Below, one piece after another: positions 1-20,965 of a stretch of 20,965 bases of DNA. Source of the stretch: Candidatus Woesearchaeota archaeon (GTDB taxonomy: Archaea; Nanobdellota; Nanobdellia; Woesearchaeales; JACPBV01); NCBI GenBank assembly GCA_019323195.1, contig JAHWHQ010000005.1:1-20965 (forward strand). Reading direction: 5' to 3'. The notes under the pieces are model-generated. The model had not been told where the DNA came from. It saw only the letters and a program-made list of their open reading frames with translations, and did not search any database. Each line of letters opens with the position of its first letter. Within the stretch, counting starts at the first letter, position 1. The translations under genes were made by a program, and so were the position numbers.

Positions 1-38
1 ATTTTTTTAGTTCTTCTTCTACTATTTTATATTTCTCT

Positions 39-440
39 TTATCTTTTAAACTCCTTGATTTTTCCATTTTTTATCCACTCCTTAATCTCATTGTCGTTAT
101 AATAATTCTCCCTGATACCTTGCATGACTCTTGCGTAATAGGGGTTATCTTTTATCCTGAATTTTCCCTTATTTGAGATTACAAAGTTTTTTGTCGCAAT
201 AAAAGATGTTCTTCTGTTGCCACTTGCAAAAGCGTGTTCCTGTACAATTCCCTTAAGCAGACAAACTGCTTTATCATAAATGTCCCCTTCAGCTTCCTTA
301 CATTCCTTAATAACTCTATCGATTCTAGCTTCACTTAAAACTTCTACTTTATCGGCTTTTTTGACCCGTATAATATTAAGTGCTAATATATTATACTCAA
401 TTATTTGCTCAGTTGTAGGGTACATAATCTGATTTGCCAT
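39..440 (-). CDS. Doc (death-on-curing) type Fic-fold toxin, 133 aa
   Basis: Track ORF. It carries a degenerate Fic motif of the Doc kind, EHAFASGNRRTSF (compare HxFx[DN][AG]NKR), in a ~130-aa protein typical of Doc. The TAA stop is at 39-41. Confidence 0.75.
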   Translation of the reverse strand: MANQIMYPTTEQIIEYNILALNIIRVKKADKVEVLSEARIDRVIKECKEAEGDIYDKAVCLLKGIVQEHAFASGNRRTSFIATKNFVISNKGKFRIKDNPYYARVMQGIRENYYNDNEIKEWIKNGKIKEFKR

Positions 441-903
441 TTTAGCTATAAGGCAGGATATTAATATAAATCTTTTGTTTTTTAAAAATAAATTCTATAG
501 CTACCGCTAGAACATAACCTACGCCCCCTGTGTCTCGTATATCTTTCCTGATATAGGTATTTATTATTTGAGAGAGATGTAAACTTTTTTTCTAACATAG
601 TATACAAAAAGTTTGACTTATTTAATAGTAGACTATACAATTAGTATAAAATCTATATTTTAATAACCCCCTTCCACAATGCAACATTTCTGCCCATTTA
701 TCCTTTGAGACCATTTTAGTAGGATATAAAAGGAAACTATCCACAAATCTTTCCTTTTAAAGATAATGTCACCTTTGTCGATGTTGAGGGTAATGCAAGG
801 GTTATTGAGAAAAGATAAACAGGATTGATTATTCTTCACCTCTTAGTAATATTTTAGAAAGATTTATAAATAGATTTTAATTCTTAACTAGGAAATAGTA
901 AAA

Positions 904-1464
904 ATGGCACAAGATAAACAACTAAAAATTTATTTAGATAAGACAGGGACTGAATGCGAGTCAGATTTGTGGGTAAATGACTACACCCTTTTTGGAGCCC
1001 ATAGTATTGAAGAAGCTTTAGCAATAGCCAAAGCTCCTAAAGCTATTAAAGGTAAAAGGGGTTATGGGTTCTACGAGCTGCCTTACGAAGAAGGCAAACC
1101 GTTCTTAACAGTTAGTGGAAATAAAGATGTGAAGGTTAATACGTCTGACCAACAAAATGGAGATAATCCTATTATCACTGTTTATCAGTTTTATTCTCAA
1201 ACGTACGGTAGGGCTGTTTTTGATGAACAATTGCTTCAGGCTCTTCAGGAACAAGGAACCTTACCTGATAAACCAATCAATGGAGAGGCGAATGACATCG
1301 TCTTAATTGTAGAAAGCGCAGATAAAGCCAAAGAAAGGAAAGAAGCCGTTTATGATATCTGTAATAAATGCGACCAATACAACCAAAGATTAGAAATTTA
1401 TGATGTTTCTATAGCTAAAGGAAGAATTCTGCAGATGAAACCCGCTGCTTTATGGCTTGATTAA
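904..1464 (+). CDS. hypothetical protein, 186 aa, no recognisable family
   Basis: Clean ATG ORF with an AT-rich TATA-like tract (atttataaata) about 40 nt upstream. Composition is coding-like. I recognise no motifs. Confidence 0.55.
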   Translation: MAQDKQLKIYLDKTGTECESDLWVNDYTLFGAHSIEEALAIAKAPKAIKGKRGYGFYELPYEEGKPFLTVSGNKDVKVNTSDQQNGDNPIITVYQFYSQTYGRAVFDEQLLQALQEQGTLPDKPINGEANDIVLIVESADKAKERKEAVYDICNKCDQYNQRLEIYDVSIAKGRILQMKPAALWLD

Positions 1465-1805
1465 CCACTACCTCAAAAAACCAGTAGGCTTCATCCTAAC
1501 AAATTCTAGGGCAATACCTTCAAGAAGAATAAAATTTATAAAGAACAGATACTATAATCCTCACTATGCATCTTTTCAAAAAAGCAAGGATAAGGATCAT
1601 ATCCTTCATAATCGTTGTTCTGATCGTCATACTTCTTGTCTTCCTGGTAAAAAACGGCTGGGACTTCAAGGCTGCTGTCCTTGACATGCTGTCTTTGTTC
1701 GGAAGAGGCGGGAAACAATAAAAGCAAAGGCTTTATATTCTTGAATATCTCTTTACACCCATATTTTCCATCGTAAAGGGTAAAAGCATCTTTACGTAAA
1801 AAAAG

Positions 1806-3965
1806 ATGAGCATAATAAATAACAAAAGACAAGGATTATTGTTCATAGCCATAACAGCATTAGGCATCTCTTCAATAATAACCCAGCTCACTGCAATAAG
1901 GGAGTTCCTGAGCGTTTTTTACGGCAATGAGTTAATATTTGGCATCATACTTGCAAACTGGCTCTTATTGACAGGCATAGGGGCTTATCTAGGAAAATAT
2001 ATCAAAGAAGGAAAGATCTCCTGGCTGATAATATCAGAAATAATCATCGCATTCCTTCCTTTCTTCCATATAGCTATAATAAGGAACCTGAGGAATCTCA
2101 TATTCCTGAAAGGAGAACTGATAGGCATCACAAAGATATTCCTCTCATCCTTTCTGATATTGATGCCCTACTGCCTCATCTCCGGCTTCCTGCTCACTTT
2201 AGCCTGCTGCATCTTTTCCATAAAAAAGGATTCTGCGTCAATAGGCAAGGTCTACTTCATGGACAACATCGGAGACATACTTGGAGGTGTTCTGTTCAGC
2301 TTTATCCTTGTCTATTTCCTGAACGCATTCCAGATGGCTTTTTTCATCATGTTCATCAACCTTTTCGCTGCCTTATTGCTTGCCTTTTTCATAATAAAAA
2401 AAAGAAGATTCATCGCCTTCTTTATCCTTCTGCTTCTCATCCTCTCCTCAATAGGATTCTTCCTTACAGACCTGGACAGGATAACAAGGCAGCAGCAGTA
2501 CAAGGGCCAGGAACTGCTGTTCCAGAAAGACAGCCCTTACGGCAGCCTTGCAGTTACAAGAACAATGGGCCAGCTCAACTTCTATGAGAACGGCCTGATC
2601 CTGTTCAGCACAGAAAATACAGTATCCAACGAGGAGACAGTCCATTATGCCATGGCGCAGCTCAATAATCCAAGAACAGTGCTCCTTATCTCCGGCGGCG
2701 TGTCAGGAACGATTGATGAGCTCTTAAAATATAACCTAAGCCGGATAGACTATGTTGAGCTTGATCCCTTAATCATTGAATTAGGAAAAAGATACACAAC
2801 CAACCTGGACAATAAGAAGATAAGGATAATAAACAAGGACGGAAGGCTCTTCATAAGGCAGGCAGAAGCAAGGTATGATGCAGTCATAATCGACCTTCCT
2901 GACCCAGACACAGCCCAGCTGAACAGGTTCTATACAACAGAGTTCTTCAAAGAGGCCAGGAAGGTCCTGGACAAGGAAGGTGTTATCTCATTAAGCCTAA
3001 GCTCCTCTGACAACTACCTCAACCCAGAGATAAGAAGGTTAAATTCAGCCCTGTACAATTCATTGAAAGAGCATTTCAGGAACACAATAATAATCCCTGG
3101 ACAAAGGAATTTCTTCATATCTTCTGATAAAGGGTTAAGCTATGATATCGCTGAATTGATAAAAGAAAAAGGGATCCAGACAGAGTATGTCAACGGGTTC
3201 TACCTGAGAGGGGAATTGACCGATGAAAGGATAAGTTATGTAAGGGATTCCATGATAAAAGACACAAAGCAGAACACAGACTTCAACCCTGTAACATACT
3301 ACTACCAGCTCCTTCTCTGGATGAGGCATTTCAGGTTTAACAGCTTATTATTCTTCATAATCCTTATAGCATTAGTTGCATTATACCTGAGCAAAGCAAA
3401 GCCTGTACAGTTTGCAGTATTCACCACTGGCTTTACAGGAGCATCCTTAGAGGTAATAATCCTTATCGGCTTCCAGATATTATACGGCTATGCCTATCAC
3501 CAGATAGCTATAATCATAACCGCGTTCATGGCAGGCCTTGCTATAGGCTCTTATTACATGAATAAAAAGCTGGAAGGGATGTCAAGAAAAGAGCTTGTAA
3601 AGCTGGAGTTTTCCATTGCGTTTTATTCAGCCCTTCTTCCTATAATCCTGATTCTTCTTGGCAGGTTAAAGAATAGCCTCCTTGTCTCAGCCTCATCGCA
3701 GTTATTAATACCCCTCTTCACCTTAATAATCGCTGTTCTTGTAGGTATGGAATTCCCTCTGGCTTCCAAGCTCTTCTTTAAAGGGAAGATAGGTGAAACA
3801 GCAGGAAAGCTGTATAATGCAGACCTGATAGGCGCATGCATCGGCGCTTTGCTTGTAAGCTCCCTGTTGATACCGATATTAGGCATTCTTAAGGTTTGCT
3901 TTTTAACAGCTTCTTTAAACCTATTAAGCGGATCCATTCTTATGTGCAGTAGAGGAAGTAAATAA
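1806..3965 (+). CDS. fused polytopic membrane domain / spermidine synthase (SpeE-like aminopropyltransferase) family protein, 719 aa
   Basis: About 7 hydrophobic segments occupy aa 1-220 and about 6 more occupy aa 510-719. The central domain has SpeE-type motifs: LLISGGVSGT (Gly-rich nucleotide loop), YVELDP and VIIDLPDPDT (DxxDP). Confidence 0.85.
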   Translation: MSIINNKRQGLLFIAITALGISSIITQLTAIREFLSVFYGNELIFGIILANWLLLTGIGAYLGKYIKEGKISWLIISEIIIAFLPFFHIAIIRNLRNLIFLKGELIGITKIFLSSFLILMPYCLISGFLLTLACCIFSIKKDSASIGKVYFMDNIGDILGGVLFSFILVYFLNAFQMAFFIMFINLFAALLLAFFIIKKRRFIAFFILLLLILSSIGFFLTDLDRITRQQQYKGQELLFQKDSPYGSLAVTRTMGQLNFYENGLILFSTENTVSNEETVHYAMAQLNNPRTVLLISGGVSGTIDELLKYNLSRIDYVELDPLIIELGKRYTTNLDNKKIRIINKDGRLFIRQAEARYDAVIIDLPDPDTAQLNRFYTTEFFKEARKVLDKEGVISLSLSSSDNYLNPEIRRLNSALYNSLKEHFRNTIIIPGQRNFFISSDKGLSYDIAELIKEKGIQTEYVNGFYLRGELTDERISYVRDSMIKDTKQNTDFNPVTYYYQLLLWMRHFRFNSLLFFIILIALVALYLSKAKPVQFAVFTTGFTGASLEVIILIGFQILYGYAYHQIAIIITAFMAGLAIGSYYMNKKLEGMSRKELVKLEFSIAFYSALLPIILILLGRLKNSLLVSASSQLLIPLFTLIIAVLVGMEFPLASKLFFKGKIGETAGKLYNADLIGACIGALLVSSLLIPILGILKVCFLTASLNLLSGSILMCSRGSK

Positions 3966-3988
3966 AATCTTCCAACCTAAACCATAGC

Positions 3989-3996
3989 TTTATAAA
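3989..3996 (+). promoter_or_regulatory. TATA-box-like element (tttataaa) about 30 nt upstream of the ATG at 4022
   Basis: Spacing fits an archaeal TATA box centred near -26 of a transcript start at or next to the ATG. There is no SD between the box and the ATG, suggesting a leaderless mRNA. Confidence 0.4.
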
Positions 3997-4021
3997 CTGA
4001 GGCGCTATCTGAATCTACTAT

Positions 4022-4498
4022 ATGGGAAACTTCAAACGTAACTTTAACAAAAGGCGCTCTGGCAGGGGCAGATTTGACAGGAATCGTCCAAGGTTCAACA
4101 AAAAAGACAGGGGAAGGGATAGAGGTTCTGAAAGGCATGAGATGCATAAGGGGATATGCGACAAATGCGGCAAGGAATGCGAGGTTCCTTTCAGGCCGAC
4201 AGAGGGAAAACCCCTTTACTGCAATGATTGCTTTAAAGACAAAAGCAGGGAAGCCGGCTCCAGGTCAGGATTTGGAAGGCCGATCAGGGAATCTGGTCCA
4301 GGACCTGAATTCAGAAAGCCTGTCAATAATGAAAACTTTGATATCATCAACAAAAAACTCGATAAGATCCTAAATATGCTAGAAGCTGCAAAAGAGCCTG
4401 AGAAGGCTGAAGAGAAAGAGCAAGCCAAAAAAAATAAGCAAAAAGAACAGCCAAGATCAAAAAAGCCAAAGAAAAAAGCCAGGAAAAAGAGATCTTAA
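4022..4498 (+). CDS. CxxC-x17-CxxC zinc-binding protein with Arg-rich N-tail and Lys-rich C-tail, 158 aa
   Basis: CDKC-(17 residues GKECEVPFRPTEGKPLY)-CNDC matches the CxxC-x17-CxxC domain spacing exactly. Flanking tails are very basic (RRSGRGRFDRNRPRF; KKPKKKARKKRS), suggesting nucleic-acid binding. Confidence 0.8.
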   Translation: MGNFKRNFNKRRSGRGRFDRNRPRFNKKDRGRDRGSERHEMHKGICDKCGKECEVPFRPTEGKPLYCNDCFKDKSREAGSRSGFGRPIRESGPGPEFRKPVNNENFDIINKKLDKILNMLEAAKEPEKAEEKEQAKKNKQKEQPRSKKPKKKARKKRS

Positions 4499-4516
4499 GG
4501 CCTTATACAAAAAACC

Positions 4517-4524
4517 TTTTAAAG
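4517..4524 (+). promoter_or_regulatory. TATA-box-like element (ttttaaag) about 26 nt upstream of the ATG at 4546
   Basis: Same geometry as at 3989: the box centre lies about 26 nt from the start codon with no SD in between. Confidence 0.4.
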
Positions 4525-4545
4525 AGACGATTTCTTCAGGATACC

Positions 4546-4911
4546 ATGTACATACCAAAAAGATACGGCCAGAGCAGGATAGACCTATGCCCTTTCTGCA
4601 AAAAGAATGCAACAACAAAGAATTCCCAGCAGGTTCCTGTCTGCCATGCGCACAAAGCAAGCATACTGCCTGAGCTTACCTGCCTATGCGGGGATTACCT
4701 GGAGCTGAAAAACGGCAGGTTCGGGATATATTTCAGCTGCACTAACTGCGGCAATATGAACCTCAGCAGAGCCATGGAAATCAACCCTGAACTGGGAAAA
4801 GATCCAAAGATCAAAGGAAGAACAGGAAGCAAGCCACCTATAAGCACGATTAAAAAGGATAAAAAAGAGATAACGATAACTTCCGATGATGTTGATATAA
4901 ATTACAGCTGA
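4546..4911 (+). CDS. small zinc-finger protein, topoisomerase-type C4 finger-like, 121 aa
   Basis: CPFC...CHAH is followed by CLCGDYLELKNGRFGIYFSCTNCG. The second resembles the zf-C4 topoisomerase pattern (C-x-C, Gly-rich beta hairpin, C-x2-C). The C-terminus is basic. Confidence 0.6.
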   Translation: MYIPKRYGQSRIDLCPFCKKNATTKNSQQVPVCHAHKASILPELTCLCGDYLELKNGRFGIYFSCTNCGNMNLSRAMEINPELGKDPKIKGRTGSKPPISTIKKDKKEITITSDDVDINYS

Positions 4912-4975
4912 ATAAACCCCTGGGATGGACCTTCTTTTCGGCAGCAACCTCAACCGAGCCTAACGCACACAAAAA

Positions 4976-5017
4976 AGAGAAAGACAAAAATAGGTTATAA
5001 TTTGTTTGTCTTTCTCT
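4976..5017 (+). terminator. perfect 13-bp stem hairpin (agagaaagacaaa / tttgtctttctct, 16-nt loop) followed by a T-rich tract
   Basis: The reverse complement was verified by hand. It lies 65 nt downstream of the 4546-4911 CDS. Function (terminator or RNA element) is unproven. Confidence 0.35.
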
Positions 5018-5174
5018 ATTTAGTAGCGGCTATTTATTATGGTATATAAATTATGAAATAATTTTATACTCCATAAATGCGTTAGCATTTCTCGTAACTT
5101 ACTTTAGTCCGCTACTAAAAAAACAAAAGATTTATATTCTAAAATGTCCAAAATACCTACTAGGGGTGATCCAA

Positions 5175-5333
5175 ATGATTGGCATGACTGAAATACTAGT
5201 AGTATTGGTGATAATCTTGATTCTTTTCGGGCCTAAGAAGCTGCCTGAACTGGCAAGGTCTATCGGAGAGAGCGTAAAGGCCTACAGGGAAGGCATGAGT
5301 TCAAAAGGGAAAAAGAAGAAATTGAAGGGATGA
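5175..5333 (+). CDS. tatA: twin-arginine translocase subunit TatA/E, 52 aa (below the ORF-track size cut-off)
   Basis: Hand translation gives MIGMTEILVVLVIILILFGPKKLPELARSIGESVKAYREGMSSKGKKKKLKG. It has a single TM, the hallmark F-G-P hinge, KLPEL and an amphipathic helix. A strong SD (ggggtgatcc) lies 5 nt upstream, and the TGA stop is at 5331-5333. Confidence 0.85.
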   Translation: MIGMTEILVVLVIILILFGPKKLPELARSIGESVKAYREGMSSKGKKKKLKG

Positions 5334-5405
5334 AAATTTCTATTATCGCAAAGTTTATATATAAGTTATACATAGGTCTAACTAGAGTATAACTAGGTGG
5401 TGATA

Positions 5406-5615
5406 ATGGCTATAGAGGTAGTATTAAAAAAATGGGGAAACTCGATTGGAGGAGTATTTCCAAAAGATTTTGTCAGAAAAAACAAACTTAGCGTAGATGA
5501 CACCATTTTTGTAGAGGTAGTCCGGAAGACAAACCTGACTAAGCTATTTGGAAGTTTACCGAGAAAAAAATCTGGGCAGCAGTTTAAGGATATGGTAAGG
5601 AAAGGATGGAAATAA
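5406..5615 (+). CDS. vapB: AbrB/MazE/SpoVT-fold antitoxin (VapB-like), 69 aa from the ATG at 5406
   Basis: VVLKKWGNSIGGVFPKDFVRKNKLSVDDTIFVEV is a typical SpoVT-AbrB swapped-hairpin motif. The SD aggtggtga sits directly upstream of the ATG at 5406; the track start 5397 is a GTG inside that SD. It overlaps the PIN gene by 10 nt. Confidence 0.8.
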   Translation: MAIEVVLKKWGNSIGGVFPKDFVRKNKLSVDDTIFVEVVRKTNLTKLFGSLPRKKSGQQFKDMVRKGWK

Positions 5616-5980
5616 AAAGCTATTTTTTCGACACTTATGCTTTTTTTGAAATAATCGAAGGGAATGAAAATTATAGGAAATACTCTAAAGACATCATCAT
5701 GATAACAACTAAACTAAACCTTATGGAACTGCATTACGGACTAATGGTGGAATATGGAAAAGAAATTGCTGATATTTATTATGATGTACTTGTCAGATTT
5801 GTTGCAGAAATTGATGACTGGACAATAAAAGAGGCAAATGTTTTTAGGTCTGAATATAATAAAAGGGACCTATCATATGTTGACTGCATTGGATATGTTA
5901 TAGCAAGGAGTAAAAATATAAGGTTCCTAACAGGGGATAAACAATTTGAAGATTTAGAGAATGTTGAGTTTGTTAAATAA
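5606..5980 (+). CDS. vapC: PIN-domain toxin (VapC-like), 124 aa
   Basis: The acidic quartet is at the expected spacing: FFDTYA (Asp9), LMELHYG (Glu), SYVDCIGY (Asp), TGDKQF (Asp). Size and the overlap with the upstream AbrB-type gene fit VapBC. Confidence 0.8.
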   Translation: MEIKSYFFDTYAFFEIIEGNENYRKYSKDIIMITTKLNLMELHYGLMVEYGKEIADIYYDVLVRFVAEIDDWTIKEANVFRSEYNKRDLSYVDCIGYVIARSKNIRFLTGDKQFEDLENVEFVK

Positions 5981-6003
5981 AAGAGGTGGTAGGGAGACAG
6001 ATA

Positions 6004-6690
6004 ATGGAACTCCCGCTGCACGAGCATCTGGATGAATTAAGGAAAAGGTTCATTATAGTCATCGTTTTCCTGTTCATTTTCTTTATTGTCGGTTTCTTAT
6101 TTTCAGGCTTTTTTATAAAAAAGATAATCCATGACCTGGTCTTTATAGAGAATGTCAGGATAATCGGCCTAACCCCTATCGAGTATTTTTTGACGCAGGT
6201 AAAGGTAGGGTTCCTTATATCCTTTATAATAACCCTCCCGATAATAATCTACCAGCTATTGGTCTTTATAAGCCCTGGCATGAACAGAAGAGAAAAGAAA
6301 AGTATTAAGCTGATACTGCCTTCATTTATCCTGCTGTTTTTGATAGGGGTTGTCTTCACCTATTTTATCTTCCTTCCTGTTGCAGTCTATTTCCTTGGAA
6401 ACCTGTCAAAAGGGATAATAGAGAACATATGGTCTATTGACGCCTTTATCAATTTCGTATTGCTGAGCTGCCTGTCTTTCGGCCTGATATTCCAGCTGCC
6501 CCTGCTCCTTATAACCCTGAACAGGATAGGCATAATAGATGCCAAAAGCTTAAGGACGTACAGGGCGCATACCTATGTCATTATATTTATATTATCCGCC
6601 GTAATAACCCCGCCTGATGCCATCACACAGCTGATAATCGCGCTTCCTCTGGTGATGTTGTATGAGGCAAGCTTATTGATCATAAGGTAA
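6004..6690 (+). CDS. tatC: twin-arginine translocase subunit TatC, 228 aa from the ATG at 6004 (track start 5986 is GTG)
   Basis: The N-terminal HLDELRKRFI motif is followed by six hydrophobic segments with the TatC pattern (ISPGM..REKK, LLFLIGVVFTYFIFLP, SAVITPPD). It starts 6-24 nt after the PIN stop. Confidence 0.85.
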   Translation: MELPLHEHLDELRKRFIIVIVFLFIFFIVGFLFSGFFIKKIIHDLVFIENVRIIGLTPIEYFLTQVKVGFLISFIITLPIIIYQLLVFISPGMNRREKKSIKLILPSFILLFLIGVVFTYFIFLPVAVYFLGNLSKGIIENIWSIDAFINFVLLSCLSFGLIFQLPLLLITLNRIGIIDAKSLRTYRAHTYVIIFILSAVITPPDAITQLIIALPLVMLYEASLLIIR

Positions 6691-6725
6691 GGGGGAATTT
6701 GGAGTTATAATATTTTTCAGCATCA

Positions 6726-6780
6726 ATTACCATTACAAATTGAATAAAAATAGAAAAATTTAAATATTTGTAATGGTAAT
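6726..6780. promoter_or_regulatory. perfect 15-bp inverted repeat (attaccattacaaat N25 atttgtaatggtaat) bracketing a TATA-like box (tttaaata, 6759-6766) upstream of the Fic gene
   Basis: The reverse complement was verified by hand. The right arm fills the space between the TATA-like box and the ATG at 6790, the classic position for a repressor operator. Confidence 0.5.
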
Positions 6781-6789
6781 AAGTTTATA

Positions 6790-7641
6790 ATGAGAATAAT
6801 AAAAAGAAAAAAAGGAAGGAAAGATTATTTCTATTTACAGCACTCTTTTAGAAAAGAGGGCAGGGTTATAACCAAAGAGATATATCTGGGCAAAAAAATT
6901 CCAGAAAACATTAGTAGAATTAAAGGAGAGATGATAATAGATGCCAAAAAAACCCTGTATGAAAAATTAAAAAAAATAAGGGATGATTTTCAAAAGGAAT
7001 GGAAAAGATACCCTGAAACAATCAGGAATAAAGAGAAAGAGGAGATAGCTATTGCTTTTACATATAATACAAACGCAATAGAAGGCTCAACTATTACATT
7101 AGAAGAGACCAGAGACATTATACATTATAAGACCTCCCCTGAAAAGCCTCTTAGGGATGTCAAGGAAACAGAAGCGCATTCAGGAGTATTCCTTGCAATG
7201 TTGGATAAAAAAGATAAGGTATCCAAAAAACTATTACTTGAATGGCATAGGGGCATTTTTGGAGAAACAAAGAAAGACATTGCAGGAAGATTCAGGGACT
7301 ATCTGGTGAGAGTTGGCAATTACAGGGCACCTGACTGGCAGGATGTTAAAAAACTTATGAATGAGCTAATTAATTTCATCAGTAAATCTAAGGATAATCC
7401 TGTTGAATTAGCAGCCAGGGCACATTATAAATTTGAGAAGATCCATCCTTTTGGTGATGGAAATGGAAGGATTGGAAGGCTTTTAACTAATTACATATTA
7501 TGGCATAACAAATACCCTATGATAGTAATAGAGTATAAGAAAAGAAGGTCTTATTATAAAGCCCTGGAAAGAGATGAGGAAGGGTTTGTTAACTATTTCC
7601 TAAGAAGATACCTTTCTGTCCATAAGAGAAGAGTAAAGTAA
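6790..7641 (+). CDS. Fic family protein (AMPylase type) with intramolecular inhibitory motif, 283 aa
   Basis: The Fic motif HPFGDGNGRIGR is canonical. The upstream TNAIEG matches the inhibitory-helix motif [ST]xxxE[GN], placing it in class II Fic. Confidence 0.9.
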   Translation: MRIIKRKKGRKDYFYLQHSFRKEGRVITKEIYLGKKIPENISRIKGEMIIDAKKTLYEKLKKIRDDFQKEWKRYPETIRNKEKEEIAIAFTYNTNAIEGSTITLEETRDIIHYKTSPEKPLRDVKETEAHSGVFLAMLDKKDKVSKKLLLEWHRGIFGETKKDIAGRFRDYLVRVGNYRAPDWQDVKKLMNELINFISKSKDNPVELAARAHYKFEKIHPFGDGNGRIGRLLTNYILWHNKYPMIVIEYKKRRSYYKALERDEEGFVNYFLRRYLSVHKRRVK

Positions 7642-7657
7642 GGCAGTTCTTGTATTT

Positions 7658-9151
7658 TCACTCCTCAAACACAAAAGCCTGGTAGGTATAGACCTCTGTA
7701 GAGGTATCCTCCCAGCAGTCTGGCAACATCCCTCCCTTCCTGCACAAACTCAACAAAAACTCATCTTTCGCACCAAAATTAGCCCAAACCTGCGGAAGAT
7801 AGGTTGACTGCTTATAGCCCTGCTTAAGGACAACGCCGTCAACCATGGGCCTTAGCTTATCCAGCAGATCCTCACCTGAAGAGAACTCCAGCCTCTGAGG
7901 CACTGTCAGGACAGATATCTCAATGTTGATATCCTCCATCTCATCATAAACAACAGGCTCAAATCTCCTGTCATTTACAGCTGCGCTTACTGCATTGTCC
8001 ATGACGCACTTATAGAGCTCCTCCTGCGGCAGGATATGGCCTATGCAGCCTCTCAGGTTATGGTCCTTATTGAATGTCGTAAAACATCCTTTTACCTCCT
8101 TCAAAGCAGGTGTCAATTTTTCCTCATCTACCTCAGGCATTTTCCCTGTCTTAAGGTACTGCTCAGCTGTCTCCCTTGCAAGCCCTAAAAGAAATCCCTG
8201 ATCCTCTGCTGTTAATGGCTCATCATTATCCGAAGACCTGGCTGTTGATCCCTTATCCCCTTCACTGATAAATGCTATCGCAGAATATCCTACAACACTA
8301 TCCATATTCCCGCTAACATCACCAGAATTCGCATAATAAAGTATGTACGGCTTCCATCCATTTCTCTGCGCTATCTTAAGCAGGGTTGATACTGCAGAAG
8401 GCGCATCTATCTCAGCCTTAAATATCCCTTCAGAATCAAGGTTTAGAATCCTGTCAAGTGCATAATAATCAAGCTGTTTTGCCTCATCATAGCTATGGTA
8501 ATGCGACATGTCAACGCTTACGACAAGCAATGTACTATCATCGATATGCTTCCCAAGGATGTCTGCAAAAGCATCTGGCTCAACACTGCCGACAAGTACA
8601 GGAACAAGCTCAAAGTCACCTAAAGTCTGCTGAAGAAAAGGAAGCTCTATCTCAAGCGAATGCTCTTCTGCATGAGCCTCTGGCACATTATTTATCATCT
8701 CCTCTTTCAGAAGCCTTTTTGCTGTTTTAGACAGCTTAACCTCTCCAAGAGGTGTCTTGTAATGAGTAACATCCAGGATAGAGGCCCCTGATAAGGGATA
8801 ATGGTGTGAAGGGCCTAACAGAATAACCTTATCATGATCAGAATTAAGCTGCCTGAACGCAACAGCTGCCACCTGTCCTGAAAAGCTGTATCCTGCATGG
8901 GGGACAATAACAGCCCTGACAGTGCCATTAAAGTCAGCTTTCCTTACATTACCTAAGTAGGTGTCTACTGCTGCCTGTAGCGTTTCCATATCGCCAGGAT
9001 ACCATGATCCTGCCACTGCTGTATCCCTTACTTTCTTTTTCTGCAACGTAAAGTTATTTGTTGACTTGTATGTAAGGATTATAAGAAACAGTATTAAAAA
9101 AGCTGCAAATAGGTAAAGATGCTTTTTCTTTATTTTTATCCTGCTTTTCAT
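7658..9151 (-). CDS. fused AmmeMemoRadiSam system protein B (Memo-like, aa ~43-295) + protein A (AMMECR1, aa ~312-497) with N-terminal signal anchor, 497 aa
   Basis: Memo signature: AGSWYP, VPHAGYSFSG, SVDMSHYH, GYSAIAF. AMMECR1 signature: GCFTTFNKDHNLRGCIG, YLPQVW. The N-terminus is MKSRIKIKKKH followed by the 17-residue hydrophobic LYLFAAFLILFLIILTY. Confidence 0.9.
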   Translation of the reverse strand: MKSRIKIKKKHLYLFAAFLILFLIILTYKSTNNFTLQKKKVRDTAVAGSWYPGDMETLQAAVDTYLGNVRKADFNGTVRAVIVPHAGYSFSGQVAAVAFRQLNSDHDKVILLGPSHHYPLSGASILDVTHYKTPLGEVKLSKTAKRLLKEEMINNVPEAHAEEHSLEIELPFLQQTLGDFELVPVLVGSVEPDAFADILGKHIDDSTLLVVSVDMSHYHSYDEAKQLDYYALDRILNLDSEGIFKAEIDAPSAVSTLLKIAQRNGWKPYILYYANSGDVSGNMDSVVGYSAIAFISEGDKGSTARSSDNDEPLTAEDQGFLLGLARETAEQYLKTGKMPEVDEEKLTPALKEVKGCFTTFNKDHNLRGCIGHILPQEELYKCVMDNAVSAAVNDRRFEPVVYDEMEDINIEISVLTVPQRLEFSSGEDLLDKLRPMVDGVVLKQGYKQSTYLPQVWANFGAKDEFLLSLCRKGGMLPDCWEDTSTEVYTYQAFVFEE

Positions 9152-9255
9152 AGTGTCAGTAACATGCCAATAATGAAAATCAAAGGTATTAAATTTTTAT
9201 ATAGTTTAATATATAGTATAAAGAATATAAATTTTTAAATAGCAATATAATTTAT

Positions 9256-9282
9256 TGTATTAAATATAATACATTTAATACA
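9256..9282. promoter_or_regulatory. perfect 10-bp inverted repeat (tgtattaaat N7 atttaataca) abutting the SD of the RHH antitoxin gene
   Basis: Verified by hand. It ends at the aggtgat SD preceding the ATG at 9292, a plausible autoregulatory operator for the RHH protein. Confidence 0.4.
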
Positions 9283-9291
9283 GGTGATAAC

Positions 9292-9591
9292 ATGGCAGCA
9301 ACTGTTACAACAAGGCTACCTAATGAACTAAATAGGGAGTTAAATAAGATATCAAAAATAGAGAATCTGGACAAATCAGCAGTAATGAGAAGATTGCTTG
9401 CTGATTCCATAAAGAGGTGGAATGAATACTATGCATTAGCCATGTATCAAAAAGGTATTTTCTCTACAGAGCAGGCAGCTGATTTTATAGGTGTTTCACT
9501 ATGGAGGTTTTCCGACATGTTAAATAAAAACAAGACACCAATAAGCTATGATGTAGAGGAGTTTGAAAAAGACCTGAAAAACATAAAATGA
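9292..9591 (+). CDS. antitoxin-like protein: N-terminal ribbon-helix-helix plus UPF0175-like C-terminal domain, 99 aa
   Basis: TTRLPNELNRELNKISKIENLDKSAVMRRLL is CopG/RHH-like. QKGIFSTEQAADFIGVSLWRFSDMLNKNKTPISYDVEEFEKDL resembles UPF0175. An ATGA overlap links it to the next gene. Confidence 0.7.
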   Translation: MAATVTTRLPNELNRELNKISKIENLDKSAVMRRLLADSIKRWNEYYALAMYQKGIFSTEQAADFIGVSLWRFSDMLNKNKTPISYDVEEFEKDLKNIK

Positions 9592-10076
9592 CTGTAAGCA
9601 ATTCTACTGTATTGATAAACCTGATTAAGATAGGCAAGGTAGATCTAATAAAAAATATTTATAAGAATATAACAATAACAGGCGTTATCAGAAAAGAGGT
9701 AACTAGAGAAGATGAATTATATAAAAATGAGATAAGGGTTTTTAATGAGTTAGCAGGGAGTTTTATCATAATAAAAAATCCGGCAAACTTGAAAGATTTT
9801 GGGCTTCATAAGGGAGAAAATTCATGTTTATCCCTATGCAAAGAGATAGATGATATAACCTTTCTATCAGATGATAAAAATGCAAGAAAAGCAGCAGACT
9901 TCCTGGGAATAAGAGTTATAGGAACTTTGGGAATATTAGTCTCAAATCTGAAGAAGAAAAAGCTCAATAAAAAAGAATTCTTTACCATATTAAGAAAACT
10001 GATTGACAAAGGTTTTTATATTTCCACTGAATTGTTTGCAGCTGTTGAGGAGTATGTGAATAAGATTATTCTTTAG
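9588..10076 (+). CDS. DUF3368 / PIN-like predicted nucleic-acid-binding toxin partner, 162 aa
   Basis: STVLINLIKIGKVDLIKNIY, HKGENSCLSLC, LSDDKNARKAA and GIRVIGTLGILV match the DUF3368 (COG2405) pattern, which is usually paired with UPF0175. Confidence 0.7.
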   Translation: MTVSNSTVLINLIKIGKVDLIKNIYKNITITGVIRKEVTREDELYKNEIRVFNELAGSFIIIKNPANLKDFGLHKGENSCLSLCKEIDDITFLSDDKNARKAADFLGIRVIGTLGILVSNLKKKKLNKKEFFTILRKLIDKGFYISTELFAAVEEYVNKIIL

Positions 10077-10088
10077 TTGTCTAACCAC

Positions 10089-11303
10089 TTACCACACGCC
10101 CGCAATACCTTCCCCGCAGAACTTACAGCTTCCACCCATTAAATTATTTTCTGTTATCACATAGCCGTTTCTTCCTACAACTGTCTTCCCGCACTTTGGG
10201 CAGTATGTGCTTACTGCCTTTGTCCCTGGAAGGTTTCCTATATAGACGAACTTAATCCCTTCCTCCATAGCAGTCTCCCTTGCCTGGTTCAGCACATCTG
10301 CCGGAGTCGGAGGAAGATGCGTAAGCTTATACTGCGGATGGAACCTTGAAAAATGAAGAGGGTAATCATCAAATCCGTTCTTATGCAGCCACACTGCCAT
10401 ATCCCTTATCATGTCAGGGTCATCTGTCCACGTAGGGACTATAAGGTTGGTGATCTCAAACCATATGCCCTCTTCCTTTGCTGTCTTAAGCGCATTTAAG
10501 ATGGGCTTAAGGGAGCCTGAATTAAGCTCATGGTATATCTCATCGCTAAATCCCTTAAGGTCTATATTGGCTGCGTCTATAACCCTGCACAACTCCCTTA
10601 AAGGCTTTTCATTTATATAGCCGTTAGTCACCCACACGTTTTTCAGTCCCTCCTTCTTTGCCAGCTTTGATGTATCATACATGTACTCATAAAAAGATGT
10701 AGGCTCTGAATAGGTATAGGCTACCGAAGGGCATTTATTCTCCAGGGCAGCCTTGACAACTGCCTCAGGCATCAGGTCATAGTTTTTTGTCTCTTCAGGC
10801 TGGAACTGCGATATGCTCCAGTTCTGGCAGTTCAGGCATCGTAATGTGCATCCTGCTGTCGCAATAGAAAAGATGGCAGTAGAGGGAAGGAAATGGAACA
10901 GCGGCTTTTTCTCTATAGGGTCGATATGCACAGCGCAGGGATTGCCGTAAGCCAGCGTGTATAATCTTCCCTGAATATTCACCTTATTCCTGCATATGCT
11001 TCTATCTCCTGGCTCAAGGCTGCATCTGTTAGGGCATACATTGCACTGCACATTATCCCCGGCTTTAGTGTAATGGTAAGCCTCCCTGCTCCATCTCCAC
11101 AATTCATCAGGGGCAGCTCCCTTAAATGTCCTGCTGAGGGAAGAGGGTTTTCTTCCAAATAGATAGCCATAACCATAAGCAGCTGTAGCAAGCCCTCCCA
11201 GGCCTATAAGGCTGTATTTGAGAAATTCCCGTCTTGAGATTTTTCTGTCAAAGAACCTTTCTGCAGGATTCTTCATCTTTTTTTCAGTTTTCTTCTCACC
11301 CAT
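10089..11303 (-). CDS. AmmeMemoRadiSam system radical SAM enzyme with N-terminal twin-arginine (Tat) signal, 404 aa
   Basis: The radical SAM cluster motif is CTLRCLNCQNW (Cx3Cx2C). An N-terminal Cys cluster (CNVCPNRC...C) and a C-terminal zinc ribbon (CPKCG...CKFCG) are typical of the PflA-like AmmeMemoRadiSam family. Residues 23-29 are S-R-R-E-F-L-K (nt 11217-11237), followed by the hydrophobic YSLIGLGGLATAAYG. Confidence 0.9.
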   Translation of the reverse strand: MGEKKTEKKMKNPAERFFDRKISRREFLKYSLIGLGGLATAAYGYGYLFGRKPSSLSRTFKGAAPDELWRWSREAYHYTKAGDNVQCNVCPNRCSLEPGDRSICRNKVNIQGRLYTLAYGNPCAVHIDPIEKKPLFHFLPSTAIFSIATAGCTLRCLNCQNWSISQFQPEETKNYDLMPEAVVKAALENKCPSVAYTYSEPTSFYEYMYDTSKLAKKEGLKNVWVTNGYINEKPLRELCRVIDAANIDLKGFSDEIYHELNSGSLKPILNALKTAKEEGIWFEITNLIVPTWTDDPDMIRDMAVWLHKNGFDDYPLHFSRFHPQYKLTHLPPTPADVLNQARETAMEEGIKFVYIGNLPGTKAVSTYCPKCGKTVVGRNGYVITENNLMGGSCKFCGEGIAGVW

Positions 11304-11330
11304 TTTTTCAGATATTATAAAACCCGGTTC

Positions 11331-11960
11331 TTATTTACTGCCTGTCTTTTTAACAACCTTCAGCGCCAGATCACCTGCACACCCGACAGGGCATATATAA
11401 TTGCACCAAAACCGCGGAATAAAAAAAGACAGCAGGAATATTATTGAAGCTGCAGCAAAGGTAACAACAACAAACTGGTACCTGCCTATGAAAAAAGGAT
11501 TCTTAAACCTTTCATTAAAAAGGACCAATAAGACAAGGATAACTGTAAAAGATAAGAATAGATAGCTTACATAAATAAGCCAGCCTGGCAGCTTGAGCCT
11601 TTTTCTGCATACCTTTGCCTGGTAATCCTGCAAGGTCCCAGGAGGGCAGAGCCTATAGCACCAGGATCTTCTGTCAAGGTTCAACAGCAAAACAGACGGG
11701 ATAAGAAACGGCCTTAGCTCGCCAAAAGCGCATCTTCTGGGGCATGCCCTGCAGAATATGAAAGGCACCTTAAAATGGCATTTTATAAAAGGTATTGCCG
11801 CCACTGGGAAGAATATGGCAAGATAGATATTTTTTAACAGCTTATTATCCATCCAGTTCTTCCTGTACAGCTTAAGCAGGACAATTACAAAAGCAAAGAT
11901 TACAGATATATATACCAGGATAAAATAATCTTGGGTAAGGAACAGGTCAAACAACCTCAT
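11331..11960 (-). CDS. polytopic membrane 4Fe-4S-binding protein, NapH/MauN-like (Fer4_5-type CxxxCP motifs), 209 aa
   Basis: It has about 5 hydrophobic segments and 10 Cys, including FCRACPRRC, WCYRLCPPG and RFWCNYICPVGC. Its start codon overlaps the stop of the upstream zinc-ribbon ORF (ATGA). Confidence 0.8.
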   Translation of the reverse strand: MRLFDLFLTQDYFILVYISVIFAFVIVLLKLYRKNWMDNKLLKNIYLAIFFPVAAIPFIKCHFKVPFIFCRACPRRCAFGELRPFLIPSVLLLNLDRRSWCYRLCPPGTLQDYQAKVCRKRLKLPGWLIYVSYLFLSFTVILVLLVLFNERFKNPFFIGRYQFVVVTFAAASIIFLLSFFIPRFWCNYICPVGCAGDLALKVVKKTGSK

Positions 11961-12130
11961 TTTTTCCCTTTAGATATCTTCTTCAGCTTCTCTCTGATCT
12001 TTCCAAAGTCGATAGGGCTTATATCCGGCTTTTCTGCCTTGTCTACATCCTTGCTCAGGTCCTGCTTGCAGAAATCACAGTACCTCTCATGCTCTCTCAG
12101 CTCCCTTCCGCAGTAATGGCATTTTGTCAT
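11957..12130 (-). CDS. small zinc-ribbon protein, 57 aa (not in the ORF track)
   Basis: Hand translation gives MTKCHYCGRELREHERYCDFCKQDLSKDVDKAEKPDISPIDFGKIREKLKKISKGKK, with a CxxC-x10-CxxC motif. The ATG at 12130-12128 overlaps the TGA of the SdpI-like gene. Its TGA at 11959-11957 overlaps the ATG of the Fe-S membrane gene. Confidence 0.65.
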   Translation of the reverse strand: MTKCHYCGRELREHERYCDFCKQDLSKDVDKAEKPDISPIDFGKIREKLKKISKGKK

Positions 12131-12774
12131 TTTTTATCACCCTCTTTCTGGTATTGGACGTATGAATAGACAAATAAGATAACAATAACAGAGAGCAAAG
12201 GAGCTATAATAAACCAGACAAACTGTTCTGGGAAGAAGATGGAAGACAGCATCACCAAAGCAGAAAGCTTAAAGAGTTTTGACCCCAACCGATGTGTCTT
12301 GTTCCACACATCCTCACTGGCCAGTGTCCAGGGCGTCCTTATGCCTATAAAATAATTCCTTTTCGCGAATTTCAGCATATAGCCTATATAGAACAAGAAT
12401 ACAGATAACGAAGGGATCATGATATAAACCATATTTATGATAATCCGGAAATTTGGCAGAAGCATTGCGATGTATATTGCACTGAAAAAAAGGATAAAAA
12501 CAACCTTAAAGCCATAGAAATAGCCCTTAAATTTTTCAAAGTTCTCCTTGTAGACCATGATCTTAGGAAGGAATAAGAACAAAAGGTAAATTCCTGCAAG
12601 AAAAAGTGGTATCAAGAACAATCCGGCAAACCTGCCTCCATAACCGTCTATCTCTCCAGCAGAATTCCAGTGGACCGGCATCCTTTCCGGCATTTTTGGG
12701 TACAGGTACACCGATGCAGCAAAGATCAGGATTATGAATATGATCAGGGGGAGTTCTTTCTTGTCAATTTCCAT
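12127..12774 (-). CDS. DUF1648 + SdpI-family integral membrane protein, 215 aa
   Basis: MPVHWNSAGEIDGYGGRFAG is the DUF1648 signature. NYFIGIRTPWTLASEDVWNKTHRLGSKLF is the SdpI/YfhL signature. There are about 6 hydrophobic segments. Confidence 0.8.
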   Translation of the reverse strand: MEIDKKELPLIIFIILIFAASVYLYPKMPERMPVHWNSAGEIDGYGGRFAGLFLIPLFLAGIYLLFLFLPKIMVYKENFEKFKGYFYGFKVVFILFFSAIYIAMLLPNFRIIINMVYIMIPSLSVFLFYIGYMLKFAKRNYFIGIRTPWTLASEDVWNKTHRLGSKLFKLSALVMLSSIFFPEQFVWFIIAPLLSVIVILFVYSYVQYQKEGDKK

Positions 12775-12795
12775 AAATCAATACAGAGATAAAGT

Positions 12796-12803
12796 TATAT
12801 AAA
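12796..12803 (-). promoter_or_regulatory. TATA-box-like element (tttatata on the minus strand) about 26 nt upstream of the ATG at 12774
   Basis: Leaderless-type geometry with no SD. It lies between the giant gene's T-tract and the SdpI-like start. Confidence 0.45.
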
Positions 12804-12816
12804 AACATATCGGAAG

Positions 12817-12840
12817 ATAAAAAAGAAAAAATAAAAAAGG
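12817..12840 (-). terminator. oligo-T tract (T6-A-T6-C-T6 on the minus strand) starting 4 nt after the giant gene's stop codon
   Basis: Archaeal intrinsic termination typically uses T-runs. The sequence was read directly. Confidence 0.45.
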
Positions 12841-12842
12841 AA

Positions 12843-15800
12843 TTATCTGCCCTTTTTCTTCATAACCAGATAGATAACCAACAGGCAGATTAAGACCACT
12901 GCCAGGACAGCAAATAAGGCAGTAAATACCAGGTTATATTGCTCTACCTGTGAAGGTGCAAGCGCTTCAGGTATCTCTCCTCTTTCAGCCTCTAAGCCAA
13001 TCTGCTCATATTCAGGAGCTCCCTGCTTTACCCAGACGCTGCCGTCCCATTTCCAGTTAACCCCGTCATTGTTCCTTATCTCTCCTACAGACCTTCCCGC
13101 CTCTGCAGGAGGCTGTGGGGAATAAGCGCAGCTCTGCCTTGTAGTTGGCTTGTATTTAACAGTTCCGCAGTTCTTGTAATCCCTGCATATCCTGGTCATC
13201 TGTCCATCCTTGCTGCATTCGCTCCATGATGTGCATACCCAGTTTTCCTTGCACTCTGTAGATACCGGCACCCCTTCAGTTGTATCAGAATAGCCGACAC
13301 AGTCAGGGTCAGCAGGATAATCTATCAGGCCGTCGCCGTCATTGTCGATGCCGTCCTTGCACTGGGCAACAGTATTGCCGCCGCCTCCGCCGCCTCCGCC
13401 GCCGCTTGTAGTCCCGCTGCTTGGAGCCGGCGCTCCGTCGCCCCAGCTGCTGAACTCGCAGTTAGGGACTGTCCATTCACTTACGTCAGTACTGTTATGG
13501 TAGCCTATCTTGCTTGACTCATTAGTCCTGTTCTTGCATGTCAAGGAATCACTTTCATCCCCGCAGTGCCATAGTTCAGTGTTATTGCCAGGGATGTAGA
13601 CCCTGCACTCCTCAGGCCTCAACTTATCCCTTATGTCGTCAAACTTATCCTTCTCTGCTTTGACAAAATCAGCTGTTCCTCCGCCAGCCTTGTTTACAGT
13701 TGACTTCTCGAAATCGCCTTCATCAACTGTCCTGGAGTTCCCTGCCAGCGTCCTTGGAGTTACATTGACCAGCTTTATCCCTGCATTCGTCGTATTATCG
13801 ACAAACTCTATGTCCAGGGTCTCATTATACCACACCAGCAGTCCGGCAGCCTTGCCGCAGTCCAGGCAGCCCTGTGTATAATTCTGGCCTTCATGGTTCA
13901 TGTTTACATTCCATCCTTCAGGGATATCGTCAAACCTCACTACCATCCTGCAGTCAGGGCAGTCCTTCCTGCTGGATGTCTTGGCAGTTGTAAAATTCAG
14001 CGTCCTGCTCTTTGCTGTATTGTTGGACTTATCCGTCATCTGTACCTTGTAAAAATAGGTCGTTCCGTTGGCAAACTTATAGTTAACCCCGCCTGTAATG
14101 TTCCTTACATCAATAGAATGCCTCTTGTCAACAGTATTGTCAGTCACGTTAATAGCAGTTGTCAGATTGCATCTGCTGTTGTTTCCGCAGAATATCACTG
14201 TTATATTGGTTGACTCATCAGTATCTATGGCGATATGCCCTCCGTCAGGGTATTCATCGATCTCTTTGTGCACCAGCTTAGGTGCTGTAGTATCCTCAAC
14301 CCCTTCCCATGTACTTAAGCAGAACCAAAAATCCTTGCAGTCACTATCCTCGCAGTTGGTCAGGCCGTCACCATCCTCATCCCCTGATCCTTGGAAGCAG
14401 TCTTCTATCATGAAGAACCCGTATTTCTGGAAGCCTCCGCAGTCAGGGTCGTCCTTTGCCTTTGACCCGTCTCCATCCATATCGCACTCAGGGCACATGC
14501 AGTCCTCAAACCTAAAGTCAAACTGGTTAGGGGAATAGTAGCTAGGGCCTGCATAATCCAGAGGGCTGTTATAGTCTCTTGAGCCGTTCGCTGCAGCCAC
14601 CATGACCCTCATATCCTCAGTAGGGTCGTATAATGCGGTGAAAGTATTGAGGTCGCTCTTCTGTATGCTTATCATACCCCCTCCTACCATGTCACATACA
14701 GCCTTTTTCCAGCTTGACAGCATGATCTCTGCAGCTGTCCAGTTGCCGTTCTGGCACCTGTATGCCACCCTGGTTTCCTTCAGCTCGCCGCTGGACATGA
14801 CGCCCACATAGTTCAGCCTGAACTCAAAACCAGGATAAGAGCTGTCATTTATCGCATTGCAGCCGCCGGTTGCATCCCCGTCTGTATCAAGGTACCAGTA
14901 AAACCTTGTTGTCTTGGTTCCTGTTGTAGGCACTAGTAATGGATTATCCCATGATGTTCTTGTACTTTCCCCGTTGCATATGGCAGCATCCTTAATAGAG
15001 TGTACTGAGATGCCAAGCCCCCAGTTGTCAGGTTCGTCCTTTGTCCCGAACGACCTTATGTCAGAGTAGTGGGCAATACTGGAATTCCGGCCATCAAAGC
15101 CCAAAGATGTCGGCGGCTGGGACATCATATCCCCCTGAAACATCATACCCATCATCTTGCCTTCACACCAGCCGCTTCTCATCATGCATCCGGGCTCATT
15201 AGTGCAGGCAGTTGAATCACCGCTCAATGACGAGTTAAAGCATTTGGGTTTGCAGTAGCCCGCATTATCCCATGAGCAGAAGCTGTTTCCGGCTGTGCAT
15301 AGTGCTGCGCTGCTCTGCCTTGATGAGTTCATATTGCACTCCCATGCCTTGTAGTCACACCAGCTGTTTCCTGTCGGGTCTGTCCACCAGGAGCAGTTGC
15401 CTTCTGCCTGGCAGGAAGTCTGGTTCTTATCCTTGCAGTAATTGGAAGTATCCACGTCACAGAACTGCCCCTGCTCTTCCATCCACATGCAGCTGCTTTG
15501 GTTATTGCATTGTGTCTGGTCATTTTCAAATTTCCAGCAGTCATCCATCATGACTACGCCCATTCCACCTCCACCTACTCCTCCAGGCATGCATATGCCC
15601 GCACTCCATTGGCAGGAGTCCTTACCCAAGCATTGGCTTTGGGTCAGGGATGAATTGAAGCAGTGCGGCCTGCAGGCATAGCTCTGCATCCACTCATCAT
15701 AGTTCCATACGCAATAATCCAGCTGAGCGCATGCTGTCTCATTCCTGCTAAAACAGGTGTCTACCTTTAAGGAGCAGAAGCTTTCTATGCGCCATTCGCA

Positions 15801-18296
15801 GTCAGCATTAGCTTCACATCCGCTCCTGTCAAAATCATACATCATGCAGTTGGTAGACAGGGTATAATTCTTCCTGTTGCAAAACCCGCTGCTTGTCCAT
15901 GAGCAACTCGCGTTATTAGGGGCAGTAGTGCAGGATACGTTATTCAGGCCGTTGCATATGCTAAACTGGCTCTGGTTCATATCGCACATCCCTCCTGTAG
16001 GGGGAATATCCCACTGGCATCCTTCTGTGTTAGTGCAGCCGTTCTGATCATCGGCATACATCCAGCAGTTTCCTCCTATCATCTCGCACCATTCCCCGTC
16101 GCTGTTGTTAACCCACGCGCACATAGGGTCCGGATTGCATGTATTATTATCTTCATACATGCCGCAATTGCTCATAAAACTCCCTCCGCAGAAATCCCCG
16201 CCGAAGCATTTGGAATCCCCGCAGTCGATATAGCCGTCGCCGTCATTATCCTCCCCGTCATAACACAGCTCTGTAGAGCCTCCGCTGGTTCCCTCCTCGA
16301 CGCACATCCCGTTGCTCCATGTGCAGTTCTTTCCAGAGCCTAGCCCGCCCTTGTCCCTGCATGAGGTGTCTGTAAAGCATTCCCCGCAGTCTTCAGTGCA
16401 GCCCTCCTTGTTCTGGGAATCGCACCATCCCTTGCTTGAATCATCAGGGTCAGCAAACCATGTGCAGTTGGCAGCGCTGTTCTTGCATGCAGTCATGGCC
16501 TCATTTACAGTCTTTCCCATATAAGTACAGACAGAGCATTTAGTATTGCAGTCGCCGCCCCCTGATTTCTTATATTCCTGCTTCTCCACGCATAGGCCTA
16601 TCCCGTTAGGCGCATAGGTGTCTGCCTTGAACGTGCAGTAGCCAAGCGGAGAATCCTCGCAGGATGATTTGGCGTTAGCTGATGTGACATTCTTTCCGCT
16701 GGCATCCCTGAACTCGCATGCCCAGCATACCTCTTTGCATGACTTGGCTCCGGCCCCAACCTTGGGCTCGCACCATCCAAAAGGCACTGTCTGGTTTCCG
16801 TTGCAGTAATACTCGACAACCCATGATCCTCCGGTATCCTCGCATTGTTTCTTGTTGGTTATCTCCTTCACATCATTAATATTCTCCTTTTCCATAAGCC
16901 TGTCATAGCACTTGCTGCTGGAATTATCCCATGCGCATGGCATGTACCATGGGTCTCCTGCTATCTTCCGGCATTTTGAAGGGCTGTCAAGGACATTATA
17001 ATCAACGCAGTAATGCGCTCCATCCCCGGGATCCTCAATATTATCCCAGCACTTTTTTGACATAGGCGCCTTATTGCAGCTGCTTCCGTTCCATGAGCAG
17101 CACCCTCCTAAAAAAGGAACCTCCTTGCAGAACGTATTATTGACTATATCAGTGCACCTTATCCCATTGACAATATTGGAGTTATTGCTGGCATTCTCCT
17201 GGCAGGCAGCAGCGCTGGCATTATAAAAGCATCCCCTTACCTGGTTGCATCGTGTTGAGTTGTAATCCATGATCCAGCATCCTGTCTTCATAAAATCCTG
17301 GTCCATGTCAAAATCATTGAAGCCGATCTGTATCGGATCCCTGCATGTACTGTCAGATTTATTATAGATGCAATAATAGGTGTCCATGCATCCTTTCTCA
17401 TTATTATTATACATAGTGCAGCCTGCGCTCATATCCTCCTCGCAGTAGGGATCATGATAGGTGCAGTTCAGGCCATAAAGGGTTCCGTTACCCACACAAG
17501 CATCCTGGCCTTCCCCATACCAGTTCCAGCATCCTACCTCCTCGCACCATCCGTAATTCTCCATGTAATTCCATTCACAGTTATCCTTCAGCTGGCATGT
17601 AGTCTTGTCCATTATGTTCCAGCATCCTTCCTGGTTGCACCATGGGTCATTATAGGTGCAGCTGAGGTTATAGGCATTATTCTGGCATGCAGATGAGTTT
17701 GTATAATCCCATATCCAGCAGTTGATCTCCTCGCAGTATTGGTATTGTGAATTCCAATTGCAGTTTAAGGTAGTTGCTCCTGTGCATTCCCCGGGAGTAT
17801 TGAAGTTCCAGCAGCCCTTTTCATAGCAGAAATTCCCGGAGCTGTCCCACTGGCAGGCATTCCCCTTATAGTCTGTCGCTGAGGTGCAGCCTGAAGAGGT
17901 GGTCTGGTCCCAGCAGCCGGGCTTATAGCAGTATGAATAGTCTGAGTTCCAGCTGCATCCCAAATCAGTGGAATGGGCCTGGCATGATGACTGGTTATAA
18001 TAAAGCCAGCATCCTTTCTCGCTGCACCACCCGTCATTAGTCCCTCCTCCTGTCTTCCATGTGCAGCTCATGTTAGAGTCAGCAGCAGCATTGCAGTCAG
18101 TCTCATCCCAAAAATTCCAGCAGCCCAGCTGGTTGCACCAGCCTCCACCATCCGCCCATGTATCTGCCATCCATGTGCATATAGAGGACTGCGCCTCGCA
18201 GCCTGTCTGGTTTCCGTCATACTGCCAGCATTCAAAACCCGCACCGAAAACAAAAGAAACGCCCAAGACAAGAATCAACCCTACCAACCCAATCAA
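12843..18296 (-). CDS. giant secreted, C-terminally membrane-anchored Cys/Trp-rich repeat surface protein, 1817 aa
   Basis: The N-terminus IGLVGLILVLGVSFVFGA is hydrophobic and signal-like. Residues ~21-1045 are tandem ~31-37-aa 4-Cys modules. Then come a Met-rich linker, a low-Cys beta-rich region, Cys-flanked DxDxDG acidic loops, an FN3-like segment (aa ~1338-1438), Gly9, a WSxC/TSP1-like Cys knot, a TM segment (aa 1788-1811) and a KKKGR tail. My hand count gives about 146 Cys and about 50 N-x-[ST] sequons. The start codon is TTG (see findings). Confidence 0.9.
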   Translation of the reverse strand: MIGLVGLILVLGVSFVFGAGFECWQYDGNQTGCEAQSSICTWMADTWADGGGWCNQLGCWNFWDETDCNAAADSNMSCTWKTGGGTNDGWCSEKGCWLYYNQSSCQAHSTDLGCSWNSDYSYCYKPGCWDQTTSSGCTSATDYKGNACQWDSSGNFCYEKGCWNFNTPGECTGATTLNCNWNSQYQYCEEINCWIWDYTNSSACQNNAYNLSCTYNDPWCNQEGCWNIMDKTTCQLKDNCEWNYMENYGWCEEVGCWNWYGEGQDACVGNGTLYGLNCTYHDPYCEEDMSAGCTMYNNNEKGCMDTYYCIYNKSDSTCRDPIQIGFNDFDMDQDFMKTGCWIMDYNSTRCNQVRGCFYNASAAACQENASNNSNIVNGIRCTDIVNNTFCKEVPFLGGCCSWNGSSCNKAPMSKKCWDNIEDPGDGAHYCVDYNVLDSPSKCRKIAGDPWYMPCAWDNSSSKCYDRLMEKENINDVKEITNKKQCEDTGGSWVVEYYCNGNQTVPFGWCEPKVGAGAKSCKEVCWACEFRDASGKNVTSANAKSSCEDSPLGYCTFKADTYAPNGIGLCVEKQEYKKSGGGDCNTKCSVCTYMGKTVNEAMTACKNSAANCTWFADPDDSSKGWCDSQNKEGCTEDCGECFTDTSCRDKGGLGSGKNCTWSNGMCVEEGTSGGSTELCYDGEDNDGDGYIDCGDSKCFGGDFCGGSFMSNCGMYEDNNTCNPDPMCAWVNNSDGEWCEMIGGNCWMYADDQNGCTNTEGCQWDIPPTGGMCDMNQSQFSICNGLNNVSCTTAPNNASCSWTSSGFCNRKNYTLSTNCMMYDFDRSGCEANADCEWRIESFCSLKVDTCFSRNETACAQLDYCVWNYDEWMQSYACRPHCFNSSLTQSQCLGKDSCQWSAGICMPGGVGGGGMGVVMMDDCWKFENDQTQCNNQSSCMWMEEQGQFCDVDTSNYCKDKNQTSCQAEGNCSWWTDPTGNSWCDYKAWECNMNSSRQSSAALCTAGNSFCSWDNAGYCKPKCFNSSLSGDSTACTNEPGCMMRSGWCEGKMMGMMFQGDMMSQPPTSLGFDGRNSSIAHYSDIRSFGTKDEPDNWGLGISVHSIKDAAICNGESTRTSWDNPLLVPTTGTKTTRFYWYLDTDGDATGGCNAINDSSYPGFEFRLNYVGVMSSGELKETRVAYRCQNGNWTAAEIMLSSWKKAVCDMVGGGMISIQKSDLNTFTALYDPTEDMRVMVAAANGSRDYNSPLDYAGPSYYSPNQFDFRFEDCMCPECDMDGDGSKAKDDPDCGGFQKYGFFMIEDCFQGSGDEDGDGLTNCEDSDCKDFWFCLSTWEGVEDTTAPKLVHKEIDEYPDGGHIAIDTDESTNITVIFCGNNSRCNLTTAINVTDNTVDKRHSIDVRNITGGVNYKFANGTTYFYKVQMTDKSNNTAKSRTLNFTTAKTSSRKDCPDCRMVVRFDDIPEGWNVNMNHEGQNYTQGCLDCGKAAGLLVWYNETLDIEFVDNTTNAGIKLVNVTPRTLAGNSRTVDEGDFEKSTVNKAGGGTADFVKAEKDKFDDIRDKLRPEECRVYIPGNNTELWHCGDESDSLTCKNRTNESSKIGYHNSTDVSEWTVPNCEFSSWGDGAPAPSSGTTSGGGGGGGGGNTVAQCKDGIDNDGDGLIDYPADPDCVGYSDTTEGVPVSTECKENWVCTSWSECSKDGQMTRICRDYKNCGTVKYKPTTRQSCAYSPQPPAEAGRSVGEIRNNDGVNWKWDGSVWVKQGAPEYEQIGLEAERGEIPEALAPSQVEQYNLVFTALFAVLAVVLICLLVIYLVMKKKGR
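13377..13403 (-). repeat. (GGC/GGA)9 trinucleotide tract encoding Gly9
   Basis: The plus strand reads gccgccgcctccgccgcctccgccgcc. It encodes G1632-G1640 of the giant protein. Confidence 0.9.
17427..18236 (-). repeat. eight consecutive clean copies of the coding tandem repeat C-W-x(7-9)-C-x(5-10)-C-x-[WY]-x(4-10)-C-x4
   Basis: C-W pairs fall at aa 23, 59, 96, 128, 162, 193, 225 and 256, a spacing of 31-37 aa. On the plus strand this appears as a recurring CCAGCA(N)CC, the reverse of GGN-TGC-TGG, every ~93-111 nt. Degenerate copies continue to about aa 1045 (nt ~15162). Confidence 0.85.
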
Positions 18297-18602
18297 AGCT
18301 ATAGTTCTAATTTTCGTTTAAACCACCCCTTTTGAATTATTGAAATATTTTTGGTTTTAATAGGTCTTTTAATTAATATTATTTAAATGTTTCTTTTTTT
18401 TGGAGGCAAAAATTAACTATTCCGGGATAAAAAATCTATTTTTGTTCATCTGCTTAAACTTTCTGCTTTATGAAAAGAATATCTTTTTATTGCTTAATTG
18501 CTGTTATTTTCTGTTAAAAAAATTGTAGCATTAAAACAAAAACCTTTTCCATTATTGTATTTGCTCCTCTTGGCATATTCTCTCTGGGTCCAATTGTATC
18601 CT

Positions 18603-19055
18603 CTAGAATGTTATCTGCTTCTCTTTTATCGTATTAAGTATAAGCCTGGTATTTGTCCTCTCGACAAAATCATAGGTCTGCACTTTCTTAAGAAAATTGT
18701 CCATCTGCCTCCTGTTCCTGAACCGTGCCAGGATGGCAGCATCAAAATCCCCTGTGAGGTCATACACGGCAAATACGTTAGGATGGTGCGCTATCTCTTT
18801 CTCCACCTGAAAGAGCTTCCCTTTTGATATCCTTATCTCAATCAATACCTCAAAATCAAAGCCTATCTTATCATAATCCATTATTGTTGTGAACCTTTCT
18901 ATTATTCCTTCTTTTTTTAACCTGTTGACCCTGTTCATCACAGTAGCTGTAGATACCTTCACCCTCTTTGCTATCTCCCTGTAAGACAATGTAGAATCTG
19001 AGATTAATGTATTTATTATCCCTTTGTCAATCTTGTCAGGCTCCATTTTCATCAA
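18603..19055 (-). CDS. Lrp/AsnC family transcriptional regulator, 150 aa
   Basis: An N-terminal wHTH (DKGIINTLISDSTLSYREIAKRVKVSTATVMNRVNRLKKEGII) is followed by a RAM/AsnC_trans_reg domain (DFEVLIEI...GDFDAAILARF). Confidence 0.9.
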   Translation of the reverse strand: MMKMEPDKIDKGIINTLISDSTLSYREIAKRVKVSTATVMNRVNRLKKEGIIERFTTIMDYDKIGFDFEVLIEIRISKGKLFQVEKEIAHHPNVFAVYDLTGDFDAAILARFRNRRQMDNFLKKVQTYDFVERTNTRLILNTIKEKQITF

Positions 19056-19248
19056 AAAACATCTACAATTGTTTAGTCTGTGATATATTTATATTACTTG
19101 ACATAAACAAATATTTAAATTTTTCTAATTTTTTAATATTTTTGTTTATTTAAACATAGAGAAAATATATAAATGTTCCACATATCCCATGAAATAAAAT
19201 GGTGCAAGCGTTAATTGATGATTAATAAGAATAAGGCGGTGATATAAA

Positions 19249-20589
19249 ATGAAAGAAGAGATAAATAAGACATTGGAAAAAGCTAAAGAAGACGGGGTTA
19301 AATTTATCCAGCTGCAGTTCACAGACCTGCACGGAGCGATAAAATCTGTTACAATACCGATACACAGGCTGGCTGAAAGCCTGGAGAAAGGGACATGGTT
19401 CGACGGCAGCTCTATTGAAGGCTTTACAAGGATAGCAGAGTCAGACATGTACCTGAAGCCTGACATCTCCACCTATGCGCTTCTTCCCTGGGAGACAGGG
19501 GAATGCGCCACAGCAAGGCTGATATGTGACGTCTACATGCCTGACGGAAAGCCGTTTGAAGGCGACCCGAGGTACATACTCAAGAAGGTCATGAAAGAGG
19601 CATCAGAGCTGGGCTATGACTATAATGTAGGCCCTGAGCTGGAGTTTTTCCTGTTCAGGCCCAAGGAGGACGGGCAGCTTATTCCGCTTACCCATGACAA
19701 GGCAGGATATTTTGATTTTTCCCCAAGGGACCTGGCAGTGCAGGTAAGGAATGACATCATTAAAGCGCTGGAATCCATGGGCTTAGAGGTTGAGATGTCC
19801 CACCATGAGGTCGCTCCTGGCCAGCACGAGATAGATTTCAGGTATGATAATGCAATAAAGACAGCAGACAATGCAATAACGTTCAAGCATGTCGTAAAAT
19901 CGATAGCGCAGAAGCACGGCCTGTATGCCACCTTCATGCCAAAGCCGATATTCGGCGTCAACGGCTCAGGGATGCATGTCCACCAAAGCCTTTTCAGTAA
20001 AGACGGGAAGAACGCATTCTTTGATGAGAAAGACAGCTATAAGCTAAGCAGCACAGCCAAAAGCTTTATTGCAGGCCAGCTTGCCCATGTAAAGGCCATG
20101 TCTGCTGTCACAGCCCCAAAGGTGAACTCATACAAGAGGCTTGTCCCTGGGTATGAGGCTCCTGTCTACATCTGCTGGGCCCAGGTCAACAGGTCAGCGC
20201 TGATAAGGATCCCAAGGTACAGCCCTGGAAGGGAGAATGCGACAAGGGCTGAACTAAGATGCCCTGATCCCTCCTGCAACCCTTATCTGGCATTTGCTGT
20301 CATGCTGAAGGCCGGACTGGACGGCATAAAGAACAAATTAGCCCCTCCAGCGCCTGTTGAGGAGGATGTCTATGAGTTCGACGAGATAAAGCTTGAGAAG
20401 CGCAGCATAGGGACCCTGCCAGGCTCGCTGGAGGGCGCGCTTTCAGAGCTGAAGAAAGACAAGGTGATACAGGATGCCTTAGGCAGCCATACCTACCCTA
20501 TCTACCTGGCAGCAAAGAAAGCAGAGTATGATGATTACAGGCTGCAGGTGACACAATGGGAGCTCGAGAGGTATTTTGAGTCGACTTAA
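19249..20589 (+). CDS. glnA: glutamine synthetase type I, 446 aa
   Basis: Full-length GS signatures are present: FTDLHG, DGSSIEGF, EVAPGQHEI, KPIFGVNGSGMHVHQSL, NSYKRLVPGYEAP and NPYLAFAV. The SD ggcggtgat lies 7 nt upstream. Confidence 0.95.
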   Translation: MKEEINKTLEKAKEDGVKFIQLQFTDLHGAIKSVTIPIHRLAESLEKGTWFDGSSIEGFTRIAESDMYLKPDISTYALLPWETGECATARLICDVYMPDGKPFEGDPRYILKKVMKEASELGYDYNVGPELEFFLFRPKEDGQLIPLTHDKAGYFDFSPRDLAVQVRNDIIKALESMGLEVEMSHHEVAPGQHEIDFRYDNAIKTADNAITFKHVVKSIAQKHGLYATFMPKPIFGVNGSGMHVHQSLFSKDGKNAFFDEKDSYKLSSTAKSFIAGQLAHVKAMSAVTAPKVNSYKRLVPGYEAPVYICWAQVNRSALIRIPRYSPGRENATRAELRCPDPSCNPYLAFAVMLKAGLDGIKNKLAPPAPVEEDVYEFDEIKLEKRSIGTLPGSLEGALSELKKDKVIQDALGSHTYPIYLAAKKAEYDDYRLQVTQWELERYFEST

Positions 20590-20635
20590 GTTAGCTTTTT
20601 AAACTAGCCCATACTACCCAGATAAAGTTAATAGC

Positions 20636-20965
20636 ATGGCAGGAACAATAACAGAAAAGATACTAAAGGAGCATCTCGTTGCTGGAAGGCTTGAGCCTGG
20701 GGAAGAGATAGCTATCAGGATAGACCAGACATTAACCCAGGACGCCACAGGAACTATGGCTTACCTCCAGTTCGAGGCATTAAACATCCCTTCTATCAGG
20801 ACAGACCTGTCAGTAAGCTATGCAGACCATAACATCTCTGAGACAGGAAAGGAAAACATTGAATTCTTAGAAAGCTTTGCTGACAGGTACGGAATCATTT
20901 TCTCAAAGCCCGGAAACGGCATATGCCACCAGCTGCATCTGGAAAGGTTTGCAAAGCCCTCTGCA
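20636..20965 (+). CDS. aconitase-family (aconitate hydratase / dehydratase large subunit) protein, N-terminal 110 aa, runs off the window
   Basis: Hand translation gives MAGTITEKILKEHLVAGRLEPGEEIAIRIDQTLTQDATGTMAYLQFEAL...KPGNGICHQLHLERFAKPSA. The IDQ..TQDATG and GxGICHQ motifs are aconitase-family hallmarks. It is absent from the track because no stop lies in the window. Confidence 0.8.
   Translation, partial: MAGTITEKILKEHLVAGRLEPGEEIAIRIDQTLTQDATGTMAYLQFEALNIPSIRTDLSVSYADHNISETGKENIEFLESFADRYGIIFSKPGNGICHQLHLERFAKPSA

What the first reader, a model, noticed from the sequence alone, without database searches (positions are those of the whole stretch)
7658..18296. Candidate extracytoplasmic AmmeMemoRadiSam maturation system adjacent to a giant Cys/Trp-repeat surface protein
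Seen in sequence:
- The radical SAM member carries a consensus Tat motif.
- Memo and AMMECR1 are fused and start with a signal anchor.
- Three genes lie immediately upstream on the same strand: an SdpI/DUF1648-like membrane protein, a 57-aa zinc ribbon and a NapH/MauN-like Fe-S membrane protein. They are chained by two ATGA stop/start overlaps and sit 27 nt from the radical SAM start.
- The next gene upstream, 68 nt away on the same strand, is a 1817-aa secreted protein with about 146 Cys in about 30 C-W modules.

Established knowledge:
- AmmeMemoRadiSam is a conserved three-part system with no known substrate, and its eukaryotic relatives are intracellular.
- Tat exports folded, cofactor-loaded proteins.
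- NapH/MauN-type proteins are membrane Fe-S proteins serving periplasmic redox enzymes or cofactor maturation.

Inference:
- The module may act on the outer face of the membrane.
- The Fe-S membrane protein may supply electrons.
- The Cys/Trp repeat protein may be a client, for example for cross-link or redox maturation.

Caveats:
- A T-tract plus a TATA-like box separates the giant gene from the operon, so they are probably separate transcripts.
- The source of SAM outside the cytoplasm is unexplained.
- Adjacency may be coincidental.
Basis: partly seen in the sequence, partly recalled or inferred. Interest (0 to 1): 0.85.

Follow-up and report, generated by a model that had tools for sequence, protein, structure and literature searches.

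The report
Exported Memo-AMMECR1-radical SAM membrane system
A tiny archaeon, like many anaerobic bacteria, carries a version of the unexplained Memo/AMMECR1/radical-SAM enzyme trio whose parts all bear export signals and sit beside the Tat export genes and a 14-helix membrane protein with a SAM-type binding domain, which suggests radical-SAM chemistry outside the cytoplasm; the giant cysteine-rich surface protein next door is not a conserved partner.

Summary
The sequence facts in the finding hold. The radical SAM gene (TIGR04337) has a textbook SRREFLK twin-arginine signal. Memo and AMMECR1 are fused behind a signal anchor. SdpI, zinc-ribbon and Fer4_5 genes are chained upstream, and an 1817-aa, 146-Cys protein lies 68 nt further up.

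Comparison with about 105 related loci changes the picture. The exported form is a widespread clade (DPANN, Altiarchaeota, Bacteroidales, Desulfobacterales, Verrucomicrobiota, Omnitrophota). Tat-type radical SAM genes co-occur with signal- or lipobox-bearing Memo-AMMECR1 fusions.

It is in the window at 1806-3965, and its soluble domain is predicted to face outward. tatA and tatC are also in the window and lie within 2.4 kb of the system in 13 of 15 archaeal-type loci.

The Fer4_5 protein is a real accessory restricted to one lineage. It is fused to the 14-TM protein in several relatives. In other lineages a small two-histidine membrane protein occupies its position.

SdpI is peripheral. The giant Cys/Trp gene is a lineage-specific insertion with only three relatives found among 5.8 billion proteins.

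Export, SAM supply and substrate are all inferred, not shown.

The parts
10089..11303 (-). AmmeMemoRadiSam radical SAM enzyme with an N-terminal twin-arginine (Tat) signal. It has the CX3CX2C motif (C152/C156/C159), an N-terminal 4-Cys motif and a C-terminal Cys4 ribbon.
   Evidence: TIGR04337 scores 356 bits. SRREFLK plus 21 uncharged residues. The RR motif is in 109/120 homologues. The Cys residues are invariant. NCBI calls the start at M10 (P0001, 395 aa).
7658..9151 (-). Memo-AMMECR1 fusion protein with an N-terminal signal anchor: a K/R-rich n-region followed by a 17-aa hydrophobic stretch.
   Evidence: TIGR04336 scores 233 bits and TIGR04335 scores 187 bits. Archaeal homologues all have the same anchor or a lipobox. 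Bacterial homologues have cleavable Sec signals.
1806..3965 (+). 14-TM membrane protein (7 TM, spermidine-synthase-like Rossmann domain, 7 TM). It is the conserved fourth component, and its soluble domain is predicted to lie outside the membrane.
   Evidence: PF01564 scores 82 bits. NF037959 scores 79 bits. A homologue lies in 30/36 Tat-type loci and 0/9 signal-less loci. AF2 gives pLDDT 90.8 and a 7+7 helix layout. Foldseek matches spermidine synthases. K/R bias across 47 homologues supports the topology.
5166..5333 (+). tatA
   Evidence: PF02416 scores 61.6 bits. tblastn with TatA proteins from relatives finds it.
5986..6690 (+). tatC
   Evidence: PF00902 scores 200 bits. TIGR00945 scores 183 bits. 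tatC lies no more than 2.4 kb from a system gene in 13/15 informative archaeal-type loci.
11331..11960 (-). Small Fer4_5 membrane protein with a conserved C-x7-C-x2-C-x3-C motif and two CX3CP motifs. It is a lineage-specific accessory and a candidate transmembrane electron input.
   Evidence: PF12801 scores 43.8 bits. The Cys residues are conserved in 8 homologues. It is fused to the C-terminus of the 14-TM protein in P0187/P0190/P0191/P0217 and in L103-L105. It is adjacent to the radical SAM gene in 9 loci.
11957..12130 (-). 57-aa Cys4 zinc-ribbon protein with no TM segment. It travels with the Fer4_5 protein and the radical SAM gene in this lineage.
   Evidence: Homologues precede Fer4_5 or the radical SAM gene in L081, L083, L091, L097, L102 and L103. 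Pfam zinc-ribbon hits are below threshold.
12127..12774 (-). SdpI/DUF1648 membrane protein. Its association is peripheral: it is linked in only three genomes, one of which has no radical SAM gene nearby.
   Evidence: PF13630 and PF07853 match. It is found only in the window, L081/L092 and L097/L098.
12843..18296 (-). 1817-aa secreted, C-terminally anchored Cys/Trp-repeat glycoprotein candidate. It is a neighbour, not a conserved part of the system.
   Evidence: Residue counts are. NF033662 (acidic double-disulfide repeat) scores 46.9 bits. There are only 3 homologues of the C-W region. It is absent from all related loci, except that L083 shares the C-terminal 225 aa. GC is 0.47-0.52, against about 0.30-0.45 in the rest of the window.
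9292..10076 (+). UPF0175/DUF3368 toxin-antitoxin-like pair inserted between the radical SAM and Memo-AMMECR1 genes. Not part of the system.
   Evidence: Pfam hits. Absent at this position in L081 and L086-L088.
5397..5980 (+). A 72-aa ORF with no Pfam match plus a PIN-domain protein, a likely antitoxin-toxin pair, inserted between tatA and tatC. Not part of the system.
   Evidence: PF01850 matches the PIN ORF. The 72-aa ORF has no Pfam hit. tatA and tatC are adjacent in L081, L083, L085, L086 and L088.

Best explanation
The window encodes a scattered but complete copy of an exported, membrane-associated variant of the AmmeMemoRadiSam system.

Proposed mechanism:
1. The PFL-activase-like radical SAM enzyme folds and receives its Fe-S clusters in the cytoplasm.
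2. It is then carried across the membrane by the Tat translocase, whose tatA and tatC genes lie next to the system.
3. The fused Memo-AMMECR1 protein is inserted or exported separately through its signal anchor. Relatives use a cleavable Sec signal or a lipobox instead.
4. Both then work at the outer face of the cytoplasmic membrane together with a conserved 14-TM protein. That protein's spermidine-synthase-like, adenosyl-binding domain also faces outward.
5. In this Woesearchaeota lineage a small Fer4_5 Cys-cluster membrane protein, together with a cytoplasmic Cys4 ribbon protein, probably feeds electrons across the membrane to the radical SAM cluster. Other lineages have a small two-histidine membrane protein in the same gene position.
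6. The substrate is most likely a membrane or envelope component common to archaea and bacteria, such as a lipid or a lipid-linked molecule. It is not the neighbouring giant Cys/Trp protein, whose gene is a lineage-specific insertion.

Shown here: gene content, family membership, signal motifs, co-variation, linkage and fusions.
Inferred only: actual export, the topology, the electron path, any role of the 14-TM protein in SAM supply, and the substrate.
For: 1. Family membership is above curated cut-offs for all three core domains.

2. The Tat consensus is conserved. 109/120 homologues have RR.[FLIVMYW][LIVMFGA] in the first 70 residues. R25 and F27 are at least 90% conserved while the rest of the N-terminus varies. 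In the window protein the motif is followed by 21 uncharged residues. The background rate is 12/1295.

3. Signals co-vary between partners. In 80 GTDB loci, every Tat-type radical SAM with a detectable full Memo-AMMECR1 partner has a partner with a hydrophobic signal (27 scored plus 2 that were regex artefacts). Five signal-less radical SAMs pair with signal-less partners (Fisher p=0.005). Bacterial partners show AxA cleavage sites. Archaeal partners show anchors or lipoboxes (LVGC, LSGC).

4. tatA and tatC are in the window. tatC lies within 2.4 kb of a system gene in 13/15 informative archaeal-type loci from Woese-, Nano-, Aenigmat- and Altiarchaeota.

5. The fourth component is in 30/36 Tat-type loci and 0/9 signal-less loci. 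AF2 gives 7 TM, a spermidine-synthase fold and 7 TM at pLDDT 90.8. Short-loop K/R counts put both termini on one side and the soluble domain on the other, in the window sequence and averaged over 47 homologues. The residues that align with the adenosine-binding positions of spermidine synthases are conserved: E318 43/47, D345 47/47 and D358 46/47.

6. The Fer4_5 protein is fused to the 14-TM protein in four database proteins and three metagenome loci, and is adjacent to the radical SAM gene in nine loci. An HMM of the small 2-His membrane protein (weak DUF4405/cytochrome b561 similarity) hits 23 loci. The hits lie directly upstream of the radical SAM gene or fused to the 14-TM protein, and none is in the Fer4_5 lineage.

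7. All 80 radical SAMs keep CX3CX2C whatever their signal class.

8. Every taxon involved is an anaerobe. This fits an oxygen-labile enzyme working outside the cytoplasm.
Against: - No SignalP, TatP or DeepTMHMM run was possible. Topology rests on motif rules and the positive-inside rule.
- No radical SAM enzyme is known to me to act outside the cytoplasm. SAM and a low-potential reductant are not known to be available there.
- Nine loci (mainly Omnitrophota) carry Sec-like or lipobox N-termini without RR on the radical SAM. This is hard to reconcile with Fe-S loading.
- Six loci pair a signal-less radical SAM with a signal-bearing Memo-AMMECR1, so the two need not share a compartment.
- The catalytic Asp residues of spermidine synthase and the GGGDG Asp are not conserved across the 14-TM family, so its chemistry is unknown.
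- Relatives of the Fer4_5 protein also occur with no radical SAM within 10 kb (L095, L097, L100, L101).
- Known Fer4_5 proteins such as NapH are reported to hold their CX3CP motifs on the cytoplasmic side (from memory). Here the side of these motifs is unresolved, and the AF2 model of the fusion was uninformative for that part.
- In the window the system is broken up by three mobile-type insertions and may be decaying.
Confidence: 0.65

Rival explanations
1. The N-terminal hydrophobic segments are only membrane tethers. The catalytic domains of the radical SAM, Memo-AMMECR1 and the spermidine-synthase-like protein all stay on the cytoplasmic face, where SAM and reductant are available. The system modifies a membrane lipid from inside.
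For: - Radical SAM chemistry needs SAM and low-potential electrons, which are cytoplasmic (established knowledge).
- Six loci have a signal-less radical SAM.
- Omnitrophota radical SAMs lack RR.
- The CX3CP motifs of NapH-type Fer4_5 proteins are reported as cytoplasmic (from memory). The fusion constrains the Fer4_5 Cys loop and the spermidine-synthase-like domain to the same side unless an extra short segment crosses the membrane.
Against: - The S/T-R-R-x-F-L-K consensus is conserved in more than 100 homologues.
- tatA/tatC are linked to the system.
- Partners carry AxA cleavage sites and lipoboxes, which imply translocation of the mature domain.
- The charge bias places the n-regions inside.
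Confidence: 0.17
2. The giant Cys/Trp-repeat surface protein is the client. Its Cys or Trp residues are cross-linked or otherwise matured by the exported radical SAM/Memo/AMMECR1 module.
For: - It lies on the same strand, 68 nt away, in the window.
- In L083 a surface protein sharing the C-terminal 225-aa anchor module occupies the same slot.
Against: - The C-W region has only three relatives (E<1e-5) among 5.8 billion proteins, whereas the exported system spans many phyla.
- No C-W or other Cys-rich giant lies near the system in about 105 other loci.
- In L081, L091, L097 and L102 the slot between AsnC/GlnA and the module holds other genes or none.
- The gene has its own T-tract and TATA-like signals and a distinct GC content.
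Confidence: 0.04
3. The SdpI, zinc-ribbon and Fer4_5 genes form an independent membrane module, for example a stress or redox sensor. It merely sits beside the radical SAM gene in this lineage and plays no part in the AmmeMemoRadiSam reaction.
For: - The triad occurs next to AsnC/GlnA with no radical SAM within 10 kb in L097/L098.
- Fer4_5 occurs alone in L095, L100 and L101.
- None of the three is found in the 80 GTDB loci, apart from one weak Fer4_5 hit.
Against: - There are Rosetta-stone fusions of the Fer4_5 protein to the 14-TM system component.
- In L103 the zinc ribbon stays upstream of the radical SAM even though Fer4_5 is fused elsewhere.
- A different putative redox membrane protein occupies the same position in other lineages.
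Confidence: 0.14

Closest known systems
AmmeMemoRadiSam system (TIGR04335 AMMECR1-like, TIGR04336 Memo-like, TIGR04337 radical SAM), as defined in TIGRFAMs/NCBIfam
   Same: All three domains score above curated cut-offs. The genes are clustered. CX3CX2C and the accessory Cys motifs are present.
   Different: - This version carries export signals on both proteins.
- Memo and AMMECR1 are fused.
- A conserved 14-TM spermidine-synthase-like partner, tatA/tatC linkage and a membrane redox accessory are added.
- The family descriptions I know, and the accessible literature, treat the system as cytoplasmic and link it to RNA base or isoprenoid modification.
Tat-exported Fe-S redox enzymes with a membrane electron-transfer partner (for example NapG/NapH, and NosZ with NosR)
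   Same: The logic is the same. An Fe-S protein folds in the cytoplasm and is exported by Tat. It is paired with a Fer4_5-type membrane protein carrying CX3CP motifs (established knowledge).
   Different: - The exported protein here is a radical SAM enzyme, not a ferredoxin or a reductase.
- The Fer4_5 protein fails the NapH/MauN model (17 vs 213 bits).
- It lacks the C-terminal two-cluster ferredoxin domain.
- It has an extra C-x7-C-x2-C-x3-C motif.
Pyruvate formate-lyase activating enzyme and other glycyl-radical activases
   Same: These are the closest characterised radical SAM relatives (TIGR02493 58 bits). They share the radical SAM core.
   Different: They score far below cut-off. No glycyl-radical enzyme is in the neighbourhood. 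The partners here are Memo and AMMECR1. The enzyme here carries an export signal.
Membrane-bound polyamine aminopropyltransferases (PRK03612) / 'fused MFS/spermidine synthase' (NF037959)
   Same: The N-terminal 7 TM plus spermidine-synthase fold aligns over residues 7-398 (229 bits). NF037959 passes its cut-off. Foldseek TM-score is about 0.7 to solved spermidine synthases.
   Different: - It scores below the PRK03612 and speE cut-offs.
- It has an extra C-terminal 7-TM bundle.
- The GGGDG Asp and the D-x-x-D-P catalytic Asp are not conserved across the subfamily.
- The soluble domain is predicted to be extracytoplasmic.
- The gene is tied to the AmmeMemoRadiSam genes.
Cytoplasmic radical SAM maturases of exported proteins (anaerobic sulfatase maturases; HxsB/C of the HXS antiphage system)
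   Same: Radical SAM chemistry serves an extracytoplasmic end product (PMC13128918; established knowledge for anSME).
   Different: In those systems the enzyme stays in the cytoplasm and the substrate is exported. Here the enzyme itself carries the Tat signal.

Membership tests
AmmeMemoRadiSam system | Radical SAM protein scoring above the TIGR04337 cut-off, with a CX3CX2C motif | tested here: met
   356 bits against a cut-off of 220. C152-x3-C156-x2-C159 is invariant in 27 aligned homologues.
AmmeMemoRadiSam system | Memo-like protein (TIGR04336) and AMMECR1-like protein (TIGR04335) above cut-off | tested here: met
   233 bits (cut-off 26) and 187 bits (cut-off 99), on one fused 497-aa protein.
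AmmeMemoRadiSam system | The three components are encoded together | tested here: met
   They lie on the same strand, 937 nt apart, interrupted by an opposite-strand toxin-antitoxin pair. In relatives L086-L088 they are directly adjacent.
Tat substrate | Twin-arginine consensus (S/T-R-R-x-F-L-K) followed by an uncharged h-region of at least 13 residues near the N-terminus | tested here: met
   S-R-R-E-F-L-K at residues 23-29 (residues 14-20 from the NCBI start), followed by 21 uncharged residues. Conserved in 109/120 homologues.
Tat substrate | Tat translocase encoded in the genome | tested here: met
   tatA at 5166-5333 (PF02416, 61.6 bits). tatC at 5986-6690 (TIGR00945, 183 bits).
Tat substrate | Positive call by dedicated predictors (TatP, SignalP 6, TATFIND) and experimental Tat-dependent export | not testable with these tools
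   No such predictor or experiment was available. Only a hand-written TATFIND-like rule was applied.
NapH/MauN family (TIGR02163) | Score above the family cut-off; four TM segments plus a C-terminal domain with two [4Fe-4S] clusters | tested here: not met
   17.1 bits against a cut-off of 213. The protein is 209 aa and has no ferredoxin-type CxxCxxCxxxCP domain.
Fer4_5 domain proteins (PF12801) | CX3CP motif following a TM helix; Pfam score above gathering threshold | tested here: met
   43.8 bits against 22, in two stretches. WCxxxCP appears twice and is conserved in 8 homologues.
SdpI/YfhL family | PF13630 plus DUF1648 above threshold | tested here: met
   70.9 and 66.3 bits. No functional test of immunity or signalling was possible.
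Spermidine synthase (speE, TIGR00417 / PRK03612) | Score above the equivalog cut-off; conserved GGGDG and D-x-x-D-P catalytic residues | tested here: not met
   84.8 vs 249.6 bits and 228.7 vs 472 bits. Across 47 homologues the GGGDG Asp is absent and the first catalytic Asp is N/D/L, although the window copy itself has D-L-P-D-P.
Fused MFS/spermidine synthase (NF037959) | Score above the subfamily cut-off | tested here: met
   78.9 bits against 40. NCBI names the identical protein in this way (P0124).
Acidic double-disulfide repeat proteins (NF033662), for the giant protein | Repeat model above cut-off | tested here: met
   46.9 bits against 41, at residues 1642-1669 and one further stretch. 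This covers only the C-terminal part. The C-W modules match no Pfam family.

The most novel reading that the evidence does not exclude
A complete radical-SAM reaction centre operates outside the cytoplasmic membrane in a wide range of anaerobic archaea and bacteria.
- The Tat pathway exports the cluster-loaded enzyme.
- A dedicated 14-TM protein presents or translocates SAM (or a SAM-derived adenosyl compound) through its outward-facing spermidine-synthase-like domain.
- Interchangeable small membrane redox proteins (Fer4_5 or a 2-His, haem-b-like protein) deliver low-potential electrons.
- Memo-AMMECR1 completes a modification of an envelope lipid or lipid-linked molecule.

This would be the first extracytoplasmic radical SAM system. 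It would also give a direct experimental handle on the unknown biochemical function of the Memo and AMMECR1 families.
Probability: 0.35. Interest if true: 0.9.

Novelty: new variant of a known kind. Interest (0 to 1): 0.75.

Why it matters
- Radical SAM enzymes are regarded as cytoplasmic because they need SAM, Fe-S assembly and a low-potential reductant. A large, conserved clade with Tat signals, signal-bearing partners, its own SAM-fold membrane protein and membrane redox accessories would extend this chemistry to the periplasm or cell surface. It would also raise a testable question: how do SAM and electrons get there?
- Memo and AMMECR1 are conserved from archaea to humans and are linked to disease, yet they have no agreed biochemical function. 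A membrane-facing variant with a defined set of partners narrows the search for the substrate to envelope or lipid molecules.
- The system is retained, next to tatA and tatC, in DPANN archaea with very small genomes. This suggests it is important for their cell surface, and that it may be a main reason these organisms keep a Tat pathway.

Tried and rejected
1. The giant protein as client. The three homologues of its C-W region were found. Both recoverable contigs end inside the gene, so the downstream side could not be read. The idea is rejected on lack of conservation in all other loci.

2. AF2 model of the 14-TM::Fer4_5 fusion (P0187), meant to place the Cys motifs relative to the membrane. 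The Fer4_5 part had pLDDT below 50 because only four sequences cover it, and no coordinates are returned. It was uninformative.

3. Foldseek of the 14-TM model against the PDB. Only the soluble domain gave hits (spermidine synthases). The top 50 hits gave no lead on the TM bundles.

4. Literature.
- Searches for AmmeMemoRadiSam, Memo+AMMECR1+radical SAM, radical SAM+Tat, DPANN+Tat+radical SAM and membrane spermidine-synthase-like proteins found no description of an exported variant.
- The key comparative paper, Burroughs et al. 2019 J Biol Chem (PMC6664185), is not held. From memory its abstract links Memo contexts to 'nucleotide base and aliphatic isoprenoid modification'. It may already mention some of these contexts, and I could not check.

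5. Searching the 80 GTDB loci for SdpI, zinc-ribbon and Fer4_5 homologues found none, apart from one weak Fer4_5 hit in L071. These genes are therefore not general components.

6. A relaxed search for the 2-His membrane protein in the window and its closest relatives found nothing credible.

7. The window has no tRNA and no Rfam match.

8. A script that always took the last basic pair as the Tat motif mis-assigned 'KK' pairs. I rely on the simpler count.
Full report
**Source and layout**

The window is a contig of a Candidatus Woesearchaeota archaeon (DPANN). The radical SAM protein and the 719-aa membrane protein are 100% identical to NCBI entries from a 20,967-nt contig.

The minus strand carries, in transcription order:
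- an 1817-aa ORF, 18296-12843
- an SdpI/DUF1648 protein, 12774-12127
- a 57-aa Cys4 ribbon, 12130-11957
- a 209-aa Fer4_5 protein, 11960-11331
- a 404-aa radical SAM protein, 11303-10089
- a 497-aa Memo-AMMECR1 fusion, 9151-7658, after an opposite-strand UPF0175/DUF3368 pair (9292-10076)

**Check of the observation**

- The three core domains pass the curated NCBIfam cut-offs: TIGR04337 356/220, TIGR04336 233/26, TIGR04335 187/99.
- The radical SAM N-terminus contains S-R-R-E-F-L-K followed by 21 uncharged residues and then basic residues.
- The Memo-AMMECR1 fusion starts MKSRIKIKKKH followed by a 17-residue hydrophobic stretch.
- The two ATGA overlaps, the 27-nt gap and the 68-nt gap with T-tracts and a TATA-like box are all there.
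- The big protein has 146 Cys, 67 Trp, 52 sequons, about 32 C-W motifs, a short hydrophobic N-terminus and a C-terminal TM anchor.

Three corrections apply.
- The toxin-antitoxin pair splits the radical SAM gene from the Memo-AMMECR1 gene.
- The Fer4_5 protein is 'NapH-like' only through its Fer4_5 domain. It fails TIGR02163 (17 vs 213 bits).
- The finding's coordinates exclude three relevant genes elsewhere in the window.

**The Tat signal is a conserved feature of a large clade**

- Of the 120 best homologues (57-100% identity; Woese-, Nano-, Aenigmat- and Altiarchaeota, Theionarchaea, Methanofastidiosia and unnamed metagenome proteins), 109 have RR followed by a hydrophobic pair within the first 70 residues. 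Several others have KR.
- In an alignment of 27 of them, R25 and F27 are at least 90% conserved, although the rest of the N-terminus is variable.
- A few homologues follow the motif with a lipobox-like sequence, for example P0022 ...FGMSSCKK and P0024 ...FGIPACKK.
- A scan of one genome per GTDB species returned 80 loci. By my rule, 56 radical SAMs have an RR or KR motif plus an h-region, 9 have a hydrophobic N-terminus without RR, and 15 have none.
- The Tat-type loci come from Bacteroidales, Desulfobacterales, Desulfomonilia, Verrucomicrobiota, Omnitrophota, Planctomycetota-like and other anaerobes, as well as archaea.
- By a strict rule, only 12 of 1295 unrelated ORFs in the same loci look Tat-like.
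- All 80 radical SAMs keep CX3CX2C and the N-terminal CxxCPxxC motif.

**The partner protein co-varies**

- Wherever a Tat-type radical SAM has a full Memo-AMMECR1 gene nearby, that protein has an N-terminal hydrophobic signal. 27 were scored as such. Two apparent exceptions, L025 and L044, were artefacts of my regular expression, and both have a signal or lipobox on inspection.
- Bacterial examples look like ordinary cleavable signal peptides, for example L011 ...ACLACIQHVGPACA|DN, L020 ...GSVAA|DN and L033 ...YTQA|SA.
- Archaeal examples are signal anchors or lipoboxes: L103 LLVGC, L104 LLSGC, L044 FLVGC.
- Five radical SAMs without any extension (L030, L034, L045, L052, L056) pair with Memo-AMMECR1 proteins that also lack a signal.
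- Six loci are mixed, with no extension on the radical SAM but a signal on the partner. This remains unexplained.

- In bacterial operons a gene of about 700-810 aa lies between the Memo-AMMECR1 and radical SAM genes.
- It is a multi-TM protein with a spermidine-synthase domain (PF01564).
- The window has the same gene at 1806-3965 on the plus strand (82 bits to PF01564; NF037959 'fused MFS/spermidine synthase' 79/40; PRK03612 229 bits, below its cut-off).
- A homologue lies in 30 of 36 Tat-type loci with adequate flanks and in 0 of 9 signal-less loci.
- AlphaFold2 with 56 homologues gives a confident model (pLDDT 90.8, pTM 0.90): seven TM helices, a complete spermidine-synthase fold (residues about 223-510) and seven more TM helices.
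- Foldseek matches solved spermidine synthases with target TM-scores near 0.7.
- Averaged over 47 homologues, the short loops on the side of the N- and C-termini hold 2.3-3.8 Lys+Arg each. Those on the side of the soluble domain hold 0-1.1. In the window sequence I count about 26 against 6, using the helix boundaries. By the positive-inside rule the spermidine-synthase-like domain faces outward.
- The residues that align with the adenosine-contacting positions of spermidine synthases are conserved (E318 43/47, D345 47/47, D358 46/47). The GGGDG aspartate and the catalytic D-x-x-D-P aspartates are not conserved across the subfamily, though the window copy has D-L-P-D-P.
- I infer that the domain binds an adenosyl compound. 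I do not infer that it makes polyamines.

**Tat genes are part of the neighbourhood**

- The window encodes tatC at 5986-6690 (PF00902 200 bits; TIGR00945 183 bits) and tatA at 5166-5333 (PF02416 61.6 bits).
- The two are separated by an inserted pair: a 72-aa ORF with no Pfam match and a PIN-domain protein.
- The simplest arrangement, in relatives L086, L087 and L088, is: 14-TM gene, (small membrane ORF), radical SAM, Memo-AMMECR1, then tatC and tatA convergent.
- tatC lies within 2.4 kb of a system gene in 13 of 15 informative archaeal-type loci: the window, L001, L044, L081, L083, L085-L088, L094, L099, L102 and L104.
- This linkage persists across lineages whose radical SAMs are only about 50-78% identical and whose local gene order differs. 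It is genomic evidence that the Tat motif is functional.
- Compared with L081, the window is the same neighbourhood broken up by a Fic gene, two toxin-antitoxin pairs and the giant gene.

**The Fer4_5, zinc-ribbon and SdpI genes**

- None of the three occurs in the 80 GTDB loci, apart from one weak Fer4_5 hit. They do recur in the closest relatives.
  - L081: SdpI, ribbon, Fer4_5, radical SAM.
  - L083: ribbon, Fer4_5, an unknown 322-aa protein, radical SAM.
  - L085: 14-TM gene directly followed by Fer4_5.
- Four homologues of the 14-TM protein (P0187, P0190, P0191, P0217; 953-971 aa) have a full-length copy of the Fer4_5 protein fused to their C-terminus (E 1e-40 to 1e-44 over residues 4-205).
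- A metagenome scan with the Fer4_5 alignment found 17 loci. Nine are linked to the radical SAM or 14-TM genes. Three of these are fusions in operons of the form ribbon, radical SAM, Memo-AMMECR1, 14-TM::Fer4_5.
- Five loci are unlinked. These include L097/L098, where SdpI, ribbon and Fer4_5 sit beside AsnC/GlnA with no radical SAM within 10 kb.
- Eight Cys are conserved in eight homologues: C-x7-C-x2-C-P-R-x-C plus two W-C-x3-C-P motifs.
- The fusion has one linker helix. That places the N-terminus of the Fer4_5 module outside and its first short loop (+4 to +5 charge) inside, so the four-Cys motif after TM2 begins at the outer face.
- Whether the CX3CP motifs are inside, as reported for NapH (from memory), depends on whether a 13-residue hydrophobic stretch crosses the membrane. 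I could not resolve this, because the AF2 model of the fusion is unreliable there.
- In lineages without the Fer4_5 gene, a small membrane protein with two conserved histidines sits directly upstream of the radical SAM gene or is fused to the N-terminus of the 14-TM protein. It has sub-threshold similarity to DUF4405, cytochrome b561 and Ni_hydr_CYTB. An HMM built from five examples hits 23 loci and nothing credible in the Fer4_5 lineage.
This is an inference from context only.
- SdpI is found in three genomes only and is best treated as peripheral.

**The giant protein**

- Its C-W region (residues 22-522) has only three relatives at E<1e-5 among 5.8 billion clustered proteins. All three are partial proteins on short archaeal contigs that end inside the gene.
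- In L081 the slot between the AsnC/GlnA genes and SdpI holds an MscS channel and two Tricorn-like proteins.
- In L083 the slot holds an 848-aa surface protein with 1.5% Cys that shares only the last 225 residues (anchor module, 211 bits) with the giant.
- In L091, L097 and L102 the AsnC/GlnA genes lie close to the module with no large gene between.
- No other ORF of at least 250 aa in any locus combines high Cys content with C.W motifs.
- The gene also stands out by GC content: 0.47-0.52 against about 0.30-0.45 elsewhere in the window.
- The adjacency is therefore a lineage-specific insertion. A widespread system cannot have this rare protein as its general substrate.

**Mechanism proposed**

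The most likely reading is an exported AmmeMemoRadiSam variant.
1. The radical SAM enzyme is loaded with clusters in the cytoplasm and exported by TatAC.
2. Memo-AMMECR1 is anchored or released on the outer face.
3. Both act with the outward-facing domain of the 14-TM protein.
4. A small membrane redox protein supplies electrons.

The substrate should be something shared by DPANN archaea and diderm anaerobes, most plausibly a membrane lipid or a lipid-linked envelope intermediate.

Weak hints in that direction come from L083 and L081. In L083 an LplT-like MFS transporter, a phosphopantetheinyl transferase and an Aas-like acyl-ACP synthetase/acyltransferase are inserted between the radical SAM and Memo-AMMECR1 genes. 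In L081 and L083 a HAD/APP1-like phosphatase lies next to the 14-TM gene. These hints come from one lineage only.

How SAM reaches the outer face is open. The conserved pairing of an exported radical SAM with a membrane protein that displays an adenosyl-binding fold outside makes that protein the obvious candidate. An alternative is export of the enzyme with SAM already bound, giving a single turnover.

**What argues against it**

- No dedicated predictor could be run.
- I know of no precedent for an extracytoplasmic radical SAM enzyme.
- Nine loci have Sec-like N-termini on the radical SAM, for example L079 ...FLPNALA|DTP and L066 LLTAC. This is difficult to reconcile with Fe-S loading.
- The six mixed loci show that the two proteins need not be in one compartment.
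- Fer4_5 relatives also occur alone.

The cytoplasm-facing alternative keeps about one chance in six.

**Comparison with what is known, and novelty**

- The system is a member of the AmmeMemoRadiSam family by all tested criteria.
- The exported architecture, the fourth component, the Tat linkage and the redox accessories are not in the family descriptions as I recall them, nor in any paper the tools could search.
- Earlier comparative work proposed RNA base modification (PMC2034487) and, from memory of the abstract of Burroughs et al. 2019, nucleotide-base or isoprenoid modification.
- I therefore rate this a new variant of a known kind, with interest 0.75.
- The interest lies in the exported system itself, not in the link to the giant protein that gave the finding its title.

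Noticed in passing
window 5397-5980, 6790-7641, 9292-10076, 39-440: The system's neighbourhood is peppered with mobile-type genes: a 72-aa ORF plus PIN pair between tatA and tatC, a 283-aa Fic protein, a UPF0175/DUF3368 pair, and a second Fic-like ORF at the window start. Relatives (L081, L086-L088) lack these insertions.
   Followed up: partly
window 13001-18000: The giant gene has GC 0.47-0.52, against about 0.30-0.45 in the rest of the window. This could reflect its Cys/Trp/Gly-rich composition or foreign origin. It fits the gene being an insertion.
   Followed up: no
L029, L065, L066, L068, L069, L071, L074, L078, L079 (radical SAM N-termini): AmmeMemoRadiSam radical SAMs from Omnitrophota, Chlamydiae and UBP3 carry hydrophobic N-termini without a twin arginine. 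Some look like classical Sec signals or lipoboxes. All still keep every Fe-S Cys motif. No known route would load clusters after Sec export.
   Followed up: partly
L043, L049, L050, L064, L070, L072: These are 'mixed' systems. The radical SAM has no N-terminal extension, the fused Memo-AMMECR1 has a signal peptide or lipobox, and no 14-TM gene is nearby.
   Followed up: no
L086 9783-10028; L087 9693-10004; L008 4355-4684; N-termini of the 805-855-aa proteins in L024, L031, L037, L039, L041, L046, L051, L054, L057, L060, L077; L001 7601-7888: A small membrane protein of 80-110 aa with two conserved histidines recurs directly upstream of the radical SAM gene or fused to the 14-TM protein, in 23 loci. 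It has only sub-threshold similarity to DUF4405, cytochrome b561 and Ni_hydr_CYTB. It is a possible haem-b electron conduit.
   Followed up: partly
L083 11276-15275 and 17958-18707; L081 16341-17003: In L083 an LplT-like MFS transporter, a phosphopantetheinyl transferase and an Aas-like AMP-binding/PP-binding/acyltransferase protein are inserted between the radical SAM and Memo-AMMECR1 genes. A HAD/APP1-like phosphatase lies between tatA and the 14-TM gene in L081 and L083. This is a possible hint of a lipid substrate.
   Followed up: no
L081 12863-13798 (-); L094 3335-4261 (-): A 308-311-aa protein with a Tat motif plus lipobox (MEQTTRREFIVDG...FLGSC) and no Pfam match lies between Memo-AMMECR1 and tatC in two close relatives. 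The window has the Fic gene at that position.
   Followed up: partly
L097/L098 8329-10522: The SdpI, zinc-ribbon and Fer4_5 triad sits next to AsnC and GlnA, as in the window's wider neighbourhood, but with no radical SAM gene within 10 kb. The triad can therefore exist on its own.
   Followed up: partly
L089 2429-3568: A bacterial-type S-adenosylmethionine synthetase gene lies immediately upstream of one of the three homologues of the giant C-W protein. This is probably coincidence. The window has AsnC/GlnA there instead.
   Followed up: no
window 4022-4498 and 4546-4911: Two small zinc-finger proteins lie between the 14-TM gene and tatA: a very K/R-rich protein with a treble-clef finger (PF23477, 59.8 bits) and a Lar-like one. 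They are not seen at this position in relatives.
   Followed up: no

What the first reader, a model, noticed from the sequence alone, without database searches (positions are those of the whole stretch)
10089..11303. Radical SAM enzyme with a textbook twin-arginine signal, 5 kb from the tatA/tatC genes
Residues 23-29 read S-R-R-E-F-L-K (nt 11217-11237). This matches the Tat consensus [ST]-R-R-x-F-L-K exactly. A hydrophobic stretch and an A-T-A-A site follow. The mature part is a complete Cx3Cx2C radical SAM enzyme with extra Cys clusters. Fe-S proteins are classic Tat cargo, but radical SAM chemistry needs SAM and a low-potential reductant. An exported or outward-anchored radical SAM enzyme would therefore be mechanistically unusual. 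The same window encodes the Tat machinery. I cannot tell from memory how common Tat signals are in this family.
Basis: partly seen in the sequence, partly recalled or inferred. Interest (0 to 1): 0.7.

Follow-up and report, generated by a model that had tools for sequence, protein, structure and literature searches.

The report
Exported radical SAM enzyme system
A radical SAM enzyme of the AmmeMemoRadiSam family carries a deeply conserved twin-arginine export signal and sits in a conserved gene set (Tat translocase, secreted Memo-AMMECR1 partner, a 14-helix membrane protein with an outward-facing SAM-type domain, a membrane iron-sulfur protein), which implies that this normally cytoplasmic chemistry takes place on the outer face of the membrane in many archaea and bacteria.

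Summary
ORF 10089-11303(-) is an AmmeMemoRadiSam radical SAM enzyme (TIGR04337, 356 bits against a cutoff of 220). Residues 23-29 read S-R-R-E-F-L-K. A weakly hydrophobic stretch and basic residues follow.

The signal is not chance. 110 of the 120 closest homologues keep RR at this position. Codon comparisons show the N-terminus is translated.

The signal marks a distinct clade found in DPANN and other archaea and in Bacteroidota, Desulfobacterota, Verrucomicrobiota and Omnitrophota. This clade has its own gene context:
- The Memo-AMMECR1 fusion partner carries a Sec, lipoprotein or anchor signal in 38 of 38 loci.
- A roughly 720-residue membrane protein lies nearby in 104 of 113 loci, against 3 of 13 for signal-less enzymes. 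It has 7+7 helices, and its spermidine-synthase-like domain is predicted to face outward.
- tatA and tatC lie next to the cluster in most archaeal loci. In ten loci tatC is directly adjacent on the same strand.
- In this lineage a NapH-like Fer4_5 membrane Fe-S gene sits directly upstream.

Elsewhere the enzyme is fused to extracytosolic electron-transfer modules: FMN_bind, Fer4_5 and DsbD_2.

Best reading: a Tat-exported, probably membrane-tethered radical SAM system. A candidate electron supply is visible. The SAM supply is unresolved. No experiment exists, and I found no literature on it.

The parts
10089..11303 (-). AmmeMemoRadiSam-system radical SAM enzyme, 404 aa, with an N-terminal extension of about 68 aa ahead of the family core
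   Evidence: TIGR04337 scores 356.2 bits (cutoff 220), and the model starts at residue 76. Pfam Radical_SAM scores 75.7 bits. The closest solved structure is PFL-activating enzyme.
11217..11237 (-). Twin-arginine motif S-R-R-E-F-L-K (aa 23-29)
   Evidence: R25 is invariant in the 22-sequence alignment, and RR is kept in 110 of the 120 best homologues. TIGR01409 scores 18.3 bits against 16.7.
11145..11216 (-). h-region (aa 30-49) plus basic c-region (aa 50-53); A-T-A-A at aa 40-43
   Evidence: AF2 predicts one helix over aa 24-48, then a low-confidence linker at aa 50-59. Across homologues the h-region hydropathy is 1.70+-0.25, and 91% have a basic residue after it.
10935..11045 (-). N-terminal auxiliary cysteine set C87, C90, C94, C104, C123
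   Evidence: All five are invariant in alignment A1.
10827..10850 (-). Radical SAM cluster motif C152-x3-C156-x2-C159
   Evidence: invariant.
10116..10202 (-). C-terminal CxxC...CxxC (C368, C371, C393, C396), a zinc-ribbon or rubredoxin-like site
   Evidence: C368, C393 and C396 are invariant; C371 is 90% or more conserved.
11331..11960 (-). NapH-like membrane Fe-S protein (Fer4_5), 209 aa, 27 nt upstream of the enzyme on the same strand; candidate transmembrane electron donor
   Evidence: PF12801 scores 43.8 bits. The same adjacency occurs in L086, L087, L089, L091, L093 and L100. Fusions FMN_bind+Fer4_5+Radical_SAM (P0141, P0143, P0132) and Spm+Fer4_5 (P0334, P0337, P0338, P0364) exist.
7658..9151 (-). 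Memo + AMMECR1 fusion (system proteins B + A), 497 aa, with an N-terminal signal anchor (aa ~12-28)
   Evidence: TIGR04336 scores 233 bits and TIGR04335 scores 187 bits. An N-terminal hydrophobic segment is present here and in 38 of 38 loci with a Tat-like enzyme.
1806..3965 (+). 14-helix membrane protein with a central spermidine-synthase-like (AdoMet-fold) domain, 719 aa, named 'fused MFS/spermidine synthase' by NCBI
   Evidence: PF01564 scores 82 bits; NF037959 scores 78.9 bits against a cutoff of 40. The AF2 model has pLDDT 90.2 and shows 7 TM helices, a soluble domain and 7 more TM helices. Positive-inside counts over 45 homologues are 16.6 against 4.8, which puts the soluble domain outside. 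The gene is linked to Tat-like enzymes in 104 of 113 loci.
5166..5333 (+). tatA
   Evidence: PF02416 scores 61.6 bits; TIGR01411 scores 66.2 bits.
5986..6690 (+). tatC
   Evidence: TIGR00945 scores 183 bits; PF00902 scores 199.8 bits. tatC lies within 10 kb of the Tat-like enzyme in 24 loci.
12127..12774 (-). SdpI/DUF1648 membrane protein upstream of Fer4_5; membership of the system is doubtful
   Evidence: PF13630 and PF07853 match. The same position is occupied only in L086/L088.

Best explanation
The N-terminus is a functional twin-arginine signal. The [4Fe-4S]-loaded, folded radical SAM enzyme is handed to the TatAC translocase encoded nearby and moved to the outer face of the cytoplasmic membrane. 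There it most likely stays tethered by its uncleaved or weakly cleavable signal helix.

It would work outside together with three partners:
- The Memo-AMMECR1 fusion, which has its own Sec-type anchor or lipoprotein signal.
- A 14-helix membrane protein whose spermidine-synthase-like, AdoMet-type domain also faces outward.
- In this lineage, the NapH-like Fer4_5 membrane Fe-S protein encoded directly upstream. It is the candidate route for bringing low-potential electrons across the membrane.

The target is probably an envelope component, either a lipid or isoprenoid or a surface glycan.

What the sequence comparisons show: the signal's anatomy and conservation, its linkage to tat genes, the signals on the partner proteins, and the fusions to extracytosolic redox modules.

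What is inferred: actual export, tethering, electron flow through Fer4_5, and above all how SAM reaches the enzyme. Three untested options exist for SAM. It could pass through or be presented by the 14-helix protein. It could be carried out bound to the enzyme and used catalytically. Or a different cosubstrate could be used.
For: (1) The motif matches the Tat consensus exactly. The N-terminal 62 aa pass TIGR01409.

(2) RR is kept in 110 of the 120 closest homologues; another 8 have KR, RK or RM. Bacteroidota use S-K-R-E-F-[IL]-K. Synonymous differences exceed nonsynonymous ones in these codons.

(3) The h-region is much less hydrophobic than the Sec-type signals of the partner protein in the same loci: 1.70+-0.25 against 3.00+-0.41, Mann-Whitney U = 1, p = 1e-26. 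In 91% of cases a basic residue follows it. By established knowledge these are the features that separate Tat signals from Sec signals.

(4) tatA and tatC lie within about 6 kb in the window and in L001, L004, L005, L006, L054, L086, L087, L089, L090, L093 and L094. tatC lies 0-54 bp from the enzyme on the same strand in 10 further loci. It was found next to none of 11 signal-less enzymes.

(5) The partner Memo-AMMECR1 has a signal, lipobox or anchor in 38 of 38 Tat-like loci.

(6) The Spm membrane protein accompanies 104 of 113 Tat-like enzymes but only 3 of 13 enzymes without an extension (Fisher p = 1e-7). Its soluble domain is predicted to be outside.

(7) Natural fusions place the enzyme after an N-terminal anchor and an FMN_bind domain with the flavinylation motif D-x-V-S-G-A-T, with no helix in between (P0127, P0135). 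Other fusions place it after FMN_bind+Fer4_5 (P0141, P0143), DsbD_2 (P0125, P0126, P0132), CBM_11 (P0131) or a PorZ-like propeller (P0123). Meheust et al. 2021 (PMC8238504) describe FMN_bind, NapH-like and DsbD modules as extracytosolic electron-transfer systems.

(8) The exported-type sequences cluster in the core-domain tree: one clade of 40 is 90% such forms, and a clade of 84 is 99% other forms.

(9) Residues I equate, from memory of the PFL-AE structure, with its AdoMet contacts stay invariant in this clade: Cx3Cx2C, Y-T-Y-S-E-P, T-N-G, D248/K250 and H317.
Against: There is no experimental evidence of export for any member.

I ran no trained predictor; my 'Tat-like' class is a regular expression plus a hydropathy threshold. 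Pfam's TAT_signal model scores 16.3 bits, below its 22.7 cutoff.

No source of SAM and no Fe-S repair machinery is known outside the cytoplasm. An archaeon without an outer membrane would lose soluble cosubstrates.

Some relatives have lipoprotein-type or Sec-type N-termini without RR. These include Omnitrophota L078, L080 and L081 with L-T-A-C or L-I-A-C, and the fusions P0123 and P0131. This is hard to reconcile with export of a folded Fe-S enzyme.

About six loci pair a signal-less enzyme with a signal-bearing Memo-AMMECR1: L060, L061, L075, L076, L082 and L084. Co-localisation of the three domains is therefore not obligatory.

Fer4_5 is adjacent only in the window's sublineage (8 of 158 loci). 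Positive-inside reasoning puts its own Cys-rich loops on the cytoplasmic side.

The A-x-A site is not conserved.

The loci were retrieved with a Tat-type query, so the proportions are biased towards that type.
Confidence: 0.7

Rival explanations
1. The chemistry happens before export. The enzyme uses cytoplasmic SAM and reductant, on itself, on a bound small molecule or on a partner. It is then exported by Tat as a carrier, or as a structural or redox (non-SAM) Fe-S protein. No radical SAM turnover would occur outside.
For: Tat exports folded proteins with their ligands bound (established knowledge). No SAM source is known outside. The closest solved relative, PFL-activating enzyme, acts once on a protein partner. 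About six loci have a cytoplasmic enzyme with a secreted Memo-AMMECR1, so the SAM-dependent step can apparently take place inside.
Against: The partners Memo-AMMECR1 carry Sec-type signals and would fold only outside. Fusions to FMN_bind, Fer4_5 and DsbD_2 electron modules imply continuing electron delivery to the exported domain. The linked Spm protein places a second AdoMet-type pocket outside. A stoichiometric single-use enzyme would be costly.
Confidence: 0.15
2. The N-terminal helix is only a membrane tether. It inserts so that the catalytic domain stays in the cytoplasm next to the membrane proteins, and the RR motif is simply part of a positively charged flank.
For: The h-region is about 20 residues long, enough to span a membrane, and AF2 models it as one helix. 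Basic residues lie on both sides of it. Some relatives have hydrophobic N-termini without RR. This topology would remove the SAM and reductant problem.
Against: The n-region carries about 10 K/R in 29 residues, so it should stay inside. With one helix the domain is then outside. A charge flank would not need the full S/T-R-R-x-F-L/I-K pattern, yet that pattern is conserved across phyla. tatC is operonic with the gene in 10 loci and nearby in 14 more. The FMN_bind-enzyme fusions without an intervening helix place the domain with an extracytosolic module. The partner proteins carry export signals.
Confidence: 0.1
3. The motif is an artefact: a chance match upstream of the true start codon.
For: An in-frame TTG at codon 68 would start the protein exactly at the family core (read from the sequence).
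Against: The chance expectation is 8e-5. The motif is conserved in more than 100 homologues. Synonymous differences exceed nonsynonymous ones in the N-terminal codons. NCBI's annotation starts at Met10.
Confidence: 0.01

Closest known systems
Cytoplasmic AmmeMemoRadiSam system (NCBIfam TIGR04335 / TIGR04336 / TIGR04337; function unknown)
   Same: The same three domains occur in one neighbourhood, and all three models score above their cutoffs. The same Cys motifs are present.
   Different: Here the radical SAM enzyme has a twin-arginine signal and the Memo-AMMECR1 fusion has an anchor or signal. A 14-helix spermidine-synthase-like membrane protein is added, and tatAC and Fer4_5 are linked. Signal-less members lack all of these.
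Tat-exported Fe-S proteins, including signal-anchored ones such as Rieske proteins (established knowledge)
   Same: An RR consensus, a weakly hydrophobic h-region, a basic c-region, an Fe-S cargo and possibly an uncleaved signal that acts as an anchor.
   Different: The known cargoes are electron carriers or respiratory subunits. None that I know of, or could find, is a radical SAM enzyme needing a nucleoside cosubstrate.
Pyruvate formate-lyase activating enzyme (PDB 3cb8, 8fo0)
   Same: It is the closest solved structure and sequence: Foldseek E = 2e-12 with TM 0.72-0.76 on the target, and phmmer 48 bits.
   Different: PFL-AE is cytoplasmic, is about 245 aa, and lacks the N-terminal Cys set, the C-terminal CxxC...CxxC and any signal. 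All the glycyl-radical activase models score far below their cutoffs.
NapH/NosR/PceC-type and DsbD-type extracytosolic electron-transfer modules (Meheust et al. 2021, PMC8238504)
   Same: A Fer4_5 (PF12801) membrane protein is encoded next to the enzyme. FMN_bind+Fer4_5 and DsbD_2 modules are fused to it in relatives.
   Different: That survey does not mention radical SAM, Memo or AMMECR1. The window's Fer4_5 protein is a 209-aa minimal form without an FMN_bind domain or a C-terminal ferredoxin domain.
Polyamine aminopropyltransferases (SpeE; PDB 1uir, 3o4f, 1inl)
   Same: The soluble domain of the 719-aa partner matches the whole SpeE fold (Foldseek E = 5e-12, TM about 0.7 on the target). It keeps the ribose-binding Glu, the adenine-binding Asp and the D-x-x-D-P acidic motif.
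   Different: The domain is inserted between two 7-helix membrane blocks and is predicted to face outward. The Asp of G-G-G-D-G, which to my knowledge selects decarboxylated SAM, is replaced (S-G-G-V-S-G). The equivalog models score below their cutoffs.

Membership tests
Twin-arginine (Tat) signal peptide | n-region consensus [ST]-R-R-x-F-L-K | tested here: met
   S-R-R-E-F-L-K at aa 23-29; conserved in homologues.
Twin-arginine (Tat) signal peptide | Curated profile match | tested here: inconclusive
   TIGR01409 scores 18.3 bits against a cutoff of 16.7, a pass. Pfam PF10518 scores 16.3 bits against 22.7, a fail.
Twin-arginine (Tat) signal peptide | Weakly hydrophobic h-region followed by a basic (Sec-avoidance) c-region | tested here: met
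   The best 12-residue hydropathy is 1.55 here and 1.70+-0.25 in 114 relatives. The Sec-type signals of the partner score 3.00+-0.41. A basic residue follows the h-region in 91% of cases. The selection thresholds differ (>1.2 against >2.0), so the contrast is somewhat inflated.
Twin-arginine (Tat) signal peptide | A-x-A signal peptidase site | tested here: inconclusive
   A-T-A-A is present at aa 40-43 but is not conserved in the alignment. An uncleaved anchor is equally possible.
Twin-arginine (Tat) signal peptide | Tat translocase present in the organism | tested here: met
   tatA 5166..5333 and tatC 5986..6690.
Twin-arginine (Tat) signal peptide | Tat-dependent, RR-dependent export shown experimentally | not testable with these tools
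   Needs reporter fusions in wild-type and tatC-mutant hosts.
AmmeMemoRadiSam system | Radical SAM component matches TIGR04337 above its cutoff | tested here: met
   356.2 bits against 220.
AmmeMemoRadiSam system | AMMECR1-type protein A and Memo-type protein B encoded nearby | tested here: met
   The fusion at 7658..9151(-) scores 187.1 bits on TIGR04335 (cutoff 99) and 233 bits on TIGR04336 (cutoff 26). It lies 0.9 kb downstream, with a toxin-antitoxin pair inserted in between.
Radical SAM superfamily | Cx3Cx2C cluster motif and AdoMet-binding motifs | tested here: met
   C152/C156/C159 are present, and PF04055 scores 75.7 bits. Y-T-Y-S-E-P, T-N-G, D248/K250 and H317 are invariant. Equating these with PFL-AE's SAM contacts rests on my memory of the 3cb8 structure.
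Radical SAM superfamily | Reductive cleavage of SAM to a 5'-deoxyadenosyl radical | not testable with these tools
   Needs anaerobic enzymology.
Glycyl-radical enzyme activases | Match to activase equivalog models above their cutoffs | tested here: not met
   TIGR02493 scores 58 bits against 231.75, and TIGR02494 scores 32.6 bits against 174.35. The resemblance is in fold only.
NapH-like extracytosolic electron-transfer proteins (PF12801) | Polytopic membrane protein with Cx3CP-type Fe-S motifs | tested here: met
   The protein at 11331..11960(-) scores 43.8 bits on PF12801 (cutoff 22). It has about 4 hydrophobic segments and the motifs CRACPRRC, CYRLCP and CNYICP. TIGR02163 (NapH/MauN) scores only 17 bits against 213, so it is not NapH itself.
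Polyamine aminopropyltransferase (SpeE) | Match to equivalog models; G-G-G-D-G dcSAM motif | tested here: not met
   TIGR00417 scores 84.8 bits against 249.55, and NF002956 scores 228.7 bits against 472. The motif Asp is replaced. The fold is the same. The subfamily model NF037959 'fused MFS/spermidine synthase' is met, at 78.9 bits against 40.

The most novel reading that the evidence does not exclude
Radical SAM chemistry is carried out outside the cytoplasm by a widespread clade of enzymes in archaea and bacteria. Electrons would cross the membrane through NapH-like, FMN or DsbD-type modules. SAM, or a related adenosyl-sulfonium compound, would be delivered to the outer face by the co-inherited 14-helix spermidine-synthase-like protein. 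The likely purpose is to modify an envelope lipid or glycan. If so, this would be the first extracytoplasmic radical SAM pathway and the first evidence for a SAM-type cosubstrate beyond the membrane. In genome-reduced DPANN archaea it may also be the main reason the Tat system is kept.
Probability: 0.35. Interest if true: 0.9.

Novelty: new variant of a known kind. Interest (0 to 1): 0.72.

Why it matters
Radical SAM enzymes are treated as strictly cytoplasmic because they need SAM and a low-potential electron donor. A large, phylogenetically coherent clade with export signals challenges that assumption. So do its partners that also carry export signals, and its natural fusions to extracytosolic electron-transfer modules.

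The finding offers a concrete place to look for SAM or electron delivery across the membrane.

It gives the long-enigmatic Memo and AMMECR1 families, both linked to human disease, a new testable context at the cell envelope.

It adds a fourth conserved component, so far annotated only as 'fused MFS/spermidine synthase'.

It suggests a dedicated cargo for the Tat system in genome-reduced DPANN archaea.

Tried and rejected
- Literature. Ten full-text searches found only passing mentions of AmmeMemoRadiSam. They found nothing on exported, periplasmic or Tat-signal radical SAM enzymes. The most relevant paper is Burroughs et al. 2019, J Biol Chem 294:10211, which from memory extends Memo gene contexts towards 'nucleotide base and aliphatic isoprenoid modification'. 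It is not held, so it may already describe parts of this context.
- Chance or start-codon artefact: rejected.
- Fer4_5 as a universal component: rejected. It is adjacent in only 8 of 158 loci, although fusions exist elsewhere.
- An Spm-enzyme fusion as a topology test. The 1055-aa candidate P0132 turned out to be DsbD_2+FMN_bind+Fer4_5+Radical_SAM instead.
- An eight-helix model for the first membrane block of Spm: rejected, because it reverses the K/R bias of every later loop and AF2 shows 7+7 helices.
- A solved structure of the family: none exists, only PFL-AE.
- A structural match for the membrane part of Spm: the top 50 Foldseek matches were all soluble SpeE enzymes.
- The small 2-TM proteins upstream of the enzyme in L001 and L005: only weak sub-threshold hits to cytochrome b561 and DUF4405. 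Not pursued.
- Whole-genome count of RR proteins in the source organism: not possible, because only a 21-kb contig is available.
Full report
**What is there**

The window is essentially a 20,967-nt contig of a Candidatus Woesearchaeota archaeon. The ORF's product from Met10 is identical to an NCBI protein named 'AmmeMemoRadiSam system radical SAM enzyme'.

ORF 10089..11303(-) encodes 404 aa. It scores 356 bits on TIGR04337 (cutoff 220). The model begins only at residue 76, so about 70 N-terminal residues are extra.

After them come:
- a Gly/Ala/Thr-rich stretch, YSLIGLGGLATAAYGYGYLF;
- an A-T-A-A site inside that stretch;
- the basic residues G-R-K-P.

The Cx3Cx2C motif is C152/C156/C159. An N-terminal five-Cys set and a C-terminal CxxC...CxxC are conserved.

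tatA (5166..5333) and tatC (5986..6690) are real.

**Is it more than chance, and is it translated?**

The strict motif is expected 8e-5 times in a protein of this size. It occurs once in all six-frame ORFs of the window. No other window ORF combines RR with a following hydrophobic stretch.

Of the 120 best homologues (57-100% identity), 110 keep RR at the equivalent place. Eight have KR, RK or RM, and two are truncated. The taxa include Woesearchaeota, Nanoarchaeota, Aenigmarchaeota, Altiarchaeota, Theionarchaea and Methanofastidiosia. R25 is invariant in a 22-sequence alignment.

An in-frame TTG at codon 68 could in principle start the protein at the family core. However, over the 32 codons around the motif, synonymous differences from close relatives outnumber nonsynonymous ones. 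Examples are 12 to 4, 15 to 7 and 15 to 8. The stretch is therefore under protein-level selection.

The N-terminal 62 aa pass NCBI's TAT_signal_seq model, at 18.3 bits against 16.7. They miss Pfam's TAT_signal cutoff, at 16.3 bits against 22.7.

AF2 models aa 24-48 as a single helix. A low-confidence linker and then the globular domain follow.

**How common is it in the family?**

I searched the core domain alone against 1.84 billion representatives. That gave 7,407 hits with E-value up to 0.001. Among the best 150:
- 89 have no N-terminal extension. Eighteen of these are long proteins of 500-1150 aa with long C-terminal extensions that I did not annotate.
- 29 have a short extension with RR/KR plus a hydrophobic stretch.
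- 5 have a hydrophobic N-terminus without RR.
- About 16 have long N-terminal fusions.

A rough neighbour-joining tree of the core domains puts the extension-bearing and membrane-fused forms together. One clade of 40 is 90% such forms, and a clade of 84 is 99% other forms. The signal therefore marks a coherent subfamily.

A scan of GTDB genomes shows this subfamily widely in Bacteria: Bacteroidales, Ignavibacteriota, Desulfobacterales, Verrucomicrobiota and Omnitrophota. Bacteroidota use S-K-R-E-F-[IL]-K.

**The surroundings tell the same story**

I compared the window's proteins with six-frame ORFs of 158 non-redundant related loci. The 'Tat-like' class is my own heuristic: [RK]R-type motif followed by a 12-residue hydropathy above 1.2.

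1. The Memo-AMMECR1 fusion (window 7658..9151) has an N-terminal signal anchor, lipobox or signal peptide in all 38 Tat-like loci where its start could be read. It lacks one in about half of the loci whose enzyme has no extension.

2. A roughly 720-aa membrane protein with a Spermine_synth domain lies in the locus of 104 of 113 Tat-like enzymes. It accompanies only 3 of 13 enzymes without an extension (Fisher p = 1e-7). In the window it is at 1806..3965, and NCBI names it 'fused MFS/spermidine synthase'. In bacteria the usual order is Memo-AMMECR1, this protein, then the enzyme.

3. tatC lies within 10 kb of 24 Tat-like enzymes and of none of 11 signal-less ones. This covers nearly all the archaeal loci: the window, L001, L004, L005, L006, L054, L086, L087, L089, L090, L093 and L094. 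In ten further loci tatC sits 0-54 bp upstream on the same strand, followed by the enzyme and the membrane protein.

4. The gene directly upstream of the enzyme (11331..11960) is a 209-aa Fer4_5 (PF12801) membrane Fe-S protein. The same adjacency is kept in the window's closest relatives (L086, L087, L089, L091, L093, L100) but not elsewhere.

**Signal type**

The enzyme's h-regions score 1.70+-0.25 on a 12-residue hydropathy measure (n = 114). The partner protein's signals in the same loci score 3.00+-0.41 (n = 58). The two distributions barely overlap. In 91% of the enzymes a basic residue follows the h-region.

By established knowledge, low h-region hydrophobicity and a basic c-region are what distinguish Tat signals from Sec signals. 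The two selection thresholds differ, so the contrast is somewhat inflated.

**Fusions**

Among the representatives are the following fusion architectures:
- DsbD_2+FMN_bind+Fer4_5+Radical_SAM (P0132);
- FMN_bind+Fer4_5+Radical_SAM (P0141, P0143);
- DsbD_2+Radical_SAM (P0125, P0126);
- anchor+FMN_bind+Radical_SAM (P0127, P0135);
- CBM_11+Radical_SAM (P0131);
- a PorZ-like propeller+Radical_SAM (P0123);
- anchor+Radical_SAM+Memo+AMMECR1 (P0138).

In P0127 and P0135 the FMN_bind domain carries the flavinylation motif D-x-V-S-G-A-T. No hydrophobic helix separates it from the radical SAM core. The two domains must therefore share a compartment.

Meheust et al. 2021 describe FMN_bind, NapH-like (PF12801) and DsbD modules as extracytosolic electron-transfer systems whose partner reactions are mostly unknown. 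They do not mention radical SAM, Memo or AMMECR1.

The 720-aa membrane protein is itself fused to a C-terminal Fer4_5 module in P0334, P0337, P0338 and P0364.

**The membrane partner**

AF2 with 38 sequences gives a confident model (pLDDT 90.2, pTM 0.88). It shows seven transmembrane helices, a soluble domain (aa 236-481) and seven more helices.

Over 45 homologues, K+R counts in the loops on the N-terminal side sum to 16.6. On the side of the soluble domain they sum to 4.8. By the positive-inside rule both termini are cytoplasmic and the soluble domain faces outward.

That domain matches the whole fold of polyamine aminopropyltransferases.
- It keeps V-E-L-D, the ribose-binding acid.
- It keeps K-D-G, the adenine-binding Asp.
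- It keeps D-L-P-D-P, the catalytic acids.
- It replaces G-G-G-D-G with S-G-G-V-S-G. To my knowledge that Asp selects decarboxylated SAM.

A second AdoMet-type pocket is therefore predicted on the outside.

**Mechanism proposed**

Shown by sequence comparison:
- a conserved Tat-type signal;
- tat linkage;
- export signals on the partners;
- fusion to extracytosolic redox modules.

Inferred:
- TatAC moves the folded Fe-S enzyme across the membrane.
- The long h-region, together with the lack of a conserved A-x-A site, keeps it tethered.
- Electrons arrive through Fer4_5 in this lineage, or through FMN/DsbD modules elsewhere.
- Memo, AMMECR1 and the outward aminopropyltransferase-like domain act with it on an envelope substrate.

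The CBM_11 and propeller fusions hint at a glycan. Memo's reported link to isoprenoid modification (Burroughs 2019, from memory) hints at a lipid.

The SAM supply is unexplained. The strict co-inheritance of the 14-helix protein with the exported form makes it the best candidate for delivering or presenting SAM. Carrying SAM out bound to the enzyme and using it catalytically is an alternative. Both ideas are speculation.

**What does not fit**

- Omnitrophota enzymes have lipobox-type N-termini without RR (L078, L080, L081). P0123 and P0131 have Sec-like anchors. A folded Fe-S enzyme should not travel by the Sec route.
- About six loci combine a signal-less enzyme with a signal-bearing Memo-AMMECR1.
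- L157 has a signal-less enzyme next to a membrane-protein gene cut by the contig end.
- The Cys-rich loops of the window's Fer4_5 protein are K/R-rich and probably cytoplasmic. How electrons would cross the membrane is therefore unclear.
- The loci were retrieved with a Tat-type query, so the frequencies are biased.

**Comparison with what is known, and novelty**

The protein is a member of the AmmeMemoRadiSam radical SAM family, and all tested defining features are met. The family's function is unknown.

The closest solved structure is PFL-activating enzyme, but the protein is not an activase by the curated models.

I found no paper that discusses an exported radical SAM enzyme or this gene context. 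The one paper most likely to touch on it could not be read.

I therefore rate it a new variant of a known kind. The evidence is bioinformatic, strong and consistent, and wholly untested at the bench.

Noticed in passing
window 12843..18296 (-): A 1817-aa Cys- and Trp-rich protein with an N-terminal signal-like segment and a C-terminal transmembrane helix. Its only family match is NF033662 'acidic double-disulfide repeat' (46.9 bits against a cutoff of 41, near aa 1642-1669). It is probably a giant surface protein. It lies just upstream of the SdpI, Fer4_5 and radical SAM genes on the same strand. Whether it relates to the system is unknown.
   Followed up: partly
window 5397..5980, 6790..7641, 9292..10076, 39..440: Toxin-antitoxin-type genes are interspersed in the cluster. 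These are an AbrB-like antidote plus a PIN protein, a Fic protein, a UPF0175 protein plus a DUF3368 protein, and a Fic/Doc fragment. The UPF0175/DUF3368 pair sits on the opposite strand between the radical SAM gene and Memo-AMMECR1. In relatives those two genes are adjacent or overlapping.
   Followed up: partly
L140 5835..17537 (and L142, L147-L149, L151, L153, L156, L158, L166): In these loci tatC, the radical SAM gene and the Spm gene appear to form one co-directional operon, with no Memo or AMMECR1 within 10 kb. In L140 the flanking genes are ThiF, an IscS-like aminotransferase, cysteine-synthase-like PALP enzymes, DUF362, an Rrf2 regulator and a serine-acetyltransferase-like protein. This suggests the enzyme and Spm can work without Memo-AMMECR1.
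   Followed up: partly
L078, L080, L081, L085, L077 (Omnitrophota and others); proteins P0123, P0131: These radical SAM homologues have lipobox-like (L-T-A-C, L-I-A-C) or Sec-like hydrophobic N-termini and no twin arginine. Some are fused to CBM_11 or a PorZ-like propeller. Export of a folded Fe-S enzyme without Tat is unexplained.
   Followed up: partly
L060, L061, L075, L076, L082, L084: A mixed arrangement: the radical SAM enzyme has no N-terminal extension, but the neighbouring Memo-AMMECR1 has a signal peptide or lipobox, and no Spm gene is present.
   Followed up: no
L087 10276..14275: In one Woesearchaeota relative, three genes are inserted between the radical SAM gene and Memo-AMMECR1. 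They are an MFS transporter, a 4'-phosphopantetheinyl transferase (ACPS) and an AMP-binding/PP-binding/acyltransferase protein. This is a lipid-acylation-type set.
   Followed up: no
L001 6668..6948 and L005 7751..7996: Small homologous 2-TM proteins (81-93 aa) lie directly upstream of the radical SAM gene, where the window has Fer4_5. They give only weak, sub-threshold hits to cytochrome b561 and DUF4405. They could be an alternative membrane redox partner.
   Followed up: partly
L007-L020 and other Bacteroidota loci: Bacteroidota homologues consistently carry S-K-R-E-F-[IL]-K (Lys-Arg) instead of Arg-Arg in an otherwise Tat-like signal.
   Followed up: no
L157 2709..2894: A short ORF between the signal-less radical SAM gene and Memo-AMMECR1 encodes M-R-R-R-I-F-L plus a hydrophobic stretch and then 'AMFWKKVD'. 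This resembles the signal and first core residues of the enzyme family. It may be a remnant of a second copy or of a rearrangement.
   Followed up: no

What the first reader, a model, noticed from the sequence alone, without database searches (positions are those of the whole stretch)
12843..18296. 1817-aa surface protein built from an apparently novel 4-Cys C-W module
The modules have the form C-W-x(7-9)-C-x(5-10)-C-x-[WY]-x(4-10)-C-x4, and the 4-residue linker usually ends in Gly. The first eight are very regular: C-W at aa 23, 59, 96, 128, 162, 193, 225 and 256. About 20 more degenerate copies follow to about aa 1045, for example CWMYADDQNGCTNTEGCQWD and CWKFENDQTQCNNQSSCMWM. By hand count, about 115 Cys lie in the first 1050 residues. 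N-x-[ST] sequons often sit just after the C-W. I cannot assign the module to a known Cys-rich repeat family (not EGF, not Giardia VSP CxxC, not a TSP1 repeat). The invariant Trp next to or one residue from Cys could simply pack against disulfides or glycans. It could also mark sites of enzymatic cross-linking, given the neighbouring radical SAM system; that is speculation.
Basis: partly seen in the sequence, partly recalled or inferred. Interest (0 to 1): 0.75.

Follow-up and report, generated by a model that had tools for sequence, protein, structure and literature searches.

The report
PSI-like cysteine-module surface protein of DPANN archaea
This gene encodes a giant, sugar-coated, membrane-anchored surface protein found in many tiny DPANN archaea; its outer half is a chain of about 22-26 small four-cysteine modules that look like a stripped-down version of the PSI (plexin) and Paramecium surface-antigen repeats of eukaryotes, and it has no link to the radical SAM genes next door.

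Summary
ORF 12843-18296(-) encodes 1817 aa with 146 Cys, 115 of them in the first 1050 residues. Eight modules are strong and 14-18 are weaker, reaching aa 1047.

The protein has a signal peptide, a C-terminal membrane anchor and 52 N-glycosylation sequons (22 expected by chance). It is the Woesearchaeota member of a conserved, apparently single-copy family of DPANN archaea: 86 protein clusters and 49 genomes.

The 31-aa module (GCWNYDNQTSCENASGLNCTWDSSGGWCEEK) folds confidently (AF2 pLDDT 93) as a turn, a helix and a beta-hairpin. It is not a new fold class:
- The best structural matches are plexin and semaphorin structures, which contain PSI domains.
- Pfam PSI and Paramecium_SA are the only recurrent hits, at or just below threshold.
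- The module profile significantly hits Paramecium "PSI domain-containing" proteins and giant euglenozoan proteins.

No curated model reaches threshold on the C-W modules of this protein.

The neighbouring radical SAM enzyme belongs to a complete AmmeMemoRadiSam system. It is absent next to the gene in 0 of 54 related loci, so a cross-linking role is not supported.

Most likely function: a disulfide-stabilised, glycosylated envelope or S-layer-type stalk.

The parts
12843..18296 (-). Whole gene: 1817-aa Cys-rich, membrane-anchored surface glycoprotein. NCBI lists it as hypothetical protein KY366_00175, Candidatus Woesearchaeota archaeon.
   Evidence: ORF list and translation. 100% identical database protein P0001. 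GC3 of 0.58 resembles the native genes GlnA and TatC, so codon usage is native.
18237..18296 (-). N-terminal hydrophobic leader (signal peptide, aa 1-20, ...VSFVFGAG/FECW).
   Evidence: Read directly from the sequence. All full-length homologues start with a signal-like leader.
18300..18331 (-). Probable true translation start region: a Shine-Dalgarno-like GGGGTGG, then in-frame ATT (18311-18309) and ATA (18302-18300) after a TAA stop. Starting here would add a basic n-region (K-I-R-T) to the signal peptide.
   Evidence: Sequence read. This is inference; it was not tested.
17433..18233 (-). Eight regular C-W modules (aa 22-288), about 31-37 aa each.
   Evidence: Module HMM i-Evalues 7e-7 to 6e-12. 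AF2 model of aa 58-190 has pLDDT 92.8; each module is a 3-10 turn, a helix and a beta-hairpin.
15156..17423 (-). Degenerate Cys-rich region (aa 292-1047). It holds 14-18 weaker copies of the same module, three C-x3-C-x2-C-containing units (aa ~520-680) and one acidic double-disulfide repeat (CYDGEDNDGDGYIDCGDSKC, aa ~678-697).
   Evidence: Module HMM hits. Cys pattern listing. NF033662 reports 3 stretches in the protein.
13422..15155 (-). Membrane-proximal conserved core (aa 1048-1625): several beta-sandwich (FN3/Ig/macroglobulin-like) domains, with two acidic double-disulfide repeats near aa 1266-1326 and the family motif FYWYLDTDG.
   Evidence: AF2 pLDDT 83.8, almost all beta. Foldseek gives only generic multi-beta-sandwich matches. 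The region is collinear in more than 80 homologues.
13377..13421 (-). Gly-rich linker (aa 1626-1640) that ends the conserved family core.
   Evidence: Sequence. Homologue coverage drops here. TRF finds a 9-bp repeat at 13378-13403.
13290..13373 (-). Acidic double-disulfide repeat (aa 1642-1669, CKDGIDNDGDGLIDYPADPDC) in the variable tail.
   Evidence: NCBIfam NF033662, 46.9 bits against a cut-off of 41; this is the best stretch.
13128..13253 (-). Cys/Trp motif in the tail (aa 1682-1723, CKENWVCTSWSECSKDGQMTRICRDYKNCG...) that resembles a thrombospondin type-1 repeat by eye.
   Evidence: Sequence only. No Pfam hit for aa 1640-1817. The resemblance is from memory and was not tested.
12861..12932 (-). 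C-terminal transmembrane anchor (aa 1789-1812), followed by the basic tail KKKGR.
   Evidence: Sequence. The same hydrophobic stretch plus basic tail ends most full-length homologues.
10089..11303 (-). Neighbour, not part of the system: AmmeMemoRadiSam radical SAM enzyme.
   Evidence: TIGR04337, 356 bits against a cut-off of 220. Pfam Radical_SAM. Absent from all 54 related loci.
7658..9151 (-). Neighbour, not part of the system: fused AmmeMemoRadiSam proteins B (Memo) and A (AMMECR1).
   Evidence: TIGR04336 and TIGR04335. Pfam Memo and AMMECR1.

Best explanation
The gene encodes a type-I membrane-anchored, heavily N-glycosylated cell-envelope protein. It is conserved, apparently in one copy per genome, across DPANN archaea (Woese-, Pace-, Nano- and Aenigmarchaeota and relatives).

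The outer ~1030 residues are a head-to-tail chain of about 22-26 small PSI-like modules. Each is ~31 aa: a turn at C-W-x-Y, a short helix around Cys2, and a beta-hairpin carrying Cys3-x-Trp and [WYF]-Cys4. I infer that two disulfides, most likely 1-3 and 2-4 by analogy with the PSI core, together with the conserved Trp/Tyr residues form the tiny hydrophobic core. Short 3-4-residue linkers ending in Gly would then make a stiff, protease-resistant, glycan-bearing rod.

The inner ~580 residues are beta-sandwich domains. A Gly-rich linker, a variable tail and a TM helix follow.

The protein most likely forms the outer coat (S-layer-type or spacer layer) of the cell and presents glycans and binding surfaces. 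The conserved tryptophans are structural, not sites of enzymatic cross-linking.

Shown: the sequence features, family distribution, predicted folds, similarity to the PSI and Paramecium_SA classes, and lack of a conserved neighbourhood.

Inferred: disulfide formation and pairing, glycosylation, rod-like rigidity, and the coat function.
For: - Signal leader, TM anchor and a 2.4-fold sequon excess.
- 86 homologous clusters, all from DPANN metagenome-assembled genomes, 1.2-3 kaa long with 6-10% Cys. They align collinearly over query aa ~20-1625 as a single HSP at 30-48% identity.
- 49 loci in 49 species-level genomes, consistent with one copy per genome.
- Homologues carry the archaeal surface-protein domain PGF-pre-PGF in the variable tail.
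- AF2 on four modules: pLDDT 92.8, pTM 0.69, with the same turn/helix/hairpin in each module.
- The top Foldseek PDB hits are plexin and semaphorin ectodomains, for example 7y4p_A with 31 columns at rmsd 1.7 A.
- Pfam PSI matches: module consensus 22.1 bits (cut-off 23.1), query module aa 160-192 at E=0.0022, profile positions 2-30 of 52.
- Of 149 single modules, 24 hit Paramecium_SA and 14 hit PSI; no other family recurs more than 3 times.
- 24 of 105 four-module windows hit Paramecium_SA, best E 3.9e-7.
- The module profile hits Paramecium 'PSI domain-containing' proteins at E 4e-21 and 9e-13, on residues that Pfam calls Paramecium_SA.
- Shuffles that keep the Cys positions abolish all these scores.
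- The C-terminal core is predicted as beta-sandwich domains.
- Codon usage is native.
Against: - No experimental data exist for localisation, abundance, glycosylation or disulfides.
- The structural matches to PSI-containing proteins have Foldseek E>1. The output does not say which residues of plexin were aligned.
- All Pfam matches on the query itself are below the gathering cut-offs.
- I could not read model coordinates, so the disulfide pairing is unverified.
- Many of these organisms come from anoxic habitats, where extracellular disulfides are less expected. A DsbA-like gene sits next to only one homologue.
- High Cys content is atypical of characterised archaeal S-layer proteins (from my own knowledge).
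- Foldseek found no solved S-layer protein among the matches to the C-terminal core.
Confidence: 0.6

Rival explanations
1. The protein is a host-attachment adhesin of an ectosymbiotic DPANN cell. The module rod acts as a long glycosylated stalk that presents binding surfaces to the host envelope, rather than forming a general coat.
For: DPANN archaea are mostly ectosymbionts (abstracts listed). PSI modules and beta-sandwich stalks are typical of eukaryotic adhesion receptors (my own knowledge; plexin matches). The euglenozoan proteins with the same module also carry VWA adhesion domains. The tail after the conserved core varies between lineages.
Against: The 1600-aa ectodomain is collinear and conserved at 30-48% identity across phyla with presumably different hosts, with one copy per genome. 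That pattern fits a structural envelope protein better than a host-specific adhesin. No recognisable ligand-binding domain was found.
Confidence: 0.22
2. The four cysteines of each module bind a metal ion (a Zn or Fe Cys4 site) instead of forming disulfides. This would suit an anoxic habitat and make the protein a metal-stabilised or metal-sequestering surface array.
For: There are four invariant Cys per module. The source organisms are often anaerobes. Acidic double-disulfide/MopE-like repeats elsewhere in the protein hint at cation binding.
Against: The spacing C-x8-C-x7-C-x8-C lacks the CxxC knuckles typical of Cys4 metal sites. The nearest families (PSI, Paramecium_SA) are disulfide domains. 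AF2 builds a confident fold without metal. The protein is extracellular and glycosylated like known disulfide-rich coats.
Confidence: 0.08
3. The module is a true novelty, and its resemblance to PSI and Paramecium_SA is convergence among small two-disulfide mini-domains with an aromatic core.
For: All single-module Pfam hits are sub-threshold. A single-module HMM finds nothing in the euglenozoan proteins at 1e-3. Foldseek E-values exceed 1. PSI has 8 Cys and the module has 4. PDB sequence searches with both profiles found nothing significant.
Against: Three independent lines point to the same class. First, the structural best hits are PSI-containing proteins. Second, PSI and Paramecium_SA are the only recurrent Pfam hits among 24,736 models. 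Third, the profile gives E down to 1e-141 on protist proteins, including ones annotated as PSI, and this depends on non-Cys residues.
Confidence: 0.15
4. The conserved Trp/Cys residues are substrates for cross-linking by the neighbouring radical SAM enzyme.
For: Only physical proximity: the radical SAM gene lies about 1.5 kb downstream on the same strand.
Against: The enzyme is the AmmeMemoRadiSam radical SAM protein (356 bits against a cut-off of 220), with its cognate partners A and B in the window. The SdpI-like and Fer4_5 genes lie between it and the surface gene, as do a T-rich terminator-like stretch and a TATA-like element. tblastn finds no radical SAM homologue in any of the 54 related loci, which cover about 10 kb on each side. 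Four gene-called neighbourhoods agree. The protein is exported, whereas radical SAM maturases act in the cytoplasm on small peptides (my own knowledge).
Confidence: 0.02

Closest known systems
PSI (plexin-semaphorin-integrin) domain, Pfam PF01437
   Same: Both are small extracellular Cys-rich alpha/beta modules with a helix followed by a beta-hairpin carrying C-x-W. The module aligns to PSI profile positions 2-30 of 52. The best structural matches are plexin and semaphorin ectodomains. The profile hits Paramecium proteins that UniProt calls PSI domain-containing.
   Different: The module has 4 Cys in ~31 aa, against 8 Cys in ~50 aa for PSI. It lacks the Cys after Trp (PSI's C-x-W-C) and the C-terminal third of PSI. 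It has an extra invariant Trp directly after Cys1. It occurs as 20-40 tandem copies rather than as single spacers. Scores stay below the Pfam cut-off, and the host organisms are archaea.
Paramecium surface antigen repeat, Pfam PF01508 (ciliate immobilisation antigens and related proteins)
   Same: Both build very large (2-3 kaa), ~8-12% Cys, membrane-anchored surface proteins from tandem Cys-rich units with C...C...C-x-W...C periodicity. 24 of 105 family windows and 24 of 149 single modules hit this model. The DPANN profile matches the same residues in Paramecium P0228 that Pfam calls Paramecium_SA.
   Different: The Pfam unit is 62 aa, roughly two modules. The query's own windows do not reach significance. 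Ciliate antigens are GPI-anchored variant antigens encoded by multigene families (my own knowledge). The DPANN protein is TM-anchored, single-copy and collinear between phyla.
Giant Cys-rich VWA-domain proteins of Euglenozoa (Bodo saltans CUG90296.1; diplonemids Rhynchopus and Namystynia), and the trypanosome VSG C-terminal domain
   Same: They share the same 4-Cys period, C-x2-[YF]-x5-C-x5-C-x-W-x6-C-x3. Profile E-values range from 1e-52 to 1e-141, depend on non-Cys residues, and cover up to 64 matched stretches per protein. The only PDB sequence hit of the single-module profile is the VSG MITat1.1 C-terminal domain, at a non-significant E of 0.23.
   Different: There is no Trp after Cys1 (CW is almost absent). 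The modules are interleaved with VWA domains. The proteins are eukaryotic and 4-7.5 kaa long. Per-module similarity is weak, about 7-10 bits.
Archaeal S-layer and surface glycoproteins with a PGF-pre-PGF domain or C-terminal anchor
   Same: Shared features are a signal peptide, a large N-glycosylated ectodomain of beta-sandwich domains, and a C-terminal membrane anchor. Homologues carry PGF-pre-PGF (TIGR04213) before the anchor.
   Different: The query lacks PGF-pre-PGF. Its extreme Cys content and PSI-like module array are not features of characterised archaeal S-layer proteins (my own knowledge). Lattice formation is unknown.

Membership tests
PSI domain (PF01437) | Sequence score at or above the Pfam gathering cut-off (23.1 bits) | tested here: not met
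   Whole protein: no hit. Best natural query module: 18.7 bits, E=0.0022. Another module: 13.8 bits. Artificial 4x consensus: 22.1 bits. 14 of 149 family modules hit at E<0.1, best 3.2e-3.
PSI domain (PF01437) | About 50 residues with eight conserved Cys (four disulfides), including the C-x-W-C motif | tested here: not met
   The module is 31 aa with four invariant Cys. It has C-x-W but no Cys after the Trp. Only PSI profile positions 2-30 of 52 are matched.
PSI domain (PF01437) | Alpha/beta fold: short helices packed on a two-stranded antiparallel sheet | tested here: inconclusive
   AF2 (pLDDT 92.8) gives a turn, a helix and a hairpin per module. The top Foldseek PDB hits are plexin and semaphorin chains with rmsd 1.7-2.7 A over 31-36 columns, but E is 1.4-5.6 and the target residues are not reported.
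Paramecium surface antigen domain (PF01508) | Sequence score at or above the Pfam gathering cut-off (21.2 bits) | tested here: inconclusive
   Query: module aa 95-126 scores 14.6 bits, E=0.045. The query's four-module window has no hit at E<=0.01. Family: 24 of 105 windows hit at E<=0.01 (best 3.9e-7) and 24 of 149 single modules at E<0.1.
Acidic double-disulfide repeat (NCBIfam NF033662) | Score above the curated cut-off (41 bits); D/N-rich C...DxDxDG...C repeat | tested here: met
   46.9 bits over 3 stretches, best at aa 1642-1669. This concerns three short motifs outside the C-W modules and does not classify the modules.
PGF-pre-PGF surface-protein domain (TIGR04213) | Domain hit upstream of the C-terminal anchor | tested here: not met
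   No hit in the query. Present at 73-75 bits in homologues P0002, P0003 and P0021, within the variable tail.
Archaeal S-layer protein | Major envelope protein forming a two-dimensional lattice | not testable with these tools
   Only indirect support: leader, anchor, sequon excess, single copy and conservation. No solved S-layer protein appears among the fold matches.
Radical-SAM-modified peptide or protein (RiPP-like substrate) | Conserved genomic linkage of substrate and maturase | tested here: not met
   0 of 54 related loci contain a homologue of the window's radical SAM gene. That enzyme is the AmmeMemoRadiSam enzyme TIGR04337.

The most novel reading that the evidence does not exclude
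The DPANN C-W module and the 4-Cys PSI-type modules of protist surface proteins (ciliate surface antigens, giant euglenozoan VWA proteins, perhaps trypanosome VSG C-terminal domains) may be truly homologous. In that case the PSI-type module either existed in archaea before eukaryotes or moved between DPANN archaea and protists. The family would then be the long-sought main envelope (S-layer-equivalent) protein of the uncultured Woese/Pace/Aenigmarchaeota: a eukaryote-like, disulfide-knotted glycoprotein coat.
Probability: 0.2. Interest if true: 0.7.

Novelty: new variant of a known kind. Interest (0 to 1): 0.45.

Why it matters
DPANN archaea make up a large share of archaeal diversity, yet the envelope proteins of the uncultured Woese-, Pace- and Aenigmarchaeota are essentially uncharacterised. 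This family is a concrete candidate: conserved, apparently single-copy and easy to recognise. It could serve for metaproteomics, antibody or cryo-ET labelling, and studies of host contact.

It also shows that arrays of PSI-type cysteine modules, usually seen as a eukaryotic extracellular invention, occur in archaea in a minimal 4-Cys form. This bears on the origin of such modules. It also raises the question of how anaerobes build disulfide-rich coats.

A dedicated profile is needed for annotation. No curated Pfam or NCBIfam model reaches its threshold on the C-W modules, and the protein is labelled 'hypothetical'.

Tried and rejected
1. Whole-protein and piecewise Pfam searches found nothing at E<=10 for the Cys-rich pieces. 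Only isolated modules or the consensus expose the PSI and Paramecium_SA similarity.
2. PDB sequence searches found nothing significant. The four-module profile had no hit. The single-module profile hit only a VSG C-terminal domain at E=0.23.
3. The search for homologous proteins with the module alignment returned only 4 fragments, because of its word-index limit. It was uninformative.
4. I tried to infer disulfide pairing from co-loss of Cys pairs across 1550 module copies. Every aligned copy has all four Cys, so this gave no information.
5. The single-module HMM finds no domain at 1e-3 in the euglenozoan proteins. Only multi-module profiles do.
Both were solved with pasted sub-sequences and a 7-sequence alignment.
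7. Foldseek of the C-terminal core gave only generic FN3/Ig/macroglobulin multi-domain matches. Foldseek of the modules against viral structures gave nothing.
8. The DsbA-like gene next to one homologue is not recurrent in the other loci or in the window.
9. The large neighbour gene in L001 is not a paralogue.
10. High GC as a sign of foreign origin was rejected. The excess lies in codon position 2, reflecting amino-acid composition, and GC3 matches the native genes.
11. Seven literature searches found no description of this family.
12. There are no tRNA or Rfam matches in the window.
Full report
**1. Observation.**
The ORF at 12843-18296 on the minus strand translates to 1817 aa. The protein has 146 Cys (8.0%), 115 of them in the first 1050 residues. 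Both quoted example strings are present.

I built a profile from the eight regular copies and iterated it over the family. The 31-residue consensus is GCWNYDNQTSCENASGLNCTWDSSGGWCEEK. In the query it detects eight strong copies at aa 22-288 (i-Evalue 7e-7 to 6e-12). It also finds 14 further copies at i-E<0.01, or 18 at i-E<=1, ending at aa 1047.

N-glycosylation sequons are enriched: 52 observed against 22.1 +/- 4.2 in 2000 shuffles. Across the family, module positions 7-9 are N-[QE]-[TS].

**2. What the protein is.**
The N-terminus is a hydrophobic leader. The C-terminus is a 24-residue hydrophobic helix followed by KKKGR.

The exact protein is in NCBI as a hypothetical protein of a Candidatus Woesearchaeota archaeon, on a contig of 20,967 bases. 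86 clusters at 90% identity are homologous with E from 0 to 7e-33. All that carry names are DPANN archaea (Woese-, Pace-, Nano-, Aenigmarchaeota). They are 1.2-3 kaa long with 6-10% Cys, and nearly all full-length members have a leader and a C-terminal anchor.

The similarity is not mere repeat noise. Most homologues align to query aa ~20-1625 in one collinear HSP at 30-48% identity. Coverage collapses after the Gly-rich linker at aa 1626-1640.

A scan of one genome per species found 49 loci in 49 archaeal MAGs, consistent with a single copy per genome. The taxon labels match those above, plus Altiarchaeales and Nanohalarchaeota and some probably mislabelled 'Methanosarcinales'.

Homologues carry the archaeal surface-protein domain PGF-pre-PGF in the variable tail. 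In that slot the query instead has an acidic double-disulfide repeat (NF033662, 46.9 bits against a cut-off of 41) and a Cys/Trp motif.

Codon usage is native: GC3 is 0.58, like GlnA at 0.59. The high G+C of the gene comes from codon position 2, reflecting amino-acid composition.

**3. The module.**
I made an alignment of 105 four-module windows from the family, with query aa 58-190 first. AlphaFold2 then gave mean pLDDT 92.8 and pTM 0.69. Each module shows the same pattern:
- a 3-10 turn at C-W-x-Y;
- a helix around Cys2;
- a beta-hairpin whose strands carry Cys3-x-Trp and [WYF]-Cys4.

Foldseek against the PDB has no significant hit. Its best-ranked matches are nonetheless plexin and semaphorin ectodomains: 3al8_B, 7y4p_A (31 columns, rmsd 1.7 A, probability 0.63), 5l5l_A and 6fkn_A (29% identity). 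These proteins contain PSI domains. The output does not show which residues aligned, so this is a lead, not proof.

Sequence profiles point the same way:
- The module consensus repeated four times hits Pfam PSI at E=1.9e-4, 22.1 bits (cut-off 23.1), on profile positions 2-30 of 52.
- Query module aa 160-192 hits PSI at E=0.0022. Module aa 95-126 hits Paramecium_SA (E=0.045) and PSI (E=0.075).
- Of 149 single family modules, 24 hit Paramecium_SA and 14 hit PSI at E<0.1. No other family is hit more than three times.
- 24 of 105 four-module windows hit Paramecium_SA at E<=0.01, best 3.9e-7.

**4. Spread beyond DPANN.**
I searched the four-module profile against 1.84 billion representative proteins. 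It found 542 at E<=1e-3, 186 at E<=1e-10 and 49 at E<=1e-30. Besides the DPANN family and its fragments, the best hits include several groups:
- Eukaryotic proteins of 4-7.5 kaa with up to 64 matched stretches. Named examples are the diplonemids Rhynchopus euleeides and Namystynia karyoxenos and the kinetoplastid Bodo saltans. Two similar unnamed hits that I scanned carry VWA domains.
- Paramecium proteins that UniProt names 'PSI domain-containing protein': P0165 at E 3.9e-21 and P0228 at E 9.1e-13. In P0228, Pfam Paramecium_SA (23 bits, cut-off 21.2) covers residues 1617-1676, inside the stretch matched by the DPANN profile (1615-1742).

These protist modules share the period C-x2-[YFL]-x5-C-x5-C-x-W-x6-C-x3 but lack the Trp after Cys1.

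Shuffling all non-Cys residues while keeping every Cys in place turns the scores strongly negative, for example from 478 to about -330 bits. The best four-module domain score falls from 20-41 bits to mostly below 10 and at most 17. The similarity therefore rests on more than Cys spacing and composition.

Per-module similarity is weak, however. The single-module HMM finds nothing in the euglenozoan proteins at 1e-3. Profile searches of the PDB sequences give nothing significant; the best hit is a trypanosome VSG C-terminal domain at E=0.23.

My reading is that the C-W module is a minimal 4-Cys variant of the PSI/Paramecium-surface-antigen class. It has a distinctive extra Trp and is not captured by any curated model. 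It is not a new fold class.

**5. The rest of the protein.**
Residues 1046-1640 were modelled with 26 family sequences, giving pLDDT 83.8 and pTM 0.77. The region is almost entirely beta, arranged as several sandwich domains. Foldseek finds only generic FN3/Ig/macroglobulin multi-domain proteins. This fits a membrane-proximal stalk but identifies no specific function.

**6. The radical SAM neighbour.**
The gene at 10089-11303 is the AmmeMemoRadiSam radical SAM enzyme (TIGR04337, 356 bits against a cut-off of 220). The gene at 7658-9151 is a fusion of system proteins B (Memo) and A (AMMECR1). The system is thus complete in itself.

SdpI-like and Fer4_5 genes lie between it and the surface gene, together with a T-rich terminator-like stretch and a TATA-like element.

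In four gene-called neighbourhoods of homologues there is no radical SAM, Memo or AMMECR1 gene. tblastn of the window's neighbours against all 54 related loci, covering about 10 kb per side, gives these counts: radical SAM 0, Memo 2, GlnA 1, Fic 1. The neighbourhood is not conserved, and the cross-linking idea has no support.

**7. Mechanism, and what is inferred.**
Shown:
- an exported, anchored, sequon-rich protein;
- a confident mini-domain fold repeated about 22-26 times, with 3-4-residue linkers;
- beta-sandwich domains near the membrane;
- wide conservation in apparently single copy.

Inferred:
- Each module is locked by two disulfides. The pairing is probably 1-3 and 2-4, by analogy with PSI C1-C4 and C3-C6.
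- The invariant Trp/Tyr residues form the tiny core.
- The chain is a stiff, glycan-bearing rod.
- The protein is the main coat (S-layer-type) or spacer of the cell.

Rivals are a host-contact adhesin, metal-binding Cys4 sites, pure convergence of the module with PSI, and radical SAM modification. I rate these at about 0.22, 0.08, 0.15 and 0.02. The convergence rival concerns classification of the module, not function.

**8. Novelty.**
Seven full-text searches found no description of this family or of PSI-type modules in archaea. I rate the finding a new variant of a known kind: an archaeal, 4-Cys, Trp-augmented PSI-like module array in a conserved DPANN envelope protein.

Interest is moderate at 0.45. 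Against that, the family is a good candidate for the uncharacterised DPANN coat, and the link to protist surface proteins deserves a proper phylogenetic test.

Noticed in passing
window 18300-18331 (-): The listed TTG start and the NCBI start 6 codons downstream both give a signal peptide with no basic n-region. Directly upstream, after a TAA stop, the frame reads T-K-I-R-T-I-A. It contains ATT (18311) and ATA (18302) about 10-20 nt behind a Shine-Dalgarno-like GGGGTGG, so the true start may be a rare ATT/ATA codon.
   Followed up: partly
window 7658-11303: A two-gene toxin-antitoxin-like cassette, UPF0175 (9292-9591) plus DUF3368/PIN-like (9588-10076), sits on the opposite strand between the AmmeMemoRadiSam B+A fusion gene and its radical SAM gene. 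The cassette has GC3 of about 0.3, against about 0.45-0.5 for the flanking genes. This suggests a mobile insertion that split the system.
   Followed up: partly
window 5166-6690: A TatA-like small ORF (5166-5333) and TatC (5986-6690) are separated by an AbrB/MazE-like ORF (5397-5615) and a PIN-domain ORF (5606-5980). This looks like a second toxin-antitoxin-like insertion inside an operon.
   Followed up: no
window 39-440 (-) and 6790-7641 (+): There are two Fic/DOC-family genes, one of them short (133 aa, with only part of the domain). The full one has low GC3 (0.32) and a 62%-identical copy near the homologous surface-protein gene in L038, a RIFCSPHIGHO2 Woesearchaeota MAG.
   Followed up: partly
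window 16250-16740 (-) (protein aa ~520-680): Three consecutive units carry an extra C-x3-C-x2-C at their start (CKEVCWAC..., CNTKCSVC..., CTEDCGEC...) before the C-x-W hairpin. By eye this is closer to the full PSI pattern (C-x5-C-x2-C...C-x-W) than the 4-Cys modules are. Pfam gave no PSI hit on these pieces.
   Followed up: partly
window 13128-13253 (-) (protein aa 1682-1723): The tail motif CKENWVCTSWSECSKDGQMTRICRDYKNCG resembles a thrombospondin type-1 repeat (WSxC...G.Q.R.C) by eye. There is no Pfam hit, and homologues have PGF-pre-PGF in this slot instead.
   Followed up: no
proteins P0187, P0192, P0211, P0214 and P0151, P0173, P0198, P0213, P0219: The module profile also hits two other groups. 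One is ~500-650-aa proteins whose N-termini look like archaeal class III (pilin-type) signal peptides (MxxKKGASFG...). The other is ~0.9-1.8-kaa proteins with lipoprotein-like leaders. The 4-Cys module may therefore occur in further prokaryotic surface contexts. Their organisms are unnamed in the database.
   Followed up: no
PDB 5m4t_A and Pfam PF10659: The only PDB sequence hit of the single-module profile is the T. brucei VSG MITat1.1 C-terminal domain (E=0.23). One family module weakly hits Pfam Trypan_glycop_C. Together with the strong hits in free-living Euglenozoa (Bodo, diplonemids), this hints that VSG C-terminal domains may derive from the same 4-Cys module class.
   Followed up: no
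L004 10748-11488 (-): A secreted DsbA/thioredoxin-like protein (active site CPYS) lies immediately downstream of the homologous surface-protein gene in one JGI metagenome contig. It is not recurrent in the other 53 loci.
   Followed up: yes
window 1806-3965 (+): A 719-aa protein has a spermidine/spermine synthase domain only in its middle (aa 275-396). The long flanking regions are unassigned.
   Followed up: no
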